Shown: piece after piece, positions 1-64,000 of the stretch
Numbering within the stretch: position 1 is the first letter of the stretch
Layout of the letters: each line of letters begins with the position of its first letter
From: Clostridia bacterium
Lineage (GTDB): Bacteria; Bacillota; Clostridia; Oscillospirales; Acutalibacteraceae
Length of the DNA: 64,000 nt
Assembly: GCA_017465825.1 (NCBI GenBank)
Contig: JAFTVI010000036.1
Location: forward strand, 11,174 to 75,173
Reading direction: 5' to 3'
Translations under genes and position numbers: made by a program
The notes under the pieces: generated by a model
What the model was told of the DNA's origin: nothing
The model's database searches: none
Seen by the model: only the letters and a program-made list of their open reading frames with translations

Positions 1-1
1 C

Positions 2-331
2 ACACCTCACGGCGTTGCAAATGCAATCATTCTTCCCACCGTTATGGAGTACAACGCACCCGAAACAGGGGAGAAGTACAGAGATATTGCAAAGGCAATG
101 GGTGTTGAAGGCGTAGACGCTATGACACTTGAAGATGCAAGAAAAGCCGCAATAGATGCAGTTAAGAAACTCAGCGCAGATGTTGGTATTCCCGCAGACC
201 TTAAAGATATTGTCAAGGCAGAGGATGTTGACTTCCTTTCACAGTCCGCTTACGACGATGCCTGCCGTCCCGGCAATCCCCGTGATACATCAGTAGCAGA
301 AATCAAAGAGCTTTATCTTTCACTTATGTAA
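2..331 (+). CDS. iron-containing (group III) alcohol dehydrogenase, C-terminal fragment; 5' end outside window
   Basis: Frame open from nt 2 (..TPHGVANAIILPTVMEYNAPETGEKY..GNPRDTSVAEIKELYLSLM*), typical Fe-ADH C-terminal helical domain. Stop TAA 329-331, hairpin follows. Confidence 0.75.
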   Translation, partial: TPHGVANAIILPTVMEYNAPETGEKYRDIAKAMGVEGVDAMTLEDARKAAIDAVKKLSADVGIPADLKDIVKAEDVDFLSQSAYDDACRPGNPRDTSVAEIKELYLSLM

Positions 332-343
332 TAAAAAACAGCA

Positions 344-369
344 AAGCACTGCCCTTTCGGACAGTGCTT
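344..369. terminator. hairpin between convergent genes (AAGCACTG-N10-CAGTGCTT)
   Basis: 8-bp perfect stem 344-351/362-369 with an A-run before and T-rich tail after. Lies between the adh fragment (+) and 379..1782 (-). Confidence 0.6.
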
Positions 370-378
370 ACTTAAATT

Positions 379-1782
379 TTAGAGGGTTATAGCGTATTCA
401 ACAATATCAATTGTTCCGTAATAGTATGCGATAATGGCAAGATGATGCGTGCCTTTATCCTCCGGTGCAACATTGACGGTTTTAGTATCAATGTTATACA
501 GAATCACAAATTCTGAATCGCTGAAATAATCAGCGTAGGGAATTACATTCAAAAATTTCACCGGCAATTCGTCAAGCCATATTTCATTTTTGAGCATTTC
601 GTCAACTGCCGCATCAGAGTATTCAACATAGTCAGAATCGTAAAATTCAATATATACATCATTTATAATTTCTATTCTGTTGTCTTCGGAATAAGAATCT
701 TTGTAAAATTCTATATAATCCGGTTTAGGCATTTCAATTCCGATTTTTTCTTCAGTTTCAGTAATGACGTTATATCCGCTGTTATAGTATTTGTTAAAAT
801 CCAAGATGCTTAAACAGTTTGCAAGAATAGACAATGACAAGATAATTCCGATAATCAGATTCGGAAGATATTTTAATTGCTTTTTCTTTAAAACTATTGA
901 ATACAATACTGTTGCAATTCCAAACGGTAAAGCCAATAAATATAACCACTTGCAAGGATTTCCGAAAAGTATTGCAAATTCATCAGTACTGTACATTGCG
1001 AGTAATCCGAGATATACAGTAGTGATTAATAAAGATGAAACGATTGTTCTGGATTTTTTGTTGTTTTTTAATTTGTCTGATATGTTGCTGAAATGTTCAT
1101 ATAAAATGCTTTCATCTTTCAGCGATTCCCTTTTTATATAGAATAAATGAACTTTGTCTGCGAATGTAAAATAATCTTCATTTTCATCAAGATATGTAAT
1201 ATCGTTATAGGCAACAGTATATTTATCCGTCAATTCATTGTTTTCAATAACAGATATTGAAACTCTTTCTTCCGATATATCAATTATCTGATGTCTGTTT
1301 TCAACAGTAAGGCTTTTTTCTTTGTAGCCTTTTTTTAATGACTGATGTCTGATTGCAAATATAACAGAATATAAAATTGCTAAAAATAAAAAGCTTAATG
1401 AAATAGTTATTTCAAACGGAACGAAAACAATACAAGCAACAGCAAAAATTAATATAATTCTGAAATATTCTTTTTTTGTATTTTTTGTATATAACTTATT
1501 AATTTCAATATATTCTTCTTTTGAAATTGACATTATATACTGTTCATTTCCATTAAATAAATTGTCAGTTTCAATTCTTTTTCCTTCAATTAATTCATTA
1601 ATAGATACATCCAACAATTTTGATAAATCAGAAAATATTTCAATGTCAGGGTAATTCTTACCGGTTTCCCATCGACTTACCGCTTTATCGGTAACATTAA
1701 GCTGTTCTGCTAATTGAATTTGAGTTAATCCTTTTTCTTTTCTCAATTGAGAAAGAAATTTTCCGAATTCATATGTGTTCAT
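379..1782 (-). CDS. membrane-bound XRE-family HTH protein (467 aa)
   Basis: ORF 379..1896 trimmed to ATG 1782, which has AAGGAG 8 nt upstream. N-terminal Cro/C1-type HTH (LTQIQLAEQLNVTDKAVSRWETGKNYP), then several hydrophobic spans and a YcxB/PH-like stretch. Very AT-rich. Confidence 0.8.
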   Translation of the reverse strand: MNTYEFGKFLSQLRKEKGLTQIQLAEQLNVTDKAVSRWETGKNYPDIEIFSDLSKLLDVSINELIEGKRIETDNLFNGNEQYIMSISKEEYIEINKLYTKNTKKEYFRIILIFAVACIVFVPFEITISLSFLFLAILYSVIFAIRHQSLKKGYKEKSLTVENRHQIIDISEERVSISVIENNELTDKYTVAYNDITYLDENEDYFTFADKVHLFYIKRESLKDESILYEHFSNISDKLKNNKKSRTIVSSLLITTVYLGLLAMYSTDEFAILFGNPCKWLYLLALPFGIATVLYSIVLKKKQLKYLPNLIIGIILSLSILANCLSILDFNKYYNSGYNVITETEEKIGIEMPKPDYIEFYKDSYSEDNRIEIINDVYIEFYDSDYVEYSDAAVDEMLKNEIWLDELPVKFLNVIPYADYFSDSEFVILYNIDTKTVNVAPEDKGTHHLAIIAYYYGTIDIVEYAITL

Positions 1783-1923
1783 AAAAAAACTCCTTTCATC
1801 AATGCGATTATATAATAAATTTTGAAAAAAGTCACTCTCGTAAAAATAGAATTTAATGATCTTTATGTAAAATAAACAAAATTGATAACTTATCATGAAT
1901 TATATAGATGATAGATTCTTATA

Positions 1924-2634
1924 TCAAAAACTATGGTTACGGTTTGTATTTATTTTATATAATGTTGAAATAGTATAATTCTCTTCAAATGTTTTATCAT
2001 CCGGATTTGTTTCAAAATATTCCCGTGCCATATCGGAAAATCCCATTCTTTGTAAGTTTTTGTATTCTGTGCAGTTTACATATTCTTTCCACGATACTTC
2101 AAGAATGTCAGTCAGTTTATCATTGACTAATTTTGATACAAAACATTCACTTTTTACACCCGTTACTTTATCTCTGAAAAATCCAATCAGATAATATGTA
2201 TCTGTTTCGTTATCGTATTCTATGTCGCTTAATACAGTAAGAGTATCTTTGAGAAAAAGACGTTTTTTAAGTGAAAAATCCGTTGTATTGTATATTGAAA
2301 GTGCCGTTTTACAACTGTCGATGTGCCGTTCGATATTATAAAATTCTTTTCCGTCGGGAGAAAAACAGAATCCGTCATCCTGACTGCAGTCCACTTTTGA
2401 AAAGCGAAACTTTTTTAAGAGAGAAAGCTCCTTCAGTGAATAAACCGCCAGCCTGCCTGTAGTAGATTTGACAATAAATATATCTCCGTTCGGTGAAAAT
2501 TCGGGTGTGTATGCGTATTTCAAATCTTTGAATTTTGCAAGTTCAATATTATTTTTATCGTACACATAAACAGTTTGTCCCGTGCAGCCTACAATGTATT
2601 CTCCGTTGCTTATAAGACTTTGGAATCTTGGCAA
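1924..2634 (-). CDS. hypothetical protein, PD40/WD40-like beta-propeller repeats
   Basis: 236-aa ORF with a TTG start only and no good SD. Repeated FSPNGD../FSPDGK.. blades, no signal peptide. Confidence 0.5.
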   Translation of the reverse strand: MPRFQSLISNGEYIVGCTGQTVYVYDKNNIELAKFKDLKYAYTPEFSPNGDIFIVKSTTGRLAVYSLKELSLLKKFRFSKVDCSQDDGFCFSPDGKEFYNIERHIDSCKTALSIYNTTDFSLKKRLFLKDTLTVLSDIEYDNETDTYYLIGFFRDKVTGVKSECFVSKLVNDKLTDILEVSWKEYVNCTEYKNLQRMGFSDMAREYFETNPDDKTFEENYTISTLYKINTNRNHSF

Positions 2635-2682
2635 AAAATCACATCCGCTTCTTGGATTTATCCGATTAAGTATAATGAGTTA

Positions 2683-3555
2683 TTATTCAGTAAATTCCAC
2701 CGATTTTGCCCATTCTATAAATGTCTTGCGGTATGTTTCGGCATTCTCTTCAAGCGTAGCAAATTCTACCAGCCAGAATGCATCTGTTCCTTTGTAAACA
2801 ACAGAAAAATACGAGTAAGTATCATTTGTCTCCGAATTCGGTAATTCGTATTCAAAATAAGTCAGACCGTCATATGTCTGCAATTTTACAGATGAATCAA
2901 AACCGTTAGCTTCAAGCACCATATTACCGTATTCCTTGAGAGTATAAAACTCAAATCCGTCAAGCAATTCAAACTCTTCTTTTATTATATATACAGCAAT
3001 GTCGTCATTGTAGTAAACAGACGTAAATCCGTCAATATCAGTTTCTTCAAATTTATCTGTCAGCATAATCTCTATTCCGTCAGTTGAGAAGACTTCCGGC
3101 ACAGGCTCTGTGTAGTCATCAAAGTCAATGCTCCTTAAAATACCCAAAAGAAAACCTATGACGAGTGCAACAACCATTATGATAATACCCCTGTGAGAAC
3201 CTTTTTTGCGGTTGTTCAGTATTTCTTCATCTGTAACACCGTCAAAACGGAACGGATGTCCTGCCGCAACATTGTATATGTTTTTGCCGCTGAGATAAAT
3301 ATCTTCATTGCCTGCAGGCAATTTATAATAATCGTTGCAGAAATTTTTGCTTAATTTGTCTGCAATAACAAAAACTCTTGCTTCGTTTTCATAAATAGGA
3401 AATACGCATTCCTGTCCGTTTTTGATTTCACCGATTTTGGTGCATTTTACATCGTTGATAGTCAGCTCTCCGGATATGGTGTCTTCAATGTATACTTTTA
3501 ATTTGCTCAGACAGCCGACAAATGTTTTATGTCTTTTTATAATCAGATTACGCAT
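2683..3555 (-). CDS. hypothetical single-pass membrane protein
   Basis: 290-aa ORF, ATG with GGAGGAA SD. One central TM (IIIMVVALVIGFLLGIL). No family recognised. Confidence 0.7.
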   Translation of the reverse strand: MRNLIIKRHKTFVGCLSKLKVYIEDTISGELTINDVKCTKIGEIKNGQECVFPIYENEARVFVIADKLSKNFCNDYYKLPAGNEDIYLSGKNIYNVAAGHPFRFDGVTDEEILNNRKKGSHRGIIIMVVALVIGFLLGILRSIDFDDYTEPVPEVFSTDGIEIMLTDKFEETDIDGFTSVYYNDDIAVYIIKEEFELLDGFEFYTLKEYGNMVLEANGFDSSVKLQTYDGLTYFEYELPNSETNDTYSYFSVVYKGTDAFWLVEFATLEENAETYRKTFIEWAKSVEFTE

Positions 3556-3726
3556 AAAAATTCCTCCGAAGTTGATGATATTTCTTTTTCTGCAAAATCA
3601 TTCTATCATAAAAAACTTATTGTTGCAACAAGTTGTTAAAAAAGTCGTAAATTATTTTATAAAATTATTTATTTTGTTAAAAAATTTAAATTTTACCTTC
3701 AAAGTGTTCAGTCAGTATCAAACAAT

Positions 3727-3755
3727 AAACAGGCAAGTGTTACACCTGCCTGTTT
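3727..3755 (-). terminator. rho-independent terminator after 3761..4660
   Basis: Perfect 9-bp stem AAACAGGCA/TGCCTGTTT (3727-3735/3747-3755), T-rich tail on the minus strand. Confidence 0.65.
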
Positions 3756-3760
3756 GTTGT

Positions 3761-4660
3761 TTAAAATACATCTTCAATATCGTCAACTACAACAACTATG
3801 GGAATACCTGTTGAATCGGTAAAGCTCTTAAGTGCCGTGTTGACCGAATCTTCCGTCAATTCAAGTTTGGTTTTGTTTGTAAGATGCGACTCAATCTGAA
3901 TATGTTCCTCATCGCAGGTGAATGACGAATCAGCACTCAATTCGGATATGTTCTGCTCCATCGTATTGATAATCTGTGCAATATTTGCATCAAGAGAATA
4001 CTTATAGGAGCTTGTGGTAATAGCATTTGATACTGCCGTACCGAATTGAGTTTCCTCATTGCCGAACATATAGTTTATGTCAGTTGCAATATGGTCTCCG
4101 ACCCAGGCTATGTAATAATAATCATAATAGTTTTCATCCTCGGTCAGGAATACCAGCAGGATGTTATCCTCATAAGCTGTTGAGTTGCCGAATTCCTCTG
4201 CATACATCTTGTCTGCATAATCCTGAAAAGCATTTTCGTCATATTCGTTGTCATCAACGGAAACAACAGCGTTATTTGGCATATTGACACTATCATTATT
4301 GTGCATAACAACGGTATTTGAGCCGCCAAAGAGAAAAATCAAGCCGAATACAATAAATAATATTATAATGACAGGTGTAAGTATTATTCCCGTAAGACTG
4401 CCTAAACAGCCTCTGCCGCCGTAATGATGCGGTCTGTGGAACCAACCGCCGCCGAAATGGGGACCGTGCATACCGCCGCGAGGGGGTCGGTGCCATCCTC
4501 CGCCAAAACCGCCGTGATGTCCTCCTCCGTGAAAACCTCCACCGTGATGTCCGCCGCCGAAGCCGCCTCCACCGCCGTGAAAACCGCCTCCGCCAAAGCT
4601 GCCGCCGCCACCGCTGCGACCACCGCCGCCACCGTGTGCTCCTCCTCCGGGTCCGGGCAT
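3761..4660 (-). CDS. membrane protein with Gly/His-rich N-terminal tail and TPM-like C-terminal domain (tentative)
   Basis: 299 aa, strong SD AAGGAGGT. Residues 1-84 are almost only G/H/F/W/R/P (GGGFHGGGHHGGFGGGWHRPP..). One TM (IILTPVIIILFIVFGLIFLF), then a ~190-aa extracytoplasmic domain. Confidence 0.8.
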   Translation of the reverse strand: MPGPGGGAHGGGGGRSGGGGSFGGGGFHGGGGGFGGGHHGGGFHGGGHHGGFGGGWHRPPRGGMHGPHFGGGWFHRPHHYGGRGCLGSLTGIILTPVIIILFIVFGLIFLFGGSNTVVMHNNDSVNMPNNAVVSVDDNEYDENAFQDYADKMYAEEFGNSTAYEDNILLVFLTEDENYYDYYYIAWVGDHIATDINYMFGNEETQFGTAVSNAITTSSYKYSLDANIAQIINTMEQNISELSADSSFTCDEEHIQIESHLTNKTKLELTEDSVNTALKSFTDSTGIPIVVVVDDIEDVF

Positions 4661-4823
4661 AATAAAACCTCCTTGTAATTGTTTTGATTTATAATTTATT
4701 TTAACATAATTAACGGTTATTGTAAATAGTGATTTAAAAAATATGAAAAAATAACAGCCGACAAATTTTTATGCAGCATTCAGTGTGTGAATTGTGCTGT
4801 CAGACAGTGCTGAAATTTTGGAA

Positions 4824-4858
4824 AACAAAAAAACATTGTAACCCGTGGGATTACAATG
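4824..4858 (-). terminator. rho-independent terminator after 4869..5417
   Basis: Stem CATTGTAA/TTACAATG (4834-4841/4851-4858) followed on the minus strand by a T7 run. Confidence 0.8.
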
Positions 4859-4868
4859 CCTGAATTTA

Positions 4869-5417
4869 TTATGTAGGTTGTATTTGCTCTGTTTTGACGG
4901 GTTTGGTTGACTTCTTGAATCGTATGATTCCGATTATAACTGAAATAAGTGATATGGATTCACTTACTATTCCGCTGTATGAACCGGCAAAAATATTATA
5001 AATAAGAATCAGCGAAGAGGATGCAAGTATTGTTTTTCTGAAATTTCTTGCGCCGAACATACCCATACACATAGTATTTAAAACAAGTCCCAGAGTAATC
5101 AGCAGGGAGTGCATACCTTCCCAGGAAAAAATGCTTGCGACAGCCATACACAAAGAAAGTATGATAGGTGATGTCCAGTCAATACGTTGTTTTTTGTCAC
5201 GGAAGTAGTATACAAAATTACGTATGATGCAGACAGCATTCAGTGCAAAACCTGAAAAAGCACCGATGAGAAGATATTGAACACAGCTTAAAGCAGTTGC
5301 AACAGTCTGAATAATCAGCAGCTTTCTTTTTTTTGAACGCTGATAAGAATAGAAAAATAATCCTGTTGAAATAAAGCCAAGGCAATGTCCGATTAATTCT
5401 ATAAAATTTATATCCAT
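4869..5417 (-). CDS. YgjV-like inner membrane protein (tentative)
   Basis: 182 aa, 5-6 hydrophobic helices. Size and N-terminus resemble the YgjV family as I recall it. Confidence 0.65.
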   Translation of the reverse strand: MDINFIELIGHCLGFISTGLFFYSYQRSKKRKLLIIQTVATALSCVQYLLIGAFSGFALNAVCIIRNFVYYFRDKKQRIDWTSPIILSLCMAVASIFSWEGMHSLLITLGLVLNTMCMGMFGARNFRKTILASSSLILIYNIFAGSYSGIVSESISLISVIIGIIRFKKSTKPVKTEQIQPT

Positions 5418-5465
5418 ATAGACACTCTCATTCTTAAACGTATATATAAATGCAGTGATTTTTTG

Positions 5466-5496
5466 CAGAAAAACATCCCGGTCTTTTGAACCGGGA
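5466..5496 (-). terminator. terminator downstream of the initiator tRNA
   Basis: Stem TCCCGGT/ACCGGGA (5476-5482/5490-5496), then TGTTTTTCTGC on the minus strand. Confidence 0.7.
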
Positions 5497-5503
5497 AAGA
5501 AGT

Positions 5504-5581
<78 letters not shown>

Positions 5582-5614
5582 ATATTTACTGGTTGCACCC
5601 TCAAGTGCCTTATT

Positions 5615-5643
5615 AGTATACATTATCAGTTGCAAAATGTCAA
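5615..5643 (-). promoter_or_regulatory. sigma-A type promoter for the initiator tRNA
   Basis: Minus strand TTGACA (5643-5638), 17 nt, TATACT (5620-5615), about 35 nt upstream of the tRNA 5' end. Confidence 0.7.
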
Positions 5644-5710
5644 TAGTTTTTTATAAAAAAATTAAAATTTTTATCGGGCATCTTCGACAGGGAAGACACC
5701 CGATTGAATT

Positions 5711-7015
5711 TTACTTGCCCGATACCGTTACGCCGTCAAATGCGACCCAAGGATATACGCAGGAGCCGTCCTCCGCAGTTTCTTTAGAAATATCGGTTAT
5801 ATTCTTCATCATATCGGCAAGATTGCCGCTTATCATTGTTTCTAAAACAGGTTTTGTGATCTTTCCGTTTTCAATAAGAAAGCTGTTCTTTGCAACGCCC
5901 GAAAAATCGCCGTTACCTGCGGGGCTACCGCCTGAAAGTCTGCATACGAGAATACCTTTGTCAATTTTTGATATCAACGCATTGTAAGGTGTTTCGCCTG
6001 CGTGAACTTCCATACAGCCGCTGAGAGTTGAGCATCTCTTTTCGCCTGATTTTCTTGCGCCGTATTCTGAAAGACAGAATGATTCAAGCACGCCGTTCTT
6101 TATAATGTCACAGTTTTTTGTTTTGTAACCCTCTGCCGTGTATCTTTCGCCGCCCACAACTCTCGGGTCAATGGGAATGAGTGATACGGAAAGGGAATTG
6201 TCAGCAACCTGTGTACCGAGGCTTTTTCTCCAGGGACTTGTGTTATCAATAATTGATGAGTCCGTTGTGAAACTGCCTATTGCAGTGCCGATAATATCAC
6301 CTAAACAGGAAGGCGCAAAAACTGCCGTGCCTGTAAATTTACCCTCAAAAGGAACAGCGTCAAGCTCCTTTTCGCAAAGCTCATACATCATACGCTGAGT
6401 GCCCATATCAAGAATCTTCTTGTCAAGGTCAACAAAATCAATACCTGTTGAGTTGAATGATGTGGTTTTGTCACCGTCGTGTGCGGAGTACATCGAGCTC
6501 ATTGAATAGTATGCAGACTGATTTGAAAATTCTACGCCGTTGGTATTTGCGAATACGGACTTGCCGTCGCAGTATTCAGCAATAAGCTGTTCAACAAATA
6601 CTTTCGGATAATCCTTTGACAGATTCTCCATATATTCGTTAATGCGGTCAAAGAATTTATCTCTGTCACTTTCGCCCACGCCGTATGAAAAATCCTCATT
6701 TCCTTCCACAGGAGCGATTGAAAGACAGTCGTCCTCAGCAGATACGGATGCGTTTTCAACACATTCCTTTGCCGCTGCGTCAATGGATTCCTTGTCAAAC
6801 TTGTTAATTACAATTGTACCTTTTTTCATATCCTTGATAACAAGCATAGATATGGAGTTGTTAAAGGTTGACCTCATAAGGCTGAATTCACCGGCATCAA
6901 TGTTGATTTCATCTGCGACCGAGTGTCCTACCTTGCACTGTGCATCGTCTGCTCCGTGTTTTTTAAGACAGGAGAGGGTATACTGAGCAATTTCTTTAAG
7001 ATTTGAAATATCCAT
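5711..7015 (-). CDS. pmbA: PmbA/TldE-family metalloprotease subunit
   Basis: 434 aa, PmbA_TldD fold without HExxxH. ATG 7015 with AGGAGG 7 nt upstream that overlaps the tldD stop. Confidence 0.85.
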   Translation of the reverse strand: MDISNLKEIAQYTLSCLKKHGADDAQCKVGHSVADEINIDAGEFSLMRSTFNNSISMLVIKDMKKGTIVINKFDKESIDAAAKECVENASVSAEDDCLSIAPVEGNEDFSYGVGESDRDKFFDRINEYMENLSKDYPKVFVEQLIAEYCDGKSVFANTNGVEFSNQSAYYSMSSMYSAHDGDKTTSFNSTGIDFVDLDKKILDMGTQRMMYELCEKELDAVPFEGKFTGTAVFAPSCLGDIIGTAIGSFTTDSSIIDNTSPWRKSLGTQVADNSLSVSLIPIDPRVVGGERYTAEGYKTKNCDIIKNGVLESFCLSEYGARKSGEKRCSTLSGCMEVHAGETPYNALISKIDKGILVCRLSGGSPAGNGDFSGVAKNSFLIENGKITKPVLETMISGNLADMMKNITDISKETAEDGSCVYPWVAFDGVTVSGK

Positions 7016-7027
7016 AATATATCCTCC

Positions 7028-8419
7028 TTATCTACCGCCAATGTTGATTTTGCATTTTACTGCAGGACCGCCGTCGGATACAGCCATAGGCTGTTTTTTG
7101 CCGCAGTAACCCGAACACGCCCAATGTAATTCGTCAGAGAGCATATCAACAGTTTTCAGCGTTTCAAATGCAACACCCGAGATTGTGGTGTCACGGATAG
7201 CTCTGCCGAGCTTACCGTTTTTGATTTCATAACCCATTGTTATGCCGAACATAAACTCACCGGTGGTATCAGCCTGACCGTTCTGTGTTTTTGTAAGATA
7301 ATATCCGTTATCAATAGATGCAATCATATCCTCAAGCCTATCCGTGCCTGGGAGAATTGCAGTATTTCTCATTCTAACAAGTGGCTCGTCGTCAAAGGAA
7401 TGTGCTCTTGCATTGCCGCAGGGCTTCATTCCGAAGTGAACTGCACTTTCCTTGTTGTTCATATAGCCTGTAAGAATACCGTTTTCAATAAGAACAGCGT
7501 CTTCGCAGGGAGTGCCCTCGTCATCAACATATACGGGCAGGGGAACAGTCTTGCCGAATGCGGTGTGAGCGTAATCTATAATGGTGATTTTATCCGATGC
7601 AACCTGCTTGCCTAAGTTTGTAGCCGCAACGGAGCCTGCAAGCACAAGATCCGCTTCAACCGTATGACCTACCGCCTCGTGTGCAATCATACCTGCAATT
7701 GACGAATCTATAATACAGTCGCATACGCCTGCCTCGGAGAAAACACCCTCTTTTTTAGCCATAAGCTTTTGATAAAGCTCTTCAATTTTATCGTAGAGTG
7801 CATCGGGAGAAGTGAATACATCTGTAAAATATCCTCTTGCACAGTCCATAACCTCAAAAAGCTCAACGTTGGAGCCGTCATTGGCTTCAGCACTCATATC
7901 AACGTAAATACAGCTCCTCGGCGAAACCGAATATGCCGAACTGCCTGTGCTCACGTGTAAAAGGCGCTCACTGCTGTCGCATCTTATCATAACACTTCTG
8001 CTTGAAAGGTCGGGATATTTGTTTGCTATATAGTCGTCAAGCTCTTTTGCAAAATCAAGCAGAAGCTTCTGCGGTACATCAACGATTTTTGTTGTATCGG
8101 TGTAATTGACAACGGGTGCATCATAAAGTGCAGGCTTGTTTTTGTTGACACGCCTGTCAAGAAACAGCGCATTATCCCTTGCGGCATTTAAAACAGCCTT
8201 GACGCTTTCGTCGCTGTATTCGCCTACGGAAGAGAAGCCGTAAACACCGTTTTTGTAAACTCTTGCGCTGATACCGCTTGCAGTTACTCTTGAATTACCC
8301 ACAAGATTGCCCGATACAATGCTGATACCGCAGTTTGTATCAATCTGTGTCCTGATTTCGGTGTAATCCGAAACATCGGCTATATGCTTTGAAATTAAAT
8401 CATTTAACAAAAGATTCAC
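7028..8419 (-). CDS. tldD: TldD-family metalloprotease
   Basis: 463 aa with the zinc motif ..GMIAHEAVGHTVEADL.. GTG start 3 nt after the upstream stop; TTG at 8410 is an alternative. Confidence 0.85.
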   Translation of the reverse strand: MNLLLNDLISKHIADVSDYTEIRTQIDTNCGISIVSGNLVGNSRVTASGISARVYKNGVYGFSSVGEYSDESVKAVLNAARDNALFLDRRVNKNKPALYDAPVVNYTDTTKIVDVPQKLLLDFAKELDDYIANKYPDLSSRSVMIRCDSSERLLHVSTGSSAYSVSPRSCIYVDMSAEANDGSNVELFEVMDCARGYFTDVFTSPDALYDKIEELYQKLMAKKEGVFSEAGVCDCIIDSSIAGMIAHEAVGHTVEADLVLAGSVAATNLGKQVASDKITIIDYAHTAFGKTVPLPVYVDDEGTPCEDAVLIENGILTGYMNNKESAVHFGMKPCGNARAHSFDDEPLVRMRNTAILPGTDRLEDMIASIDNGYYLTKTQNGQADTTGEFMFGITMGYEIKNGKLGRAIRDTTISGVAFETLKTVDMLSDELHWACSGYCGKKQPMAVSDGGPAVKCKINIGGR

Positions 8420-8422
8420 CCT

Positions 8423-10219
8423 TTAACCAATAAAGTTCTGAATTGTTTCACTCAGTCCGCTTACGCTGTCGCTGAGACTGCCGAAAATGCTGTCAAGAAT
8501 TGATGTTGAGGAAGTGATTTCACTGCCTGTGTTTTCGCCCACAACATCACCGTTTGCCGGAGCTTCACCCCATACCTCGAGAGTGATTTCCGTGCCTTCG
8601 TAAACAACGGAATTTGCGGCAGGTGTCATTGTGGAAACAGTACCGGCTTTCTGAGTGCCCGTGTTTTCTTTTTCAACAATATTATAAGACAAATTAAGTT
8701 TGCCCAGATAATAAACTGTTTCCGTGAATGTCATACCGGTAAAATCAGGAAGTGTAACGGTGCTTGCACCCTTGCTGTAATACAGGTTTATTGTTGAACC
8801 TCTTTCAACCTTCGTTCCGGGAGCAATATCCTGATCAAAAATCACACCCTGTGCAACAGTTGAAGATGATGTCGCCTGCAACTTGATGTGAAGACCGTAT
8901 TCATCGGCAACCTCGGCAATAAATGCGTCTGTTTTGCTGTAATTTGTAAAATCGGGGATTTCAACAACCTTTGCTGTAGTGCCGCCGCCGAAATTATATG
9001 AAACAACACCCGTAAGACCAAGACAAAGGAAGAATATGAGCATAACAGCCACAATGCTTATACTTAAAATGATTGTTGCCGCTGTGGACATTCTTCTGTC
9101 ATCGCGGGGATCGTTTACAACAACGGGAATAGGCTGTGTTGCGTTTACAACAACAGGCTGTTCTTTGGGAGTTTTGATTTCTTCATCCGATTCCATATCG
9201 CTGATAGGGTCAATAAGACCTGCAACGGCAACTTCCGCTGTGTGCTTTTTCTGCTGTTCAAAAGCTTCTTTTGAGAAGGATCTTCTGAATGCAGACATAT
9301 TCTGTGTTCTGTCCTCAGCGTTTACCTGTAATGCGCCGATGAAAGCCGCAAGCACATAGTCGGGCAGCTCTCTTGCAACGGGTGCAGGAATGGAAAGCGT
9401 ATCTTCCTTTGAACGGATTTCAGCGTCAATGGGCACAGAGCCTGTAATGCATCTGTACATTACTGAAATAAGACCGTATACGTCAGTAGCGGCAGTGAGC
9501 TCATTTTCCGCATTATACTGCTCAATAGCGGCGTAACCGGGACGGATATCCGCATCAAGCATAGCGTCAACCTTTCTCGCTTCGCTTACAGAGAAGCCCC
9601 AGGGCTTGAACTTGCCGTTACTGCAAAGGAACAATGTGTCGGGTGATATCGCGCCGTGAATAACTCCTGCGTTGTTGATTGCAGAAAGCGCATCAATAAC
9701 GGGGAATAATTTTTCATTGATATCGTCCCAGGTGAGTTTTCCGTCTTTTTTATCAAGATAATCAGAAAGTGTCTGATTGCCGTCTGCTTCTGCAACAGCG
9801 TATGCAGTATCGTTTGCTTCAAAAACATCAAGAACCGTAATAATATCCTCATTGGATTTAAGACGCATAAGAGCGTGCCACATATTGAGGAATTCGGTAA
9901 TCAATGTCTTGTATGCAGGACGGAAATCTTCTTTTACCGTGATTTTTGTTTCATTTTTTTCTCTCATCATTATTGTTTCAGGTAAGAACTCTCTTATTCT
10001 TACACAGTTGTTGGTTATCGTGTCAAGACCGAGATATGTAACACCCTCGCTGTTCTGTTCGAGAATGTCACCTACAACATATTTTCCTGCAAGAACAGTG
10101 CCGTACGCAAGAAAGGGCGCACTCTGCTCCGATTTCAGATTAAAACCGCAGTAAGGGCAGATGTTTGAGTCACCGACTTCGTTCATACAGCCTGGACAAA
10201 GATTGTTATAAAATCCCAT
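8423..10219 (-). CDS. zinc-ribbon / degenerate Ser-Thr kinase-like / TM / 2x PASTA protein (pseudokinase)
   Basis: 598 aa. CPGC..CPYC ribbon (aa 8-24), kinase-like fold aa ~40-315 with catalytic motifs replaced, TM aa ~378-406, two PASTA-like modules aa ~418-551. ATG 10219 with GGAGG SD. Confidence 0.85.
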   Translation of the reverse strand: MGFYNNLCPGCMNEVGDSNICPYCGFNLKSEQSAPFLAYGTVLAGKYVVGDILEQNSEGVTYLGLDTITNNCVRIREFLPETIMMREKNETKITVKEDFRPAYKTLITEFLNMWHALMRLKSNEDIITVLDVFEANDTAYAVAEADGNQTLSDYLDKKDGKLTWDDINEKLFPVIDALSAINNAGVIHGAISPDTLFLCSNGKFKPWGFSVSEARKVDAMLDADIRPGYAAIEQYNAENELTAATDVYGLISVMYRCITGSVPIDAEIRSKEDTLSIPAPVARELPDYVLAAFIGALQVNAEDRTQNMSAFRRSFSKEAFEQQKKHTAEVAVAGLIDPISDMESDEEIKTPKEQPVVVNATQPIPVVVNDPRDDRRMSTAATIILSISIVAVMLIFFLCLGLTGVVSYNFGGGTTAKVVEIPDFTNYSKTDAFIAEVADEYGLHIKLQATSSSTVAQGVIFDQDIAPGTKVERGSTINLYYSKGASTVTLPDFTGMTFTETVYYLGKLNLSYNIVEKENTGTQKAGTVSTMTPAANSVVYEGTEITLEVWGEAPANGDVVGENTGSEITSSTSILDSIFGSLSDSVSGLSETIQNFIG

Positions 10220-10255
10220 TGGTATACCTCCGAGTGTATTTCATTTCAATTTATT

Positions 10256-10284
10256 ATTTTATCACATAATAAGCAAAATGTCAA
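10256..10284 (-). promoter_or_regulatory. sigma-A type promoter of the pseudokinase-tldD-pmbA operon
   Basis: Minus strand TTGACA (10284-10279), 17 nt, TAAAAT (10261-10256), about 36 nt before ATG 10219. Confidence 0.7.
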
Positions 10285-10285
10285 T

Positions 10286-11884
10286 TTATGTTTCGTCGCT
10301 TAAAACTGCTTCCGCGCATCTCATTCCGTCAACGGCGGCTGAAACAATACCGCCTGCATAGCCTGCACCCTCGCCGCAGGGATAAAGACCTCTTACATTC
10401 GTCTGGAAAAACTCGTCACGCAGAATTCTTACGGGTGATGAGCTTCTGCTCTCGGGTGCTGTCAGAACAGCATCGGGCAGAGCGTATCTGTTGAGCTTTT
10501 TGTCAAATGCAACAATTGCATCCGCAATGGTGTCTGTAACAACCTTTGGAAGAACCGTGTGTATATCCGTAAAATTAACGCCTGTAGGGCAGGACGGATT
10601 TACAGCACCTTTGCGCTTTGACGGTGTGTTTTTAAGGAAATCACCAACGAGCTGAGCCGGTGCGGTATAATCACTGCCGCCTGCATTGAAACCTGCTCTT
10701 TCAATCTGCCTTTGCAGAGCAATTCCCGAAAGAGGGTGGTCATCCTCAAAATATGAGGGCTCAATGCCTACAAGAATGGCGGAGTTTGCATTTTCGCCGT
10801 CACGGGCATATTCACTCATACCGTTTACAACCATTCCGAATTCCTCTGATGATGCCGCAACTACGGTACCGCCGGGACACATACAGAATGTATATCCGCC
10901 TCTGCCGTGAAGAGGATGATTTGATAATTTATAATCAGCGGCACCCAGCCTCGGGTCGTTCCACATACTGCCGTATTGTGCTTTGTTGATAAGCTCCTGA
11001 GGATGCTCTATTCTTGTACCTACGGAAAACGCTTTCTGCTCCATTCTTATGCCTTTTTCATAAAGCATTTTAACCGTATCTCTTGCAGAATGACCTATAC
11101 ACATAACAACGGCATCCGTTTCAAGGTCTTTTGTGTTGCCGTTTCTGTCCTCGTAGGTTACACCGTGAACAAAATCGTTTGCTATAATAATGTCGGTAAG
11201 CTTACAGCCGAAAAGCACCTCACCGCCCATAGAGATAATGTCTTCTCTTATGTTTTTTACAACGCCGCCCAGCTTATCCGTGCCGATATGGGGTCTTGCT
11301 GAGTAAAGTATTTCTTCGGGCGCGCCGTGAAGATAAAGCTGATTGAAAACCTCTTTGCAACGGCTGTCTTTTATGCCTGTTGTCAGCTTGCCGTCGGAGA
11401 ACGTGCCTGCGCCGCCCTCGCCGAACTGCACGTTCGATTCCGTATCAAGCTTTCTTTTGTACCAGAATGTGTTTACATCCTTCTGCCTTTGCTCAACATC
11501 GTTGCCGCGTTCGAGAATTATTGGGCAAAGTCCGCTTTTTGCAAGAATAAGTCCGCAGAGCATACCTGCAGGGCCGAAGCCTACAATAACAGGTCTTAAC
11601 TGTGACGTTCTTTTGTTTTCGGGTATTACGTATTTATATCTCTCTTTGTGAACAACCTTGTTGATCGGAAATCTTGCGGCAATATCAGCCTCGCCTGAGT
11701 CCAGCTCCACGTCAACGGAGTATATCATTTTGATATTGTTCTTTTTTCTTGAATCAATGGATTCTCTTGAAACCTCAAAGGATGTAAAATCATTTACGTC
11801 AACGCCTATGAAATCAGCCGCCGCTTTTTTGAGTTTTTCTGTTGATTCACCCAGTTCGAGTGAAAGTTCGTTTATTCTAAGCAT
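10286..11884 (-). CDS. FAD-dependent dehydrogenase (COG2509-like)
   Basis: 532 aa with the dinucleotide fold GFGPAGMLCGLILAKSG. Overall pattern matches the ~530-aa Firmicute FAD-dependent protein family. Confidence 0.8.
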   Translation of the reverse strand: MLRINELSLELGESTEKLKKAAADFIGVDVNDFTSFEVSRESIDSRKKNNIKMIYSVDVELDSGEADIAARFPINKVVHKERYKYVIPENKRTSQLRPVIVGFGPAGMLCGLILAKSGLCPIILERGNDVEQRQKDVNTFWYKRKLDTESNVQFGEGGAGTFSDGKLTTGIKDSRCKEVFNQLYLHGAPEEILYSARPHIGTDKLGGVVKNIREDIISMGGEVLFGCKLTDIIIANDFVHGVTYEDRNGNTKDLETDAVVMCIGHSARDTVKMLYEKGIRMEQKAFSVGTRIEHPQELINKAQYGSMWNDPRLGAADYKLSNHPLHGRGGYTFCMCPGGTVVAASSEEFGMVVNGMSEYARDGENANSAILVGIEPSYFEDDHPLSGIALQRQIERAGFNAGGSDYTAPAQLVGDFLKNTPSKRKGAVNPSCPTGVNFTDIHTVLPKVVTDTIADAIVAFDKKLNRYALPDAVLTAPESRSSSPVRILRDEFFQTNVRGLYPCGEGAGYAGGIVSAAVDGMRCAEAVLSDET

Positions 11885-13136
11885 CAGTTTTCTCCGATAA
11901 ATTTTTTATGGCATTGTAGCCTGCACATCTGCCCGAGCTCCAAGCCCAGGTAAGATTGTAGCCGCCGCATACAGCATCAACGTCAAGCACTTCACCGCAA
12001 GCGAAAAGACCGTTGATTTTTTCGCACTCAAGTGTTGACGGATTGAAGAATGAAGTGTCTGCACCGCCTGCAGTCACCTGTGAATTGTCAAATCCTAATG
12101 TTCCGCTTATTTCAAAAAGCTGTGAATTTATAACCTCGGTAAGCACTGCAATATGATTTTTAGTAAGAGTACCGACGGTGCTTTCGGGAGCTATTCCTGC
12201 CGCACGGAGCTTGGATATTCCGAGCTTTTTAGGCATAAGACCCGATAACAGGTTTTCGCAAAGGAGCTCAGGGTTGCTCTTTGAACGCGTTACAATGTAT
12301 GAGAATATTTCTTCGGGCAAAAAGTCGGGAAGAGTGTTTATTGCGGCAATAATCTTGCCTTTTTTGTGCAATTGAAAATGCTCGGCAACGTGTCTTGAAA
12401 TGTTCATTACGGGAATACCCGAAATGCCGTATTCCGTATACTGAATTTCACCGCTGTCGCTTGCCACGACTTTGCCGTTCTCAACAATCATAATTTCACC
12501 GTGAGCGCGTACACCCTTGAGCGAGCCGTCTTTGTTCTTGAGTTTAACGGCAGTAAGAGCAGGGAATGTGGGCTTTATTCTTATGCCCATTGATGAAAGT
12601 AAATTGAACGCTGAACCGTCAGAACCGTGAACGCTTGAGGATTTTCCGCCGCCTGCGATAATAACGGAATCTGCATATATTTCATCATTGAGTAAAAATC
12701 CGTTTCCCTTGCGGCTGATTGACGTAACTGGAGTGTCGCATATTATTTCAACGTTCAATCTCTCAAGCTCAAAGCGGAGCGCGTCAAGCACGGATGATGC
12801 CTGCAGACTTAACGGATACAGTCTGCCGTCTGCTTCGTGAGTGAGATAAAGACCCAATGACATAAAAAATTCAACGTTACTCTCAACCGTATATTTATCA
12901 AGTACAGAATTTATAACCTTTCTGTTGCCGAAAAATTTGTCTTTTGCAGGCTCAGAATTGAGTATGTTGCATCTTCCGTTGCCCGTAGCAAGGATTTTTT
13001 TACCCACCTTCGGCAGTTTTTCAAATATAACTATTTTTATATCAAGCTTATGATTTTTTGCATATCTTGCAGCTTCTGTTGCGGCAGCCATACCTGAGGC
13101 GCCGCCGCCGATAACACACAGCGTTTTACCGTTCAT
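11877..13136 (-). CDS. HI0933/BaiN-family NAD(P)/FAD-dependent flavoprotein
   Basis: Trimmed to ATG 13136 (SD GAAAGGAA), 419 aa, VIGGGASGMAAA motif. Overlaps the downstream gene by 8 nt. Confidence 0.8.
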   Translation of the reverse strand: MNGKTLCVIGGGASGMAAATEAARYAKNHKLDIKIVIFEKLPKVGKKILATGNGRCNILNSEPAKDKFFGNRKVINSVLDKYTVESNVEFFMSLGLYLTHEADGRLYPLSLQASSVLDALRFELERLNVEIICDTPVTSISRKGNGFLLNDEIYADSVIIAGGGKSSSVHGSDGSAFNLLSSMGIRIKPTFPALTAVKLKNKDGSLKGVRAHGEIMIVENGKVVASDSGEIQYTEYGISGIPVMNISRHVAEHFQLHKKGKIIAAINTLPDFLPEEIFSYIVTRSKSNPELLCENLLSGLMPKKLGISKLRAAGIAPESTVGTLTKNHIAVLTEVINSQLFEISGTLGFDNSQVTAGGADTSFFNPSTLECEKINGLFACGEVLDVDAVCGGYNLTWAWSSGRCAGYNAIKNLSEKTDA

Positions 13137-13249
13137 TATATCGGTTCCTTTCTGTTTGTTGTAGCAATACCTTAATATTTTTATTTTACGCTTATCTTGA
13201 TAAAGTGTCAAGTGCAAATGGCTTATATTGTTTTTTTATATTAAAACAC

Positions 13250-13278
13250 TTGAAATATGCAATTCTTTGTGTTAATAT
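13250..13278 (+). promoter_or_regulatory. promoter of the 39-codon ORF
   Basis: TTGAAA (13250-13255), 17 nt, TAATAT (13273-13278). Confidence 0.55.
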
Positions 13279-13318
13279 AAATTTGAATAAATGAATTTTT
13301 GAAAGTGAGGTGTACACT

Positions 13319-13438
13319 ATGTCACTTGATATGAATACTCTTGTTATGTATGTTGATTACTTCATTAAGGTTATAACAGAGCTTATGAATAAGCTTCTCG
13401 GCTCTATGGGTCTCGGTTCACTTGAAGATCTTACATAA
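13319..13438 (+). CDS. small hypothetical protein, 39 aa (not in ORF track)
   Basis: MSLDMNTLVMYVDYFIKVITELMNKLLGSMGLGSLEDLT*. SD AGTGAGGTG 7 nt before the ATG, own promoter upstream and a strong terminator downstream. Confidence 0.6.
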   Translation: MSLDMNTLVMYVDYFIKVITELMNKLLGSMGLGSLEDLT

Positions 13439-13458
13439 TACCGCATTATAATTGATTT

Positions 13459-13489
13459 AAACCGACTTCATAAGAGGTCGGTTTTTTTT
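13459..13489 (+). terminator. rho-independent terminator of the small ORF
   Basis: AAACCGAC-N10-GTCGGTTT followed by a T run (GTCGGTTTTTTTTG). Confidence 0.85.
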
Positions 13490-13491
13490 GC

Positions 13492-13549
13492 TTGACAAAT
13501 TTGTCTACCCGTGATAGACTATAGATGTAGTCTATTGTAAATAGACAAA
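13492..13549 (+). promoter_or_regulatory. blaI-like promoter with nested palindromic operator
   Basis: TTGACA 13492-13497, 17 nt, TAGACT 13515-13520. Inner IR ATAGACTA-N6-TAGTCTAT (13514-13535). Outer IR TTTGTCTA/TAGACAAA (13500-13507/13542-13549). Confidence 0.7.
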
Positions 13550-13563
13550 AGAGAGGGACAGAA

Positions 13564-13926
13564 ATGGAAGAACTTAAATTAGGAATCGTAGAAGCCCGTT
13601 TTGCAGATATTATCTGGCAGAACGAACCCCTTACCACAAGGGAGCTTGTTGCTCTTTGCGAAAAAGAGCTTGAATGGAAACGCACAACCACATATACGGT
13701 GCTTAAAAAGCTGTGTGACAGAGGAATTTTTAAAACCGAGAATAAAATTGTTACATCTCTGATTTGTAAGGATGAATTTTATGCAATTCAAAGCGAAAAA
13801 TTTGTTGAAGATACCTTTGAAGGCTCCTTGCCCGCATTCATAGCGGCATTTGCCTCACGCAAAAAACCGTCTGCAAAGGAGCTTGAGGAGATCCGCCGTA
13901 TGATCGATGAATTCGGGGAGGGGTAG
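13564..13926 (+). CDS. BlaI/MecI/CopY-family winged-helix repressor
   Basis: 120 aa. ..EARFADIIWQNEPLTTRELV..WKRTTTYTVLKKLCDRGI.. fits the Penicillinase_R family. SD GAGAGGGA. Confidence 0.85.
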   Translation: MEELKLGIVEARFADIIWQNEPLTTRELVALCEKELEWKRTTTYTVLKKLCDRGIFKTENKIVTSLICKDEFYAIQSEKFVEDTFEGSLPAFIAAFASRKKPSAKELEEIRRMIDEFGEG

Positions 13927-13928
13927 TA

Positions 13929-16001
13929 ATGGGTAACGTTTTTCTTGATGCTATAAATCTCAGCATAACAGCAAGCCTGATAGTTCTTGTTGTTGTACTG
14001 CTTCGGTTTGTGCTGAAAAAAGCTCCCAAATGGATAAATTGCATATTGTGGGCAATAGTCGGTCTGCGGCTTGCAATTCCGTTTTCTTTTGAGAGTATAT
14101 TGAGCCTTGTTCCAAGTAAAGAAACAATAAGCATACCTGCTTACACAACCGTTCCCGATATAAACACCGGTGTTCAGCCCGTGGATAATACTGTAAATGA
14201 GTACATCAATACATACGCACACGCGCACGGTACTGATTTTTCGGATATTCAGTCAATATTGTGCATCCTGTGGCTTGTCGGTATTGGTGTAATGTTGGCT
14301 TATTCCGTAATATCGTACATCCGTTTATATAAAAGAGTGCGTGTATCTTTGCGCCTTACGGATAATATTTATCATTGCGATAATATTGATTCTCCCTTTA
14401 TTCTCGGTGTTATCAGACCGAAAATATATCTTCCGGCGGGTATTGATACTGAACAGGCTGATTATGTCATCAGCCACGAGCAGGCACATATCAAAAGAAA
14501 AGACCATTGGTGGAAACCTCTCGGGTTTATTCTGTTGTCAGTATATTGGTTCAATCCTGTTCTGTGGGTTGCATATGTGCTTTTCTGCCGTGATATTGAG
14601 CTTGCCTGTGACGAAAAAGCAGTAAAGAATATGGATAACACTTACAGAAAAGGTTATTCTCTTGCGTTGGTTGATTGCAGTGTTCAGCGCAGAACAGTTA
14701 TTGCTTGCCCTCTGGCATTCGGCGAAGTGGGCGTTAAGGACAGAATAAAATCGGTTCTCAATTATAAAAAGCCTGCATTGTGGGTAATTATCGTTGCTGT
14801 AGTAATCTGCATTGCTGTTTCTGTTTGCTTTTTGACCAACCCTGTTGAAGAAGATTTGATATACACAATCAATGACGGCTACACCACCCATAATGATATT
14901 GATGTTGAAATAACGGAAATTTCAGTAGGTGAAGAAGGTTCGTATATTGTAATGCAATGGAAAAACAACAGCGGAAAAACTATCTGGTACGGTGAAGAAT
15001 TCCATCTGTACAGAAAGGTTTTAGGCTCGGTTCCCGTTGAAGTCAAAAGCGGAAACGACTATTGGAATTCAATTGCATATGTAGTTGATGACGATTTTGC
15101 TGACAGAAAGATTATTTTAACATCATATGACCTTTCAGAAAAAGGGAATTATGTGCTTGAATTTGATTTTGACTTGGAAGACGAAGCGGCAAATTATACT
15201 GCCTATCTTGAATTCAGTGCAAGCGGTGAAGAAGATGTGGATTTCGCTGTTGTTGGCGGAGCTGACGGACCTGAAAACGTTACGGTTGATGCCGTTGATG
15301 CATTAAAAGCAAAATATCCAGATTTTTTCGGTCTTTCAACAAAAGGGGGATTGGCAGTTTATGTCTGGCAGTATTCTGAAAATGATTATTCCTGCGGTTT
15401 GGTAAGCGGAGAAAATCACGGCGCAAGCAATAAACATTGGGCTCTTGTGGCGGCATCTGTTGAAGAAATGCATATAATTCTTTCAACCTACAATATTGAC
15501 CCGTCAGAAGTGCTTATTCTTCCGTATGCAAATCCTGCATCAAGCTATCTTTATGAAATTGATGATGAATACAGAAAAAATATTAAAGCACTGTTTCCCG
15601 GATACGGCATACTTGATGAACCGCCTGCACTTTCGGTTCTTTGCGGTGAATACACGGTCGCAGGATGGCAGGGGAGCTATCAATGGACAGCAATAAACAG
15701 CGACGGTACAGGACAGACAACTTTTGCCGACAGCAGTCATCCGCTTGATATCGTTGACAGTATGACACCTCTTAAACTTGCAGAAACTTGTCTTGTCGAG
15801 TTGCAGTTTGCGGTAAATCCCGATAAAATCACCGTTTACCGTTATGATTTATCAAAAGGCAGTTCGGCAAAAGCAGACCAAACAGAAACCGACGGACTGA
15901 CATTTGAAATAAGCAGCGGATTCCTTTATGAAATAGTTGCAGAATGGAATTCTTATACGAATTATAACGGAACCGCCCGCTATGCATTCATAACTGAATA
16001 A
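13929..16001 (+). CDS. BlaR1/MecR1-type M56 membrane metalloprotease with unassigned C-terminal domain
   Basis: 690 aa, starts 2 nt after the blaI-like stop. N-terminal TMs, HEQAH zinc motif (14475-14489), another TM near aa 290, then ~390 extracytoplasmic aa. Confidence 0.85.
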   Translation: MGNVFLDAINLSITASLIVLVVVLLRFVLKKAPKWINCILWAIVGLRLAIPFSFESILSLVPSKETISIPAYTTVPDINTGVQPVDNTVNEYINTYAHAHGTDFSDIQSILCILWLVGIGVMLAYSVISYIRLYKRVRVSLRLTDNIYHCDNIDSPFILGVIRPKIYLPAGIDTEQADYVISHEQAHIKRKDHWWKPLGFILLSVYWFNPVLWVAYVLFCRDIELACDEKAVKNMDNTYRKGYSLALVDCSVQRRTVIACPLAFGEVGVKDRIKSVLNYKKPALWVIIVAVVICIAVSVCFLTNPVEEDLIYTINDGYTTHNDIDVEITEISVGEEGSYIVMQWKNNSGKTIWYGEEFHLYRKVLGSVPVEVKSGNDYWNSIAYVVDDDFADRKIILTSYDLSEKGNYVLEFDFDLEDEAANYTAYLEFSASGEEDVDFAVVGGADGPENVTVDAVDALKAKYPDFFGLSTKGGLAVYVWQYSENDYSCGLVSGENHGASNKHWALVAASVEEMHIILSTYNIDPSEVLILPYANPASSYLYEIDDEYRKNIKALFPGYGILDEPPALSVLCGEYTVAGWQGSYQWTAINSDGTGQTTFADSSHPLDIVDSMTPLKLAETCLVELQFAVNPDKITVYRYDLSKGSSAKADQTETDGLTFEISSGFLYEIVAEWNSYTNYNGTARYAFITE

Positions 16002-16009
16002 ATAAATCA

Positions 16010-16040
16010 CTCCCGAACAAACCATTCGGGAGTTGAAATT
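16010..16040 (+). terminator. terminator after the blaR1-like gene
   Basis: CTCCCGAA-N7-TTCGGGAG (16010-16017/16025-16032) with a T-rich tail. Confidence 0.6.
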
Positions 16041-16076
16041 TATGTGCTTTGGTAAACAATAATCTATCGATGTTCA

Positions 16077-16218
16077 GTAGGGCGCGTCGCCCCCGTCGCG
16101 CCGATTGATAAAAATGTGCCATTTTTATCAATAATATTATTAAAATCCGATTTGATCATTATAATCATCCAAATCGCAGATTTGGATAATTCGGAGCGAC
16201 GAGGGCGTCGCTCCCTAC
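16077..16218. repeat. GC-rich terminal-inverted-repeat, MITE/REP-like intergenic element (142 bp)
   Basis: Arms GTAGGGCGCGTCGCCCCCGTCGCGCCGA (16077-16104) and TCGGAGCGACGAGGGCGTCGCTCCCTAC (16191-16218) are imperfect inverted copies. Each arm is itself a hairpin. The AT-rich core has two perfect hairpins (16105-16131, 16167-16187). Confidence 0.55.
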
Positions 16219-16229
16219 AGTACAATAAA

Positions 16230-17339
16230 TTATCGTTTATTAAAAATCTTTTTAACGACAATCGCTGTTGCCGCAACCGTGCCTGCCGCAATGCCTGCTT
16301 TTTTTATAAGCTTTACAGCCTGTGATACGGAGTTGGGTGAGTGAGTGTAAATAAATTCCTTTACAGGTCTTTCCAGTTTGAAGCCTTCAATGTCATTACA
16401 GGTTACAGTATATGTATAGTATGTGTCGGGAGTTTCTTCGTAAATATCAAACACTCTGCCGCCGCGCTTTTTGCCGGGACCGTAAATATTGAATCCGCAA
16501 CCCTGTGTGTAACCCAAGTCAAGGTTACCGTGCTTAACGACAAAGCTGTTGTTGTGGTCGTGACCGAAGAAAAGACCGAGTACATCGCCTTTTTCTTTGA
16601 ATGCCTCAAGCTGACCGCTTTTTACATCGGGTGATGCGGCATTTTCGCCCATAAAACTGTATTTGTTCTTCGCGTAAGAGGGGAGTGAGTAGTGCTTTTT
16701 GTTGTGTGTTCCCGCACCCTGATAAAATCCCTTTTTGCTTTTATCACTCTTGTCAAAACAATCGTAAATTTCCTCAGGAGGAATGTGCTGGAATGCAAGC
16801 GCACTTACAGTATGACCTGTTTCCGCTTCAAAAGCATCTCTCGAGGCTTTGTAGCTTTCAATCTGCTCTGCCGTAATGGGATTGTAAGTGCCGTCCTTGT
16901 TCTTTTCGTGAGAATCGAACATATACACACCGAATTTTATATCCTCGCCGTTTTCGGAGTATATCGGAATTGTATCAAATGTGTAATCTTTACCGATGAA
17001 ATTATCGTAAAGATTGTAGCACTTCCATTGAAAATCCTTGTCAGCAGTGCCGAATGCATCGTGATTGCCGAATACGGCGGTAAACGGGATTTTGCTGTCA
17101 GCAATAGGCTGCATAAGATTGCTGATAGTTGTTGCCGCATTGGTTTTGTTATCACCGAGCATAAAATAAAAGCCGTAACCCTTGACCTGATCACCTGTAA
17201 GCACAATAAGGTCGGGATTTGTGTTTTTAATGATTTCAGCAGTAAGATTTACAGTGTCGGGATTGGTCATCTGCGTGTCCTGCATATCAGTCAGCTGAAG
17301 AATACGGAATCTGCCGTTACTGAATTTAAGTTTATTCAT
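16230..17339 (-). CDS. calcineurin-like metallophosphoesterase with C-terminal hydrophobic anchor
   Basis: 369 aa. Motifs LTDMQD, LTGDQV, GNHD, FQHIP and GHDHNN. Tail ..AGIAAGTVAATAIVV.. Confidence 0.8.
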   Translation of the reverse strand: MNKLKFSNGRFRILQLTDMQDTQMTNPDTVNLTAEIIKNTNPDLIVLTGDQVKGYGFYFMLGDNKTNAATTISNLMQPIADSKIPFTAVFGNHDAFGTADKDFQWKCYNLYDNFIGKDYTFDTIPIYSENGEDIKFGVYMFDSHEKNKDGTYNPITAEQIESYKASRDAFEAETGHTVSALAFQHIPPEEIYDCFDKSDKSKKGFYQGAGTHNKKHYSLPSYAKNKYSFMGENAASPDVKSGQLEAFKEKGDVLGLFFGHDHNNSFVVKHGNLDLGYTQGCGFNIYGPGKKRGGRVFDIYEETPDTYYTYTVTCNDIEGFKLERPVKEFIYTHSPNSVSQAVKLIKKAGIAAGTVAATAIVVKKIFNKR

Positions 17340-17374
17340 ATATAATCACTTTTCTTTAGTTTTAGTATTATATT

Positions 17375-17403
17375 ATTATAAGATACATTTTATTAAATGT
17401 CAA
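17375..17403 (-). promoter_or_regulatory. consensus sigma-A promoter of the metallophosphoesterase gene
   Basis: Minus strand TTGACA (17403-17398), 17 nt, TATAAT (17380-17375). Confidence 0.7.
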
Positions 17404-17447
17404 TAAGAACAGACGTCCGAGTTTTTATCCCGAACGCCTGTTTTTTG

Positions 17448-17801
17448 TTAGTTTATTTTTCTGTACAGTTTTGTTTTGCCGCCCTGCATTCTTTCATAAT
17501 ATGCGTTTTTGTCATTTTCCAGGATTGATTTCAAAAGCTTTCCCACATCTTTTCTTGCCTTGTCTGCAGGAGCTTTTGCACCTGGCTGGTTGTGATAATT
17601 GAAAATCGGTTGTAAAGGTGTACCGTTCCAATCCCTGTTTGCTCCGCCGAAAAGCTCTCGCACAGAAAACGTCTGTCCCGGATTGTTTTTGCAAAATTCA
17701 GCAACAGCAGCTTTTATGTAATTTTCAGCTTCTGCATATTGCACTTTGGTGATTACGGCTGATATAGAGTATATTCTGCTTGTGTCTTTTTTTACTAACA
17801 T
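17448..17801 (-). CDS. hypothetical protein, 117 aa
   Basis: ORF 17448..17891 trimmed to ATG 17801. AAGGAG sits 8 nt upstream and overlaps the stop of the giant gene. No family recognised. Confidence 0.65.
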   Translation of the reverse strand: MLVKKDTSRIYSISAVITKVQYAEAENYIKAAVAEFCKNNPGQTFSVRELFGGANRDWNGTPLQPIFNYHNQPGAKAPADKARKDVGKLLKSILENDKNAYYERMQGGKTKLYRKIN

Positions 17802-17814
17802 CAGTATTGCTCCT

Positions 17815-20800
17815 TTATTCTCGTGTCCATTCCATTGAATACCATTCAAGGTATCTGAGTTCATCAGATGTGCCGGCTGATTCATCACCAAGTGAATATG
17901 TATACTTTAAACGTGTTTTTAATGCACTTGCCGCTTTTGCAGGATCTGTCAATGAATATGTCATTGTTTTTTCAACGCCGTTCCTTAATATGGTATAAGA
18001 AAAATCTTCACCGCCTGCTTTCCAACCATCCGTGACTTCAAATGTTGCGGAAGTTAAACCTGACTTATAAAATGCATATTCACCTATTCGTTTAACTGCC
18101 GTTGGTATTGTAATTTCAGTTAAACTTGAACATCCGTAGAATGCATATGAATTTATAGATGTTACAGAATTTGGAATTGTAATATTGCTTAAGTTTTCGC
18201 AGCCATAAAATGTTTCGGATGCTATTTCTGTAATATTGTTCGGCAATAAGATGTTTTCTAAATTGTAACAAAACATAAATGCACCGCTTCCTATTTCGGT
18301 AAGTTTTGATGCATATGACATATCTATATTTTTTAAACTTTTACAGTATTGAAATGCTTGAGTACCTATTGATTGGATATTTTCGGGCAAAGTAATACTT
18401 TCCAAACTTGAACAGTTTAAAAATGAACGTGATGGTATTGATGTGAGATTGGTCGCTTTTGAAAAATCAACAATTTTCAAGTTTTCGCAATAAGAAAATG
18501 CATTGCCTTTAAGTTCAGAAACACTTTCGGAAAATGTTATAGATTCTAAAGCTGTATTATTGTAAAAAGCAAACGATGAAACAGTTGTTACAGTGTTTGG
18601 AATGACAAGATCTGTTACAGCTGTATTTTTATTTCCTACATACATAGTCCTTTTTTCTGCATTACTATCGTAAAATGGAGTGGATGAATCTCCGCCAATC
18701 AAACTAACATTGTACCAATCTGTAATATCTCCTTTGTAATAGAAATCAGAAATATTGGAACAACTTCCAAATGCAATCGATTCTATTTTTGTGATACTTT
18801 TTGGAATTGTGATATTTTGCAACGCCGTAGCACCATCAAAGCCTCTACTCTTTATTGTGGAAACTGTTTTTCCTTTGTAATTGGACGGTATGGATATGCT
18901 TGTTGCCACATCTTTATATTCGCTCTTTATTGCTACGCTGTATGTTCCGTCGTCAAGTTCAGTAAAATTAAGCATTGAAACAGAATCAGCAACAGCGTCA
19001 TCTACATATCCTGCATATTCCGTTGTGTTATCGGTGTAGGTTATAACCAGCTCACCGTCAACAATTTCCATACTTGCTATGCCTCTGCCGTCTTCACCTT
19101 TGTCACCCTTATCGCCTTTTTCTCCTTTGATATTTCCGAGATTGGTGACTGAATTATCAGTAAGGGTAATAATAAGCTCACCTGTTGAAGACAAAGTAAC
19201 AGTTTTTATGCCTACACCGTCAGAGCCATTCTGACCGTCTTCACCGTCAGCACCTACGACTTTACCCACATTTGTTGATGTGCCGTCAGTATACGTGAGG
19301 ACAAGTTCGCCGTCTGAATTGATTTGTGACTTTGTGATACCGTTACCGTCTTTGCCCTTGATGTTGCCGAGATTGATTACAGTTCCGCTTGACAGTGTAA
19401 TATTTAAAGCACCCTCGCTTGAAATTGTAACATCGGAAATGCCTACGCCGTCTTTTCCGTTTTCGCCGTTTTTGCCGTCAGCACCGACTACTTTACCGAG
19501 ATTTGTGATTGTTCCGTTGGTGTAAGTGAGGATGAGTTCACCGTTTGCATTGATTTCTGATTTTTTAATACCTATACCGTCAGTACCTTTGATATTGCCG
19601 AGTGTGAGAGTAGTGCCGTTTGTAAGTGTAACGGTCAGATTTCCGTCATCATCAATATTTACCGTATCAATTCCGACACCGTCTTTTCCGTTTTCGCCGT
19701 CCTTACCGTCAGTGCCGTCGATTCCGTTTGTACCGTTTTGACCGTCAGCACCTACAACAACGCCAAGATTTGCAGATGTTTCGTCAGTATAGTATACAAT
19801 AAGTTCGCCGTCCGAATTGATTTCTGTCTTTTCAATACCGATACCGTTTTTACCGTCAGCTCCGTCTTTTCCATCGGTACCATTCGTACCGTCTTTGCCG
19901 TCTTCACCGACTACAACACCGAGAGTTTCGCTTGTGCCATCGGTATAAGTGATAACAAGTTCACCGTCTGAATTGATTTCTGACTTTTCAATACCGATGC
20001 CGTCTGTACCGTCTTTACCATCTGTACCGTCAGAACCATTCTGTCCGTCAGTTCCGTCTTTACCAACAATACAGCCAAGATTTATTTCGGAATTGTCAGA
20101 GAATGTAAGCACAAGCTCGCCGTCTGCATTTACAGTAACATCGGAAATACCGATTCCGTCTTCGCCATCCTTACCGTCTGCACCGTTAACGCCATCCTTG
20201 CCATCAGTTCCGTTGATGCCATCTTTACCGTCAGTACCATCCTGACCGTCTTTACCGTCCTGACCGTCTTCACCCACTACAACACCAAGGTTAGCAGATG
20301 TTCCGTCAGTGTAATAAACAACAAGCTCACCGTTATCATTTATTTCTGTTTTAGTTACTCCGATACCGTCAGTGCCGTTTGTTCCGTTTTCACCGTCAGA
20401 ACCTACAACCGCACCGAGATTCTGAACAGTACCGTCTGAATATGTGATAACGAGTTCACCGTCAGCATTGATTTCTGATTTTGATACACCGATACCATCT
20501 TTGCCGTTTACGCCGTCAGTGCCGTCAATACCATCAGTGCCATCAGTACCGTCTTTACCTTTAGTACCGACCACAACACCAAGATTTGCTGATGTGTTGT
20601 CAGAGTAGTAAATAACAAGCTCGCCATTATCGTTAATTTCAGTTTTTGTAACACTTATACCGTCAACACCGTTGGTTCCGTCCTTGCCGTCGGAGCCATT
20701 TTTACCGTCTTGACCGTCCTGCCCATCCTTACCGTTAACGCCGTCTTTACCGTCAGTGCCGACAACTACACCCAGGTTGGTTGTTGTTCCGTTAGAATAT

Positions 20801-22473
20801 GTTATAACCAACTCGCCGTAGGAGTTGATTTCAGTTGATGTGATGCCGATACCGTCTTCACCGTCAGCACCGTTTACACCGTTAGTGCCATCCTTACCAT
20901 CTGCACCTTTGATTGTACCGAGATTGAGCTGTGTGCCGTTTGACAATGTAATTTCAAGCTGTGCATTATCATTGATTATGATGTTTTCAATGCCTACACC
21001 GTCAACACCGTCTTTTCCGTTAGTACCGTCCTTGCCATCTGTGCCATTGATACCGTCTTTACCGTCAGTGCCGTTTGTTCCATCTTTGCCGTTTGCTCCG
21101 ACAACTACGCCTAAATTATCAACGATATTATTTGAATAAGTGAGAACAAGCTCACCTTTGGCGTTGATTTCAGACTTGACAATACTTATACCGTCTTCGC
21201 CGTCTTTACCGTCAGCACCATCTTGTCCATCTTTGCCATCAACACCATCTGTGCCGTTAATGCCGTCTTTACCGTCTGAACCGTTAGTGCCGTCAATACC
21301 ATCTTTACCGTCAGCGCCGATAACAACACCAAGATTTGAACGCTGATTATTTGAATATGTAAGCACAAGTTCACCGTCGGAGTTGATTTCAGCCCCGACT
21401 ACACCTATACCGTCAGCACCGTCTTTGCCGTCTGCGCCGTTGGTGCCATTGATACCGTCCTTGCCGTCGACACCATCAGCACCGTCAGTCCCGTTTTCAC
21501 CTACTATTACACCAAGGTTTGCGGTTGTGCCGTCTGAATATGTAAGAACAAGCTCACCTGCATTGTTAATAACGGATGCTGTTATGCTGATACCGTCAGT
21601 ACCATTTATACCGTTAATGCCGTCCTTACCGTCAACGCCATCAGTACCGTTAGTACCATCAGCACCGTCTTTGCCATCAACACCGTCTTTGCCATCTTTT
21701 CCATGGGTGCCATCCTTGCCGTCAATGCCGTTTGTACCGTCAATGCCATCTTTACCGTCAGCACCGATGACAACTCCCAGATTAGCACTCTGACCGTTGG
21801 AGTATGTAAGTACTAATTCGCCGTTTTCGTTGATTTCGGAATTTGTTACGCTTACGCCGTCAGCACCGTTCATTCCAACAACTTTGTCAAGATTTATGCT
21901 TGTACCGTCGGAGAATGATAAAACAAGCTGACCGTTTTCATTTACATTTGCAGATGAAATGCTTGTGCCGTCTTTACCGTCAACGCCATCTTTACCGGCA
22001 GTGCCATTTGTGCCGTTAACTCCGTTTGTGCCGTTCTTGCCGTCAGCACCTTTTGCATTACCTAAATTGATAACAGTACCGTCCGAAAGCGTAAGCAAAA
22101 GCTCACCCTTTGAAGAAAAGGATGCTGTTTTTATGCTTGCAGAGTTCTTAGAAGCGGTTGCTTCAAGTGAAGCTGCCCACTCCGATTCAGTTCCGCTGTA
22201 ACCGTTTTCAACAGCGATCTCATAGGCTGATTTGCCTGAAAGAGAATCAAGCCATTCCTGCACAGTGCCTTCATAGCCCTGCTGAACGGCAAGCTCATAA
22301 GCAGATAAGCCGTTTGTAACTGTTGATGAAGCAGGTGTGCCGCCGTTTCTGTTGTGAATTATGGTTGCAATTCCTGCCGAAATGCCAATCATCAGCAAAA
22401 TCATAATAATTGCTACAATTATTTTTGTAATAACTATCTTCGTTCCCCTTTTTTCTTGTGTTTTTTGCTCCAT
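17815..22473 (-). CDS. giant surface protein: N-terminal TM anchor, ~20 beta-module/collagen-like (Gly-X-Y) units, BspA-type leucine-rich repeats
   Basis: Trimmed to ATG 22473 (SD GGAGGA), 1552 aa. TM IVITKIIVAIIMILLMIGISAGIATII. Repeats ..EINxxGELVLTYSDGTxxNLGVVVG(xDG)n. C-terminal LRRs ..C..L..ITIP.SVT.I...AF..C.. Confidence 0.9.
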   Translation of the reverse strand: MEQKTQEKRGTKIVITKIIVAIIMILLMIGISAGIATIIHNRNGGTPASSTVTNGLSAYELAVQQGYEGTVQEWLDSLSGKSAYEIAVENGYSGTESEWAASLEATASKNSASIKTASFSSKGELLLTLSDGTVINLGNAKGADGKNGTNGVNGTNGTAGKDGVDGKDGTSISSANVNENGQLVLSFSDGTSINLDKVVGMNGADGVSVTNSEINENGELVLTYSNGQSANLGVVIGADGKDGIDGTNGIDGKDGTHGKDGKDGVDGKDGADGTNGTDGVDGKDGINGINGTDGISITASVINNAGELVLTYSDGTTANLGVIVGENGTDGADGVDGKDGINGTNGADGKDGADGIGVVGAEINSDGELVLTYSNNQRSNLGVVIGADGKDGIDGTNGSDGKDGINGTDGVDGKDGQDGADGKDGEDGISIVKSEINAKGELVLTYSNNIVDNLGVVVGANGKDGTNGTDGKDGINGTDGKDGTNGKDGVDGVGIENIIINDNAQLEITLSNGTQLNLGTIKGADGKDGTNGVNGADGEDGIGITSTEINSYGELVITYSNGTTTNLGVVVGTDGKDGVNGKDGQDGQDGKNGSDGKDGTNGVDGISVTKTEINDNGELVIYYSDNTSANLGVVVGTKGKDGTDGTDGIDGTDGVNGKDGIGVSKSEINADGELVITYSDGTVQNLGAVVGSDGENGTNGTDGIGVTKTEINDNGELVVYYTDGTSANLGVVVGEDGQDGKDGQDGTDGKDGINGTDGKDGVNGADGKDGEDGIGISDVTVNADGELVLTFSDNSEINLGCIVGKDGTDGQNGSDGTDGKDGTDGIGIEKSEINSDGELVITYTDGTSETLGVVVGEDGKDGTNGTDGKDGADGKNGIGIEKTEINSDGELIVYYTDETSANLGVVVGADGQNGTNGIDGTDGKDGENGKDGVGIDTVNIDDDGNLTVTLTNGTTLTLGNIKGTDGIGIKKSEINANGELILTYTNGTITNLGKVVGADGKNGENGKDGVGISDVTISSEGALNITLSSGTVINLGNIKGKDGNGITKSQINSDGELVLTYTDGTSTNVGKVVGADGEDGQNGSDGVGIKTVTLSSTGELIITLTDNSVTNLGNIKGEKGDKGDKGEDGRGIASMEIVDGELVITYTDNTTEYAGYVDDAVADSVSMLNFTELDDGTYSVAIKSEYKDVATSISIPSNYKGKTVSTIKSRGFDGATALQNITIPKSITKIESIAFGSCSNISDFYYKGDITDWYNVSLIGGDSSTPFYDSNAEKRTMYVGNKNTAVTDLVIPNTVTTVSSFAFYNNTALESITFSESVSELKGNAFSYCENLKIVDFSKATNLTSIPSRSFLNCSSLESITLPENIQSIGTQAFQYCKSLKNIDMSYASKLTEIGSGAFMFCYNLENILLPNNITEIASETFYGCENLSNITIPNSVTSINSYAFYGCSSLTEITIPTAVKRIGEYAFYKSGLTSATFEVTDGWKAGGEDFSYTILRNGVEKTMTYSLTDPAKAASALKTRLKYTYSLGDESAGTSDELRYLEWYSMEWTRE
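19020..22134 (-). repeat. intragenic degenerate tandem-repeat array (about 20 units)
   Basis: The coding repeats of the giant gene, with unit length varying with the number of GGN-NNN-GAY/AAY triplets. Mirror Pro/Ser-rich ORFs appear on the plus strand. Confidence 0.85.
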
Positions 22474-22485
22474 ATAATGTTCCTC

Positions 22486-22509
22486 CTGATTGAAGAATTT
22501 TTCAATCAG
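22486..22509. promoter_or_regulatory. 9-6-9 perfect palindrome between the -10 box and SD of the giant gene (candidate operator)
   Basis: CTGATTGAA-GAATTT-TTCAATCAG, 22486-22494/22501-22509. Confidence 0.5.
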
Positions 22510-22510
22510 T

Positions 22511-22539
22511 ATTATACAATACAAAATGTGAACTGTCAA
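22511..22539 (-). promoter_or_regulatory. consensus sigma-A promoter of the giant surface-protein gene
   Basis: Minus strand TTGACA (22539-22534), 17 nt, TATAAT (22516-22511). Confidence 0.75.
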
Positions 22540-22603
22540 CACTAATTGTGACTATTTAAACATATTAAGTCTTTTTCATTTAAGATATATACGAGGTGAT
22601 TTG

Positions 22604-22930
22604 ATGGATTTCGGAACAAAATTAAGGATGCTGATAGAGGAAAAAGATATAACACAAAAAGAGTTGGCTCTTCAGCTTAATATTGCACCGTCAACCGTAA
22701 GCAGTTATGTGCAAAACACCCGTGAACCTGATTTTGCAACCTTGCGACTGATTTCAAAATATTTTGATGTTTCATTGGACTATCTTTTGGGTGGCACGGA
22801 TACTGTGACTTCTCAACAGGAGGACGAACTTCTGAGGGTATTTCGTTCTTTAACTGCTGAAGAAAAAGAAATATGCATTGAACAATGTAAAGTATTTATA
22901 CGTATGAGATACAGGAATGAAAAAAAGTAA
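22604..22930 (+). CDS. XRE-family HTH transcriptional regulator
   Basis: 108 aa from ATG 22604 (SD GAGGTGA 5 nt upstream; the track starts at TTG 22601). ITQKELALQLNIAPSTVSSYVQNTREP is a Cro/C1 HTH. Divergent from the giant gene. Confidence 0.85.
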   Translation: MDFGTKLRMLIEEKDITQKELALQLNIAPSTVSSYVQNTREPDFATLRLISKYFDVSLDYLLGGTDTVTSQQEDELLRVFRSLTAEEKEICIEQCKVFIRMRYRNEKK

Positions 22931-22955
22931 AGGCAATTTTTTTGTATAGAAAAAA

Positions 22956-22975
22956 CCTCCGGCATCTGTCGGAGG
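22956..22975 (-). terminator. second hairpin downstream of the tRNA operon
   Basis: CCTCCG-N8-CGGAGG, followed by T6 on the minus strand. Confidence 0.55.
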
Positions 22976-22990
22976 TAAAAGTATATAAAA

Positions 22991-23020
22991 TAAAAAACAC
23001 AAGGCACAAACCTTGTGTTT
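22991..23020. terminator. bidirectional terminator (XRE gene on plus, tRNA operon on minus)
   Basis: ACACAAGG-CACAAA-CCTTGTGT (22997-23018), flanked by an A run and a T run. Confidence 0.8.
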
Positions 23021-23021
23021 T

Positions 23022-23096
23022 TGGTGACCCGGACGAGAATCGAACTCGTGTTACCGCCGTGAAAGGGCGGTGTCTTAACCTCTTGACCACCGGGCC
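23022..23096 (-). tRNA. tRNA-Glu(TTC), CCA encoded
   Basis: GGCCCGGTGGTCAAGAGGTTAAGACACCGCCCTTTCACGGCGGTAACACGAGTTCGATTCTCGTCCGGGTCACCA. Cloverleaf folds; anticodon loop is CTTTCAC. Confidence 0.9.
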
Positions 23097-23127
23097 ATAT
23101 TACGGCAACTCGTTACGTAGATGCCGT

Positions 23128-23204
23128 TGGTAGCGGCGGTTGGACTTGAACCAATGACCTGTCGGGTATGAACCGAATGCTCTAGCCAACTGAGCTACGC
23201 CGCC
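23128..23204 (-). tRNA. tRNA-Met(CAT), elongator type, CCA encoded
   Basis: GGCGGCGTAGCTCAGTTGGCTAGAGCATTCGGTTCATACCCGACAGGTCATTGGTTCAAGTCCAACCGCCGCTACCA. G1:C72 pair and anticodon arm resemble Firmicute elongator Met rather than Ile2. Confidence 0.85.
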
Positions 23205-23238
23205 ATATTGTCGTTGCTTTCGTTCAGCAACGTGTGTT

Positions 23239-23267
23239 ATTATATAGCATCATTCGCCATTTGTCAA
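23239..23267 (-). promoter_or_regulatory. consensus sigma-A promoter of the tRNA-Met/tRNA-Glu operon
   Basis: Minus strand TTGACA (23267-23262), 17 nt, TATAAT (23244-23239). Confidence 0.8.
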
Positions 23268-23286
23268 GTAGTTTTTTAAACTTTTT

Positions 23287-23961
23287 TTAAATTTTTTCTA
23301 AAAGTTGCATTATTATGTTTGTCAGAGTAATTTCGCATTTGTCGTTAAGCTCTCTGTAGCTTTCAACTGCGGCGTCATCTGCCGTGTCACTTATCTGGCG
23401 TATCGCAAGGAAGGGAACACCTGCATCGTGACATACGGAAGCAACAGCACCTGTTTCCATATCAAACTCCGTAATGCCGAAAGTTTCTTTATAAAGATTC
23501 TTTTTAACGGGGTCTGCAAGGAATATGTCACCGCATCCGCATACAGCTTCCGTGACGCCGTCAATTGTCATTGCAGCATCAAAAAGAGCCTTGTCAGCCT
23601 TGTATATATATGTTTCCTGCGGCTTTTTGCCTAATTCATAACCGATGGCTGTAAGGTCAAAATCACATTCAATGTATGATGAGCCTGCTACGATGTCATT
23701 TTTACAATGTGTTGTAATCGCTCCCGAAAGACCGAAGTTGAGAATTATATCAACCTTGTCGTCAGCAATAAGAAAAGCCGCAGTCGTTGCCGCATTTACC
23801 TTGCCGATGCCAGCCTTCACGGCAATAAGCTCTCTATTATTGTATGTAAAAGAAACAGAATCTCTGCTTCTTCTCTTTTCTTCTTTTCCGTCCTGTGCGA
23901 GAGCAAAGTCAAGAAAAGGCTTATATTCATTATCATCTGCTATAACAAAACCGATTTTCAT
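23287..23961 (-). CDS. mtnN: 5'-methylthioadenosine/S-adenosylhomocysteine nucleosidase family (PNP_UDP_1)
   Basis: 224 aa. Glu12, GIGKVNAATTAA, EFDMETGAVASVCH and RQISDTADD align to E. coli MtnN motifs. Start abuts the TSCPD gene stop. Confidence 0.7.
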   Translation of the reverse strand: MKIGFVIADDNEYKPFLDFALAQDGKEEKRRSRDSVSFTYNNRELIAVKAGIGKVNAATTAAFLIADDKVDIILNFGLSGAITTHCKNDIVAGSSYIECDFDLTAIGYELGKKPQETYIYKADKALFDAAMTIDGVTEAVCGCGDIFLADPVKKNLYKETFGITEFDMETGAVASVCHDAGVPFLAIRQISDTADDAAVESYRELNDKCEITLTNIIMQLLEKI

Positions 23962-24216
23962 TTATTTTCCCTCACTTAATGCGTTTTCCAAGGCTGTTGC
24001 AAGCTGATCGGGGCAGGAGGTTGATTTGAAACCGCATCTTGTTCCCTTGACCTTTTCAATTACGTCCTCAGCCTTCATACCTTCAATAAGATTTGCAATG
24101 CCTTTAAGATTGCCGTTGCATCCGCCGTTGAATTTTACATTTTTTACAACGCCGTCTGTAATGTCGAAGGTTATATTTGATGCACAGACACCCTTTGTTT
24201 TGTAAGAATATGTCAT
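23962..24216 (-). CDS. TSCPD-domain protein (TIGR03905-like four-Cys protein)
   Basis: 84 aa. ..GGCNGNLKGIANLIEGM..GTRCGFKSTSCPDQLA.. Confidence 0.8.
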   Translation of the reverse strand: MTYSYKTKGVCASNITFDITDGVVKNVKFNGGCNGNLKGIANLIEGMKAEDVIEKVKGTRCGFKSTSCPDQLATALENALSEGK

Positions 24217-24314
24217 AAATTTGACCGCCTTTCATTTACACATAATTATTTTATCAAATTTTATTGAGCATAGCAATATAAAATGTAGTTTTTTTATTTT
24301 TTGTAAGAAAATAT

Positions 24315-24343
24315 TTGACATAAGTTCTCAATTGTTATACAAT
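24315..24343 (+). promoter_or_regulatory. sigma-A promoter of the aminotransferase/aldolase pair
   Basis: TTGACA (24315-24320), 17 nt, TACAAT (24338-24343). Confidence 0.7.
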
Positions 24344-24379
24344 ATGTATGAATATTATTTCCAAGGAGGTAAATTTTTT

Positions 24380-25861
24380 ATGGACACTCGTTTCGCAATA
24401 GAGAATTATTGTGACACACAGGCTATCACAAAACAGCTCGATGAGCTGATTGCACAGCCTATTTACACCATTAAACCCGAAGTTTTAAAGGACTATGAGG
24501 AAAATTATTTTGACAAAAAGTGCGCAAAGTCAAAGGAAATGATTGAAGAAGCAAAGCAGGTTATCCCCGGCGGCGTTCAGCACAACCTTGCTTTTAACTA
24601 TCCTTTCCCCATCGTAATCACAAAAGCTGACGGAATGAAGCTTTACGATGTTGACGGAAACGAATATTTCGATTTCCTTCAGGCAGGCGGCCCCACAGTT
24701 CTCGGCTCCAATCCTCCCGAAGTCCGTGAGCAGGTTATCGACCTTCTCAACACCTGCGGCCCCTCAACAGGTCTTTTCCACGAGTTTGAGTATAAGCTTG
24801 CAAAGAAGATCTCCGACAGCGTTGAAACCGTAGATATGTTCCGTATGCTCGGTTCAGGTACAGAGGCTTGTATGGCAGCTGTCCGTGTTGCAAGACTTGC
24901 TACAAAGAATAAAAACATCGTTAAGATGGGCGGCGCTTATCACGGCTGGTCAGATCAGTTAGGCTGGAGTATCCGTGTTCCCGGTTCAAAGTTTACACAG
25001 ACACACGGTGTACCCCTTTATCTCTATAAGCATACTCAGGAGTTCTTCCCCAACGACCTCGATTCTCTCGAGAGAGTTCTCAGAAGAAATCAGCTTTGCG
25101 GCGGTACTGCTGCTGTTTTCATTGAGCCTATCGGCCCCGAAAGCGGTACAAGACCTCTTGATTTCGATTTCAATAAGGGCGTTGAAAGACTTTGCCGTAA
25201 GTACGGCGCACTTCTCGTATTCGATGAGGTTGTTACAGGCTTCCGTATCGGTATGGCAGGTGCTCAGGGTTACTTCGGCGTATCTCCTGACCTTACAATC
25301 TTCGGTAAGGTAATTGCCGGCGGATATCCCGGTGCAGGCGGTATCGGCGGTAAGAAGGAATATATGAAGTACCTCGGCGCAGGTCTTGATGCAAGCGGCG
25401 AAAAGGTCAAGAAAGCATTTATGGGTGGCACAATGGCTGCTACTCCCATTTCCTGTGTTGCAGGTTACTATACTCTTGAAGCTATTGATAAGACAAATGC
25501 TTGCCAGAAGGCCGGTCAGATGGGTGACAGACTCACAAAGGGTCTTCAGGATCTCATCAAGAAGTACAATCTTCCCTTTGTAGCATTCAACCAGGGTTCA
25601 GTATGTCATCTTGAAACTGTCGGCACAATGCACTTTGCTGTTGATTGGGCAAGACCCTGGACAATTCCCAACGTTCTTTCACAGACAAGCGAAAGAAAGA
25701 AGGAAATGCAGCACATCGGTGCAGCATATATGGCAGAAGGCCTTGTTACTCTTGCAGGTTCAAGACTTTATACATCTGCTGCATATACTCCCGAGCTTAT
25801 CGACGAAGCACTTACCAGATTTGATAAGGTATTTGCAAACGTTGCTCTTAAGCAGGACTGA
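24380..25861 (+). CDS. class III (GSA-aminomutase-like) PLP-dependent aminotransferase
   Basis: Trimmed to ATG 24380 (SD GGAGGT), 493 aa. GGAYHGW, FDEVVTGFR, and FGKVIAGG with the PLP lysine. Confidence 0.8.
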   Translation: MDTRFAIENYCDTQAITKQLDELIAQPIYTIKPEVLKDYEENYFDKKCAKSKEMIEEAKQVIPGGVQHNLAFNYPFPIVITKADGMKLYDVDGNEYFDFLQAGGPTVLGSNPPEVREQVIDLLNTCGPSTGLFHEFEYKLAKKISDSVETVDMFRMLGSGTEACMAAVRVARLATKNKNIVKMGGAYHGWSDQLGWSIRVPGSKFTQTHGVPLYLYKHTQEFFPNDLDSLERVLRRNQLCGGTAAVFIEPIGPESGTRPLDFDFNKGVERLCRKYGALLVFDEVVTGFRIGMAGAQGYFGVSPDLTIFGKVIAGGYPGAGGIGGKKEYMKYLGAGLDASGEKVKKAFMGGTMAATPISCVAGYYTLEAIDKTNACQKAGQMGDRLTKGLQDLIKKYNLPFVAFNQGSVCHLETVGTMHFAVDWARPWTIPNVLSQTSERKKEMQHIGAAYMAEGLVTLAGSRLYTSAAYTPELIDEALTRFDKVFANVALKQD

Positions 25862-25884
25862 TATTTTGAAAGAGGTATAATAAT

Positions 25885-27111
25885 ATGGACATTTTGGAAG
25901 CAAAATCCGAAGTTGTCAAAGCCGGTCTTGAGCTTGTTCAATCCGGTCTTATAGCTCGTACTTGGGGAAATGTCAGCTGTCGTGTTGACGATGAATATTT
26001 CGTTATCACTCCCAGCGGCAGAAGCTATGAATCTCTCACTCCCGATGATATTGTTCTCGTTAAAATTGAGGACTGCTCATACGATTCTGAGATCAAGCCT
26101 TCCTCCGAAAAGGGAATACACGCTATGGCGTATAAAATGCGCAGTGATGTTAACTTTGTTATTCATACACATCAGAAAAATGCATCCGCAGTAAGCTTCC
26201 TCGGTTACGATATAAATATGCTTTCCGAGGACAGCCGCGAGATAATCGGTGCAGATATTCCCGTTGCATCATACGGACTTCCCGGCACAGGCAAGCTCCG
26301 CAAAGGCGTAACTGCCGCTCTTGAGCGTTCAGCATCAAAGGCTGTTGTTATGGCTCATCACGGCGCTCTGTGTATGGGTACAGATTATGAAGATGCATTT
26401 AAAGTTGCCGCTGAGCTCGAAAAAGTCTGCGAGGAGTTCCTTCTTGACAGATTGCACATCGTTTCAGGTAAGGTAAGCGACAATATTGCCGCTGTTGCCG
26501 AGCATATCGCAGAGGTAAGTGAGGGTGCCAAGAAACAGGCTATGATTTTTGCCCCTTATACGTCCGAGCGTGAAGGCGATACGATGCTTATGAATCCTGC
26601 TGAGGGCGGCGAATCCGTACGCATTGACCTTTCAAACGGCAATGAGGTTTCTCCCTGTGATGAATATCCCGAGAGTGCAGAGCTCCACAGAGCTATTTAC
26701 AATTCCCGTAAGGATGTAAACTGCATTATTCATTCTAAGAAGCCTGAAATTCTTTCAGCATCAAAAATGGGCGGTACGTTCAAGCCTCTGCTTGATGATT
26801 TTGCTCAGCTTATAGGTGTTACACTTCGCACAGGCGAGTATAACCCTGCAAATACGGCAAAAACCGCTAAAAAGGTTGTTAAAAAGCTTAAGGGCAGAAA
26901 TGCCGCATTGCTTAAGGACAACGGAGCTGTTTGCGTAGCAGGCGATATGTACGATGCTGAGGCTGTTGAAATGGTTCTTGAAAAAGAGCTTCGTACAGAT
27001 GCGGCGGCTAAAATGATCGGTGACGCAAAATATATTAACCCCGTTGAAGCACATCTTATGAGATTTATCTATAAGACAAAGTACTCCAAGAAGGCTAAGA
27101 CAAATAAATAA
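25885..27111 (+). CDS. tandem class II aldolase/adducin-domain protein
   Basis: 408 aa. The N-domain keeps E..IH, HTH and HHG metal ligands. The C-domain (from aa ~265) has the same fold pattern with ligands replaced (IIHSKK, KDNGAV). Confidence 0.75.
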   Translation: MDILEAKSEVVKAGLELVQSGLIARTWGNVSCRVDDEYFVITPSGRSYESLTPDDIVLVKIEDCSYDSEIKPSSEKGIHAMAYKMRSDVNFVIHTHQKNASAVSFLGYDINMLSEDSREIIGADIPVASYGLPGTGKLRKGVTAALERSASKAVVMAHHGALCMGTDYEDAFKVAAELEKVCEEFLLDRLHIVSGKVSDNIAAVAEHIAEVSEGAKKQAMIFAPYTSEREGDTMLMNPAEGGESVRIDLSNGNEVSPCDEYPESAELHRAIYNSRKDVNCIIHSKKPEILSASKMGGTFKPLLDDFAQLIGVTLRTGEYNPANTAKTAKKVVKKLKGRNAALLKDNGAVCVAGDMYDAEAVEMVLEKELRTDAAAKMIGDAKYINPVEAHLMRFIYKTKYSKKAKTNK

Positions 27112-27187
27112 TTACATTTCAACCCTTTACTTTTCAGTAGAGGGTTGTTATTATATATATAATAGTATGTATAATGTGGAGGCTGTT

Positions 27188-28840
27188 ATGGTTAAGTATG
27201 TCATTGCAGGTATTATCATTCTGATTGTTGTTTTGTTTCTGCTGTGGTGTTTACATCAGAAAAAGCAAGGTCTTTGCCCTATTTGTACGCTTAAACAGTT
27301 TGTATGCAAATCAAAACTCACTATCAGAATCCCCGGGAATGAATTTTACAACGGGGGAGATGCACCGACTCCGCCTATGGGCTGGTCAAGCTGGAATTCA
27401 TTCAGAAATAATATTGATGAAAATCTGATTTATGACACAGCTGTTGCATTGAAAGAATCAGGTCTTGCCGAGGCAGGATATAAATATGTAAATCTTGATG
27501 ACTGCTGGCATTCTTCCGTCCGTGATGAAAACGGATGCCTGCAAGGTGATTTATCGCTATTTTCATCGGGCATTGACACTCTTTGCGCAAAAATAAACGC
27601 ACTCGGGCTCAAAATGGGTTTGTACTCATCAAACGGTGATTACACCTGTGAGGATTTGCCTGCAAGTCTTGGCTATGAAAAAAAGGATGCAGATACCTTT
27701 GCCCGTTGGGGAGTGGAATATTTTAAATATGATTTCTGTCATAATGTTAAAATCCCTTCCGTTGCTCCGCTTGTTGAAAAGGTTGAAATCAGAATGGGCG
27801 AAAAAACAATCAATCTTGTGTCAGATGATGCAAAACTCAGCGGTCTTGCATGTATCAATAATGATAAACGACTTGAATCAGGCAAATACATCAGCTTTTT
27901 AGGGCAGGGCAAGGGAAAAGCAGAGTTTAACCTGGATTGTGAAAAAAATGGCTCATATCCGCTCACATTGGTTGTAAAAAAGAGCGGCAGATATACTAAA
28001 TACCTTATCGTTCAGGTCAATGATAAATTTTACGAGATGTTTTTCCCCGAAACCAAAGCTTGGAGCACAGTCGGTAGATATCAGTGTGAGGTTGAACTCA
28101 ACAAGGGCGAAAATCGGATAGCTCTTTTTAATCCCGTTTGCACAAGGGCGGACAGTGCATATATTCAGTACAAAAGAATGGGTGAAGCACTCAGAAATGC
28201 ATCACCTGATAAGCCGATTACATATTCAATCTGCGAATGGGGAAGAAATAATCCGAAAAACTGGGCTTGGAATGCGGGCAATCTGTGGCGTACAACACCC
28301 GATATCCGACCTTATTGGAAATGGATAAACATTATATATAATAAAAATCTTGCACTTGCTGAATTTGCCGGTCCGGGGCATTGGAACGACCCCGATATGC
28401 TTGAAGTCGGTAACGGCAAACTGACTGTTGATGAAAACAGAACGCATTTTTCACTCTGGTGTATGATGTCTGCGCCCCTTATTCTCGGTAATGATATCAG
28501 AAAATACAATGTCGATTCAAATGATGATGTGCTTGAAATTCTTAAAAACCGACAGATGATTGCTATTGATCAGGATGAGCTGGGACATCAATGCGTGCGA
28601 TATAAACGTACTTCAAAAGCTGACTGGCTTGTAAAAAAACTCAGCGGAAACAGGCATGCCGTATGTATCTATAACAGAACATCAAAGCTGACGGAGCTGT
28701 CATTCAACAGCTCGGATTTACCCGCTGAAATCACTCAAATAAGTGAATATACAGAGGTCTGGAGCAATAAAAAATATAAAGGTCAAGCCTTTAAAATTGC
28801 AGTAAATCCTCACGGTTGCGCCGTGTTTGTAAGCAAATAA
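27188..28840 (+). CDS. GH27 alpha-galactosidase with N-terminal TM anchor and internal insertion
   Basis: ATG 27188 (SD TGGAGG), 550 aa. PPMGWSSWNSF, LDDCW, YFKYDFC, WRTTPDI. About 125 extra aa between the YDFC and MGEAL segments. Confidence 0.8.
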   Translation: MVKYVIAGIIILIVVLFLLWCLHQKKQGLCPICTLKQFVCKSKLTIRIPGNEFYNGGDAPTPPMGWSSWNSFRNNIDENLIYDTAVALKESGLAEAGYKYVNLDDCWHSSVRDENGCLQGDLSLFSSGIDTLCAKINALGLKMGLYSSNGDYTCEDLPASLGYEKKDADTFARWGVEYFKYDFCHNVKIPSVAPLVEKVEIRMGEKTINLVSDDAKLSGLACINNDKRLESGKYISFLGQGKGKAEFNLDCEKNGSYPLTLVVKKSGRYTKYLIVQVNDKFYEMFFPETKAWSTVGRYQCEVELNKGENRIALFNPVCTRADSAYIQYKRMGEALRNASPDKPITYSICEWGRNNPKNWAWNAGNLWRTTPDIRPYWKWINIIYNKNLALAEFAGPGHWNDPDMLEVGNGKLTVDENRTHFSLWCMMSAPLILGNDIRKYNVDSNDDVLEILKNRQMIAIDQDELGHQCVRYKRTSKADWLVKKLSGNRHAVCIYNRTSKLTELSFNSSDLPAEITQISEYTEVWSNKKYKGQAFKIAVNPHGCAVFVSK

Positions 28841-28860
28841 GTTGATTGATACTTTTTTCA

Positions 28861-28888
28861 GAGGACAGAATAATGTCCTCTTTTTTTT
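28861..28888 (+). terminator. rho-independent terminator after the GH27 gene
   Basis: GAGGACA-N6-TGTCCTC, then T8. Confidence 0.85.
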
Positions 28889-29185
28889 GATATTTTATAA
28901 AAATTAATAAATTTATATTTATTCATATAGTGGTGTATATTCAAATATGGAAAATAATACCACTAAATATAGTCGTTATATTCTAAAAAATATATAAAAT
29001 TCTTGTTAATCACTGAAATATAGTAAAAGTGAAGATTGCAAGTTTGTTTAAAATGCCAAAATTTTATTATCCTATTCCCAAAAACTGACATTATGCTGTG
29101 AATCATTACCAATTATTTCCAACTTAAAAGGTTGATATCAAAAAGTCAATCGTCAAAGTGCACAAAAATGAACTGCTGAAATTGC

Positions 29186-29214
29186 TTGACATTCACAAAT
29201 AAGTTGCCTATAAT
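29186..29214 (+). promoter_or_regulatory. consensus sigma-A promoter of the 3D-domain gene
   Basis: TTGACA (29186-29191), 17 nt, TATAAT (29209-29214), giving a leader of about 87 nt. Confidence 0.75.
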
Positions 29215-29307
29215 AAGCGGCGTCTTGTTCAATTAGTGTAATACCGCTGTGAATATACATTCCGATTATACATTTTCACAGCAAAAAAACATCAAAGGAG
29301 ACAATTT

Positions 29308-30051
29308 ATGAAGAAAGTAAAAAACATATTTTCTTCTGCTTGTAAGGTGATAAAATCACAAAAATGTGCGGCAGGCTTTTCAGCGGCAGTTTTTGCATTG
29401 ACATCTGTCACCTGTATGTTTCAGTTTGCAACCGATACATCAGCTTCTGCAAACTCAGGCAACAGCAATGTAAGCAGTAAGGAAATACTTCAACTTTCGG
29501 AATCTTATTTAGCGCAAAGCCCCGATATGACAGCTTCAACTGTTCTTATCGTATCGGACAGATTCAACACAATCAACGAAGAGGAAAGTGAACCGGAGCA
29601 GATGCTCAGACAGCTTTCCGCCGAAAGTGAAAGTGAAGAAGCAGACAGCAGCGAAGAAACAGAAAAGACGGAATTTTCATTTGAGGAATTGGGTCTTACC
29701 CAGATGTCCGATATTGAAGTTCCCGACGATATTCTGTTTGATGAAAACGGTATCCCTCTTGAATATTCCTACAAGGTTACAGGCAGAGCTACCGCTTACT
29801 CAATGGGTACTACAACGGCAACAGGTACTTCTGTTCACGAAGGTGTGGTTGCAGTAAACCCCAGAAACATTCCTTACGGAAGCACAATGTATATCGTAGC
29901 GTCGGACGGTACAGTCTACGGCTACAGCTCCGCAGAGGATACAGGCAGCTTTATTTATTGGGATAATGCTCCTGTGGTTGACCTTTACGTAAACAGCAAA
30001 AGTGCGGCTTACGCGTGGGGCAACAGGGAAGTTACAATGTATATATTTTAA
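29308..30051 (+). CDS. secreted 3D-domain (MltA/RlpA-like double-psi beta-barrel) cell-wall protein
   Basis: 247 aa, signal-like N-terminus, acidic linker. C-terminal ..GRATAYSMGTTTATGTSVHEGVVAVNPRNIPYGSTMYI..AEDTG.. SD AAAGGAG. Confidence 0.8.
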   Translation: MKKVKNIFSSACKVIKSQKCAAGFSAAVFALTSVTCMFQFATDTSASANSGNSNVSSKEILQLSESYLAQSPDMTASTVLIVSDRFNTINEEESEPEQMLRQLSAESESEEADSSEETEKTEFSFEELGLTQMSDIEVPDDILFDENGIPLEYSYKVTGRATAYSMGTTTATGTSVHEGVVAVNPRNIPYGSTMYIVASDGTVYGYSSAEDTGSFIYWDNAPVVDLYVNSKSAAYAWGNREVTMYIF

Positions 30052-30058
30052 CAAGACA

Positions 30059-30087
30059 GCAGAGCCGTAAGGCTCTGCATTTTTTTG
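30059..30087 (+). terminator. rho-independent terminator after the 3D-domain gene
   Basis: GCAGAGCC-GTAA-GGCTCTGC, then T7. Confidence 0.85.
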
Positions 30088-30251
30088 ACGAATCTGCATA
30101 ATTTTCATTTGTTTTACTGCCGTATATAGCTCATATGCTTAAATCTTTGCTCTGTGGGCTTCTGTACGCCCCGATGTATAAAATGGTATAATTACTGTAT
30201 TATCTATAAAATAGGCTTAAATCGTTGCACACAGAGTGTTCGACGCTATAA

Positions 30252-30278
30252 TCAAAACCACCCGTCAAACGGGTGGTT
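30252..30278 (-). terminator. terminator overlapping the MATE gene stop
   Basis: AACCACCCG-TCAA-ACGGGTGGTT. The minus strand continues TTTTGATT. Confidence 0.7.
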
Positions 30279-31662
30279 AATCGTTCACATCAGCAGTAGC
30301 TGATTTCTGTTCATTTTTCAGTCCTTTGAAGAACCATATCACAAAAGGTAAGCTTATAAGGAATGTCAATGCATCTGCTATAGCCTGAGTGTACTCTATT
30401 CCCCACAATCCAAAAAATTTCGGAAGAACGAGTATCAGCGGAATGAAGAATATCCCCTGACGGCAACAGGACAGTATTGTTGCTCTCACTGATTTACCGA
30501 CTGACTGTAAAAGTGAGTTCGCTACTATTGTCATCGACATTAGTGGCATTGCTATGCATTGAGCACGCATAGCTGCAGAGCCTATTTCAACTACAGTTGC
30601 ATCCTCAGCTCTGAATAATTTCATTATTGTCGGCGCGAAAATGAATATCGCAACGCCGAGGCAAGCCATTATAATTGTGTCCGCCGTGAGGGTGAACCTG
30701 AATGCTTTTTTTACTCTGTCAAACTTCTTTGCTCCGTAATTAAATCCGGCAACAGGCATAAATCCCTGTCCCACTCCGATGCATACGCATTGAACGAGCA
30801 TACATACTTTTGCTACAATTGACATAGCCGCTATTGCCGCATCACCGTATACACCTGCGGCTCTGTTCAATAATACCGTTGCAACGCTGGCAAGTCCCTG
30901 CCTGCTTAACGAGGGCATACCTGTTGTAAGTATTTCAGCATAGATTTTCGGCTTGAATACTATATTTTTAGGACTCAGTGAGATATTGCTCTTCCTGAAC
31001 AGGAACATTGACAGCAATAAAACAAAGCTCATGAATTGGCTTATAACTGTTGCGATTGCCGCGCCTGCTGTCTGCAGATTGAATGTGAATATAAAAATCG
31101 GGTCTAGTATTATATTCAGAATTCCGCCCACACTCAGCCCGATCATAGAAAGCGCGGCTTTTCCTTCCGAACGGAGAATATTGTTCATTACAAAGGACGC
31201 GCACATAATCGGCGCTGCCCAGAGAATGTAATTGCCGTAATCTGCTGCAAATTCATAGTTTGTTTCAGTTGCACCGAGCAATGTCATAAGCTCTTCTTTG
31301 AAAAGCTGACCGAAAACCGTAATTATTAAGCCCAGTGCAAGGGAAGTATAGAACGCTGTTGATGCATATTCATCTGCGGCTTTTTTGTTTTTTTCTCCGA
31401 GCCTTCTTGCAAGCAGACTGCCCGCGCCCATACCCAAAGTGAAGCCTGCCGCCTGTATAATCGTCATAAGAGAGAATACTACGCCTACCGCACTGCTTGC
31501 ACTTGTGGATATTTTTGATACAAAGTAAGTATCGGCAAGGTTATAAACCGATGTGACAAGCATACTTATAGTAGTAGGGACTGCTAATTTCGATATCAGC
31601 TTAGGTATCGGCGTCTGCGTCATTTTTATATATTGAGCTCGGTTTCTTTCTACGTTTTCCAT
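30277..31662 (-). CDS. MATE-family efflux transporter
   Basis: 461 aa from ATG 31662 (SD GAGGGA; the track start 31674 is GTG). 12 predicted helices and a typical MATE N-terminus (..MTQTPIPKLISKLAVPTTISML..). Confidence 0.85.
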   Translation of the reverse strand: MENVERNRAQYIKMTQTPIPKLISKLAVPTTISMLVTSVYNLADTYFVSKISTSASSAVGVVFSLMTIIQAAGFTLGMGAGSLLARRLGEKNKKAADEYASTAFYTSLALGLIITVFGQLFKEELMTLLGATETNYEFAADYGNYILWAAPIMCASFVMNNILRSEGKAALSMIGLSVGGILNIILDPIFIFTFNLQTAGAAIATVISQFMSFVLLLSMFLFRKSNISLSPKNIVFKPKIYAEILTTGMPSLSRQGLASVATVLLNRAAGVYGDAAIAAMSIVAKVCMLVQCVCIGVGQGFMPVAGFNYGAKKFDRVKKAFRFTLTADTIIMACLGVAIFIFAPTIMKLFRAEDATVVEIGSAAMRAQCIAMPLMSMTIVANSLLQSVGKSVRATILSCCRQGIFFIPLILVLPKFFGLWGIEYTQAIADALTFLISLPFVIWFFKGLKNEQKSATADVND

Positions 31663-31670
31663 GTCATCCC

Positions 31671-32120
31671 TCACAGTATCTGCATAATTTCGTCACCGTT
31701 ATCATCGTGCAGACCGAATGCTTCGCTTTTATCGCTTAAAAATACTTTAAGATATTCTCCGAAATTCGGTGACAATTCAAATGAATTGAGAGAATTTTTG
31801 CTTGCCCAGAAAACTTCTCCTTCTTCTGTTTTGTCTAAAAGCGTACCCGAATATTCATTTGTTTTGAAAAGTAATACAAAATATCTCCTATCCGTATCTT
31901 TATGACACCAATGTACTGTTCCGCAGAGCTTCGGATTTTTTATATCAAGTCCCGTTTCTTCCTTAGCCTCGCGGATAACGCTGTGCACAAAGCTTTCACC
32001 TTTTTCAATATGACCGCCGGGAAAAGTTATTCCTTTCCAGTATTTAACACGGTTCTGCACAACCACATCGCCGTTTTCGGGATTTTCAATCATAATCATA
32101 TTTGTAAGTTCGCATTTCAT
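31671..32120 (-). CDS. NUDIX hydrolase
   Basis: 149 aa with a complete Nudix box, GHIEKGESFVHSVIREAKEETGL. Confidence 0.85.
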   Translation of the reverse strand: MKCELTNMIMIENPENGDVVVQNRVKYWKGITFPGGHIEKGESFVHSVIREAKEETGLDIKNPKLCGTVHWCHKDTDRRYFVLLFKTNEYSGTLLDKTEEGEVFWASKNSLNSFELSPNFGEYLKVFLSDKSEAFGLHDDNGDEIMQIL

Positions 32121-32171
32121 AATTCACACCTCTGAAAACAGGCTGTACCTTGCGATACAGCCTGACTTCAA

Positions 32172-35100
32172 TTAATATTCTATATAGCCTTCGAAAATAA
32201 GACTTGTATTACCTGTAAGTGAAACACACTCATCGGTGTAATTTACGATAAGGTCGCCGCCTTTGAGCTTGACTGTAATATCTGCACCCTTTTCGCAAAG
32301 ACCTAATTCGCAAGCCGCCGCAACTGCCGCACAGGCACCTGTACCGCAAGCATAGGTTTCGCCGTTACCGCGTTCCCATACACGCATACGGATTGTGCGC
32401 TTATCGACAACTCTTACAAATTCCGTGTTGATTTTTTCGGGGAAGTATTTAGCGTTTTCAAATTCGGGACCGATCTCCTGAAGATTGTATGCGTCAATGT
32501 GAGTGCCGAATACTACACAATGGGGGTTGCCCACAGATACACAGGTTACGTTGTATTCCTTGCCGTCAATTATAACGGGCTGGTCAATAACCTTGCCGGA
32601 AGTGATGTTTGTGGGTATTTTTTCAGCCTCGAATTCAGCCTTACCCATCATTACCTTAACAGCCTTGACCTTGTTGTTCTCTGTGTAAAGGTGTATTCTC
32701 TTAAGACCGACGGGGGTTTCAATTGTAAGATGTGTGTTGTTTACAATGCCGTGATCGTAGAGATATTTACCTGCACAGCGTAAGCCGTTACCTGCAATAT
32801 AACCCTTTGAGCCGTCTTTGTTGAACATCAGCATCTTAGCATTTGCAATATCGGATTTTTCAATCAGAACGATGCCGTCACTGCCGATACCGTAATGTCT
32901 GTTGCAGAAGTTGACTGCAAGCACCTCGGGAGCTGTAATTGCGCCGTCAAGATTGTCAAAGAAGATAAAGTCGTTACCGGAACCCTGCATTTTTGCAAAT
33001 TTGAGCTTCATAGGCTCCGAGCGGAGAGCGTTGATGTTAACAAGCTCTGTATTCTGCTGATTAAATCCGCTTGCAAGGATATCAGCAAGAACGTTTGCTG
33101 TGTCAATTGAAGTAAGAGTAGCAACAGAGAGCTGAAGAGCGCGTCTGTGAAGCTTGATGAAATCGTCAACAACATCAAGGGGAGTGCCTGTGTATACAAT
33201 ATACTTGATTTTACCGCTTTCAAGCAGATCCATACTTGTGTTGGACTCGTCGTAAAGCTTGTTTACAACAGTTACGTCAATATCAACACTGCCGATTGCC
33301 TTTGCCGTGCCTTCTGTAGCGTAAATCTTAAGACCAAGGTCGTGGAATTTACGAGCAAGCTCAATTACTTCGGGCTTGTCAGCATCCTTGACTGTAATAT
33401 ATACACCCATTTCCTTGCGGTGTGTTTTGGGAGTAATTTCAAAGCCTGCGGAAACAAGACCCTTGAAAAGTGCCTCTTCGATTGTTTTACCGACACCGAG
33501 AACTTCGCCTGTTGACTTCATTTCGGGACCAAGGCTTGAGTTTGCATCAAGCAGCTTTTCAAATGAGAATACGGGAACTTTAACTGCAAAGTAGGGAGGT
33601 GTCTTGTAAAGACCTGTGCCGAAGCCCAAATCTTTAAGGGGAGTACCTGTCATAACCTTTGTTGCAATGTCAACCATAGGTACGCCTGTAACCTTGCTGA
33701 TGTAGGGAATCGTTCTTGATGCTCTGGGATTAACCTCGATAACGTAAAGCTCATTATCGTAAATAAGGTACTGAATGTTAACAAGACCCTTTGTGCCCAG
33801 TGCAAGTGCAAGGTTTGTTGAGCAGTCAATGATTGTCTGCTTCATTGTGTCGCGAAGATTGTAGGGAGGATATACCGCAATTGAGTCACCGCTGTGAACA
33901 CCGGCTCTTTCAATGTGCTGCATAATACCGGGGATAAGAACATCCTTACCGTCGGAAATAACGTCAACCTCAAGCTCTGAACCCATCATATATTTGTCAA
34001 CAAGTACGGGGTTTTCAATTTTGCCGGAGAGAATGATGTTCATATACTTATAAACATCATCGTCGTTGTATGCGATAGTCATATTCTGACCGCCGATAAC
34101 GTATGAAGGACGGAGAAGAACGGGGTACTCAAGGGTGTGAGCCGCATTGAGCGCTTCTTCAAGAGTGATAACGCCCATTCCCTTGGGACGCTTGATGTTG
34201 AACTTCTCAAGAAGTGCATCAAAACGCTCTCTGTCCTCAGCAGTGTCAATACCTTCTGCAGACGTGCCGAGAATTGTAAAGCCGTTTTCGTCAAGGAATT
34301 TTGTAAGCTTGATAGCTGTCTGTCCGCCGAAAGCAACAACTATTCCTTCGGGATTCTCTTTCTTTATAACGTTAAGAACGTCTTCGGGAGTGAGAGGCTC
34401 GAAGTAAAGTCTGTCAGCAGTGTCAAAGTCTGTTGAAACAGTTTCGGGGTTGTTGTTGATGATAACAACTTCATATCCAAGCTCTTTGAGTGTCCATACG
34501 CAGTGAACGGAAGAGTAGTCAAATTCGATACCCTGACCGATTCTGATAGGACCTGAGCCGAGAACGATAATCTTCTTTGCAGTGTTATCCTTAAGAAGCT
34601 CTTTTGCTTCGCAGTCCTTGTCGTAGGTTGAATAGAAGTAGGGTGTGGATGCCTTGAACTCAGCCGCACAGGTGTCAACCATCTTGTAGGATGCATCAAG
34701 AGTCATATGCTCTTTTGTTCCGCTGATTCTTTCAAGTGCAGCATCGGGATAGCCGTACTTTTTACCCTGAATATAAAGCTCATCGGTAAGTCTGTTTGCA
34801 ATTGCCTTTTCGTACTGTACAAGATTGTTGAGCTTATCAATAAACCACTCATCAATTTTTGTTATATCGTGGATTGTTTCTGTTGAAACACCTCTCTTAA
34901 GCGCTTCAAAAACAGTGAAAAGACGGATATCATCAACATCTTCAAGCTTTTTAACGATGTCGATTTCGGGATCTGCAAGCTTTTTGAGATTGAGCGTATC
35001 AAGTGAAATTTCAGCACCTCTTACAGCCTTCATAATAGCCGCCTCAAAGCTGGGAGCAATCGCCATAACTTCACCCGTAGCCTTCATCTGTGTGCCGAGC

Positions 35101-36212
35101 TTGCGCTTTGCATTTATGAACTTATCAAAAGGCCATTTTGGGAGCTTGATTACGCAGTAGTCAACGGTAGGTTCGTTACAGGCATAGGTGCAGCCTGTAA
35201 CTTCGTTCCTGATTTCATCAAGAGTATAACCGAGAGCAATCTTAACTGCAACCTTAGCAATCGGGTAGCCCGTAGCCTTTGATGCAAGAGCAGATGAACG
35301 TGAAACTCTGGGGTTAACCTCGATAACCGCATATTCAAATGTTTCGGGGTTGAGAGCAAACTGACAGTTACAGCCGCCTTCGATGCCCAGTGAATCAATA
35401 ATTTTAAGTGATGCACTGCGGAGCATATTGTACTCTTTGTTTGAAAGAGTAACAGCAGGAGCGATAACAATACTGTCACCTGTATGAACACCGACGGGGT
35501 CGAAGTTTTCCATTGAACAAACGGCAATTGAGTTACCCATTGAGTCACGGATAGCTTCAAATTCAATTTCTTTCCAACCGTAGATGTATTTTTCAACAAG
35601 AATCTGATTGATAGGGGAGAGAAGAAGACCGTTGTTGACAATAGGCATAAGCTCTTCTTCGTTGTATGCAACACCGCCGCCTGCACCGCCCAATGTGAAA
35701 GCGGGACGGATGATAACGGGGAAACCGATTTTTCTTGCAATTTCAAGAGCTGTGTCGGGGTCGTTTGCAATATCGGAGGGAATACAGGGCTGACCGATGG
35801 ATTCCATTGTTTCCTTGAACAGCTCTCTGTCCTCACTCTTGTCAATAGCCTCTGCGTTTGTACCGATAAGCTTTACGCCGTGCTTTGCAAGGAAACCGCT
35901 CTTTGCAAGCTGCATACCGATTGTAAGACCTGTCTGACCGCCGAGACCTGCAAGAACGGAGTCGGGCTTTTCTTTCTCGATGATTCTCATTACTGTTTCT
36001 TCTGTAAGAGGCTCGAGATAGATTTCGTCTGCGTTTGCATTATCTGTCATAATGGTAGCAGGGTTTGAGTTGACAAGTACAACGTCAAGACCTTCGTTTT
36101 TAAGAATACGGCAAGCCTGTGTGCCTGCATAGTCAAATTCGGCAGCCTGACCTATAACGATAGGACCTGAACCGATAACAAGTACCTTTTTAATGTCTTT
36201 ATTAAGTGGCAT
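32172..36212 (-). CDS. carB: carbamoyl-phosphate synthase large subunit fused in frame to a DapF-like (diaminopimelate epimerase fold) domain
   Basis: 1346-aa uninterrupted ORF. aa 1-1067 are full-length CarB. aa 1068-1346 (nt 33011-32172) start MKLKFAKMQGSGNDF.. and have the GNPH and ACGTGACAA DapF motifs. Confidence 0.9.
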   Translation of the reverse strand: MPLNKDIKKVLVIGSGPIVIGQAAEFDYAGTQACRILKNEGLDVVLVNSNPATIMTDNANADEIYLEPLTEETVMRIIEKEKPDSVLAGLGGQTGLTIGMQLAKSGFLAKHGVKLIGTNAEAIDKSEDRELFKETMESIGQPCIPSDIANDPDTALEIARKIGFPVIIRPAFTLGGAGGGVAYNEEELMPIVNNGLLLSPINQILVEKYIYGWKEIEFEAIRDSMGNSIAVCSMENFDPVGVHTGDSIVIAPAVTLSNKEYNMLRSASLKIIDSLGIEGGCNCQFALNPETFEYAVIEVNPRVSRSSALASKATGYPIAKVAVKIALGYTLDEIRNEVTGCTYACNEPTVDYCVIKLPKWPFDKFINAKRKLGTQMKATGEVMAIAPSFEAAIMKAVRGAEISLDTLNLKKLADPEIDIVKKLEDVDDIRLFTVFEALKRGVSTETIHDITKIDEWFIDKLNNLVQYEKAIANRLTDELYIQGKKYGYPDAALERISGTKEHMTLDASYKMVDTCAAEFKASTPYFYSTYDKDCEAKELLKDNTAKKIIVLGSGPIRIGQGIEFDYSSVHCVWTLKELGYEVVIINNNPETVSTDFDTADRLYFEPLTPEDVLNVIKKENPEGIVVAFGGQTAIKLTKFLDENGFTILGTSAEGIDTAEDRERFDALLEKFNIKRPKGMGVITLEEALNAAHTLEYPVLLRPSYVIGGQNMTIAYNDDDVYKYMNIILSGKIENPVLVDKYMMGSELEVDVISDGKDVLIPGIMQHIERAGVHSGDSIAVYPPYNLRDTMKQTIIDCSTNLALALGTKGLVNIQYLIYDNELYVIEVNPRASRTIPYISKVTGVPMVDIATKVMTGTPLKDLGFGTGLYKTPPYFAVKVPVFSFEKLLDANSSLGPEMKSTGEVLGVGKTIEEALFKGLVSAGFEITPKTHRKEMGVYITVKDADKPEVIELARKFHDLGLKIYATEGTAKAIGSVDIDVTVVNKLYDESNTSMDLLESGKIKYIVYTGTPLDVVDDFIKLHRRALQLSVATLTSIDTANVLADILASGFNQQNTELVNINALRSEPMKLKFAKMQGSGNDFIFFDNLDGAITAPEVLAVNFCNRHYGIGSDGIVLIEKSDIANAKMLMFNKDGSKGYIAGNGLRCAGKYLYDHGIVNNTHLTIETPVGLKRIHLYTENNKVKAVKVMMGKAEFEAEKIPTNITSGKVIDQPVIIDGKEYNVTCVSVGNPHCVVFGTHIDAYNLQEIGPEFENAKYFPEKINTEFVRVVDKRTIRMRVWERGNGETYACGTGACAAVAAACELGLCEKGADITVKLKGGDLIVNYTDECVSLTGNTSLIFEGYIEY

Positions 36213-37279
36213 TACTTGTCACCTCCCATAAGTGATACGAATTTATCGTAAAGAACAACAGCGTCTGTAGCGCCTTCACATCCGCCGGGATAGAACTGAA
36301 CGGAGAATGCCTTGTCGGCATAATCAATACCTGCACAGGTGTTGTCATTAACATTAATAAAGCTTACCGTGCTGTTTTTGCTGTCAAGTGAATCTGAAAC
36401 AACAGCGTAGCCGTGATTCTGGCTTGTAACAAAAACTTTTCCGCTTGCAAGCTCTTTTACAGGCTGGTTTGAACCTCTGTGACCGTATTTGAGCTTTTCG
36501 GTCTTTGCGCCTGCGGCGAGAGCCATAAGCTGATGACCGAGAGAAATACCGAACATAGGAATTTTACCCATAAGCTTTTTGATCTCAGCAACAATTGCAT
36601 CGCAGTCAGCAGGATCTCCGGGGCCGTTGGATATAACCATTCCGTCAACGCCGAGAGCGAGGATTTCCTCAGCAGTTGTGTTGTAAGGTACAGTTATAAC
36701 AGTGCATCCGCGTGCAAGAAGCTCATTTTCAATTGAAAGCTTTGCACCTAAATCAAGAACTGCAACCTTGTACTTTTCATTTTCTGCAGTGTGTACAGAT
36801 TTTTCGGTACAGCTTACAGCCTTGACTGCATCCTTGATTCTGTATTCTGCGAGGGCCTTTAAATCAACCTTTGAAGGGTCGTCTGTGATACAGGCATTCA
36901 TAACGCCGTTTTCACGGATAATCTTTGTTATTTCTCTTGTATCAACATCGCAGATTGATACAATGTTGCTTTCTGTAAGGAAAGGTAAAATATTTTCTTC
37001 ACATCTGAAGTTTGAAGGCTTCTCACACCATTCTCTTACCACGTAACCGTTTACAACGGATTTATCAAGGAGCTTGTCCTCAGAAATCATACCGTAGTTA
37101 CCGATAAGAGGGAATGTCTGCATAACGATCTGACCGTAATATGCTGCATCAGTCAATGTTTCAATGTAGCCGACCATTCCGGTGGTAAAAACGAGTTCGC
37201 CTGTGACTTCGCCGTCAGCGGCAAAACCCTTACCCTCGAAAATGTGACCGTCCTGCAGAACGATGTACATTTTTTTCAT
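36212..37279 (-). CDS. carA: carbamoyl-phosphate synthase small subunit homologue with inactivated glutaminase triad
   Basis: 355 aa from ATG 37279 (SD AAGGA 8 nt upstream). Aligns along its length to CarA. TAATG overlap with carB. The triad residues are Ser/Tyr/Gly instead of Cys/His/Glu. Confidence 0.85.
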   Translation of the reverse strand: MKKMYIVLQDGHIFEGKGFAADGEVTGELVFTTGMVGYIETLTDAAYYGQIVMQTFPLIGNYGMISEDKLLDKSVVNGYVVREWCEKPSNFRCEENILPFLTESNIVSICDVDTREITKIIRENGVMNACITDDPSKVDLKALAEYRIKDAVKAVSCTEKSVHTAENEKYKVAVLDLGAKLSIENELLARGCTVITVPYNTTAEEILALGVDGMVISNGPGDPADCDAIVAEIKKLMGKIPMFGISLGHQLMALAAGAKTEKLKYGHRGSNQPVKELASGKVFVTSQNHGYAVVSDSLDSKNSTVSFINVNDNTCAGIDYADKAFSVQFYPGGCEGATDAVVLYDKFVSLMGGDK

Positions 37280-37322
37280 AAGAATCATCCTTTATCTGAA
37301 AAAATCTTAATTTACTGCTGTT

Positions 37323-38246
37323 TTATTCTTTTTCCATATACTGGTCACGCATAAGCTTGACTAATACTGCTTTCTGGGCGTGAAGTCTGTTTTCAGCCTC
37401 TTCAAAAATCTCATTTGCGTGAGCTTCAAATACTTCAGCTGTAATTTCTTCTTCTCTGTGAGCAGGCAGACAGTGAAGCACCATAGCATCAGGATGCGCA
37501 ACGGACATAAGTGAAGAATTTATCTGATAGCCTGCAAAAATCTTCTTTCTTTCTTCGGCTTCACTTTCTTCACCCATAGATGCCCATACGTCGGTGTAAA
37601 GCACGTCTGCATTCTTTGCCGCCTCGTAAATATCAGTTGTAAGAGTGAATCTGCCCGTTGTTTCAGCCCATTTTATGATGTCAGCATCAGGCTCGTAGCC
37701 TGCGGGGCAGGCAACAGCCACTTCCATACCTACCTTAAGACAGCCTACGATAAGCGAGTTTGCCATATTGTTACCGTCACCGATAAATGTGAGCTTCATA
37801 CCCTTGAAGGTGTTTTTGAATTCACGGATGGTCATAAGGTCTGCAAGCACCTGACAGGGATGGCAGTAATCTGTAAGACCGTTGATTATGGGTATTGAAC
37901 CGTACTGAGCAAGAGTTTCAACTTCTTCCTGATCGAAGGTTCTTATCATAATGCCGTCAAGGTATCTTGAAAGAACTCTTGCGGTATCTTCAACAGGCTC
38001 ACCTCTGCCAAGCTGAGTGTTAGCATTGCTTAAAAACAGCGCGGAGCCGCCAAGGTCGTACATACCTACTTCAAAGGAAACTCTTGTTCTTGTGGATGAC
38101 TTTGCAAAAATCATACCGAGAGTTTTACCCTTGAGGTAATGATGCTCAATATTGTGCTTTTTCTCGTATTTTAACTGATCTGCAAGATTGAGGATTGTAA
38201 GAATCTCTCTTTCCGAAAGATCGCCGAGCTTGAGTAAATGCTTCAT
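37323..38246 (-). CDS. argF: ornithine carbamoyltransferase
   Basis: 307 aa. STRTRVSFE, HPCQ, DVWASMG, HCLPA. ATGA overlap with argD. Confidence 0.9.
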   Translation of the reverse strand: MKHLLKLGDLSEREILTILNLADQLKYEKKHNIEHHYLKGKTLGMIFAKSSTRTRVSFEVGMYDLGGSALFLSNANTQLGRGEPVEDTARVLSRYLDGIMIRTFDQEEVETLAQYGSIPIINGLTDYCHPCQVLADLMTIREFKNTFKGMKLTFIGDGNNMANSLIVGCLKVGMEVAVACPAGYEPDADIIKWAETTGRFTLTTDIYEAAKNADVLYTDVWASMGEESEAEERKKIFAGYQINSSLMSVAHPDAMVLHCLPAHREEEITAEVFEAHANEIFEEAENRLHAQKAVLVKLMRDQYMEKE

Positions 38247-39406
38247 TCTTCAATGACCTCCGTTATAATATCCATCGCTTTTTTCAGTTCCTCATCGGAA
38301 ATGTTAAGCGGCGGTAAAAGTCTGATTTTGGTTTTTGCCGTTAGAGGAAGTACACCTCTTTCAATGCACTTTGAAACGATTGCTTTTGAATCCTTTGTTG
38401 TTTCAATGCCGAGCATAAGACCCATTCCGCTGACGCTTTTTACATTTTTGCATTCGCTGAGTCTTGCTTTTATGTACTCGCTCTTTTTTACAACTCCGTT
38501 AAGGAATTCGTCATCAAGTCGTTTTACAACGCTGAGTGCGCCTGCGGCAACTGCAGGATTCATACCGTATGTTGAGCCGTGCGAGCCGGGAGTGAGCGTG
38601 TCAGCAGTCTTTTCGCCGAACATACAGACACCCATAGGCAGACCGCCTGCAATACCCTTTGCGGTTGATACGATATCAGGCATTATATCAAAATTCTGAT
38701 ATGCATACATCTTGCCTGTTCTGCCGTTACCTGTCTGCACTTCGTCAACTATTAACAGTATATCACTTTCTTTGCAAAAATCATATACTTTTTTTATAAA
38801 ATTTTTATCTAAAGCAATAACTCCGCCTTCGCCCTGTACAATTTCCATCATAATTGCACAAACATTGCCGTTGCAGATTTCTTTCAGCTTCTCAAAATCG
38901 TTTGCGGGCGCATATGCAAATCCCTCAGGGAACGGACCGAATGTGGTGTGGAATGTGTCCTGTCCCGTTGCGGTAAGAGTTGCAAGAGTTCTGCCGTGAA
39001 AGCTCTGATTGAGAGTTACAATAACGTTTCTGTCGGGATTATTGTATTTATCAAGAGAGTATTTTCTTGCTGTTTTTATTGCACATTCATTGGCTTCAGC
39101 ACCGGAATTGCCGAAGAAGCACTTCTTCATTCCCGATTTTTCGCAAAGAATTTTTGCAAGCTCTGCGCCGGGGGTGGTGTAGTAAAGATTTGACGTGTGC
39201 TGAATTGTATTAAGCTGCTGTGCTACGGCATCTGCCCATTCTTTGTCGCAGTAGCCGAAGATGTTAACGCCGATACCGCTGCCCATATCAATGTATTCCT
39301 TGCCGTTTTCGTCAACTGCAACTGCACCGTGACCGCTTACAAGCGTGACGGGATACCTTGCATAAGTATTGGCTATATACTTTTTATCTGTTTCAATAAC
39401 TGTCAT
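38243..39406 (-). CDS. argD: acetylornithine aminotransferase
   Basis: 387 aa, class III aminotransferase positioned within the arg operon. Confidence 0.85.
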   Translation of the reverse strand: MTVIETDKKYIANTYARYPVTLVSGHGAVAVDENGKEYIDMGSGIGVNIFGYCDKEWADAVAQQLNTIQHTSNLYYTTPGAELAKILCEKSGMKKCFFGNSGAEANECAIKTARKYSLDKYNNPDRNVIVTLNQSFHGRTLATLTATGQDTFHTTFGPFPEGFAYAPANDFEKLKEICNGNVCAIMMEIVQGEGGVIALDKNFIKKVYDFCKESDILLIVDEVQTGNGRTGKMYAYQNFDIMPDIVSTAKGIAGGLPMGVCMFGEKTADTLTPGSHGSTYGMNPAVAAGALSVVKRLDDEFLNGVVKKSEYIKARLSECKNVKSVSGMGLMLGIETTKDSKAIVSKCIERGVLPLTAKTKIRLLPPLNISDEELKKAMDIITEVIEE

Positions 39407-39415
39407 AAGATTGCC

Positions 39416-40270
39416 TCATTCTACAAACATTGTACCGATACCTTCATCGGTGAGAGTTTCAATAAGAATTGAGTGGGGGATTCTGCCGTCTATGATGAAT
39501 ACTTTGTTAACACCCATTCTTATAGCTTCCGTACAGCACTGCACCTTGGGGATCATACCGCCCGATATAATACCTTCGTGCATAAGCTCGGGAGCATCAC
39601 TTACATAAAGCTTTTTGATAAGCGAATCAGGATCATCCTTATCACGGAGAAGTCCGGGGATGTCGCTCATATTTATAAGACTTTCAGCCTTGAGCGCCCC
39701 TGCAATATAAGCCGCCGCAGTGTCAGCGTTGATGTTGTAAGTGTTATTTTCATCATCATAGCCGATTGTGGAAATAACAGGAATGTAATCTCTTTCAAGA
39801 AGGTCGGTGATAAGCTCAGTGTTTATGTTTACAATGTTGCCCACATAACCGTGAACGTCATCGAGCTTTTCAGCTTTGATCATATGGTCATCAACACCGC
39901 ACAGACCTACAGCCTTGCCGCCCTTGTTGTGAATCTGATTTACAAGATTCTTGTTGATTTTACCTGCAAGAACCATCTGTACAATGTCTGCAGTTTCTTT
40001 GTCTGTAACACGCAAGCCGTCAACAAATTCGGACTTTTTGCCTGTTTTGTTGAGCATTTCGTTGATTTCGGGACCGCCGCCGTGAACAAGGACAACCCTT
40101 ATTCCGATAAGTGAAAGAAGAACGATATCACCGATAACAGCTTCTTTGAGTTCTTCGCTTATCATTGCGTTGCCGCCGTATTTTACAACGATAGTCTTGT
40201 TTCTGTATTTCTGTATATAGGGGAGAGCCTGTGTAAGAATTTCTGCTCTCTGCGGATTTGTAATATTCAT
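39416..40270 (-). CDS. argB: acetylglutamate kinase
   Basis: 284 aa from ATG 40270 (SD GGTGA 5 nt upstream; the track start 40279 is GTG). ..IVVKYGGNAM.. AAK family. Confidence 0.9.
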   Translation of the reverse strand: MNITNPQRAEILTQALPYIQKYRNKTIVVKYGGNAMISEELKEAVIGDIVLLSLIGIRVVLVHGGGPEINEMLNKTGKKSEFVDGLRVTDKETADIVQMVLAGKINKNLVNQIHNKGGKAVGLCGVDDHMIKAEKLDDVHGYVGNIVNINTELITDLLERDYIPVISTIGYDDENNTYNINADTAAAYIAGALKAESLINMSDIPGLLRDKDDPDSLIKKLYVSDAPELMHEGIISGGMIPKVQCCTEAIRMGVNKVFIIDGRIPHSILIETLTDEGIGTMFVE

Positions 40271-40280
40271 ATCTGTCACC

Positions 40281-41495
40281 TTAAGTTCTGTAATCTCCGT
40301 TGATTTTAACGTAATCGTATGTCAGGTCGCAACCTCTTGCAACTGCCGAAGTGTCACCGTCGTTGAGATTGATGTTGACCTTGATTTCATCTTCAAGAAG
40401 AATCTCTTTGGCAATTTCTTCGCTGAACTCCACGCCTGCGCCGTTTTCACAGACAACAACAGTGCCTTTCGCAGATGTGAAGCTTACGTCAATCTTTGTT
40501 ACGTCAACGTCTGCACCGCTGTAACCTATTGCACAAAGTACACGTCCCCAGTTTGCATCAGCACCGAACATTGCCGCCTTGAAAAGGGAAGAGCAGATAA
40601 CGGACTTTGCTACAGTCTTTGCAGTCTGCCAATCCTTGCCGCCGTCAACAAAACATTCAACAAGCTTTGTTGCACCTTCGCCGTCTTTTGCAATTGCTTT
40701 GCAGAGCTTTTCCGTAATCATAGCAAGAGCATTGCAGAATATATCAAAATCCTCGCCCTCTGCAACGATTTCGGCATTTTCAGCCATACCGTTTGCCATA
40801 ACTGCAACCATATCGTTTGTTGATGTGTCGCCGTCAATGCTTATCATATTAAAGCTCTTCTGTGCATCGGCATAAAGTGCCTTGTGGAGCATTTCGGGGG
40901 AGATTGCCGCGTCAGTTGTGATAAACACAAGCATCGTTGCCATGTTGGGGTGAATCATACCCGAGCCCTTTGCAATACCGCCCATTCTGCACTCTTTGCC
41001 GCCGATATTGAAGCTTACTGCAAATTCCTTGAGTATAGTATCGGTAGTCATTATTGCCTCAGCCGCATTGCCGCTGTTATCATAGCCTAAATTGCTTACA
41101 AGCTCGTTCATACCCTCTGCAATGGGAGTAATGTCAAGAGGCTGACCGATAACGCCTGTTGATGCAACGATAACATCGTTCTTATCTATCGAAACAGCAT
41201 CAGCCGTGAGCTCACACATCTTTTCTGCAATTTCAATGCCGTTTGCATTGCAGGTGTTAGCGTTGCCGCTGTTGCAGATAACAGCCTGAGCCTTTCCGTC
41301 TGCAATGTTTGCTTTTGTAACATAGATGGGAGCGCCTTTTACAAGATTAAGAGTGTAAATAGCCGCCGCAGATGCTTTCTTATCGCTCACGATAAGTGCA
41401 AGATCCCTTTTTGTCCTGTTTTTTCTGATTCCGCAGTGAATACCGCTTGCTTTAAATCCTTTTGCGGCACAAACGCCGCCGTTGATATATTCCAT
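40281..41495 (-). CDS. argJ: bifunctional glutamate N-acetyltransferase / amino-acid acetyltransferase
   Basis: 404 aa from ATG 41495 (SD AAAGGA), after the argC stop. Autoprocessing site ..HPNMATMLVF.. Confidence 0.9.
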   Translation of the reverse strand: MEYINGGVCAAKGFKASGIHCGIRKNRTKRDLALIVSDKKASAAAIYTLNLVKGAPIYVTKANIADGKAQAVICNSGNANTCNANGIEIAEKMCELTADAVSIDKNDVIVASTGVIGQPLDITPIAEGMNELVSNLGYDNSGNAAEAIMTTDTILKEFAVSFNIGGKECRMGGIAKGSGMIHPNMATMLVFITTDAAISPEMLHKALYADAQKSFNMISIDGDTSTNDMVAVMANGMAENAEIVAEGEDFDIFCNALAMITEKLCKAIAKDGEGATKLVECFVDGGKDWQTAKTVAKSVICSSLFKAAMFGADANWGRVLCAIGYSGADVDVTKIDVSFTSAKGTVVVCENGAGVEFSEEIAKEILLEDEIKVNINLNDGDTSAVARGCDLTYDYVKINGDYRT

Positions 41496-41508
41496 TTCAA
41501 AATTCCTT

Positions 41509-42447
41509 TCAAAGTACAAGTGAGCTTGTTTCATCGGTGCCCATAGAGATGTTCATACACTGAATTGCCGCACCCGATGCGCCCTTGCCTAAATTATCAA
41601 AAATACTTGTGATGAATATTCTTTCATCGTTGCCTGAAATAAATATTTTCATACTGTCTTTTCCCGTCATTTCGTTGGCAGAAACGAAGCCTGCAGGCAC
41701 ATCGCCGCCGTGAAGGGGAAGAACAGTTATAAACCTGCTGTCTTTGTAAAACTGAGCAAACATACTGTAAACATCGCTAAGAGTTGCATTGCCTGCAAGA
41801 TTTGTAAACAGATTTACTGTTGTAGCCATTCCGCTGTAATAGTCATCAACAATGGGTGTGAATATGGGAGCATATTCAAGACCCGTAACAGCCTTCATCT
41901 CTTTGAGATGCTTGTGATTCTGTGTAAGACCGTACTGTCTGGGAGCGAAAAGGTCGTCAGTCTTGCCGTGTTCGTATTGCTCGATCATTTTTTTGCCGCC
42001 GCCGCTGTAGCCTGTAAGTGAATGCGAAACAACGGGATAATCTTTCGGCATTATTCCCGATGCGATAAGGGGATACACGATTGAAATGAATCCGCTTGCG
42101 TGACAGCCGGGAACGGCAATTCTTTTTGATGTTTCAATTTTCTTTCTGTGTTCAGCCGATAACTCTGCAAAACCGTACGCCCAGTCGGGAGAAGTTCTGT
42201 GTGCCGTTGATGTATCAATGATAACAGTTTTGTCATTTTCGCAAAGTGAAACAGATTCTCTTGCGGCATCGTCGGGCAGGCAGAGGAATGTTATATCACT
42301 CTCATTTATTAATCTTCGTCGCTCCTGTGCGTCTTTGCGCTTTTCTTCGCTTATATGCATAAGTGTGATGTCATCACGCTTGCTTAAACGGTCAAACAAT
42401 CTCAGACCTGTTGTACCCTGGTTTCCGTCAATAAATACCTTTGTCAT
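41509..42447 (-). CDS. argC: N-acetyl-gamma-glutamyl-phosphate reductase (short type)
   Basis: 312 aa, ..VPGCHASGF.. active-site Cys. First gene of the arg cluster. Confidence 0.85.
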   Translation of the reverse strand: MTKVFIDGNQGTTGLRLFDRLSKRDDITLMHISEEKRKDAQERRRLINESDITFLCLPDDAARESVSLCENDKTVIIDTSTAHRTSPDWAYGFAELSAEHRKKIETSKRIAVPGCHASGFISIVYPLIASGIMPKDYPVVSHSLTGYSGGGKKMIEQYEHGKTDDLFAPRQYGLTQNHKHLKEMKAVTGLEYAPIFTPIVDDYYSGMATTVNLFTNLAGNATLSDVYSMFAQFYKDSRFITVLPLHGGDVPAGFVSANEMTGKDSMKIFISGNDERIFITSIFDNLGKGASGAAIQCMNISMGTDETSSLVL

Positions 42448-42483
42448 TTTGCATATACCTCTGCGTATAAAATTACTACTACC

Positions 42484-42511
42484 ATTTTACTCATTTACGC
42501 CGTAAAGTCAA
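42484..42511 (-). promoter_or_regulatory. candidate arg operon promoter
   Basis: Minus strand TTGACT (42511-42506), 16 nt, TAAAAT (42489-42484). Confidence 0.5.
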
Positions 42512-42517
42512 TAAATT

Positions 42518-42535
42518 TTTGAATATTTATGCAAC
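42518..42535. promoter_or_regulatory. candidate ARG box (ArgR/AhrC operator)
   Basis: Minus-strand reading GTTGCATAAATATTCAAA matches 16/18 positions of WNTGAATWWWWATTCANW. Lies immediately upstream of the -35 box. Confidence 0.5.
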
Positions 42536-42613
42536 TTTGTTAACTTGTATCATATAGACGGATTTTTTTTGAAATTATTGTTGATTTACACAATAAGCTA
42601 TTATATAAACAGG

Positions 42614-42654
42614 CAAAAATAAACCTCCCTGTGTCATATGACGCAGAGAGGTTT
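42614..42654 (-). terminator. terminator after the ABC-F gene
   Basis: Hairpin of about 15 bp (AAACCTCCCTGTGTC/GACGCAGAGAGGTTT, one mismatch plus one G:U), then ATTTTTG on the minus strand. Confidence 0.7.
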
Positions 42655-42698
42655 GACAGGTGTATAAAATGATGTATAAAAATTAAAATATACATACT

Positions 42699-44582
42699 TT
42701 ATGCATTGAGTTCCATCCATTCTTCATATAATTCTTCCTGCTTACATTCAAGCTCATTGAGTTCAGCAGTCAACTGCATAAGTTTTTCATAATCTGCCGC
42801 AGTATCGGGCAGTTCAAGAATGGATTGAATCTCATTTTTTTTGTTTTCTATTGTTTCAATTTCTTCTTCAAGGCGCCTGATGCGAGTTTTCCTTTTTCTT
42901 TCAAGTGATTCTTTTTCTTTTCTCAGCTGATATTCATTAGGCTTTTTTTCAGCCTTCTGAACGGTTTTTTCGGGCATTGCAAGAGAAGCGGCGTAATCCT
43001 CATAACTGCCGTCAAAGGATGTGATGTTGCCCCTGTCAAGAATAAGAATTCTGGTTGCAAGCTTGTTTACGAGAAAACGGTCGTGCGATACGCAGAACAG
43101 CGTACCGTCATAGTCTGAAAGTGCATCTTCAAGCACCTCTCTTGATGCAATATCAAGGTGGTTTGTAGGCTCGTCGAGGATGAGAACGTTCGGTTTTTTC
43201 AGCATTAACTCAAGCAGAGCAATTCTTGCCCTCTCACCGCCGCTCAATTCGGACATTATCTTGAAAATATCGTCACCGCTGAATTTGAATGCACCGAGAT
43301 AACTCCTGATTTCGCCGTTTGTAAGAGTTGGGAATTTGTCCGAAACCTCGTTAAATATTGTTTTATCCGAATCAAGCGTTGCCTGTATCTGGTCAAAATA
43401 GCCTATCTGTACATTTGCACCGAAACGGCAGAATCCGCTGTCGGGTTGGATTTTACCTAAAACAGATTTAAGAAATGTGGATTTTCCGCAGCCGTTTGAG
43501 CCTAATAAAAATACACGCTCACCTTTGTATATATTCAGCGATACGTTGCTGAACAGCACCTTGTCCGCATAGGCTTTTGACATATTTTTTATCATAATTA
43601 CATCGTTGCCGCTTACCGTACCGGCTTCAAAGCTGAGCTTGAGTGCCTTTTCATCGGACTCGGGTGCAATCATATCCTCTTTTATGCGGTCGATCTGCTT
43701 TTGCTTGCTTGCAATAGTGATGTAATTGCGCTCTCTGTTAAAGCCTTTCTGTTGCTGAATGATACCCTCAATACGGGCAACCTCCTTAGCCTGTTGCTCG
43801 TATTTGCGCCTGTCAGCCTCTTTCTGCTCGGCTTTAAGAGCGGCATAAACAGAGTAGTTGCCTTTTCTCACCGTGAGCTTTTTGTGCTCAATTTCCATAG
43901 TTTTGTTCGTAACCTTATCAAGGAAATATCTGTCGTGAGAAACAATAAGTGCAGTACCGTTGTATTTTGTAAGAAAATCTTCAAGCCATTCCACACTTTT
44001 AATATCAAGATGATTCGTGGGCTCGTCAAGCAGTATAAGGTCGGCATTGGACAGAAGAAGCTTACCCAATGCTATTTTTGTGCGCTGACCGCCGCTGAGT
44101 TCACCTACGGGAAGCTTCTGTTCTTCCTGCGTAAATCCGAGACCGTTGAGCATTGAATTGACTCTTGAAACATATGTAAGACCGCCCTCTGACTGGAATT
44201 TTTCAGTAAGGGCAGACTGCTTTTCAATAAGCTGTGATAAATTATCGGGAGCAGAATCAATCTGTGTGTGAAGCGAATTGAGCTCCAGCTCCATTTCCGA
44301 AAGATAATCAAAAACTGACAGCATTTCTTCCTTAGCGGTTTTTGAAAAATCAGAACAGGCGTGCTGTTCAACATAACCGCATTTAGCTGTTGATGACATA
44401 AAAATATTGCCGTCTGCAGGCTCAAGTAAGCCTGCAATCAGCTTGAATAATGTGGTCTTACCGGAACCGTTGTTGCCGATAAGACCAACTTTATCGTGTT
44501 CATGAATGACAAAGGATGCTTTGTCAAACAGAACGTTGTCAAGAAATTCCATTGTCAGTTCGTGTGCGCTGATAATTGACAT
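42699..44582 (-). CDS. ABC-F family ATPase (two ABC cassettes, no TM, C-terminal coiled coil)
   Basis: 627 aa. Walker A GNNGSGKTT and GSNGCGKST, LSGGQ/LSGGE signatures, long charged inter-domain linker. Confidence 0.85.
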   Translation of the reverse strand: MSIISAHELTMEFLDNVLFDKASFVIHEHDKVGLIGNNGSGKTTLFKLIAGLLEPADGNIFMSSTAKCGYVEQHACSDFSKTAKEEMLSVFDYLSEMELELNSLHTQIDSAPDNLSQLIEKQSALTEKFQSEGGLTYVSRVNSMLNGLGFTQEEQKLPVGELSGGQRTKIALGKLLLSNADLILLDEPTNHLDIKSVEWLEDFLTKYNGTALIVSHDRYFLDKVTNKTMEIEHKKLTVRKGNYSVYAALKAEQKEADRRKYEQQAKEVARIEGIIQQQKGFNRERNYITIASKQKQIDRIKEDMIAPESDEKALKLSFEAGTVSGNDVIMIKNMSKAYADKVLFSNVSLNIYKGERVFLLGSNGCGKSTFLKSVLGKIQPDSGFCRFGANVQIGYFDQIQATLDSDKTIFNEVSDKFPTLTNGEIRSYLGAFKFSGDDIFKIMSELSGGERARIALLELMLKKPNVLILDEPTNHLDIASREVLEDALSDYDGTLFCVSHDRFLVNKLATRILILDRGNITSFDGSYEDYAASLAMPEKTVQKAEKKPNEYQLRKEKESLERKRKTRIRRLEEEIETIENKKNEIQSILELPDTAADYEKLMQLTAELNELECKQEELYEEWMELNA

Positions 44583-44583
44583 T

Positions 44584-45561
44584 TTATACCTGTGAAAGTA
44601 AGATTTTTGTTTTTCCGGATATGTAGTATGTTCCGCTGTCTGCAGGCAGGAATATACTGTCTCCTTTTTTGATTGAGTATTCTTCTTCGCCGCACTTTAT
44701 TTCACCTTCGCCGTCAAGAACGATAAGCGAAGTAAAGCTCTTTTCATCCGATTCACCGGCATAAAGTGTATCGGTGTCAATAAGCGTCATTGTGAAATAT
44801 TTACATTCAGCAAGCAGAATACTTGTGTAACCGTCGTGCTTGACGGGCATACCTGCAGGGTCAAGACTGTTTTCGGGAATACTGCACTTGGTAACGTCAA
44901 CAGCCTTTTCGATGTGAAGCTCTCTGGGCTTACCGTCAAGACCTGTTCTGTTGTAGTCAAATACACGGTAGGTCGTGTTACAGCTCTGCTGAACCTCAGC
45001 GAGCAGAATACCTTTTCCGATAGCGTGAAGCGTACCGGATGAAATGAACGCAACATCACCGGGTTTTACTTTTACTCTGTTGACCTTGTCAAGAAGAGTG
45101 CCGTTTTCTATTGCAGCGCGGAATTCTTCCTTGCTTATGTCCTCTGCAAAGCCGTAAATGAGCTCAGCATCATCGTCACAGTCCATAATGTACCAGGCTT
45201 CGGTCTTGCCTCTTACATCCTTTTCGTGTGCGGCGGCGTATTCGTCGTCGGGATGCACCTGAACGGAAAGTCTGTCGTTTGCATCAATAAGCTTTATAAG
45301 GATAGGGAAGTCCTCAATGCTTTTGTAATTACTGCAGTTTGTACCAAGACATTCAAGTCCCAATTCCTGTTCAATAACTTTTGAAAGCGTTTCGCCCTTG
45401 AATTCGCCGTTGATGACCGTTGATTCGCCGTCCTCGTGACAGGACAGCATCCAGGCTTCCGCAATATTTGATAAGTCAGATTCCATACCGTAACCGGTTT
45501 TTAATTTGTTTCCGCCCCATATTGTTTCTTTAAGAGCAGGCTTGAGAAAATAAATACTCAA
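44584..45561 (-). CDS. manA: class I mannose-6-phosphate isomerase
   Basis: 325 aa, TTG start. ..KETIWGG.., QVHPDD, TEAWYI, GTLHAIG. Confidence 0.8.
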   Translation of the reverse strand: MSIYFLKPALKETIWGGNKLKTGYGMESDLSNIAEAWMLSCHEDGESTVINGEFKGETLSKVIEQELGLECLGTNCSNYKSIEDFPILIKLIDANDRLSVQVHPDDEYAAAHEKDVRGKTEAWYIMDCDDDAELIYGFAEDISKEEFRAAIENGTLLDKVNRVKVKPGDVAFISSGTLHAIGKGILLAEVQQSCNTTYRVFDYNRTGLDGKPRELHIEKAVDVTKCSIPENSLDPAGMPVKHDGYTSILLAECKYFTMTLIDTDTLYAGESDEKSFTSLIVLDGEGEIKCGEEEYSIKKGDSIFLPADSGTYYISGKTKILLSQV

Positions 45562-45621
45562 AATGTTTCACTCACCTTAAAATTTTATACACGATATATT
45601 ATACTATATTTTTTGTGAATG

Positions 45622-45819
45622 TCAATTGTCTTTATCTATTATCTTCTTCGCGAACCGCGATTTTAAAATGTCATTGTTACATTCCTTGCATACGGTGTGC
45701 ATTGTACATTTATATATTTTTGTACCGTCGTTATAAGTAATTTCTTCAACTGCCACATTATGACCTTTTATGCAACAGTATTGTTCAAATGTTTTTGATA
45801 AGCTATCCAAAACCAACAC
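45622..45819 (-). CDS. small Cys-rich hypothetical protein
   Basis: 65-aa ORF with a non-ATG start (GTG 45819 or TTG 45810 after GAGGTG). CC..H..C..CKEC suggests a metal-binding site. Confidence 0.45.
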   Translation of the reverse strand: MLVLDSLSKTFEQYCCIKGHNVAVEEITYNDGTKIYKCTMHTVCKECNNDILKSRFAKKIIDKDN

Positions 45820-45918
45820 CTCATTTTATATTATTGTCATACTCTGAAAAAATAATCTTAGCAGGAATATGCAAGACATACTCTTTCATATTAATTTTAT
45901 GAAAGGAGACGTGCCTTT

Positions 45919-46170
45919 ATGGTATATGTTGTATTTTCTTTTTGCGCTTTGGCAATTTTATTTTTTATGTATAAATCAAAGCATCTTATCAAATCTGTTT
46001 TTCTGTCGTTTCTTCAAGGGGCGTCTGCACTGTTTGCCGTGAATTTTTTAGGGGGATTTTTAAGCGTTCATCTGCCCGTAAACCTGTTTACGGCACTTTG
46101 CGGTGCAGTCGGCGGAATTCCGGGTGTAATATTTCTGGTCGTTTACGATTTGTTTTACAAATTACCTTAA
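45919..46170 (+). CDS. bofA: pro-sigma-K processing inhibitor BofA
   Basis: 83 aa. ..AVNFLGGFLSVHLPVNLFTALCGAVGGIPGVIFLVV.. resembles B. subtilis BofA. SD AAAGGAG. Confidence 0.8.
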   Translation: MVYVVFSFCALAILFFMYKSKHLIKSVFLSFLQGASALFAVNFLGGFLSVHLPVNLFTALCGAVGGIPGVIFLVVYDLFYKLP

Positions 46171-46261
46171 TAAGCATTTTATCTGTTGTAATTTCTTCGG
46201 TTTGGGTGTATAATATCAGAAAAATGTATTGATATTGAAAATGAACTACCCGAAATAAAAA

Positions 46262-47011
46262 ATGGAAGATATTAAACTTATAAAACGAAAAATGTCGGAT
46301 TTGGCATCCGATTCCTATAACAGAAACTTGTGGGAATATTCAAAATTCCTCAATCTTGCCGAGCAGAGCGAAATGCAGACCGAAAAATACCCCGTTAAAT
46401 ATTATTTCTTCGGCGGATACGACAATGCGGAGAGAAATATTGCTGTTTTCGGTAATATTAATGATATCGGCTACGAGCCCTCATATCCTATAAGCTTTGT
46501 TGAGATTTCTCCCGTTAATCAGAGATTTGCAGACACTCTAACACATCGCGATTTTTTAGGTGCATTGATGAGCTTGGGTATAAATAGAGAAATGCTCGGC
46601 GATATTCTTGTAAACGATAAATCAGCAGTTGTTATATGTATTGATTCAATCGCAGCTTATATTATAAATGAACTTGAATGTATAAAGCACACAACCGTCA
46701 GATGCAGAACAGTTGACCGCGTGCCCGATAACATTCTGCCCGAATTTGATAATACCGAGCATATCGTTTCATCCGAAAGGATAGATGTGCTCATTTCAGC
46801 TGTGTACAACCTGTCGCGCAACAGCAGTCAGTCACTTATAAATTCCGAAAAGGTGTTCTGTGACGGCAGAGCAGTGTCAAGCACTTCATTTATCCCTAAA
46901 GTCGGGCAGATAATTTCCGTAAGAGGTATGGGTAGATTTATTTTTGACGGTGTTCTGCGTACTACAAAGAAGAATAAACTTGTTATCAGTGTAAAAAAAT
47001 ATAAATCCTGA
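46262..47011 (+). CDS. ylmH: YlmH-family S4-domain RNA-binding protein
   Basis: 249 aa with the ..HRDFLGALMSLGINREMLGDILV.. hallmark. Confidence 0.8.
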   Translation: MEDIKLIKRKMSDLASDSYNRNLWEYSKFLNLAEQSEMQTEKYPVKYYFFGGYDNAERNIAVFGNINDIGYEPSYPISFVEISPVNQRFADTLTHRDFLGALMSLGINREMLGDILVNDKSAVVICIDSIAAYIINELECIKHTTVRCRTVDRVPDNILPEFDNTEHIVSSERIDVLISAVYNLSRNSSQSLINSEKVFCDGRAVSSTSFIPKVGQIISVRGMGRFIFDGVLRTTKKNKLVISVKKYKS

Positions 47012-47090
47012 TTTTAAATATGTCTTAACTTGACAAAAACACATAATAAGCGTATATTAAATATGAATAAACTGTTAAAGGATGAATCTT

Positions 47091-48143
47091 ATGAAACTTT
47101 CATTTCGTTGGTACGGCAAGGACGATAAGGTAACACTTGAAAACATCAGGCAGATTCCCGGTATGTATTCCGTAGTTACAGCTGTTTACGATGTTCCCGT
47201 AGGTGAAGTATGGAGCAGAGAAAGCATCGCAGAGCTTAAAAAGCTTACGGAGGATGCAGGACTTAAATTCGATGTTATCGAGAGCGTTCCCGTTCACGAG
47301 GATATCAAGCTTGGCAAGCCTACAAGAGATAAGTATATTGAAAATTACTGTGAAAATATAAGAAGACTCGGCGAAGCAGGAGTTAAATGCATCTGCTACA
47401 ACTTTATGCCCGTATTTGACTGGACAAGAACACAGCTTGACCACGTTCTGCCCGACGGCTCAACATCACTTGTATATTATCAGGAGCAGGTTGACAAGGT
47501 TGACCCTCTCAAGAGTGATTCCGACCTTACTCTTCCCGGCTGGGACGCAAGCTACTCAAGAGATGAGTTAGCATACGTAGTTGCAGAATACAACGCTATG
47601 ACCGAGGACGACCTTTGGGCAAATGTTAAATATTTCCTTGAAAAGGTTATACCCGTTGCCGCAGAATGTGATATCAATATGGCAATTCACGAGGATGATC
47701 CCTGCTGGAGCATTTTCGGTCTGCCCAGAATTATTACAGACGAAAAGAATCTTGATAAATTCTTAAGACTTGTTGACGACCCTCACAACGGTATAACACT
47801 TTGCGTAGGCTCTCTCGGCTGTTCAAATAAGAACGACGTTGTGGCTATGGCGGCAAAATATGCAAAAATGGGCAGAATTCACTTTGCTCATATGCGTAAT
47901 GTTGCTGTTCTTGAAAACGGCTTTGAAGAAAGAGCACACCTTTCATCCTGCGGAAGTATTGATATGTACGCTGTTATGAAGGCTCTCTACGATAACGGCT
48001 TTGACGGCTATGTAAGACCCGACCACGGTAGAATGATATGGGGCGAAACAGGCAGACCCGGCTACGGTCTTTATGACAGAGCACTTGGCGCAACCTACCT
48101 CAACGGTCTTTGGGAAGCTATAGAAAAAGCAGATAAGGAGTAA
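47091..48143 (+). CDS. uxuA: mannonate dehydratase
   Basis: 350 aa from ATG 47091 (SD AAAGGA 8 nt upstream; the track start is 47082). [12 protein letters not shown].. is a typical UxuA N-terminus. Confidence 0.85.
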
Positions 48144-48148
48144 TAAAA

Positions 48149-49111
48149 ATGAACGATATTCTTGTTGAATTAAGCAAAATAGGCATTGTGCCTGTTGTGA
48201 AAATTGACGATGCAAAGGACGCTGTTCCTCTTGCAGATGCTCTTATCAAGGGCGGACTTCCCTGTGCAGAGGTTACTTTCAGAACAGCGGCGGCAGAAGA
48301 GGCAATTTCCCGAATGTCAAAGGAATTTCCCGAAATGCTCGTAGGTGCAGGTACCGTTCTTACAACCGAACAGGTTGACAGAGCAGTCAACGCAGGAGCA
48401 AAGTTCATCGTCACCCCCGGTTTTAATGCAAAAGTCGTTAAATACTGCGTAGATAAGAACATCCCCGTTACACCGGGCTGTCCCACCACATCCGATATCG
48501 AGGCGGCTATTGAATTAGGTCTTGATGTTGTAAAGTTCTTCCCTGCAGAGAATCTCGGCGGTATCAGTATGATCAAAGCTCTTGCCGCTCCCTATGTAGG
48601 TATCAAGTTTATGCCCACAGGCGGTATCAACGCAAACAATATCAACAGCTATCTTGACTGCGATAAGATTCTCGCTTGCGGCGGCAGCTGGATGGTTAAG
48701 GATACTCTTATCAATGCAGGTAAGTTCGACGAAATCGAAGCCCTTACAAAAGAAGCCGTTACAAATATGCTCGGCTTCAAGCTTGCACATCTTGCAATCA
48801 ACTGCGAGGATGAAAAACAGGCAAAGGCTGTTGCAGATATGTTCACAAATGCATTCAACTTTGCACAGAATGAAATCCCCGTAAGCTATTTCTGCACAAG
48901 TGCAATCGAGGTTATGAAGAATAACGGCAGAGGCACTATGGGACACATCGCAATCAAGACGAATTATATGGATAAAGCAGTTGCATACCTTGAGCGCAAG
49001 GGCGTAGATCTCGATTACGATTCAGCAAGATATGACGAAAAAGGTAAAATGACATTTATCTACCTTAAAGAAGAATTCGGCGGCTTTGCAGTTCATCTTT
49101 GCCTTGAATAA
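48149..49111 (+). CDS. eda: KDPG/KHG aldolase with C-terminal VOC/glyoxalase-like extension
   Basis: 320 aa. aa 1-~205 are Eda (EVTFRT, VKFFPAE Schiff-base Lys). aa ~215-320 form an extra domain (..HLAINCED..GHIAIKT..). SD AAGGAG. Confidence 0.8.
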   Translation: MNDILVELSKIGIVPVVKIDDAKDAVPLADALIKGGLPCAEVTFRTAAAEEAISRMSKEFPEMLVGAGTVLTTEQVDRAVNAGAKFIVTPGFNAKVVKYCVDKNIPVTPGCPTTSDIEAAIELGLDVVKFFPAENLGGISMIKALAAPYVGIKFMPTGGINANNINSYLDCDKILACGGSWMVKDTLINAGKFDEIEALTKEAVTNMLGFKLAHLAINCEDEKQAKAVADMFTNAFNFAQNEIPVSYFCTSAIEVMKNNGRGTMGHIAIKTNYMDKAVAYLERKGVDLDYDSARYDEKGKMTFIYLKEEFGGFAVHLCLE

Positions 49112-49129
49112 TATCAATTAAATTAATCT

Positions 49130-49160
49130 GAGCCACAGTTTTTACTGCGGCTCTTTTCTT
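49130..49160. terminator. hairpin between convergent eda and merR-like genes
   Basis: GAGCCACAG-N6-CTGCGGCTC (one mismatch), then TTTTCTT. Confidence 0.6.
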
Positions 49161-49166
49161 ATGAAA

Positions 49167-50405
49167 TTAACTTCTTACGAATACATAGTAATTTGTGTCA
49201 AAGCCGCCGTATCTGTAATCGCCGCTCTTCCACTCAATTATCATATATTCCGTACCGTTGACAGTTCGTATTTCATATTCGCAGGCAGACCAGTTCCATT
49301 TGCGAAGAAGATAGTTTTTTGTCCAGACTAATTTGTCATCACCCTCAAAAACATCATCAGCATAAACACATCTGCAGCTGCCGCCGGAGAAAAATTCAAT
49401 TTCTTTGAAATACAAATCTTCAATAGGTTCTTCTTCTGCGGGGAATTCCGATTTGTTGCCAAGGAATGAATGTGCTCTCCATCTGCCTATGATTCTTTCA
49501 TCATTTACAAACGGCTTGTTTATATCGTCTTTTCTTGCCAGACTTTCGGGCGAATACTCTTTGTTGTCAGCTTTTTTCAGTACAAGACAAGTCGGTTTGC
49601 CTCCGTGTGCGTATTCGTATTCTTTCAGACTTATAAACATATATAAATCATTACCGATTTTTTCTGTTTCATATTCGTTGTAAACAGTACCCAGATATCC
49701 CTGATCTATAAAATATCCTTTTGTCCAACAGAAACCCCAATACCTTTCACCCTTCGGTAAGAAATACAGATGCTTTATATCACCGCCGTAAAATTCTTTT
49801 TCGCAAAATGCATTGTCATAGAAATCAGCTTTTACCGCAAAATTGCCTATGATTTCCCATTTGCCTACAACATCAGCATCATCCGCAAACGGAATATCGG
49901 GTACAGACTGCTGTATTTCTTCGCCTAATTTTACAACATCACAGGTAATTTCATCACCGCTGATGCTGTATTGTGATATTCTTTGATAATCCGCCGCTTT
50001 GATTTCAGCTTCCATCTGCTTTTGTAAAATGTCAATTTCTTCTTTTGCTTTAAATCTGACCTTTGCTTTATCATTTTTAAATATGATATTCAATTTTGAC
50101 ATAATAGACTCAGCCTCCTTAAGGTTTTTAAGTGCAAGTCGGAGTTCTTCCTCCTTCCTGCCGAACATAGCAGTTATTTCTTCATTTGTTAAACTGTAAG
50201 AAATAAGCTCTTTGATTTCGTGTAAAGTGAAACCTGCCTTTTTAAGCGCAGTTATGCGGTGATAAGTTAAAATCTGCTCTGATGAATAGTATCTGTAGCC
50301 CGAAAACACATCCGTATGTTCAGGTATAAGCAGTTTTTCCTTGTCATAGTGTCGCAGTACAGATATTTTTGTTCCGCAGATTTTCGCAAATTCGCCGATT
50401 TTCAT
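49167..50405 (-). CDS. MerR-family transcriptional regulator with large C-terminal domain
   Basis: 412 aa. N-terminus MKIGEFAKICGTKISVLRHYDKEKLL.. is a MerR HTH, followed by a coiled coil and ~260 unassigned aa. Confidence 0.85.
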   Translation of the reverse strand: MKIGEFAKICGTKISVLRHYDKEKLLIPEHTDVFSGYRYYSSEQILTYHRITALKKAGFTLHEIKELISYSLTNEEITAMFGRKEEELRLALKNLKEAESIMSKLNIIFKNDKAKVRFKAKEEIDILQKQMEAEIKAADYQRISQYSISGDEITCDVVKLGEEIQQSVPDIPFADDADVVGKWEIIGNFAVKADFYDNAFCEKEFYGGDIKHLYFLPKGERYWGFCWTKGYFIDQGYLGTVYNEYETEKIGNDLYMFISLKEYEYAHGGKPTCLVLKKADNKEYSPESLARKDDINKPFVNDERIIGRWRAHSFLGNKSEFPAEEEPIEDLYFKEIEFFSGGSCRCVYADDVFEGDDKLVWTKNYLLRKWNWSACEYEIRTVNGTEYMIIEWKSGDYRYGGFDTNYYVFVRS

Positions 50406-50426
50406 TTTACCGCCTCCGATAATTTA

Positions 50427-50458
50427 TAAGGTACCTTACGTATACATCATAAACCTTA
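50427..50458. promoter_or_regulatory. candidate MerR operator
   Basis: Perfect 12-bp palindrome TAAGGTACCTTA (50427-50438), plus a further ACCTTA half-site (50453-50458) embedded in AACCTTAAGTT. Confidence 0.4.
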
Positions 50459-50485
50459 AGTTAAGTTGAGAGTCAATAGTATTTT

Positions 50486-50529
50486 TGAAAAAATTTAAGG
50501 CTATACCAATTTTGTTGATACAGCCTTAA
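50486..50529 (-). terminator. terminator after the mscS-like gene
   Basis: TTAAGGCTATA/TACAGCCTTAA stem (G:U on the minus strand), followed by ATTTTTT. Confidence 0.7.
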
Positions 50530-50534
50530 TGAAA

Positions 50535-51431
50535 TTATTCTTTTGTGATATGTACATCCATCTGTGGGAAAGGAATTTCAATATTTCTTTCTTCAAAGAT
50601 TTTCTTGGTTTTCTCCATCAGGTTGAATTTTACATCCCAATACACATCCGCATTACACCAAACTTTCAGCTGATAAGCAACAGCACTGTCATCAAACGAT
50701 GTCAAAACTGCAGTCGGTGCAGGCTCGGACAGTACGTACTCGTTTGAGTGTGCCGCATCAAGCAACGCTTTTTTTACGGTGTCACAGTCAGCAGAATATG
50801 ATGCCGTTATGTCAATATCAACACGTCTTGTGGGAAATGCGTTGTAATCGGTCAGTGTGTTTGACGACACCTCGCCGTTGGGGATAATAACCATCTTGTT
50901 GTCACCGGTTACTATTTTGGTATAAAAGATGTTTATTGATTTTACCGTACCCTCGTACCCGTCGATTTTGATGTAATCACCTACAACAAACGGCTTGAAT
51001 GCGGTTACAATAAATCCGCCGGCGATATTTGAAAGGCTGTCCTGTAATGCAAGACCTATTGCGAGTGCGCAGGAGCTTAAAACCGTAACCATTGAAGTCA
51101 TAGGTATACCTATAATAGCCGCAACGGTTATAACAAGCAGTATCTTCAGGAAAATCGTAACGAAACTCCTGAAAAATGACCTTGTTGTAGGTTCCATTTT
51201 GGAAAGAAATGTGCCGTCTTTTATTTTCTTTGAGAAGAAATTTATAGCTTTCCAGCCCACTATCAGTAATATCACCGCAAGCACAAGATTTATGCCTGCA
51301 TCGGTAATATATTCTACAACCGTCGTTTTAACAGCTTCCCATATTGCGCCTGCATTGCTGATATTTTCGCTTATGTTGGATAAGTCAATATCAGTAAGAT
51401 CTATTTCGGCAGCCTGTTCAAATACTGTCAT
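50535..51431 (-). CDS. small-conductance mechanosensitive channel (MscS family)
   Basis: 298 aa, three TMs plus beta/cytoplasmic domain (..GDYIKIDGYEGTVKSINIFYTKI..). SD AAGGTGA. Confidence 0.85.
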   Translation of the reverse strand: MTVFEQAAEIDLTDIDLSNISENISNAGAIWEAVKTTVVEYITDAGINLVLAVILLIVGWKAINFFSKKIKDGTFLSKMEPTTRSFFRSFVTIFLKILLVITVAAIIGIPMTSMVTVLSSCALAIGLALQDSLSNIAGGFIVTAFKPFVVGDYIKIDGYEGTVKSINIFYTKIVTGDNKMVIIPNGEVSSNTLTDYNAFPTRRVDIDITASYSADCDTVKKALLDAAHSNEYVLSEPAPTAVLTSFDDSAVAYQLKVWCNADVYWDVKFNLMEKTKKIFEERNIEIPFPQMDVHITKE

Positions 51432-51441
51432 TTATGTCACC

Positions 51442-54400
51442 TTAATAGTAAACTTTTATAGTCTTGATTTCAAAAGGTCTGAATGAAACATTCATATCAT
51501 CAAGCACGCACTGTGTTTCTTCAAGCATATTTGTGATTTCACACTTCTTTGCATTGGGGAAGGAGAGTGTTGCATTTGTTCTTGTGCCCTCTGCCTCATA
51601 CATACGCACGATGTATGCATTCTCTGCATCCTCGCAGGGTTTTACTGCTTCAATAAAGATGTTTGACTTGTCAACACCGCAGAGTGCATCAAATGTGTAT
51701 TCGCCCTTTGCCGCAATAACGGGAATGTTAAGCATATAAGAAGGTCTTATGACGTTCTCGGAGCTGAAACCGCCGTTGTGAGGAAGAAGTGAATATGTGC
51801 ACTTGTGAAGTCCGTCGTGATCGCCGAGTGCATCGGGATGTGTGCCGCCCTTGTGGAGAGAAAGACGCATATTGCCGCCCTCAACAGAAATACCGTATTT
51901 GCAGTCGTTGAGAAGTGCCGCACCGTATCTTGACTCGGAAAGGTCTGTATATTTGTGGTTGACAACCTCAAATTTAGCCTGTTCTTCGGAATTGTTGCGT
52001 GTTGTAGGACGCTTAACGTAACCGAACTGAATTTCGTGACGTGCAAAATCCTCGCTGATGTTTGTATCAAATGCAGTCTTGAGAAGTCTGTGATTGTCCT
52101 GCCAATCCATAACTGTATCAAATCTTACTTCTGCTGAATCAGCAAAGAAGATCATATCCTGCTTTATTGTTGATTTTGCGGAAATCTTATATTCACTTCT
52201 GATAATGTAAGCCGCCGCACCTGCTGATACAACCTCTCTTGAAACAAGCTCTGATGCATCTTCAAACTTACCCTGAACGTCTGCGTCGATATCCCAGTTA
52301 TCCCAGGCTGTGGGAAGGTCTTCAGCCATAAGGAATGTGTTAAGGTTGTAGCCGTCGCCTACGATTTCTCTGTCAGCAGTCTTGTCAATAAATGAACAGA
52401 TAGTGCCGTTATCAGCAAATTTGACACTTGCAAAAGGTGTTTCGAGTGTGTTTGCATCAGCTGTGAATGCACTTGCCGTGTCAGGTTCACCCTTTTTCAT
52501 CTTAACGGTAACGCTTGACATTGCAGGAACCGTAATTCCGCTTACAATAAGCTTTTTGTTGCCCTCAAGGTCTGTGTATACCTGCTGTCTGCAGTCAGCA
52601 TCAACAATGTAACCCTCGTAAGGCATAAAGATTGCATCGTTTCTGTCGAATGAAAGTGTGTTGATGAATGTAACGCTGTTGTTATCATCAGCATTTACAA
52701 TAGCCTCAATCTGCTCTTTTGCATTGTTGATGAGGGCTGTTGTCTGTTCACGGCTCTCAACGTGAGCTCTTGCAAGACAGGTTCCGGGGAGAATATCGTG
52801 GAACTGATTTATAAGTAATGTTTCGTAAAGAGGCGCAATTTTTTCACCTGATGCCGCTTTGCCGTTCTTTTTAGCCTCGTTTACTGTAAGGATTTCAAGG
52901 TCACGGAGTGCAAGCTCTGACTTTCTGTTGTTTCTCTTGATTGTGTGCTGGTTTGTAAGAGTACCTCTGTGAAGCTCAAGGTAAAGCTCACCCTTGTATG
53001 TGTTGGGATTTACAGCTGTAGCCTCAAGGTCTTTCATAAAGTCGCTTACGGTCATATGCTTTGATTTGCCTACACCGTCAAGGTCTTCAATTCTCTTTGC
53101 AAGCTCGACCATTTCAAACTGAGGTCCGCCGCCGCCGTCGCCGAAGCCGTATGAGAGCAGACGCTTGTTTGTAACGCTCTTCTGACACATCATTTCCTTT
53201 GTTTCTCTTACCATTGTTGCTGCATCGGGGAAAATGTGAGTTCTGTTGAAATGAGTGAACACGCTTGTTCCGTCAAGACCAACCCAATTGAATGTATCGT
53301 AGGGGAATGAGTTTGTATCGTTCCAGCTGAGCTTTGTTGTAAGGAAATAATCAACATTGCATCCCTTCATAATCTGGGGGATAGCTGCTGAATAACCGAA
53401 CGTATCGGGAAGCCAGAAGCAGTCGGATGTGTAATTAAAATACTTTCTTGTAAATCTCTGTCCCCAGAGGAACTGACGAATCATTGATTCACCGGATGTA
53501 ATGTTGCAGTCGCACTCGACCCATACGCCGCCGTTGGGCTCGTATCTGCCTTCTTTTACCTTTTCTGCGATTCTCTCAAACAGCTCGGGATAATTCTTTC
53601 TTATCATATCCGAATGGCAGGCTGATGACTGAACAAACATATACTCAGGGTACTGCTCCATAAGGTTAAGCGCGTTTGCGTATGTTCTTGTAACCTTCTT
53701 TTCTGTTTCGCCAACGTGCCACAGCCAGGCAGTATCCATATGTGAGTGACCGATAATTGCCGCAAAAGGAGCTGAATCTTCGGACTTCATAGCAAGAACA
53801 GCCTTGAGAGCGGGCGCAGATGCTCTGATACCTGCCATAAACGTATCAATGTCTGTATCTTCAAGGGCGTAATGAACCTTGTTATGTACTTCGTAGAGAG
53901 CGTTTACAGCCTTGCCTCTCATAAAGTTGTCTTTATCAAGAGTTTTTGCAAGCTGTAATACTGTTACAAGGTCAAAATAGTATTCCTGAATTTCATAGTT
54001 CTTTGTGCAGATGTCAGCACCGTTGTAAAGGAAGTTGTAATTCTTGATACAGGCATCCTCATAAGGGTGACAGCCGGGCATATCGTGACCGCCGTAGTAT
54101 TCGATAACGATATTAAGGTTATCGCCTGCTTTTGCGTTCTTTTTGATCATATCACAGTAATGGTTGCCGTGACCTGTGTAAACGATTTTTGTGGCAAATG
54201 TGCCCATTGTTCTGCCGTTTACAAAAAGAAGAGCCTCGTAGCCTTCCATATGGGGCTTGATGAAAAGATCCTTGCCGTTGAGATTTTCGGGTACTGTGTA
54301 TGATGATTTGTACCAGCTGTAAGCATCCTTGCCGTACCATGTTGAGCCTCTTTCAACTGATGAGAAAAGAGAATCATCGGGTATTTCGTGAAGCCTGTCC

Positions 54401-54519
54401 TTTGTAACGTACTGTGTAAAGTCGATGGTTTCCTGTGTTTCAAAAATCATCGGCTCTAAAAGCTCGGTAAACCTGGCTATTTTATCAATCAGTTTACCAA
54501 TCTGGGGTTCGTTAAGCAT
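51442..54519 (-). CDS. GH38 alpha-mannosidase
   Basis: 1025 aa. HSHMDTAWLW, WLPDTFGYS. SD GAGGTGA. Confidence 0.9.
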   Translation of the reverse strand: MLNEPQIGKLIDKIARFTELLEPMIFETQETIDFTQYVTKDRLHEIPDDSLFSSVERGSTWYGKDAYSWYKSSYTVPENLNGKDLFIKPHMEGYEALLFVNGRTMGTFATKIVYTGHGNHYCDMIKKNAKAGDNLNIVIEYYGGHDMPGCHPYEDACIKNYNFLYNGADICTKNYEIQEYYFDLVTVLQLAKTLDKDNFMRGKAVNALYEVHNKVHYALEDTDIDTFMAGIRASAPALKAVLAMKSEDSAPFAAIIGHSHMDTAWLWHVGETEKKVTRTYANALNLMEQYPEYMFVQSSACHSDMIRKNYPELFERIAEKVKEGRYEPNGGVWVECDCNITSGESMIRQFLWGQRFTRKYFNYTSDCFWLPDTFGYSAAIPQIMKGCNVDYFLTTKLSWNDTNSFPYDTFNWVGLDGTSVFTHFNRTHIFPDAATMVRETKEMMCQKSVTNKRLLSYGFGDGGGGPQFEMVELAKRIEDLDGVGKSKHMTVSDFMKDLEATAVNPNTYKGELYLELHRGTLTNQHTIKRNNRKSELALRDLEILTVNEAKKNGKAASGEKIAPLYETLLINQFHDILPGTCLARAHVESREQTTALINNAKEQIEAIVNADDNNSVTFINTLSFDRNDAIFMPYEGYIVDADCRQQVYTDLEGNKKLIVSGITVPAMSSVTVKMKKGEPDTASAFTADANTLETPFASVKFADNGTICSFIDKTADREIVGDGYNLNTFLMAEDLPTAWDNWDIDADVQGKFEDASELVSREVVSAGAAAYIIRSEYKISAKSTIKQDMIFFADSAEVRFDTVMDWQDNHRLLKTAFDTNISEDFARHEIQFGYVKRPTTRNNSEEQAKFEVVNHKYTDLSESRYGAALLNDCKYGISVEGGNMRLSLHKGGTHPDALGDHDGLHKCTYSLLPHNGGFSSENVIRPSYMLNIPVIAAKGEYTFDALCGVDKSNIFIEAVKPCEDAENAYIVRMYEAEGTRTNATLSFPNAKKCEITNMLEETQCVLDDMNVSFRPFEIKTIKVYY

Positions 54520-54584
54520 AAAATCACCTCAAAAAATTATTACCGACATTATACAACAATCATTATTTTTTTTCAATATATAGA

Positions 54585-54613
54585 TTGAATTTTTAATAAG
54601 AATATTATATAAT
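54585..54613 (+). promoter_or_regulatory. promoter placed for a leaderless HAD transcript
   Basis: TTGAAT (54585-54590), 17 nt, TATAAT (54608-54613). ATG at 54620, only 6 nt after the -10 box, with no SD. Confidence 0.55.
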
Positions 54614-54619
54614 GATTTT

Positions 54620-55192
54620 ATGAATGTTTACGATTTTGATAACACAATTTATGACGGCGAAAGCTTCTGGGATTTCTTTATCGAATACGTTAAGGTAAAC
54701 CGCACGTTTGTCCGTTACATACCGAAAGTAATCGTTGCATTTGCTAAATACAAGCTCGGAAAAATAACCGTTGAGCAGATGATGACTGACTATGCTCCGG
54801 TTATAAAAAAATGCTACTGTGACTATGATAAATGGGAGGAATTCACGGTAAAATTCTGGGATGAGCATATGCATAAGATTAAAAGCTTTTACAGCGAAGT
54901 CCGCAAGGATGATGATGTTATTTTAACCGCATCACCGGAGCTGACAATTAACGAAATTGCAAAACGGTTGGGTATAAGGCACGCTGTATGCTCTAAAATT
55001 GACAGTGCTACAGGTGAGATAACCCGCATATGTATGCGGCAGAATAAGATTATCGCATTAAAAGAGGAATTCGGTGACGATGTGGAAATTGACGATTTCT
55101 ATACCGATTCAATAGCGAATGACGGATTCTTTGCCGAGCACGCAAAAAGGGTGTTTCTTGTAAAAGGCGATAAAATAACACAGATAAAATAA
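54620..55192 (+). CDS. HAD-superfamily hydrolase (subfamily IB-like)
   Basis: 190 aa. N-terminal DFDNT (DxDxT) motif and a late ..DSIANDG.. motif. Confidence 0.8.
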   Translation: MNVYDFDNTIYDGESFWDFFIEYVKVNRTFVRYIPKVIVAFAKYKLGKITVEQMMTDYAPVIKKCYCDYDKWEEFTVKFWDEHMHKIKSFYSEVRKDDDVILTASPELTINEIAKRLGIRHAVCSKIDSATGEITRICMRQNKIIALKEEFGDDVEIDDFYTDSIANDGFFAEHAKRVFLVKGDKITQIK

Positions 55193-55197
55193 CAAAA

Positions 55198-55227
55198 AAG
55201 GCGTAAGGTTTTAATACTTTACGCCTT
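55198..55227 (+). terminator. terminator after the HAD gene
   Basis: AAGGCGTAA-N12-TTACGCCTT with a T-rich tail. Confidence 0.65.
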
Positions 55228-55442
55228 ATTGTATTCTGTAAAGAAAGTAACTTTACATATATAGGTGTATAAAAATAATGCAAAGTGAATTTACTTTACA
55301 TTGCCTGTTTTGAACACCAAAATGTTCAAAACTCTGTTGAAAATGTTTAAAACCGTGAAAAAATGTGTAAAAATTGTAAAGTAAATATACTTTTCAGCTT
55401 GTTTTTTTATCAGATTCAAAAAGTGATATGCAATTGTTATAT

Positions 55443-56072
55443 TCATTTATCTTTCGATAAATAATCTTTCAGCATTTCTGCGTATTCTACTATCTTGAAT
55501 CGTACTTCGTACTTTTCACTTTCAAGAACTATGCTTTTCTGGTTTTTGCTGAATATCCCGTTCAGTTTATCCGTGTCCGTTTCCTCTGCGGCAGGCAGAC
55601 AGAGTGATGGGAACATAACGCACCACCAGTTTTTTCCGACGCCTTCGCCTATAACTATCTTCAGTGCAAGGTATTTTCCTGCAGGCAATGTAACCGAATC
55701 GTCATAAACCCTTGTTGCAAAATATTCAGTTTCGAGTGTCACTTTCACGGAATAGTTATATCCGTTTTCAGTAATAACAGTCTGCGCGATTTGAGTTAAA
55801 TTCTCAATTTCAGGTGTAATCTTAGCCTTTGCATCTTCGGGAGTTATTGAGCCGTCGAAGATATCGGGACATTCAGCAAGTACAGCATCCCTGACTTTTA
55901 GCTTCAGCTGCTGGTCGGCATCACTGTCTGAATTTGCAATAATGTGCAGTCTTATTACATCATCACGGATTGTCTGGCAGGAATACGCGAATGTTGAAAC
56001 GTTGTATAAAAGCAGAAATATAAGTGCAACAACAGCGCCGATTGTAAGATTTGTATGTTTCTGTTTTGTCAT
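55443..56072 (-). CDS. spoIIR: stage II sporulation protein R
   Basis: 209 aa. Signal anchor, ..VIRLHIIANSDSDADQQLKLKVRDAVL.., ..NWWCVMFPSLC.. Confidence 0.85.
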   Translation of the reverse strand: MTKQKHTNLTIGAVVALIFLLLYNVSTFAYSCQTIRDDVIRLHIIANSDSDADQQLKLKVRDAVLAECPDIFDGSITPEDAKAKITPEIENLTQIAQTVITENGYNYSVKVTLETEYFATRVYDDSVTLPAGKYLALKIVIGEGVGKNWWCVMFPSLCLPAAEETDTDKLNGIFSKNQKSIVLESEKYEVRFKIVEYAEMLKDYLSKDK

Positions 56073-56101
56073 ATTTTTATGTTCCTTCCGAATAAAAAAT
56101 T

Positions 56102-56129
56102 GCCGTCTGTCAGATTAATGATAGACGGC
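56102..56129. terminator. hairpin after ispE
   Basis: GCCGTCT-N14-AGACGGC with T runs on both strands. Confidence 0.6.
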
Positions 56130-56149
56130 TTTTTCCATAAATATTCAAT

Positions 56150-57022
56150 TTATTCAACAACTTCAACAGATTTTTTCACAGGTACGGTTTCAAATACATA
56201 CCTGAATTTATCTCTCAATGCATCTGCGCACTTCTTGGCATCCTTTTCTTTTTCAAAAATGCCGAATACCGCAGTTCCGCTGCCTGTCATCATTGCCATC
56301 ATAGCATTGTGATTTCGCATAATTGCTTTGATTTTTACTCTGTCACTTACCTCAACAACCTGTTCAAATACATTTGAAGCCTTGTAGCACATAGTTTTTA
56401 AATCCTGCTGTGTAGCGGCAAAAAGGAATCCCTCATTGTCGGGATGTCTTATCCATTCTGCGGCATCAAAGTTTGCATATGCGGCTTTTGTGGAAACACC
56501 CTGCTCAGGTTTTACTATTACTATATAACATTCGGGTAAATCCGGTAATTTTGCCATTACCTCGCCCTTGTTAAGACAAAGCCTCGTTCCGCCTGCTATG
56601 CAGAAGGGCACGTCTGCACCAACTTTTTCACCAAGCTGATACATTTCATCTTCACTCAGTCTGTTGTCAAAGAGATGATTGAGCCCCTTTATAACAGCAG
56701 CGGCATCGGCACTTCCACCTGCCATACCTGCCTGTACGGGTATAAGCTTATCTATATAAATGTCCGCACCGTGAACAGTATCGCCGATATATTCAAAAAA
56801 GTATTCAGCGGCTTTGTATGCCGTGTTTTTGTTTGTTGTGGGAATGTAGGGCAGTGAACAGGATAATTTGATTTTTCCGCTGTCGTTGAGCTTTAATGTG
56901 ACTGTATCATAAAGACCTACGGACTGCATAACCGTGTAAATGCTGTGATAACCGTTTTCCAGAACGGCAGTAAGGTCAAGAATAAGATTTACTTTAGCGG
57001 CGGCTTTGATTGTTGTTTGCAT
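56150..57022 (-). CDS. ispE: 4-diphosphocytidyl-2-C-methyl-D-erythritol kinase
   Basis: 290 aa. ..AAKVNLILDL.., GMAGGSADAAA (GHMP kinase). Confidence 0.85.
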   Translation of the reverse strand: MQTTIKAAAKVNLILDLTAVLENGYHSIYTVMQSVGLYDTVTLKLNDSGKIKLSCSLPYIPTTNKNTAYKAAEYFFEYIGDTVHGADIYIDKLIPVQAGMAGGSADAAAVIKGLNHLFDNRLSEDEMYQLGEKVGADVPFCIAGGTRLCLNKGEVMAKLPDLPECYIVIVKPEQGVSTKAAYANFDAAEWIRHPDNEGFLFAATQQDLKTMCYKASNVFEQVVEVSDRVKIKAIMRNHNAMMAMMTGSGTAVFGIFEKEKDAKKCADALRDKFRYVFETVPVKKSVEVVE

Positions 57023-57146
57023 ATTAACACCTCAGTAATATATTACCTGTATTTTGGAAAATTTTCAATAATTTTTTTACAAAATATTGTAAAGTGAGTA
57101 AGTTTGTGGTAACATAATGAAGATATTTTTTTGTTTGGTGATAGAT

Positions 57147-57962
57147 ATGGTTTATAAAAATATGGTAGATATGCACACTCACACGGATAATTCCTTTGAC
57201 GGTAATCATTCCCCTGTGTATATGTGTGATTCAGCCTGCAACAAAAATTTGCGTGCAATAGCATTTACCGACCATTGCGAGGTTGATGCTTTTTATAATG
57301 ATAACGGCGAAAGAAACGTACGTCAGGCTTTTTTTGAAATTGCAAAGGCAAAAAGCGCATTTACAGGTAAATTGCTTGTACTTAACGGTATTGAGCTCGG
57401 TCAGCCTGCCTACGATATTCCCACAGCTGAAAAGATTATTGCATCACAGAAGTTTGACGTTGTAATCGGTTCGGTTCATAATCTGAGAAATAAGCAGGAC
57501 TTCTATTTTATTGAAGATTTTACAAATATGGATGTTGAAGCTGAGCTGAAAGAATATTTCGGCGAAATTCTGACTATGCTTGAATGGGGCAATTTTGACA
57601 TCCTTGCGCACCTTACATATCCTTTCCGTTATTTGTATTCAAGAAATAACATAAGAGAAGATATTAATAAGTACAAAGCACAGGTTGATGAGATATTAAA
57701 GCTTGCGGCTGAAAAGAACATTGCACTTGAAATCAATTCAGCTGGTCTGCGTCAGCCTATTGACCGTCTTTCTCCCGAAATCGGCACTGTAAAACGTTTC
57801 AAAGAGCTTGGCGGTAAGCTTGTTTCGGTCGGCTCCGATGCTCATTTTGCAAAGGATATCGGCGTTGGCATAAAGGATGCAATGTCAGCGGCTAAAGATG
57901 CCGGATTTGACAGCGTTACGATCTTCCAGAAAAGACAGCCGGTTGAAATACCAATAGAATAA
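57147..57962 (+). CDS. PHP-family phosphoesterase (HisJ-like histidinol phosphatase family)
   Basis: 271 aa from ATG 57147 (GGTGA 5 nt upstream; the track start is 57117). MVDMHTHTDNSFDG metal motif. Start uncertain. Confidence 0.65.
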   Translation: MVYKNMVDMHTHTDNSFDGNHSPVYMCDSACNKNLRAIAFTDHCEVDAFYNDNGERNVRQAFFEIAKAKSAFTGKLLVLNGIELGQPAYDIPTAEKIIASQKFDVVIGSVHNLRNKQDFYFIEDFTNMDVEAELKEYFGEILTMLEWGNFDILAHLTYPFRYLYSRNNIREDINKYKAQVDEILKLAAEKNIALEINSAGLRQPIDRLSPEIGTVKRFKELGGKLVSVGSDAHFAKDIGVGIKDAMSAAKDAGFDSVTIFQKRQPVEIPIE

Positions 57963-57979
57963 TTTTGGAGATGAATTAA

Positions 57980-59350
57980 TTGTTTGAAGCAGATAAATAC
58001 CTTGATACCGTAAAAAGGATTCATTTTATCGGTATCGGCGGTTCCGGAATGTGTCCTCTTGCGGAGATCTTACATTCCAAGGGATATGAGCTTACGGGCT
58101 CTGATAATAACGAAACGGACACTCTTGCAAGAATTAAAAATCTCGGTATACCCGTTGTTCTCGGTCAGAAGGCAGAGAATATAAAAGATGCCGAAATGAT
58201 TATATACACAGCCGCTATACAAAAGGATAATCCCGAGCTGATTGCCGCATTTGAAAGCGGAATTCCCACTTTCGAGCGTTCAAAGCTGCTCGGTGCAGTT
58301 TCAAGAAAGTTCGGCAATTGTATCGGTATCAGCGGTACTCACGGTAAAACCACGGTTACGTCAATGCTTACGCAGATTCTCATAAATGCAGGTGTTGACC
58401 CATCAGCCGTTATCGGCGGTAAATTACCAATGACAGGCACTAACGGCATTACAGGCAATTCTGATATTTTTGTGTGTGAAGCCTGCGAATATTCAAATAC
58501 ATTCCTTGAACTGTCGCCAAAGTGCAGTGTTATTCTTAACGTTGACGCAGACCACCTTGAATTTTTCAAGACTATGGATAATCTTCGCCATTCATTTGTT
58601 GAATTTGCATCTATGGCAGAAACCGTTATTTATAACGGCGATGATGAAAACACATTAAAGGTTATAGCCGAAACAGGGGATAAAAAATATATCACCTTCG
58701 GTCTTGACTGCAGAAACGATTGGTATGCCGACAACTTCTCTGTTGATAACGGCGCGTATTCCTGCTTTGATGTTTATTATAAAGGTAAAAAGCAGGGCAG
58801 AGCGGCTCTTTCCGTGCCCGGCAAGCACAATATTTATAACGCTCTTGCGGCAATAGCATCTGCCGTGTATGCAGGGGTTGATGCAAAAACAGCCATTGAA
58901 CTGCTCCACGATTTTTACGGCGCAGGCAGACGTTTTGAAAAACTGGGCGAATATAAGGGCATTACATTTGTTGACGATTATGCTCATCATCCTACGGAGC
59001 TTAAGGTCACTCTTGAAGCCGCCAAAAAGATGAACTACAATAAAGTGATTGCAGTTTTTCAGCCCTTTACTTATTCAAGAACGGCAATGCTCCTTGACGA
59101 TTTTGCTGAGGTTCTCTCAATTGCGGATAAGGTTGTTATGACCGAGATAATGGGCTCGAGAGAGAAAAATACCTATAATATTTATTCTGCCGATCTTGCG
59201 GCAAAAATCCCCGACAGCGAATGGTATCCCACATTTGAAGAAGTTTCAAAGCGTGTGCAGGAGCTTGCGGACGAGGGAGATATTGTAATCACTCTCGGAT
59301 GCGGCGATGTTTATAAAATCGCAAAAATGATAATTAATGATTTAAAATAA
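57980..59350 (+). CDS. murC: UDP-N-acetylmuramate--L-alanine ligase
   Basis: 456 aa, TTG start with GGAG 9 nt upstream. IHFIGIGGSGM, GTHGKTT. Confidence 0.9.
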   Translation: MFEADKYLDTVKRIHFIGIGGSGMCPLAEILHSKGYELTGSDNNETDTLARIKNLGIPVVLGQKAENIKDAEMIIYTAAIQKDNPELIAAFESGIPTFERSKLLGAVSRKFGNCIGISGTHGKTTVTSMLTQILINAGVDPSAVIGGKLPMTGTNGITGNSDIFVCEACEYSNTFLELSPKCSVILNVDADHLEFFKTMDNLRHSFVEFASMAETVIYNGDDENTLKVIAETGDKKYITFGLDCRNDWYADNFSVDNGAYSCFDVYYKGKKQGRAALSVPGKHNIYNALAAIASAVYAGVDAKTAIELLHDFYGAGRRFEKLGEYKGITFVDDYAHHPTELKVTLEAAKKMNYNKVIAVFQPFTYSRTAMLLDDFAEVLSIADKVVMTEIMGSREKNTYNIYSADLAAKIPDSEWYPTFEEVSKRVQELADEGDIVITLGCGDVYKIAKMIINDLK

Positions 59351-59357
59351 AGTTTAA

Positions 59358-59394
59358 GACCGTATGACAGTTAAGCCATACGGTCAGTTTTTTT
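59358..59394 (+). terminator. rho-independent terminator after murC
   Basis: GACCGTATG-N10-CATACGGTC, then AGTTTTTTT. Abuts the stop of the convergent kinase gene. Confidence 0.85.
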
Positions 59395-62008
59395 ATTCTT
59401 CTGCTGGTTCTTCCGTACCGATTACTTCTTTCGGTTCTTCCTGTTTACAGGGGAGCTTTACTATTGCCTTGAACAGGTCGCCGTCGATAATCAGCTTTAA
59501 TTCGCCGTTCTGGAGCAGACAAAGGTCTTTTGCAATAGCAAGCCCCAATCCGTTGCCTTCCTTCGACCTTGACTTGTCACCTCTTACAAAACGCTCCGTA
59601 AGCTCATCGGGAGAAATATTCAGCGGTTCACTTGAAATGTTCTTTACTTCAAAATATCCGTTTACTCCGTCTGTGTACACGGAAACATAAATTCTCGTGT
59701 TCGGTGCGGAATATTTCTTCGCATTGCTGAGAAGATTTGATATTATTCTGTATGTCTTTGCGCTGTCGGCTATAACTTTAGGAGCATTATCGGGTTCGTT
59801 GAATACGAGCTCGTTGCCGTTTTTCTCTGTTTCGGGAGCGTATTCCACAATTGCCTGCACCGCAAGCTCCGACAGATTGAGAATTGACATATTAAGCGTA
59901 ACGTTGCCTGTGGAGACCTTTGATGCCTCAATCAGGTCTTCAATAAGCCTTTTCAGTTTGAATGACTGCTTATGAATTACATCTGTGTATTTAATTGCGT
60001 TTTCGTCTGTAATATCGCATTTCGACAGCAGGTCAGAATATGTTATCAAAGACGTAAGGGGAGTCTTAAGGTCGTGTGAAACGTTTGTTATAAGCTCCGT
60101 TTTCATCTGCTCGTCTTTTACTGCCTGTGCAACGGCTTTTTCAAGCTCCGCATTTGAATTTGCAAGGTTGTCTGCAAGAAGCTTCAGCTCAACGGGCACT
60201 TTTTCGTTGCCGAAATCAATGTTCACGTGCTTACAGGTCGCTGTAATGATTGTGTCAAACATTCTTACGTATTTCATTAAGAAAATGATAACAAGAATAT
60301 TGAAAGTGATTAACAGGGCAATACAGATAAGACACGTTAACTCTGCATATAAAAAGAACGAAAAGAATGCTGAAGCTGCTATAAGTAACAGATTAACAAG
60401 AATATAACCAATGATGAATGCAATAGTCAGCTTCTGCATTTTCTGCGGTTTATAAGAAAATAACCTGACTACACTGTTCTTGAACTTTTTGAATCCTTTG
60501 ATGTTCCAGCTTATGAATTTAGCAATAAGCATTCCTTTTAGGAACGAATATCCTGCTTTTTTAATTCTTGCAGTTGATGCAACCCATTCGCACAGTACGA
60601 GCCAGCAAGCGGCGGCAAGAGCCGATATGCCGTAACGAACCACTCCGAAGTATACGTAGGGATTGGAATTATTGAACATAGTGTCGCTGAATACGACCAA
60701 TGCAAAAACAACACCGGCTACGATAAGACCGAATGATAGTATAAAATGGATATCCGTAGGTATTCTGTCAATCATCGCCGTAACGGGGACGTCATACTCG
60801 TTGCTGTGACCGCAGATACAGCCGTAGGTTATAAGCAGAAGCACAGCCGAAAGCAGACTGATTAAAAATATCGCAATAAGCATTATTGCCGAAAAATTCT
60901 GATATTCGTGATACGCCGTGCAGATTTCGCTGTAAACATCATAATAATCCGTACCTGCAACAACATCTTCCATATAGACGTATACGCATTTGCCGCTTGA
61001 GAGCTGAAGATTTTTTTCAAGATATTCTTTTGTTGTGTACCTGTCTTCAATACCCTTTGTATATACATTCGTACCGTCGAAATAAGCATATACACTATAC
61101 GAATTTATATCCGACGGATTAAACTGCCCCTCAATGTTGGTAAAAGCATTTCCCTGGGAATCCTCTGCATAGTATTTCAGGTTTTCGAGCTCCTCAATTG
61201 CATATCTGTAAGAGGAGGCATTGAATGTCAGATCGTTTATAAAGCTCTGCTGCTGACCTTTGTACTGCGAGTAAAATTCCGATTTTATCTGTGTTTCGGA
61301 GTAATTGAGATTGCTTACCATAAAAGTGATTGTATAAATATAGTTTGTTGAATCGTGCGCCCCAGCACCATTGTCAGTATTTCCCTGAGCATCATCCGGC
61401 TGGCTGTAGTAAATTTTCGCTTCGCTGCTGAAATCCATATCAAATGCTTCACTTCTTACAAGCGCCTCGTAGTTAAGAAAATCCCTTCCCGATGCCGAAT
61501 TGAGAATTTTCTGTGCCGCTTCAATATTCTTCGGCACAACCGTTGTTTCTTCAACCGCACCGGGGTCGGCGGTATCTGCTTCTGCACCGTCTGGTATTGT
61601 TATCAGTTCAGCGGAGTATTCATAATTGAAATATGATTCATCATAATTGTTTACCGCATATTCCAGCTCAGCTTTAATTATGCCCGCCTTTTTGTCAAGA
61701 TAAGCATTTACCGCCTCGGTCACAACTGCATCTGTCTGTGCGGATATTGCCGAATCAATGTCTGACGTGTTGCTGTCTGCAATCTCTGCAATCTTATACG
61801 CATCACTGCTGAACTGATCGGCAAACGCATATGAGCTGTAAAATGTACCGTAGTTACCGTCAATGTAATCTTCGGGGCCGTAAATCGTCATTGCCTGCAC
61901 AAACGTCAATGCACTCAACGCCGCTATGAAAAACATAGCAACCGCAAGTATCAGACACAGTCCCTTTGCAAATAATGTGTGTTTAAATTTTTTCGATTTT
62001 GTAGCCAA
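59393..62008 (-). CDS. sensor histidine kinase with large N-terminal extracytoplasmic domain
   Basis: 871 aa, TTG start (SD AAGGTGG 9 nt upstream) inside the regulator gene. TM, ~350-aa external domain, ~6 TMs, H-box ..NVSHDLKTPLTS.., HATPase_c (..GNGLGLAI..). Confidence 0.85.
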   Translation of the reverse strand: MATKSKKFKHTLFAKGLCLILAVAMFFIAALSALTFVQAMTIYGPEDYIDGNYGTFYSSYAFADQFSSDAYKIAEIADSNTSDIDSAISAQTDAVVTEAVNAYLDKKAGIIKAELEYAVNNYDESYFNYEYSAELITIPDGAEADTADPGAVEETTVVPKNIEAAQKILNSASGRDFLNYEALVRSEAFDMDFSSEAKIYYSQPDDAQGNTDNGAGAHDSTNYIYTITFMVSNLNYSETQIKSEFYSQYKGQQQSFINDLTFNASSYRYAIEELENLKYYAEDSQGNAFTNIEGQFNPSDINSYSVYAYFDGTNVYTKGIEDRYTTKEYLEKNLQLSSGKCVYVYMEDVVAGTDYYDVYSEICTAYHEYQNFSAIMLIAIFLISLLSAVLLLITYGCICGHSNEYDVPVTAMIDRIPTDIHFILSFGLIVAGVVFALVVFSDTMFNNSNPYVYFGVVRYGISALAAACWLVLCEWVASTARIKKAGYSFLKGMLIAKFISWNIKGFKKFKNSVVRLFSYKPQKMQKLTIAFIIGYILVNLLLIAASAFFSFFLYAELTCLICIALLITFNILVIIFLMKYVRMFDTIITATCKHVNIDFGNEKVPVELKLLADNLANSNAELEKAVAQAVKDEQMKTELITNVSHDLKTPLTSLITYSDLLSKCDITDENAIKYTDVIHKQSFKLKRLIEDLIEASKVSTGNVTLNMSILNLSELAVQAIVEYAPETEKNGNELVFNEPDNAPKVIADSAKTYRIISNLLSNAKKYSAPNTRIYVSVYTDGVNGYFEVKNISSEPLNISPDELTERFVRGDKSRSKEGNGLGLAIAKDLCLLQNGELKLIIDGDLFKAIVKLPCKQEEPKEVIGTEEPAEE

Positions 62009-62672
62009 GTCCCCACACCACCTTTAAGTATTTAGGGTCCTTCGGGTTGATTTCAATTTTCTCCCGAATATTCCTTATGTGCACCGTGACAGTTTTTTCG
62101 GTGTGAAAGGCCGGCTCATTCCATACCGCTTCATAAATTTGAGTGCCCGATAAAACTCTTCCCATATTAAGCATAAGATACTCCAATATGCTGTATTCCT
62201 TGGCGGTGAGTGTAACGCTCTCGCCGTCAACAAGCACTTCCTTGCTGTCCCTGTTGAGAGTGAGACCGCCCGTTATAAGCATATTTTCGCTTTTCTTCAT
62301 ACTTCCGAGCATACTGTAACGTCTTATCTGTGATTTGACCCTTGCAACAAGCTCAAGAGGATTGAACGGCTTTGTAACATAGTCGTCGGCACCGAAGCCT
62401 AAACCTGTTATTTTGTCCGTATCTTCACTCTTTGCCGAAAGCAGAATAATAGGGAAGTTGTACTTTTCCCTTATTCTGATCGTCGTTTTAAGTCCGTCCA
62501 TTCTCGGCATCATAATGTCAAGCACAAGACAGTGAATCTCATTTGCTTCTATTTTTTCGAGAGCGTCAACACCGTCACAGGCTGTGATAATGTTATACCC
62601 CTCCGATTTTAAATAGATTTCAATTGATTCAAGGATTGCCGAATCGTCGTCGCAGACAAGAACAGTATACAT
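61983..62672 (-). CDS. OmpR-family response regulator
   Basis: 229 aa. Receiver (..LVLDIMMPRMDG..) plus winged-helix output (..VWGLGYKI..). SD AAGGAG. Confidence 0.9.
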   Translation of the reverse strand: MYTVLVCDDDSAILESIEIYLKSEGYNIITACDGVDALEKIEANEIHCLVLDIMMPRMDGLKTTIRIREKYNFPIILLSAKSEDTDKITGLGFGADDYVTKPFNPLELVARVKSQIRRYSMLGSMKKSENMLITGGLTLNRDSKEVLVDGESVTLTAKEYSILEYLMLNMGRVLSGTQIYEAVWNEPAFHTEKTVTVHIRNIREKIEINPKDPKYLKVVWGLGYKIEKI

Positions 62673-62770
62673 TTGTATAGTCTCCTTTATGAAGTGTCAC
62701 GGTTGTGATTATATTAAACCACACCGAAAGCAAGATAAACACAATAAAAAGTAAAGAAAAAGTTAAGTTT

Positions 62771-64000
62771 TTAAATTAATTCACCAATGCAGTTTTCGCC
62801 GCTTACTCCGGTGATTTTAACATCTTTGATAATGCCTGTAAGGCATTTATCCGTTTTTACAGTAACGGGAGTGTAATTCTTTGTGTATCCGCACTGATAT
62901 CCGTTTTTCGGCGCTTCAAACAGTACGGAACAGGTTTTGCCGATTATATCGCCGAATGCTTCAGCCCGCAAATTCTCGCAAACAGCTGAAAGCTCTGCCG
63001 CCCTTGCGCTTTTAACAGAATTGAGTATCTGTCCTGCCATTTCAGCAGCTTTTGTGCCCTCTCTTATTGAATAGGGGAATACGTGTACCTTTTCAAATTT
63101 TATACTTTTTGCAAATTCAACGGTCTGTCTGAATTCTTCATCAGTTTCTCCGGGAAATCCCGTAATAATATCGGTCGTTATTGATGCATCCTCAAAGGTG
63201 TTGCGGAGCTTTTCTACGAGAGATGCATATTCAGCCGAATTGTAATGCCTGTTCATTCTTTTAAGTACGGTATCGCATCCGCTTTGCAGGGAAATGTGAA
63301 ACTGAGGGCAGAATTTTTTACAGGATGAAAAAACATCAATCATTTCGTCCGTGATGTGGTCGGGTTCAAGAGAGCCGAGCCTTATGCGCTCAATTCCGTC
63401 TGTGTTTTCTGCGGCAACAACGGCATCTGCAAGCGTACAGCCTATATCTCTGCCGTATGCAGAAAGGTTTATTCCGACAAAAACAACCTCTTTAAAGCCG
63501 TTTTTTGCAAGGGAACTGATTTCCGCTTTTACGTCATCAAGAGCTTTTGACCTGCTTCTGCCCCTTGCGTAGGGGATAGCACAGTAAGAGCAGAATCTGT
63601 TACAGCCGTCCTGAATTTTTACAAACGCTCTCGTATGCCCCGAAAATTCCGTAATTATTCCGCCGTTGTACTTGTCGTCATTCTTGTGGTCGGAAATATT
63701 AACAACATTTTTATGCTCGCTGAAATATCTGTTAAGTGAATCTACAAGCAGTCTGTTGTTTTTATTGCCCAGAATTATGTCGGCTTCTTTTACGGAAAGA
63801 GCTTCTTCGGGGAAAGCCTGAGGTACACAGCCGGTCATAACAATAACGGCATCGGGGTGTGCGGATTTGAATTTACGCACAGCCTGCCTTGTTTTTCGGT
63901 TGCTTTCCGCCGTTACCGTGCAGGAGTTCACTATATATACATCGGCATCTTCTTTGGGACTTACCACAAGATAGCCGTTTTTTGTAAGCATTTCTGTCAT
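62771..64000 (-). CDS. mtaB: MiaB/MtaB-family radical-SAM tRNA methylthiotransferase (MtaB-like); 5' end outside window
   Basis: 409 aa visible. CNRFCSYCAIP radical-SAM cluster and C-terminal TRAM-like segment. About 25-35 N-terminal residues are missing. Confidence 0.75.
   Translation of the reverse strand: MTEMLTKNGYLVVSPKEDADVYIVNSCTVTAESNRKTRQAVRKFKSAHPDAVIVMTGCVPQAFPEEALSVKEADIILGNKNNRLLVDSLNRYFSEHKNVVNISDHKNDDKYNGGIITEFSGHTRAFVKIQDGCNRFCSYCAIPYARGRSRSKALDDVKAEISSLAKNGFKEVVFVGINLSAYGRDIGCTLADAVVAAENTDGIERIRLGSLEPDHITDEMIDVFSSCKKFCPQFHISLQSGCDTVLKRMNRHYNSAEYASLVEKLRNTFEDASITTDIITGFPGETDEEFRQTVEFAKSIKFEKVHVFPYSIREGTKAAEMAGQILNSVKSARAAELSAVCENLRAEAFGDIIGKTCSVLFEAPKNGYQCGYTKNYTPVTVKTDKCLTGIIKDVKITGVSGENCIGELI

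Follow-up and report, generated by a model that had tools for sequence, protein, structure and literature searches.

A carbamoyl-phosphate synthase large subunit fused to a DapF-like domain without one catalytic cysteine belongs to a conserved family of Oscillospirales-type Clostridia

The window, a 64,000-nucleotide stretch of DNA from a Clostridia bacterium (Oscillospirales; Acutalibacteraceae), carries an arginine operon whose last gene encodes the large subunit of carbamoyl-phosphate synthase (CPS), CarB, joined in frame to a domain similar to diaminopimelate (DAP) epimerase, DapF (Table 1). The CarB part matches the equivalog NF003671 over residues 1–1046 at 1431 bits (cut-off 599) and TIGR01369 at 1402 bits (cut-off 1027), and includes the Pfam domains CPSase_L_D1 (two copies), CPSase_L_D2 (two copies), CPSase_L_D3 and MGS. 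It has the full CarB domain set, with two ATP-grasp halves, an oligomerisation domain and a C-terminal MGS-like allosteric domain. The remainder of the protein matches the DapF family TIGR00652 over residues 1071–1344 at 259–264 bits (cut-off 114.65) and PF01678 at 184 bits, and a PDB sequence match was obtained with 2otn (3.7e-63). These matches agree with the sequence-only reading, which had described a single open reading frame composed of CarB and a DapF fold with neither a stop codon nor a linker between them. Escherichia coli CarAB, a glutamine-dependent CPS (1jdb/1bxr), shows the same CarB domain order ending in the MGS-like domain and a translationally coupled upstream carA, but lacks the 279-residue domain that follows the allosteric domain in the window.

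Table 1. Position and supporting evidence of the features at the fusion locus
Feature	Position in the window	Strand	Basis or detail
Whole carB::dapF-like ORF	32172..36212	minus	1346 codons + TAA stop at 32172-32174
CarB part, residues 1-1067	33012..36212	minus	NF003671 + Pfam matches
MGS-like allosteric domain of CarB, residues 948-1034, directly upstream of the junction	33111..33371	minus	PF02142
Linker-less junction, residues 1055-1075	32988..33050	minus	
DapF-like domain, residues 1068-1346	32175..33011	minus	TIGR00652, PDB match 2otn, AF2 model
Ala1140, codon GCA, at the position of catalytic Cys73	32793..32795	minus	alignment to solved DapFs
Cys1289, codon TGC, equivalent of catalytic Cys217, retained	32346..32348	minus	alignment to solved DapFs
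carA, small subunit, overlapping carB by TAATG	36212..37288	minus	NF009475, 424 bits
argF, argD, argB, argJ, argC, same orientation, directly upstream of carA-carB	37323..42447	minus	

The junction reads CGC TCG GAG CCT ATG AAG, with no stop codon between the CarB part and the DapF-like domain, and the only SD-like site there is a GGAG located 3 nt before the ATG. The existence of this ATG could suggest that DapF is made alone from an internal start, or that a stop codon was lost through misassembly or missequencing. However, the identical protein (NCBI entry MBQ8210834.1) is encoded on four contigs and belongs to a 90% identity cluster of 71 proteins, of which many have a length of 1347 aa; these independent data exclude a misassembled junction. 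Moreover, the frame is uninterrupted in 80 species. The junction Met (Met1068) occurs in only seven of the 61 full-length homologues, so that separate translation of the domain is unsupported. Its absence from the other 54 bears out the earlier judgment that independent initiation was weakly supported and, together with the SD spacing of 3 nt, led us to reject a start at this ATG as a conserved feature. Both the length of the junction and its Arg1064 are invariant in the same 61 proteins. As far as gene structure is concerned, the artefact or two-gene explanation is already refuted, and we give it practically no weight.

The CarB-DapF fusion is by no means restricted to this genome. A search for orthologous fusions, as had been proposed earlier, revealed a large conserved family: the same continuous frame is found in at least 80 GTDB species of Oscillospirales-type Clostridia from gut and rumen (80 species were fetched out of more than 600 matches reported), including the cultured Ruminococcus bromii. 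In databases, the only name given to these proteins is that of CarB (carbamoyl-phosphate synthase large subunit). The sequence-only reading knew of no described CarB-DapF fusion, and our literature search likewise found no paper on such a fusion or on a DapF with Ala at position 73. At the position of Cys73, the 81 loci carry Ala (56), Gly (10), Ser (1) or Cys (14), so replacement is by small residues only. According to the sequence-only reading, many characterised homologues with Ala would speak against its interpretation; Ala is indeed the majority state of the clade, but none of these homologues is characterised. The family thus has two forms: (i) the Cys-type, with both cysteines, represented by Ruminococcus including R. 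bromii; (ii) the Ala/Gly/Ser-type (A/G/S-type), to which the window belongs. Cys-type fusions (R. bromii WP_117912838.1, 1350 aa; loci L055-L077) share with the window the architecture, a linker-less junction of equal length and the same invariant Arg; the CarB cores are about 68% identical and the DapF domains about 55%. Unlike the window, they have carA alone upstream, with no arg operon, and are followed by dapL and/or pyrG.

In the AF2 model, the DapF-like domain adopts the two-lobed DapF fold with pLDDT mostly above 90. Foldseek with this model retrieved the DapF 9mro (TM 0.91, rmsd 2.1 Å), and the modelled domain is closest to ligand-bound DapF; the pTM of 0.74 gives moderate confidence only in a fixed packing of the domain against the allosteric domain. 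The fold and the scores far above cut-off are thus shared with DapF proper (Bacillus anthracis 2otn, Haemophilus influenzae 1gqz/2gke), but the domain is the C-terminal part of CarB, not a free protein, and has no adjacent lysine/DAP genes. In the alignment to solved DapFs, 'GKSCGNGLRC' of 2otn corresponds to 'GYIAGNGLRC' in the window. As the sequence-only reading had stated, Ala takes the place of the first catalytic Cys, and the second Cys is kept; the domain lacks the Cys73 thiol and hence the defining thiol/thiolate pair. Cys-to-Ser mutants of DapF-family enzymes retain <0.1% activity (PMC8225329) and the DapF double mutant C73A/C217A is inactive (PMC6061791). With Ala at Cys73, and judging from such mutants, the domain probably lacks canonical epimerase activity, and the doubt raised earlier about two-base epimerisation appears justified. 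In DapF, the distal carboxylate of DAP is bound by N64, N157, N190 and R209 and the distal amine by E208, and these distal residues get replaced when the substrate changes (PMC8225329). All five are present in the window protein; in the proximal site, its N11 and G76 are canonical and C73A is the sole difference at these positions. Two candidates for a relocated catalytic Cys were rejected: the variant 'AGNC' is limited to 10 of 81 loci and is absent from the window, and the Cys at domain position 27, although present in 85% of the clade, is not universal and is Ala in the window.

Among the 68 A/G/S-type sequences, only C73 and G8 are lost from the positions invariant in canonical DapF. N64, N190, E208, R209 and G218 are 100% conserved, and N75, N157, H159 and C217 are 98.5% conserved, with Cys217 present in 67 sequences. 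Conservation of at least 97% was found for 10 of 12 pocket residues, compared with 55 of 279 columns overall (p = 2e-6). The DapF domain has diverged 1.56 times as much as the CarB core in the A/G/S-type (n = 50) and 1.51 times as much in the Cys-type (n = 11); relative to CarB, the DapF-like domain of the A/G/S-type evolves no faster than that of the Cys-type. Remodelling of the proximal site consists of C73 to A/G/S in all A/G/S-type sequences, N11 to D in 21 of 81 loci, and a variable G76. Our reading of the alignment places the clade-specific positions N20, E51 and R200, as well as C27 (Ala in the window), at the ends of strands.

We tentatively favor, at somewhat less than even confidence, the interpretation of the domain as a pseudo-epimerase that has kept the ability to bind DAP or a closely similar molecule and acts as an accessory module on CPS, probably a regulatory one. 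We infer both the ligand binding and its coupling to CPS activity, and any physiological logic that connects DAP with arginine synthesis would be conjectural. Two observations also count against this interpretation. The near-invariance of Cys217 fits chemistry more naturally than mere binding. In addition, unfused CarBs nest inside the Ala-type clade of the CarB neighbor-joining tree, which indicates that CPS can do without the DapF-like domain. The protein search with the CarB C-terminus gave mostly short fragments, with one clear unfused case verified (L089), in which a real stop codon follows VDINNM. Reciprocal cases are found in P0185 and P0256, where the CarB part decays and DapF stays.

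DapF is a dimer, and the domain could be a structural relic that became redundant after another route to meso-DAP was in place, lost catalysis and was kept for CarB folding, stability or oligomerisation. The fixed junction length, the invariant Arg1064, the loss of the domain in some nested lineages and the two loci with decayed CarB, which show that fusion constrains deletion, are consistent with this possibility. We nevertheless consider it improbable, as it does not predict polar ligand-binding residues that are 97–100% conserved, together with Cys217, at about 59% identity.

The main rival of the pseudo-epimerase interpretation, which we regard as rather unlikely, is a one-thiol enzyme: either a slow or water-assisted DAP epimerase that serves as the only DapF of the organism, or a catalyst that acts on a DAP-like substrate by a novel one-base reaction, such as alpha-proton exchange or a beta-elimination like that of trans-3-hydroxy-L-proline dehydratase, which has another residue in place of one Cys of the proline-racemase pair. 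The retention of Cys217 within a wholly conserved pocket and a constraint equal to that on the catalytic Cys-type argue for such an enzyme. Single-Cys DapF mutants are reported (Koo and Blanchard) to eliminate HF from 3-fluoro-DAP, which also counts in its favor. Furthermore, one-Cys relatives of the fold are real enzymes: trans-3-hydroxy-L-proline dehydratase (6r76, 4k7g) and PhzF belong to the same superfamily, have one or both Cys replaced and use one-base chemistry. However, their identity to the window domain is only 13–16% and their substrate pockets differ, so that the likeness is one of principle only. The replacing residue is Thr in the dehydratase and Glu in PhzF, as opposed to Ala or Gly in the fusions; with Ala instead of the Thr and hydroxyproline pocket that mark the dehydratase type, the window domain does not belong to it. 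A one-thiol enzyme is also difficult to reconcile with the residual activity of the Cys-to-Ser mutants, the lack of any new conserved residue near the active site, the inability of Ala, Gly and Ser to act as bases, and the lost genomic link to dapL.

The genomic context bears on the same question. The sequence-only reading had proposed a search for a separate canonical dapF, and none was found in the 64-kb window or the 10 kb past its right end. This region likewise contains no dap or lys genes and no dapL, and neither a second dapF nor ddh was present there or within 10 kb in related loci. Downstream dapL (TIGR03542, 514 bits) and/or pyrG accompany Cys-type fusions only. The nearest standalone DapFs with a named source form one cluster from Erysipelotrichaceae (Absiella/Amedibacillus), not from Oscillospirales, so the search among them brought up no obvious second DapF of this lineage, a point in favor of the one-thiol enzyme. 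If the genome has no other DapF, Ddh or DapF2, the domain may have to be catalytic. In P0137, an unfused dapF is followed by a class I/II aminotransferase gene (possibly dapL).

A/G/S-type fusions mostly terminate an argCJBDF-carA operon, and the same arg gene order as in the window occurs in about 22 related loci. Since this context is limited to the A/G/S-type, the domain might sense an amino acid of the arginine pathway (ornithine, citrulline or arginine) instead of DAP and exert feedback on the CPS of the arg operon, with the alpha-amino-acid end occupying the conserved distal site and an enlarged proximal site accommodating the head group. Remodelling is confined to the proximal site (C73, N11, G76), and one DapF homologue (7vdy) acts on a ureido amino acid. 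Nonetheless, the canonical N11 and G76 of the window protein leave C73A alone to distinguish it, and the retained carboxylate-binding helix N-termini suit DAP better than a cationic head group; we judge an arginine-pathway sensor less probable still than the structural relic. In the window, the fusion is followed after 52 nt by a Nudix gene. In the E. coli DapF-RppH complex (6d13; PMC6061791), DapF is the protein partner of another enzyme and modulates it, which provides a precedent. A Nudix partner by analogy with RppH was rejected, as the downstream gene has no counterpart in 80 other loci.

The upstream carA encodes a small subunit with a dead glutaminase triad, in which Ser249, Tyr333 and Gly335 replace Cys269, His353 and Glu355 (C269S/H353Y/E355G), in contrast to E. 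coli CarAB. By its triad, the CPS of the window falls outside the glutamine-dependent CPS II type, and glutamine hydrolysis would not be expected. Of the loci with an assessable CarA, 30 of the 42 Ala-type and 9 of the 11 Cys-type ones have an intact triad, which rules out an obligatory coupling of the fusion with a dead CarA; in the Gly and Ser subtypes, CarA is always dead or carA is absent. The dead CarA that the sequence-only reading had paired with the fusion is therefore real in the window but an inconsistent partner across the family, and the remodelled CPS complex that this reading suggested is putative. Mitochondrial CPS I (5dou/6uel) offers a functional analogy only: its glutaminase-like part lacks the catalytic Cys, it uses free ammonia, and it depends on a ligand, N-acetylglutamate, bound at the C-terminal regulatory region. 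Unlike the window protein, it is a CarA-CarB fusion and has no DapF-like domain.

A possible course of events under the pseudo-epimerase interpretation would start from a bifunctional CarB-DapF ancestor, which would survive with both cysteines, beside dapL and/or pyrG, in Ruminococcus. In the clade of the window, the gene would have come to end argCJBDF-carA, and Cys73, the thiol that deprotonates L,L-DAP, would have been exchanged for small residues through the single-nucleotide path TGC -> GGC -> GCN. Purifying selection would have preserved Cys217 together with the residues that bind DAP at its distal L-amino-acid end, while epimerisation of DAP at a useful rate ceased. The present product is one polypeptide, the large subunit of an arginine-operon CPS with a DapF-derived domain joined to the end of its allosteric domain. 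That domain would close around DAP or a very similar L-amino acid and serve as a ligand-binding accessory module on CPS, most likely a regulatory one.

Although carried by bacteria that are abundant in gut and rumen, among them the keystone species R. bromii, the fusion goes under the name of CarB only. Pathway reconstructions can consequently overlook a genuine DapF in the case of the Cys-type or assume one in error in the case of the Ala-type, and either annotation error alters predictions of lysine/DAP auxotrophy. The family also represents a natural experiment in pseudoenzyme evolution from one ancestral bifunctional protein, in which lineages kept both activities, lost the DapF thiol, decayed CarB and CarA around an intact DapF, or dropped the domain. 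If the one-thiol domain does bind a ligand and signal to the adjacent allosteric domain, CPS would be regulated in a novel way. The fusion and the CarA glutaminase, which is often dead or deleted, jointly point to an arginine synthesis in gut anaerobes that depends on ammonia and is under different control. In its broadest and rather doubtful form, a clade-wide pseudo-epimerase without the L-face thiol would be a sensor at the allosteric end of an arginine-pathway CPS, either for DAP or for an arginine-pathway amino acid in the remodelled proximal site. In dominant gut Oscillospirales, the supply of carbamoyl phosphate would then respond to the state of cell-wall/lysine or arginine precursors, and in about a third of the lineages with the fusion the enzyme would also have abandoned glutamine as nitrogen donor.

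The CarB-DapF fusion occupies one open frame in the window. Its residues 1-1046 match the curated CarB equivalog with 1431 bits (cut-off 599), residues 1071-1344 match TIGR00652 with 259-264 bits (cut-off 114.65), and the junction reads ..TCG GAG CCT ATG AAG.. with no stop codon. The 1346-codon frame and both domain matches bear out the sequence-only reading, in which carB runs directly into a DapF-like domain, and alignment to solved DapFs agrees with its claim that the first catalytic cysteine is replaced by alanine and the second retained; the ORF, the junction and the two codons were re-derived, and all coordinates proved correct. An assembly artefact was ruled out, since four contigs of 50-200 kb encode exactly this 1346-aa protein and its cluster at 90% identity counts 71 members, of which many, 1347 aa long, come from other assemblies; independent sequence data thus contain the same continuous protein across the junction. 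The NCBI record (MBQ8210834.1) reads 'carbamoyl-phosphate synthase large subunit [Clostridia bacterium]', and public databases label the fusion proteins only as CarB. The 21-residue junction segment contains zero indels in 61 full-length sequences, all of which keep Arg1064. The Met that opens the window's DapF part is present in only 7 of these 61, indicating that a separately initiated DapF is not a conserved feature; the sequence-only reading had already judged independent initiation at this ATG to be weakly supported.

Features of the window discussed in the text
Feature	Coordinates	Strand	Remarks
TldD/PmbA metallopeptidase pair and PASTA-domain Ser/Thr kinase	5711-8419, 8423-10219	-	pair and kinase are neighbours
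1575-aa protein	17815-22542	-	collagen triple-helix repeats and BspA-type leucine-rich repeats; likely role at the cell surface or in adhesion
Class III aminotransferase, then 408-aa protein	24221-27111	+	aminotransferase of 546 aa with long N-terminal extension; 408-aa protein with two class II aldolase/adducin domains
NUDIX hydrolase gene	31671-32120	-	149 aa; 52 nt downstream of the fusion
carB-DapF fusion	32172..36212	-	single ORF, 1346 codons
Cys1289	32346-32348	-	TGC; faces second catalytic Cys
Ala1140	32793-32795	-	GCA; faces first catalytic Cys
carA	36212-37288	-	glutaminase triad replaced: C269S (TCT, 36542-36544), H353Y, E355G

A protein search whose query joined the last 60 residues of CarB to the DapF domain found over 100 proteins harboring both the MGS-like allosteric domain (MGS) and the DAP_epimerase domain, and over 600 matching stretches emerged from a scan in which each GTDB species was represented by one genome. 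The best 80 of these, from 80 different assemblies, were studied as related loci; they carry the names Oscillospiraceae, Oscillibacter, Ruminococcus, Christensenellaceae, Anaerotruncus, Faecousia, Saccharofermentans and unnamed Clostridia, and come from human, mouse, chicken and ruminant guts. The search for orthologous fusions proposed earlier showed that nearly all of these loci with enough room have one unbroken frame of roughly 1340-1430 codons; that of L009 is longer. In L002 (GCA_054290425.1, 7307-11350) the fusion gene was called in two pieces of 878 and 449 aa, apparently through a frameshift or an error in sequencing. Fragments of this sort, which begin at conserved methionines inside CarB (M898, M846), account for many of the 449- and 501-aa 'proteins' in databases.

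The two catalytic cysteines of DapF (Cys73 and Cys217 in canonical numbering) act as the bases for L,L-DAP and meso-DAP, respectively, and the reaction requires both, single-Cys mutants reportedly losing epimerisation. Position 73 is occupied by Ala in 56, Cys in 14, Gly in 10 and Ser in one of 81 loci, and Cys217 is kept in 80 of them. The sequence-only reading had named many characterised homologues with Ala at this position as evidence that would speak against it; homologues with Ala did turn out to be common, and none of the papers searched describes CarB-DapF fusions or a DapF that naturally has Ala73. At this position Cys is encoded by TGC, Gly by GGC/GGT, Ser by AGC and Ala by GCC/GCA/GCG, and the path from Cys through Gly to Ala consists of single-nucleotide steps. 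A neighbour-joining tree of the DapF domains, rooted with E. coli and H. influenzae, placed the fusions with both cysteines (Cys-type) basally and the Ala-type, including the window, in a derived clade. The Cys-type cluster includes a Ruminococcus bromii protein of 1350 aa (WP_117912838.1), whose 90% cluster counts 7763 members. On the neighbour-joining CarB tree, Cys-type and Ala-type form sister clades, and the position of two Gly-type sequences (L078, L082) inside the Cys-type clade implies that the Cys73 thiol was lost more than once.

The genomic surroundings follow the same division. Upstream of the Cys-type fusions only carA was found, and downstream lies either dapL (L055, L056, L058, L068 and L069; TIGR03542, 514 bits, cut-off 365) or pyrG (L061, L064 and L077, the last also with dapL beyond pyrG). 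Neither dapL nor pyrG was found within 10 kb of any fusion in which Cys73 is replaced by Ala, Gly or Ser (A/G/S-type); about 22 of these loci, and the window alike, have an argC-argJ-argB-argD-argF-carA operon with the fusion as its last gene. DAP-pathway genes were not found in the window or in the 10 kb beyond its right end. In the relative P0137, the gene after a standalone dapF encodes a class I/II aminotransferase that may be DapL. In the simplest history, carB and dapF would have been neighbours with dapL downstream and would then have fused, the DapF part staying the pathway enzyme, an arrangement that Ruminococcus still shows; in the window clade the fused gene would have become the CPS of an arginine operon and its DapF part would have lost Cys73. 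As for the window's Nudix gene, no homologue was found in the 80 related loci; E. coli DapF binds and activates the Nudix enzyme RppH (PMC6061791).

The Ser/Tyr/Gly triad of the window CarA implies that glutamine hydrolysis is not expected, and from these substitutions the window CPS is predicted to use free ammonia. The sequence-only reading had taken the dead glutaminase and the fusion together as suggesting a remodelled CPS complex; the dead glutaminase recurs in the clade without being tied to the loss of Cys73. Of the loci with an assessable CarA, 30 of 42 Ala-type and 9 of 11 Cys-type keep an intact triad, and the triad is dead, or carA missing, in all seven Gly-type, the single Ser-type and about 30% of the Ala-type (Gly/Ser-type versus Ala-type, p = 2e-4). 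L009 (6461-10996, Oscillospiraceae bacterium RGIG2118) has the glutaminase domain deleted, and the N-terminal domain of CarA (residues 8-168) is fused in frame to CarB-DapF-like, giving a frame of 1512 codons. No carA precedes carB in L023, L040, L067, L071 and L089. L089 (3884-6969) has argC-J-B-D followed directly by carB, with no argF or DapF-like domain; this carB appears frameshifted (pieces of 723 aa and 322 aa) and ends in a real stop behind ..VDINNM, ahead of a gene for a metallo-beta-lactamase-like protein (HxHxDH motif). The nesting of L089 among Ala-type fusions on the CarB tree means that at least one lineage there is without the DapF domain. Truncated CarB-like N-terminal parts below the CarB cut-offs (55 and 412 bits) are joined to an intact two-Cys DapF in L085/L086 (8001-10079), where the upstream carA has no GATase domain, and in L087 (8001-11141). 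Proteins of this build, a truncated CarB below model cut-offs with an intact Cys-type DapF, are P0185 (692 aa) and P0256 (1046 aa), and carA is decayed in these lineages.

The pocket was compared among 68 A/G/S-type domains, 14 Cys-type fusions and 110 standalone DapFs. Only C73 and G8 were lost in the A/G/S-type among positions at least 85% conserved in standalone DapFs. N64, N190, E208, R209 and G218 are 100% conserved in the A/G/S-type, N75, N157, H159 and C217 98.5%, and G74 97%; at position 11, 65% have Asn and most of the others Asp, and the GNG motif is variable at its second Gly. Conservation of at least 97% was seen for 10 of 12 pocket residues versus 55 of 279 columns (hypergeometric p = 2e-6). 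Both N11 and GNG are canonical in the window protein, so its site differs from a working DapF site by C73A only. The distal carboxylate of DAP is held by hydrogen bonds from N64, N157 and N190 and a salt bridge from R209, and E208 binds the distal amine; exactly these residues are replaced in PddB, a DapF homologue with a different substrate (PMC8225329). A purely structural relic would leave this conserved polar pocket unexplained and is improbable. Mean pairwise identity of CarB core and DapF-like domain is 73% and 59% in the A/G/S-type (50 full-length sequences), and 77% and 67% in the Cys-type (11 sequences); the resulting DapF/CarB divergence ratios, 1.56 versus 1.51, are essentially equal, indicating that the A/G/S-type domain is not decaying. 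Residues 898-1346 were modelled with AlphaFold2 using 65 homologues. The model has a mean pLDDT of 85.8, mostly above 90 in the DapF part, and a pTM of 0.74, which supports no more than moderately that the domain is held in one orientation against the allosteric domain. DapF structures rank first in Foldseek (best 9mro, ligand-bound, TM 0.91, rmsd 2.1 A); PhzF, proline racemases and trans-3-hydroxy-L-proline dehydratases come next, at 13-16% identity.

Cys-to-Ser mutants in the DapF family have <0.1% activity (PMC8225329), and a double Ala mutant of DapF has zero activity (PMC6061791). The strongest rival to a loss of catalysis is one-thiol chemistry by the DapF-like domain, which would account more easily for the near-invariant Cys217; no second DapF was found in the window or in the 10 kb beyond its right end. 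It is a serious possibility, if on balance an unlikely one. The reading tentatively preferred here is that the A/G/S-type domain is a pseudo-epimerase, a ligand-binding accessory and probably regulatory module. In a variant, the ligand could be ornithine, citrulline or arginine, given that remodelling of the site is confined to its proximal half and that the operon is specific to arginine, and this is the most doubtful of the proposals. As a pseudo-epimerase, the domain would still close round DAP or a close analogue without useful turnover, as suggested by its intact and normally constrained pocket, the exclusively small replacements of Cys73, the lost linkage to dapL and its position after the allosteric domain of an arginine-operon CPS.

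Follow-up and report, generated by a model that had tools for sequence, protein, structure and literature searches.

Carbamoyl phosphate synthetase (CPS) is a textbook glutamine amidotransferase. Laboratory mutants of the Escherichia coli enzyme altered at Cys269 of the small subunit, CarA, have lost the use of glutamine and keep ammonia-dependent synthesis, and a C269G mutant of this subunit was reportedly described by Rubino and colleagues in 1986. The behaviour of these mutants is consistent with that of E. coli CPS variants whose tunnel is blocked or perforated and which stay active on external ammonia (PMC4655335), and isolated E. coli CarB, the large subunit, functions with ammonium according to work cited in PMC8121099. 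In human CPS1 the cysteine is replaced by serine and external ammonia enters by another path; CPS I runs on free ammonia and feeds the ornithine carbamoyltransferase step (PMC4655335). The eubacterial CPS enzymes found to date have all been described as glutamine dependent, and the orphan CarB2 of Bacteroides thetaiotaomicron (BT3866) has been put forward as a CPS that depends on ammonium (Liu et al. 2021, PMC8121099). Our full-text searches, in which subscription journals were thinly covered, found no account of a bacterial CarA without the catalytic triad. Here we describe a CarA of this kind, encoded in the arginine operon of a Clostridia bacterium, and discuss how the enzyme to which it belongs might obtain its nitrogen.

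A CarA with a substituted catalytic triad

The carA gene (Table 1) encodes a full-length CarA of 355 amino acids whose translation contains PMFGISLGHQLMALAAGAKT and AFSVQFYPGGCEGA. Its membership of the CarA family is clear from an N-terminal CPSase_sm_chain domain (PF00988, 156 bits) followed by a class I GATase fold (PF00117, 132 bits), and from NCBIfam scores above the curated cut-offs (NF009475, 424 bits against 221; TIGR01368, 401 bits against 307). A phmmer search of the PDB aligned residues 2–351 with E. coli CarA, the top match being 1c30_B, the E. coli C269S mutant, and the alignment is free of gaps within about 35 residues of either triad motif. The nucleophile elbow of EC 6.3.5.5 small subunits, G-x-C-x-G-x-Q with Cys269 in E. 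coli, carries serine instead (C269S), and the two remaining residues of the class I amidotransferase triad are replaced by tyrosine (H353Y, codon TAT, 36292–36290 on the minus strand) and glycine (E355G, codon GGC, 36286–36284). Ser47 is lost as well (S47A), and so is most of the tunnel wall, where P358E, P360A and H361T are found and only G359 of the residues G359, P360 and H361 is kept. The serine codon TCT lies a single nucleotide step away from the TGT of the sister lineages.

Table 1. Positions of carA, its altered sites and the surrounding arginine operon in the window, the whole 64-kb stretch of DNA analysed
Feature	Position	Strand	Basis
carA, CPS small subunit with predicted dead glutaminase site	36212..37279	−	Pfam, NCBIfam, alignment, AF2
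TCT, Ser at the Cys269 position	36542..36544	−	minus-strand read
TAT-CCC-GGC, Tyr-Pro-Gly replacing His353-Pro354-Glu355	36284..36292	−	alignment and minus-strand read
Loop CEGAT, residues 334–338 (E. coli S357–H361, ammonia-tunnel wall)	36266..36280	−	alignment and model
carB part of the large-subunit gene, aa 1–1060	33033..36212	−	Pfam, NCBIfam
DapF domain fused to the CarB C-terminus	32172..33017	−	Pfam, NCBIfam
argC-argJ-argB-argD-argF, directly upstream of carA, same orientation	37323..42447	−	Pfam, NCBIfam
Putative promoter TTGACT-16-TAAAAT and ARG-box-like palindrome	42484..42533	−	motif search

The sequence-only reading had proposed the three triad substitutions, and both the gap-free alignment with E. 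coli CarA and the codons confirm them. The wider alignment of homologues that it recommended gives the same picture: in MAFFT alignments with 120 and with 369 homologues Ser, Tyr and Gly fall in the triad columns, which hold Cys, His and Glu in 144 of 144 triad-bearing CarA sequences. A survey of relatives, likewise recommended, recovered the same three residues in a 90%-identical homologue (L129). The AlphaFold model of the protein (pLDDT 89.4) shows an intact CarA fold, with a TM score of 0.90 to both 1jdb_C and 1c30_B, and the only residues with a pLDDT below 50 are those of the tunnel-wall loop 334–338. Hydrolysis of glutamine is, by sequence, implausible for a protein that lacks Cys269, His353, Glu355 and Ser47.

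Selection on carA

The gene is not a chance product of the assembly. Exactly the same protein is encoded on contigs from the sequencing runs SRR12529335 and SRR12529362, and together with the alignments, the model and the homologue with the same three residues this shows that the Ser-Tyr-Gly combination is neither chance nor sequencing error. The Shine–Dalgarno sequence and the overlap with carB, from which it had been argued that the gene is maintained, are both present (a Shine–Dalgarno-like AAGGA about 9 nt before the ATG at 37279; TAATG at 36214–36210), and maintenance is borne out by a dN/dS of 0.065 against the 90%-identical relative. Over the comparisons made carA has a dN/dS of 0.065–0.10 at a dS of about 0.9–1.2; by part of the protein the values against that relative are 0.033 for the N-terminal domain and 0.097 for the GATase-like domain, which over the comparisons ranges from 0.10 to 0.17.

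The divergence of carA is nevertheless what a decaying gene might display: carA could be a pseudogene of recent date or an error of assembly, with CarB acting alone or the CPS non-functional. The rate of CarA relative to CarB is roughly twice that in the triad-bearing sister lineages, the CarA/CarB divergence ratio being 3.8–5.9 for triad-less against 1.7–2.7 for triad-bearing pairs, and the ratio of GATase to N-terminal domain divergence is 1.3–2.7 in triad-less pairs compared to about 1.0 in triad-bearing ones. Constraint on the triad-less CarA is thus relaxed, yet still present: besides the low dN/dS at considerable dS and the identical protein from independent runs, the ORF is full length in all members of its clade that were examined and has stayed undisrupted while the clade diverged to 62% identity, relatives keep the TAATG coupling to carB, and the predicted fold is confident. 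We therefore reject an artefact or pseudogene; the pseudogene reading is already largely refuted and decay is the least credible of the explanations considered here.

The arginine operon and other sources of nitrogen

The carA gene follows argF after 43 nt and adjoins, through the TAATG overlap, a gene for a CarB::DapF protein of 1346 amino acids, an arrangement that is shared with relatives. The putative promoter lies at 42511–42484, with the ARG-box-like palindrome TGCATAAATATTCA just before it at 42533–42520; the motif matches once in the window against 0.10 matches expected and is kept upstream of argC in five relatives (L001, L002, L003, L129 and L132). A gathering-threshold Rfam scan of the window returned three tRNAs alone and no riboswitch near the operon. 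CarB looks canonical by sequence, including the residues of its ammonia gate (E217, C232, A251 and A314), all of which are conserved.

The DapF fusion had been put forward as a possible link to an alternative nitrogen supply, and this proposal does not hold. In the sister lineages L005, L132 and L133, the same CarB::DapF of 1346–1350 amino acids also accompanies a CarA whose Cys-His-Glu triad is intact, so that the fusion is unrelated to the loss of the triad, and since both catalytic cysteine motifs are kept (GNGLRC and ACGTGACA) the domain looks like an ordinary epimerase, not a nitrogen donor.

The sequence-only reading had also suggested that nitrogen might come from another partner, and the enzyme could stay glutamine dependent if the gene for a separate glutaminase or amidotransferase lay elsewhere and its product docked on CarA-CarB or raised the local ammonia concentration. 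The search for such a protein covered the 64-kb window and the operons of relatives. A tblastn search with E. coli CarA and with the window's own genes found no second carA in the window, which holds one carA and one carB; Pfam and NCBIfam scans found no other GATase or pyr genes among its other large ORFs, and the operons of seven relatives likewise contain no other GATase or CarA-like sequence. As the fusion also occurs without triad loss and has the motifs of an intact epimerase, and as the tunnel-lining loop of CarA has diverged, we consider a separate glutaminase very improbable. Were another CPS that uses glutamine encoded in the genome, the physiological weight of the arginine-operon enzyme would be uncertain.

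Triad-less relatives and the remnant of the glutamine pocket

The protein belongs to a triad-less clade of 18 members, probably Acutalibacteraceae, with the common operon argCJBDF-carA-carB::dapF. Where canonical CarA invariably has Ser47, which contacts glutamine, 16 of the 16 members tabulated have alanine, and the tunnel-wall loop 356–361 is lost or diverged throughout the clade, P360 and H361 being replaced. At the triad positions the members differ from one another (Ser or Gly; Tyr, Cys, Thr, Ala or Ser; Gly, Asp or Glu), which is the free variation that sites no longer mattering would show. The surrounding pocket and oxyanion residues are preserved: G241, G243, L270, G271, H272, Q273, Q310, N311, H312, G313, Y314, Q351, F352 and P354 are conserved in all 16, and the same residues are mostly kept across 217 Cys-less CarA sequences.

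On the loss of Cys269, His353, Glu355 and Ser47, ammonia dependence is the best inference. Our preferred reading, to which we assign a probability of roughly 0.7, is that CarA would be a pseudo-glutaminase retained for a structural or allosteric role alongside CarB, in an enzyme that uses free ammonia. CarA would fold correctly and no longer be able to split glutamine; selection may retain it since CarB, which CarA could stabilise or activate via its N-terminal interface domain, would still require a partner, and the preserved pocket of CarA might still hold a ligand. The CPS of the arginine operon, CarA with CarB::DapF, would then use free ammonia, bicarbonate and two ATP to form carbamoyl phosphate in vivo. 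The affinity of E. coli CPS for ammonia is poor, so that use under physiological conditions would require either ammonia at a high level or a CarB that has adapted. The invariant pocket motifs of the clade (the residues listed above from G241 to Y314) are not obviously explained by a purely structural role and count against this reading.

These motifs could instead mark the dead glutaminase domain as a sensor that binds glutamine or a related metabolite and tunes CarB allosterically to the nitrogen status, with ammonia still the substrate; such a role would refine the pseudo-glutaminase reading and does not exclude it. It would account for the pocket conservation in the clade and beyond and for the purifying selection on the GATase-like domain, and in the E. 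coli C269S enzyme the large subunit's ATPase is stimulated when glutamine binds. However, the glutamine contact Ser47 is lost, K202 varies within the clade, and folding or the CarB interface could conserve the pocket motifs; we regard a sensor as unlikely, if less so than a separate glutaminase.

Recurrence of Cys-less CarA across bacteria

The protein might have been taken for a singular oddity; it in fact sits in a clade of 18 and, more widely, in a very large class of Cys-less CarA that has arisen repeatedly in many phyla. About 95 of the 150 nearest 50%-identity cluster representatives (about two thirds) lack the triad. These representatives are mostly metagenome proteins, whose names and habitats gave little information. 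GTDB species genomes, scanned with a pattern that has Gly or Ala at position 269, gave at least 120 matches; among the 120 listed, 118 are carA, mostly followed by carB, and they come from several phyla, cultured Bacillaceae included. Carriers of Cys-less CarA include gut and rumen Clostridia, Syntrophomonas, Alistipes and Planctomycetes, and in cultured Lederbergia, Siminovitchia and Sporosarcina the gene lies in pyr operons. By their record titles many carriers are MAGs from gut, rumen or digester, habitats that are rich in ammonia; this enrichment is an apparent one, unadjusted for the make-up of the database. A neighbour-joining tree of 369 sequences contains 47 separate Cys-less clades and requires at least 20 state changes by Fitch parsimony, numbers that are approximate because the tree is crude and the sampling biased. 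A single ancient family of Cys-less paralogues is not supported by this tree.

The same loss in well over a hundred other species suggests that ammonia-using CPS may be common in bacteria. For the broader proposition, that a dead CarA with a normal CarB is common and has arisen many times, that ammonia-dependent CPS is widespread, and that the pocket remnant is perhaps reused as an allosteric sensor, we judge the odds to be even. A triad-less CarA maintained in more than 100 species would mean that many bacteria, many of them gut and rumen anaerobes, feed free ammonia directly into the synthesis of arginine and, in some lineages, probably into that of pyrimidines. This would affect how metabolic models represent the flow of nitrogen through gut and rumen communities as well as automatic annotation, in which some Cys-less CarA (e.g. 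P0209) are named "glutamine-hydrolyzing", and it bears on why a dead amidotransferase subunit is retained. If true, a widespread ammonia-dependent bacterial CPS contradicts the 2021 view of an all-glutamine bacterial CPS (PMC8121099). Cultured carriers, including Lederbergia lenta NBRC 16444, Siminovitchia fordii DSM 16014 and Sporosarcina species, make the idea testable.

Comparison with known systems

The closest canonical enzymes are the CarA/PyrAA proteins (TIGR01368) of the sister lineages L005, L132 and L133, which share domains, length and 67% identity with the protein described here as well as the operon argCJBDF-carA-carB::dapF-NUDIX-MatE. Unlike it, they have the Cys-His-Glu triad and Ser47, and evolution is no faster in their GATase domain than in their N-terminal domain. 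CarB2 of B. thetaiotaomicron resembles the arginine-operon CPS in being gut bacterial and in its proposed direct use of ammonium; it has no small subunit at all, whereas here a small subunit is kept that is predicted to be catalytically dead, and the support for CarB2 is genetic while ours comes from sequence only.

E. coli C269S (PDB 1c30 and 1c3o) has the same two-subunit architecture and the same replacement of the nucleophile by serine, where most natural relatives have glycine. In contrast to this point mutant, the natural CarA also lacks His353, Glu355 and Ser47, has a remodelled loop 356–361, and has been shaped by long evolution under selection. Vertebrate CPS I (EC 6.3.4.16; human CPS1, PDB 5dot and 5dou) likewise retains a glutaminase-like domain in which the catalytic cysteine has become serine, and the CarA model superimposes on the N-terminal moiety of human CPS1 with a TM score of 0.87; both enzymes feed the ornithine carbamoyltransferase step. 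CPS I is however a single fused polypeptide that needs N-acetylglutamate, whereas here two separate ORFs encode two subunits, with DapF fused to CarB, and the origins of CPS I and of the triad-less bacterial CarA are independent. The enzyme may consequently work like CPS I while standing outside the CPS I lineage, and in CarA with CarB::DapF bacteria would have a counterpart, made of two subunits, to vertebrate CPS I and to the E. coli C269S and C269G laboratory mutants.

The carA gene and the loss of its catalytic triad

A domain search of the protein encoded by carA finds a CPSase small-chain and a class I GATase domain (424 bits against NCBIfam NF009475), and phmmer against the PDB aligns its residues 2-351 to E. 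coli CarA, the top match being 1c30, the C269S mutant of that enzyme. The sequence-only reading had held that the whole glutaminase triad was replaced within gap-free motif flanks, and both statements are borne out: the alignment is free of gaps near both motifs, the codons specify Ser, Tyr and Gly for Cys269, His353 and Glu355 (E. coli numbering), and multiple alignments of 120 and 369 homologues place them in columns that are C/H/E in 144 of 144 canonical (triad-bearing) CarA. The minus-strand read likewise recovers the ribosome-binding site it had noted (SD-like AAGGA upstream of the ATG at 37279) and shows that carA and carB overlap by TAATG. Judged by these residues, it is close to certain that glutaminase chemistry has been lost.

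Features of the window discussed in the text (window coordinates)
Feature	Position	Strand	Remarks
argC	41509-42447	-	
argJ, argB, argD		-	between argC and argF
argF	37323-38246	-	
carA	36212-37279	-	355-aa translation, contains PMFGISLGHQLMALAAGAKT and AFSVQFYPGGCEGA
Cys269 to Ser	36544-36542	-	TCT, read from strand
His353 to Tyr	36292-36290	-	TAT, read from strand
Glu355 to Gly	36286-36284	-	GGC, read from strand
carB::dapF	32172-36212	-	1346 aa, next after carA
NUDIX gene, then MatE gene		-	after carB::dapF
Promoter-like TTGACT-16-TAAAAT		-	5' of argC; good -35/-10 pair
ARG-box-like palindrome TGCATAAATATTCA	42533-42520	-	8 nt before -35 hexamer; element and promoter span 42484-42533
Collagen-like ORF	17815-22542	-	1575 aa
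Aminotransferase-like gene and the gene after it	24221-27111	+	546 aa; next gene 408 aa

Fourteen positions are invariant or nearly so in the 144 canonical CarA (S47, K202, G241, P242, G243, C269, G271, H312, Q351, H353, E355, G359, P360 and D362); relative to E. coli the window protein carries S47A, C269S, H353Y, E355G, P358E, P360A and H361T. Among 217 Cys-less CarA, positions 47, 202, 353 and 355-362 vary or are missing, and G241, G243, L270, G271, H272, Q273, Q310, N311, H312, G313, Y314, Q351, F352 and P354 are highly conserved. It is conceivable, though we think it improbable, that glutamine still docks in the conserved pocket and serves there as an allosteric signal, which would refine the reading of CarA as a partner subunit given below. 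The AlphaFold model of window CarA, built from a 34-sequence alignment (pLDDT 89.4, pTM 0.89), superposes on E. coli CarA with a TM of 0.90; its sole low-confidence part, residues 334-338, is the counterpart of a stretch of the ammonia-tunnel wall (E. coli 357-361). The tunnel-gate residues E217, C232, A251 and A314 are kept in window CarB.

Maintenance of the gene

An artefact is ruled out by the identical protein encoded on contigs of two other sequencing runs and by the recurrence of S/Y/G in a 90%-identical homologue (L129), whose codons at 269 and 353 are those of the window. Nei-Gojobori comparison with L129, at a dS of ~0.8-1.0 that is near saturation yet usable, gives a dN/dS of 0.065 for carA (N-terminal domain 0.033, GATase-like domain 0.097), 0.017 for carB, 0.020 for the DapF domain, 0.032 for argF and 0.064 for argD. 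Purifying selection on carA is clear and largely rules out a pseudogene; that the gene is in the course of decay is the least credible of the alternatives. Protein divergences between pairs of loci show that constraint on triad-less CarA is relaxed, not lost: the CarA/CarB ratio is 1.7-2.7 in pairs from the triad-bearing sister lineages (L005, L132, L133) and 3.8-5.9 in triad-less pairs, and the GATase/N-domain ratio 0.95-1.07 and 1.3-2.7, respectively.

Operon context and the DapF fusion

The ARG-box-like palindrome is the single match to TGMATWWWWATKCA in the window, against 0.10 expected, and the same motif lies ~85 nt 5' of argC in five related loci (L001, L002, L003, L129, L132). Because the palindrome adjoins the promoter and is conserved in these loci, the operon is probably under ArgR control, and the CPS would therefore belong to the arginine pathway. 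Within the 64-kb window, neither a second carA or carB nor any GATase or pyr gene is present. That a glutaminase works in trans, supplying the nitrogen that CarA does not, is very unlikely.

The sequence-only reading had also looked to the DapF fusion for an alternative nitrogen source. This proposal fails, since CarB::DapF of 1346-1350 aa accompanies intact Cys-His-Glu CarA in L005, L132 and L133, and the window domain (259 bits against TIGR00652) retains its two catalytic Cys motifs. Fusion and triad loss are unrelated. DapF is an epimerase, and we know of no nitrogen-donor role for it. CarB::DapF is found in many other Clostridia. Complete C-terminal diaminopimelate epimerase domains with both Cys motifs occur in 18 further loci (L001-L003, L005, L008, L016, L020, L031, L048, L079, L081, L089, L103, L111, L118, L123, L132, L133), widespread in Oscillospirales-type Clostridia with one Treponema MAG, and partner intact as well as dead CarA; what function is served by linking a CPS to a DAP epimerase is not evident.

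Elsewhere in the window, the product of the 1575-aa ORF is probably a large surface adhesin; it combines Gly-rich, collagen-like repeats (Scl2/SclB-type, 179 bits, under the family cut-off) with a C-terminal part that resembles leucine-rich-repeat adhesins. The 546-aa protein resembles glutamate-1-semialdehyde aminomutase, with ~100 extra N-terminal residues and a score under the family cut-off; its 408-aa neighbour matches class II aldolase/epimerase in the first ~190 residues only, also under cut-off.

Distribution of triad-less CarA

Loss of the triad recurs in related genomes, as the survey suggested by the sequence-only reading brought out. The triad is missing from 17 of the 120 best database matches, 16 of which group with the window protein in a single clade (NJ tree, triad columns masked); it reaches 18 members once a further GTDB genome and a cluster representative are added. 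The gene order manA, ABC-F, argCJBDF, carA, carB::dapF, NUDIX, MatE is common to every member examined, and of the GTDB genomes the nearest (L073) carries the label Acutalibacteraceae. One subclade, S-Y/C-G, comprises the window, P0002 and P0003; the other has G-(T/A/S)-(D/E). Codons at position 269 are TCT (Ser) and GGC/GGT (Gly) in the clade and TGT/TGC (Cys) in sister lineages; since one step leads from Cys to Ser or to Gly and two separate Ser from Gly, Cys269 was probably lost separately in the two subclades. S47A, present in 16 of 16 tabulated members, may be the older lesion.

Exhaustive phmmer of 1.84 billion 50%-identity representatives gave 2043 matches at E < 1e-30; of the best 150, a sample biased to triad-less relatives because the query itself is triad-less, 49 carry C-H-E and ~95 are triad-less, most of them having Gly at 269. 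A DNA pattern encoding P-x-x-[GA]-x-[GA]-L-G-H-Q, run over the GTDB species genomes, gave at least 120 matches; 118 of those listed are CarA homologues, with carB directly next in nearly all. Carriers among the matches listed include many gut/rumen Clostridia MAGs (Oscillospiraceae, Acutalibacteraceae, Ca. Fimenecus, Scatosoma, Christensenellaceae, Lachnospiraceae), Syntrophomonas, Pelotomaculum, Alistipes/Rikenellaceae, Erysipelotrichaceae, Planctomycetes, Treponema, some Actinobacteria and Proteobacteria, and cultured Bacillaceae (Lederbergia lenta NBRC 16444, L. galactosidilytica, L. graminis, Siminovitchia fordii DSM 16014, S. acidinfaciens, Sporosarcina cascadiensis, S. obsidiansis). Three kinds of genomic context are represented: arg clusters, a pyrB-pyrC-carA-carB type (assigned from ATCase-like matches and gene spacing) and stand-alone carA-carB pairs. 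Fitch parsimony on a crude NJ tree counts at least 20 triad-state changes, which supports repeated, independent loss. Window CarA is thus one case of a large class and not unique; a full-text literature search found no description of bacterial CarA without the triad, and the class appears undescribed.

Several loci merit separate mention. Eight from GTDB genomes of cultured Bacillaceae (Bacillus sp., Lederbergia, Siminovitchia and Sporosarcina; L054, L060, L064, L072, L105, L110, L113, L117) encode Cys-less CarA with G-E/Q/H-E and, except L105, an ATCase-like gene ~1.3 kb upstream; this arrangement resembles a pyrimidine operon of the type pyrB-pyrC-carA-carB, and the CPS of the pyrimidine pathway may therefore be glutamine-independent there too. 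In Streptococcus agalactiae ATCC 13813 (L026, NZ_GL636070.1 856001-864000), a phosphoribosyltransferase-domain gene (PF00156; 4066-4623), a CarA-like protein with G-Y-E (4672-5742) and a 532-aa ORF (5798-7396) follow in order; the last matches only part of the CarB ATP-grasp domain, together with the oligomerisation domain (25% identity to window CarB). The pair is CPS-like, short and odd, and comes from a cultured pathogen. Within the one genus Ca. Fimenecus there are two kinds of stand-alone Cys-less pair (L022, L035 and L024, L075); a class A PBP gene precedes one kind, and the other is adjacent to genes for Mbeg1-like and QueT proteins, so Acutalibacteraceae genomes may hold more than one CPS locus. 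A distant CarA of a Clostridiaceae MAG (P0209, NLB82326.1; 44% identity) has S-Y-G as in the window and is named 'glutamine-hydrolyzing carbamoyl-phosphate synthase small subunit'; automatic names therefore ignore the triad.

Mechanism and comparison with known systems

The core interpretation that the sequence-only reading placed on the dead triad is reasonable. We favour, at a probability of roughly 0.7, a pseudo-glutaminase kept as the partner of CarB in a CPS that works on free ammonia: CarA would no longer split glutamine, would presumably be retained for its association with CarB, and the enzyme would take up free ammonia in vivo. According to Liu et al. 2021 (PMC8121099), eubacterial CPS found to date are all glutamine dependent; from fitness data they propose that the orphan CarB2 of B. 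thetaiotaomicron is ammonium dependent. A small subunit for CarB2 was not found (PMC8121099), to which the Cys-less CarA (G-H/N-E) directly 5' of CarB in Alistipes/Rikenellaceae and related Bacteroidota-type MAGs (L012, L040, L043, L063, L102) may be relevant. E. coli CPS with its tunnel blocked or perforated has normal activity on external ammonia; in human CPS1 the Cys is replaced by Ser, the ancestral tunnel is probably blocked and another path admits external ammonia (de Cima et al. 2015, PMC4655335). The N-terminal moiety of CPS1 superposes on the predicted structure of window CarA with a TM of 0.87. CPS I would be a functional analogue of the window CPS, which differs in being a two-subunit, bacterial version with a dead amidotransferase subunit.
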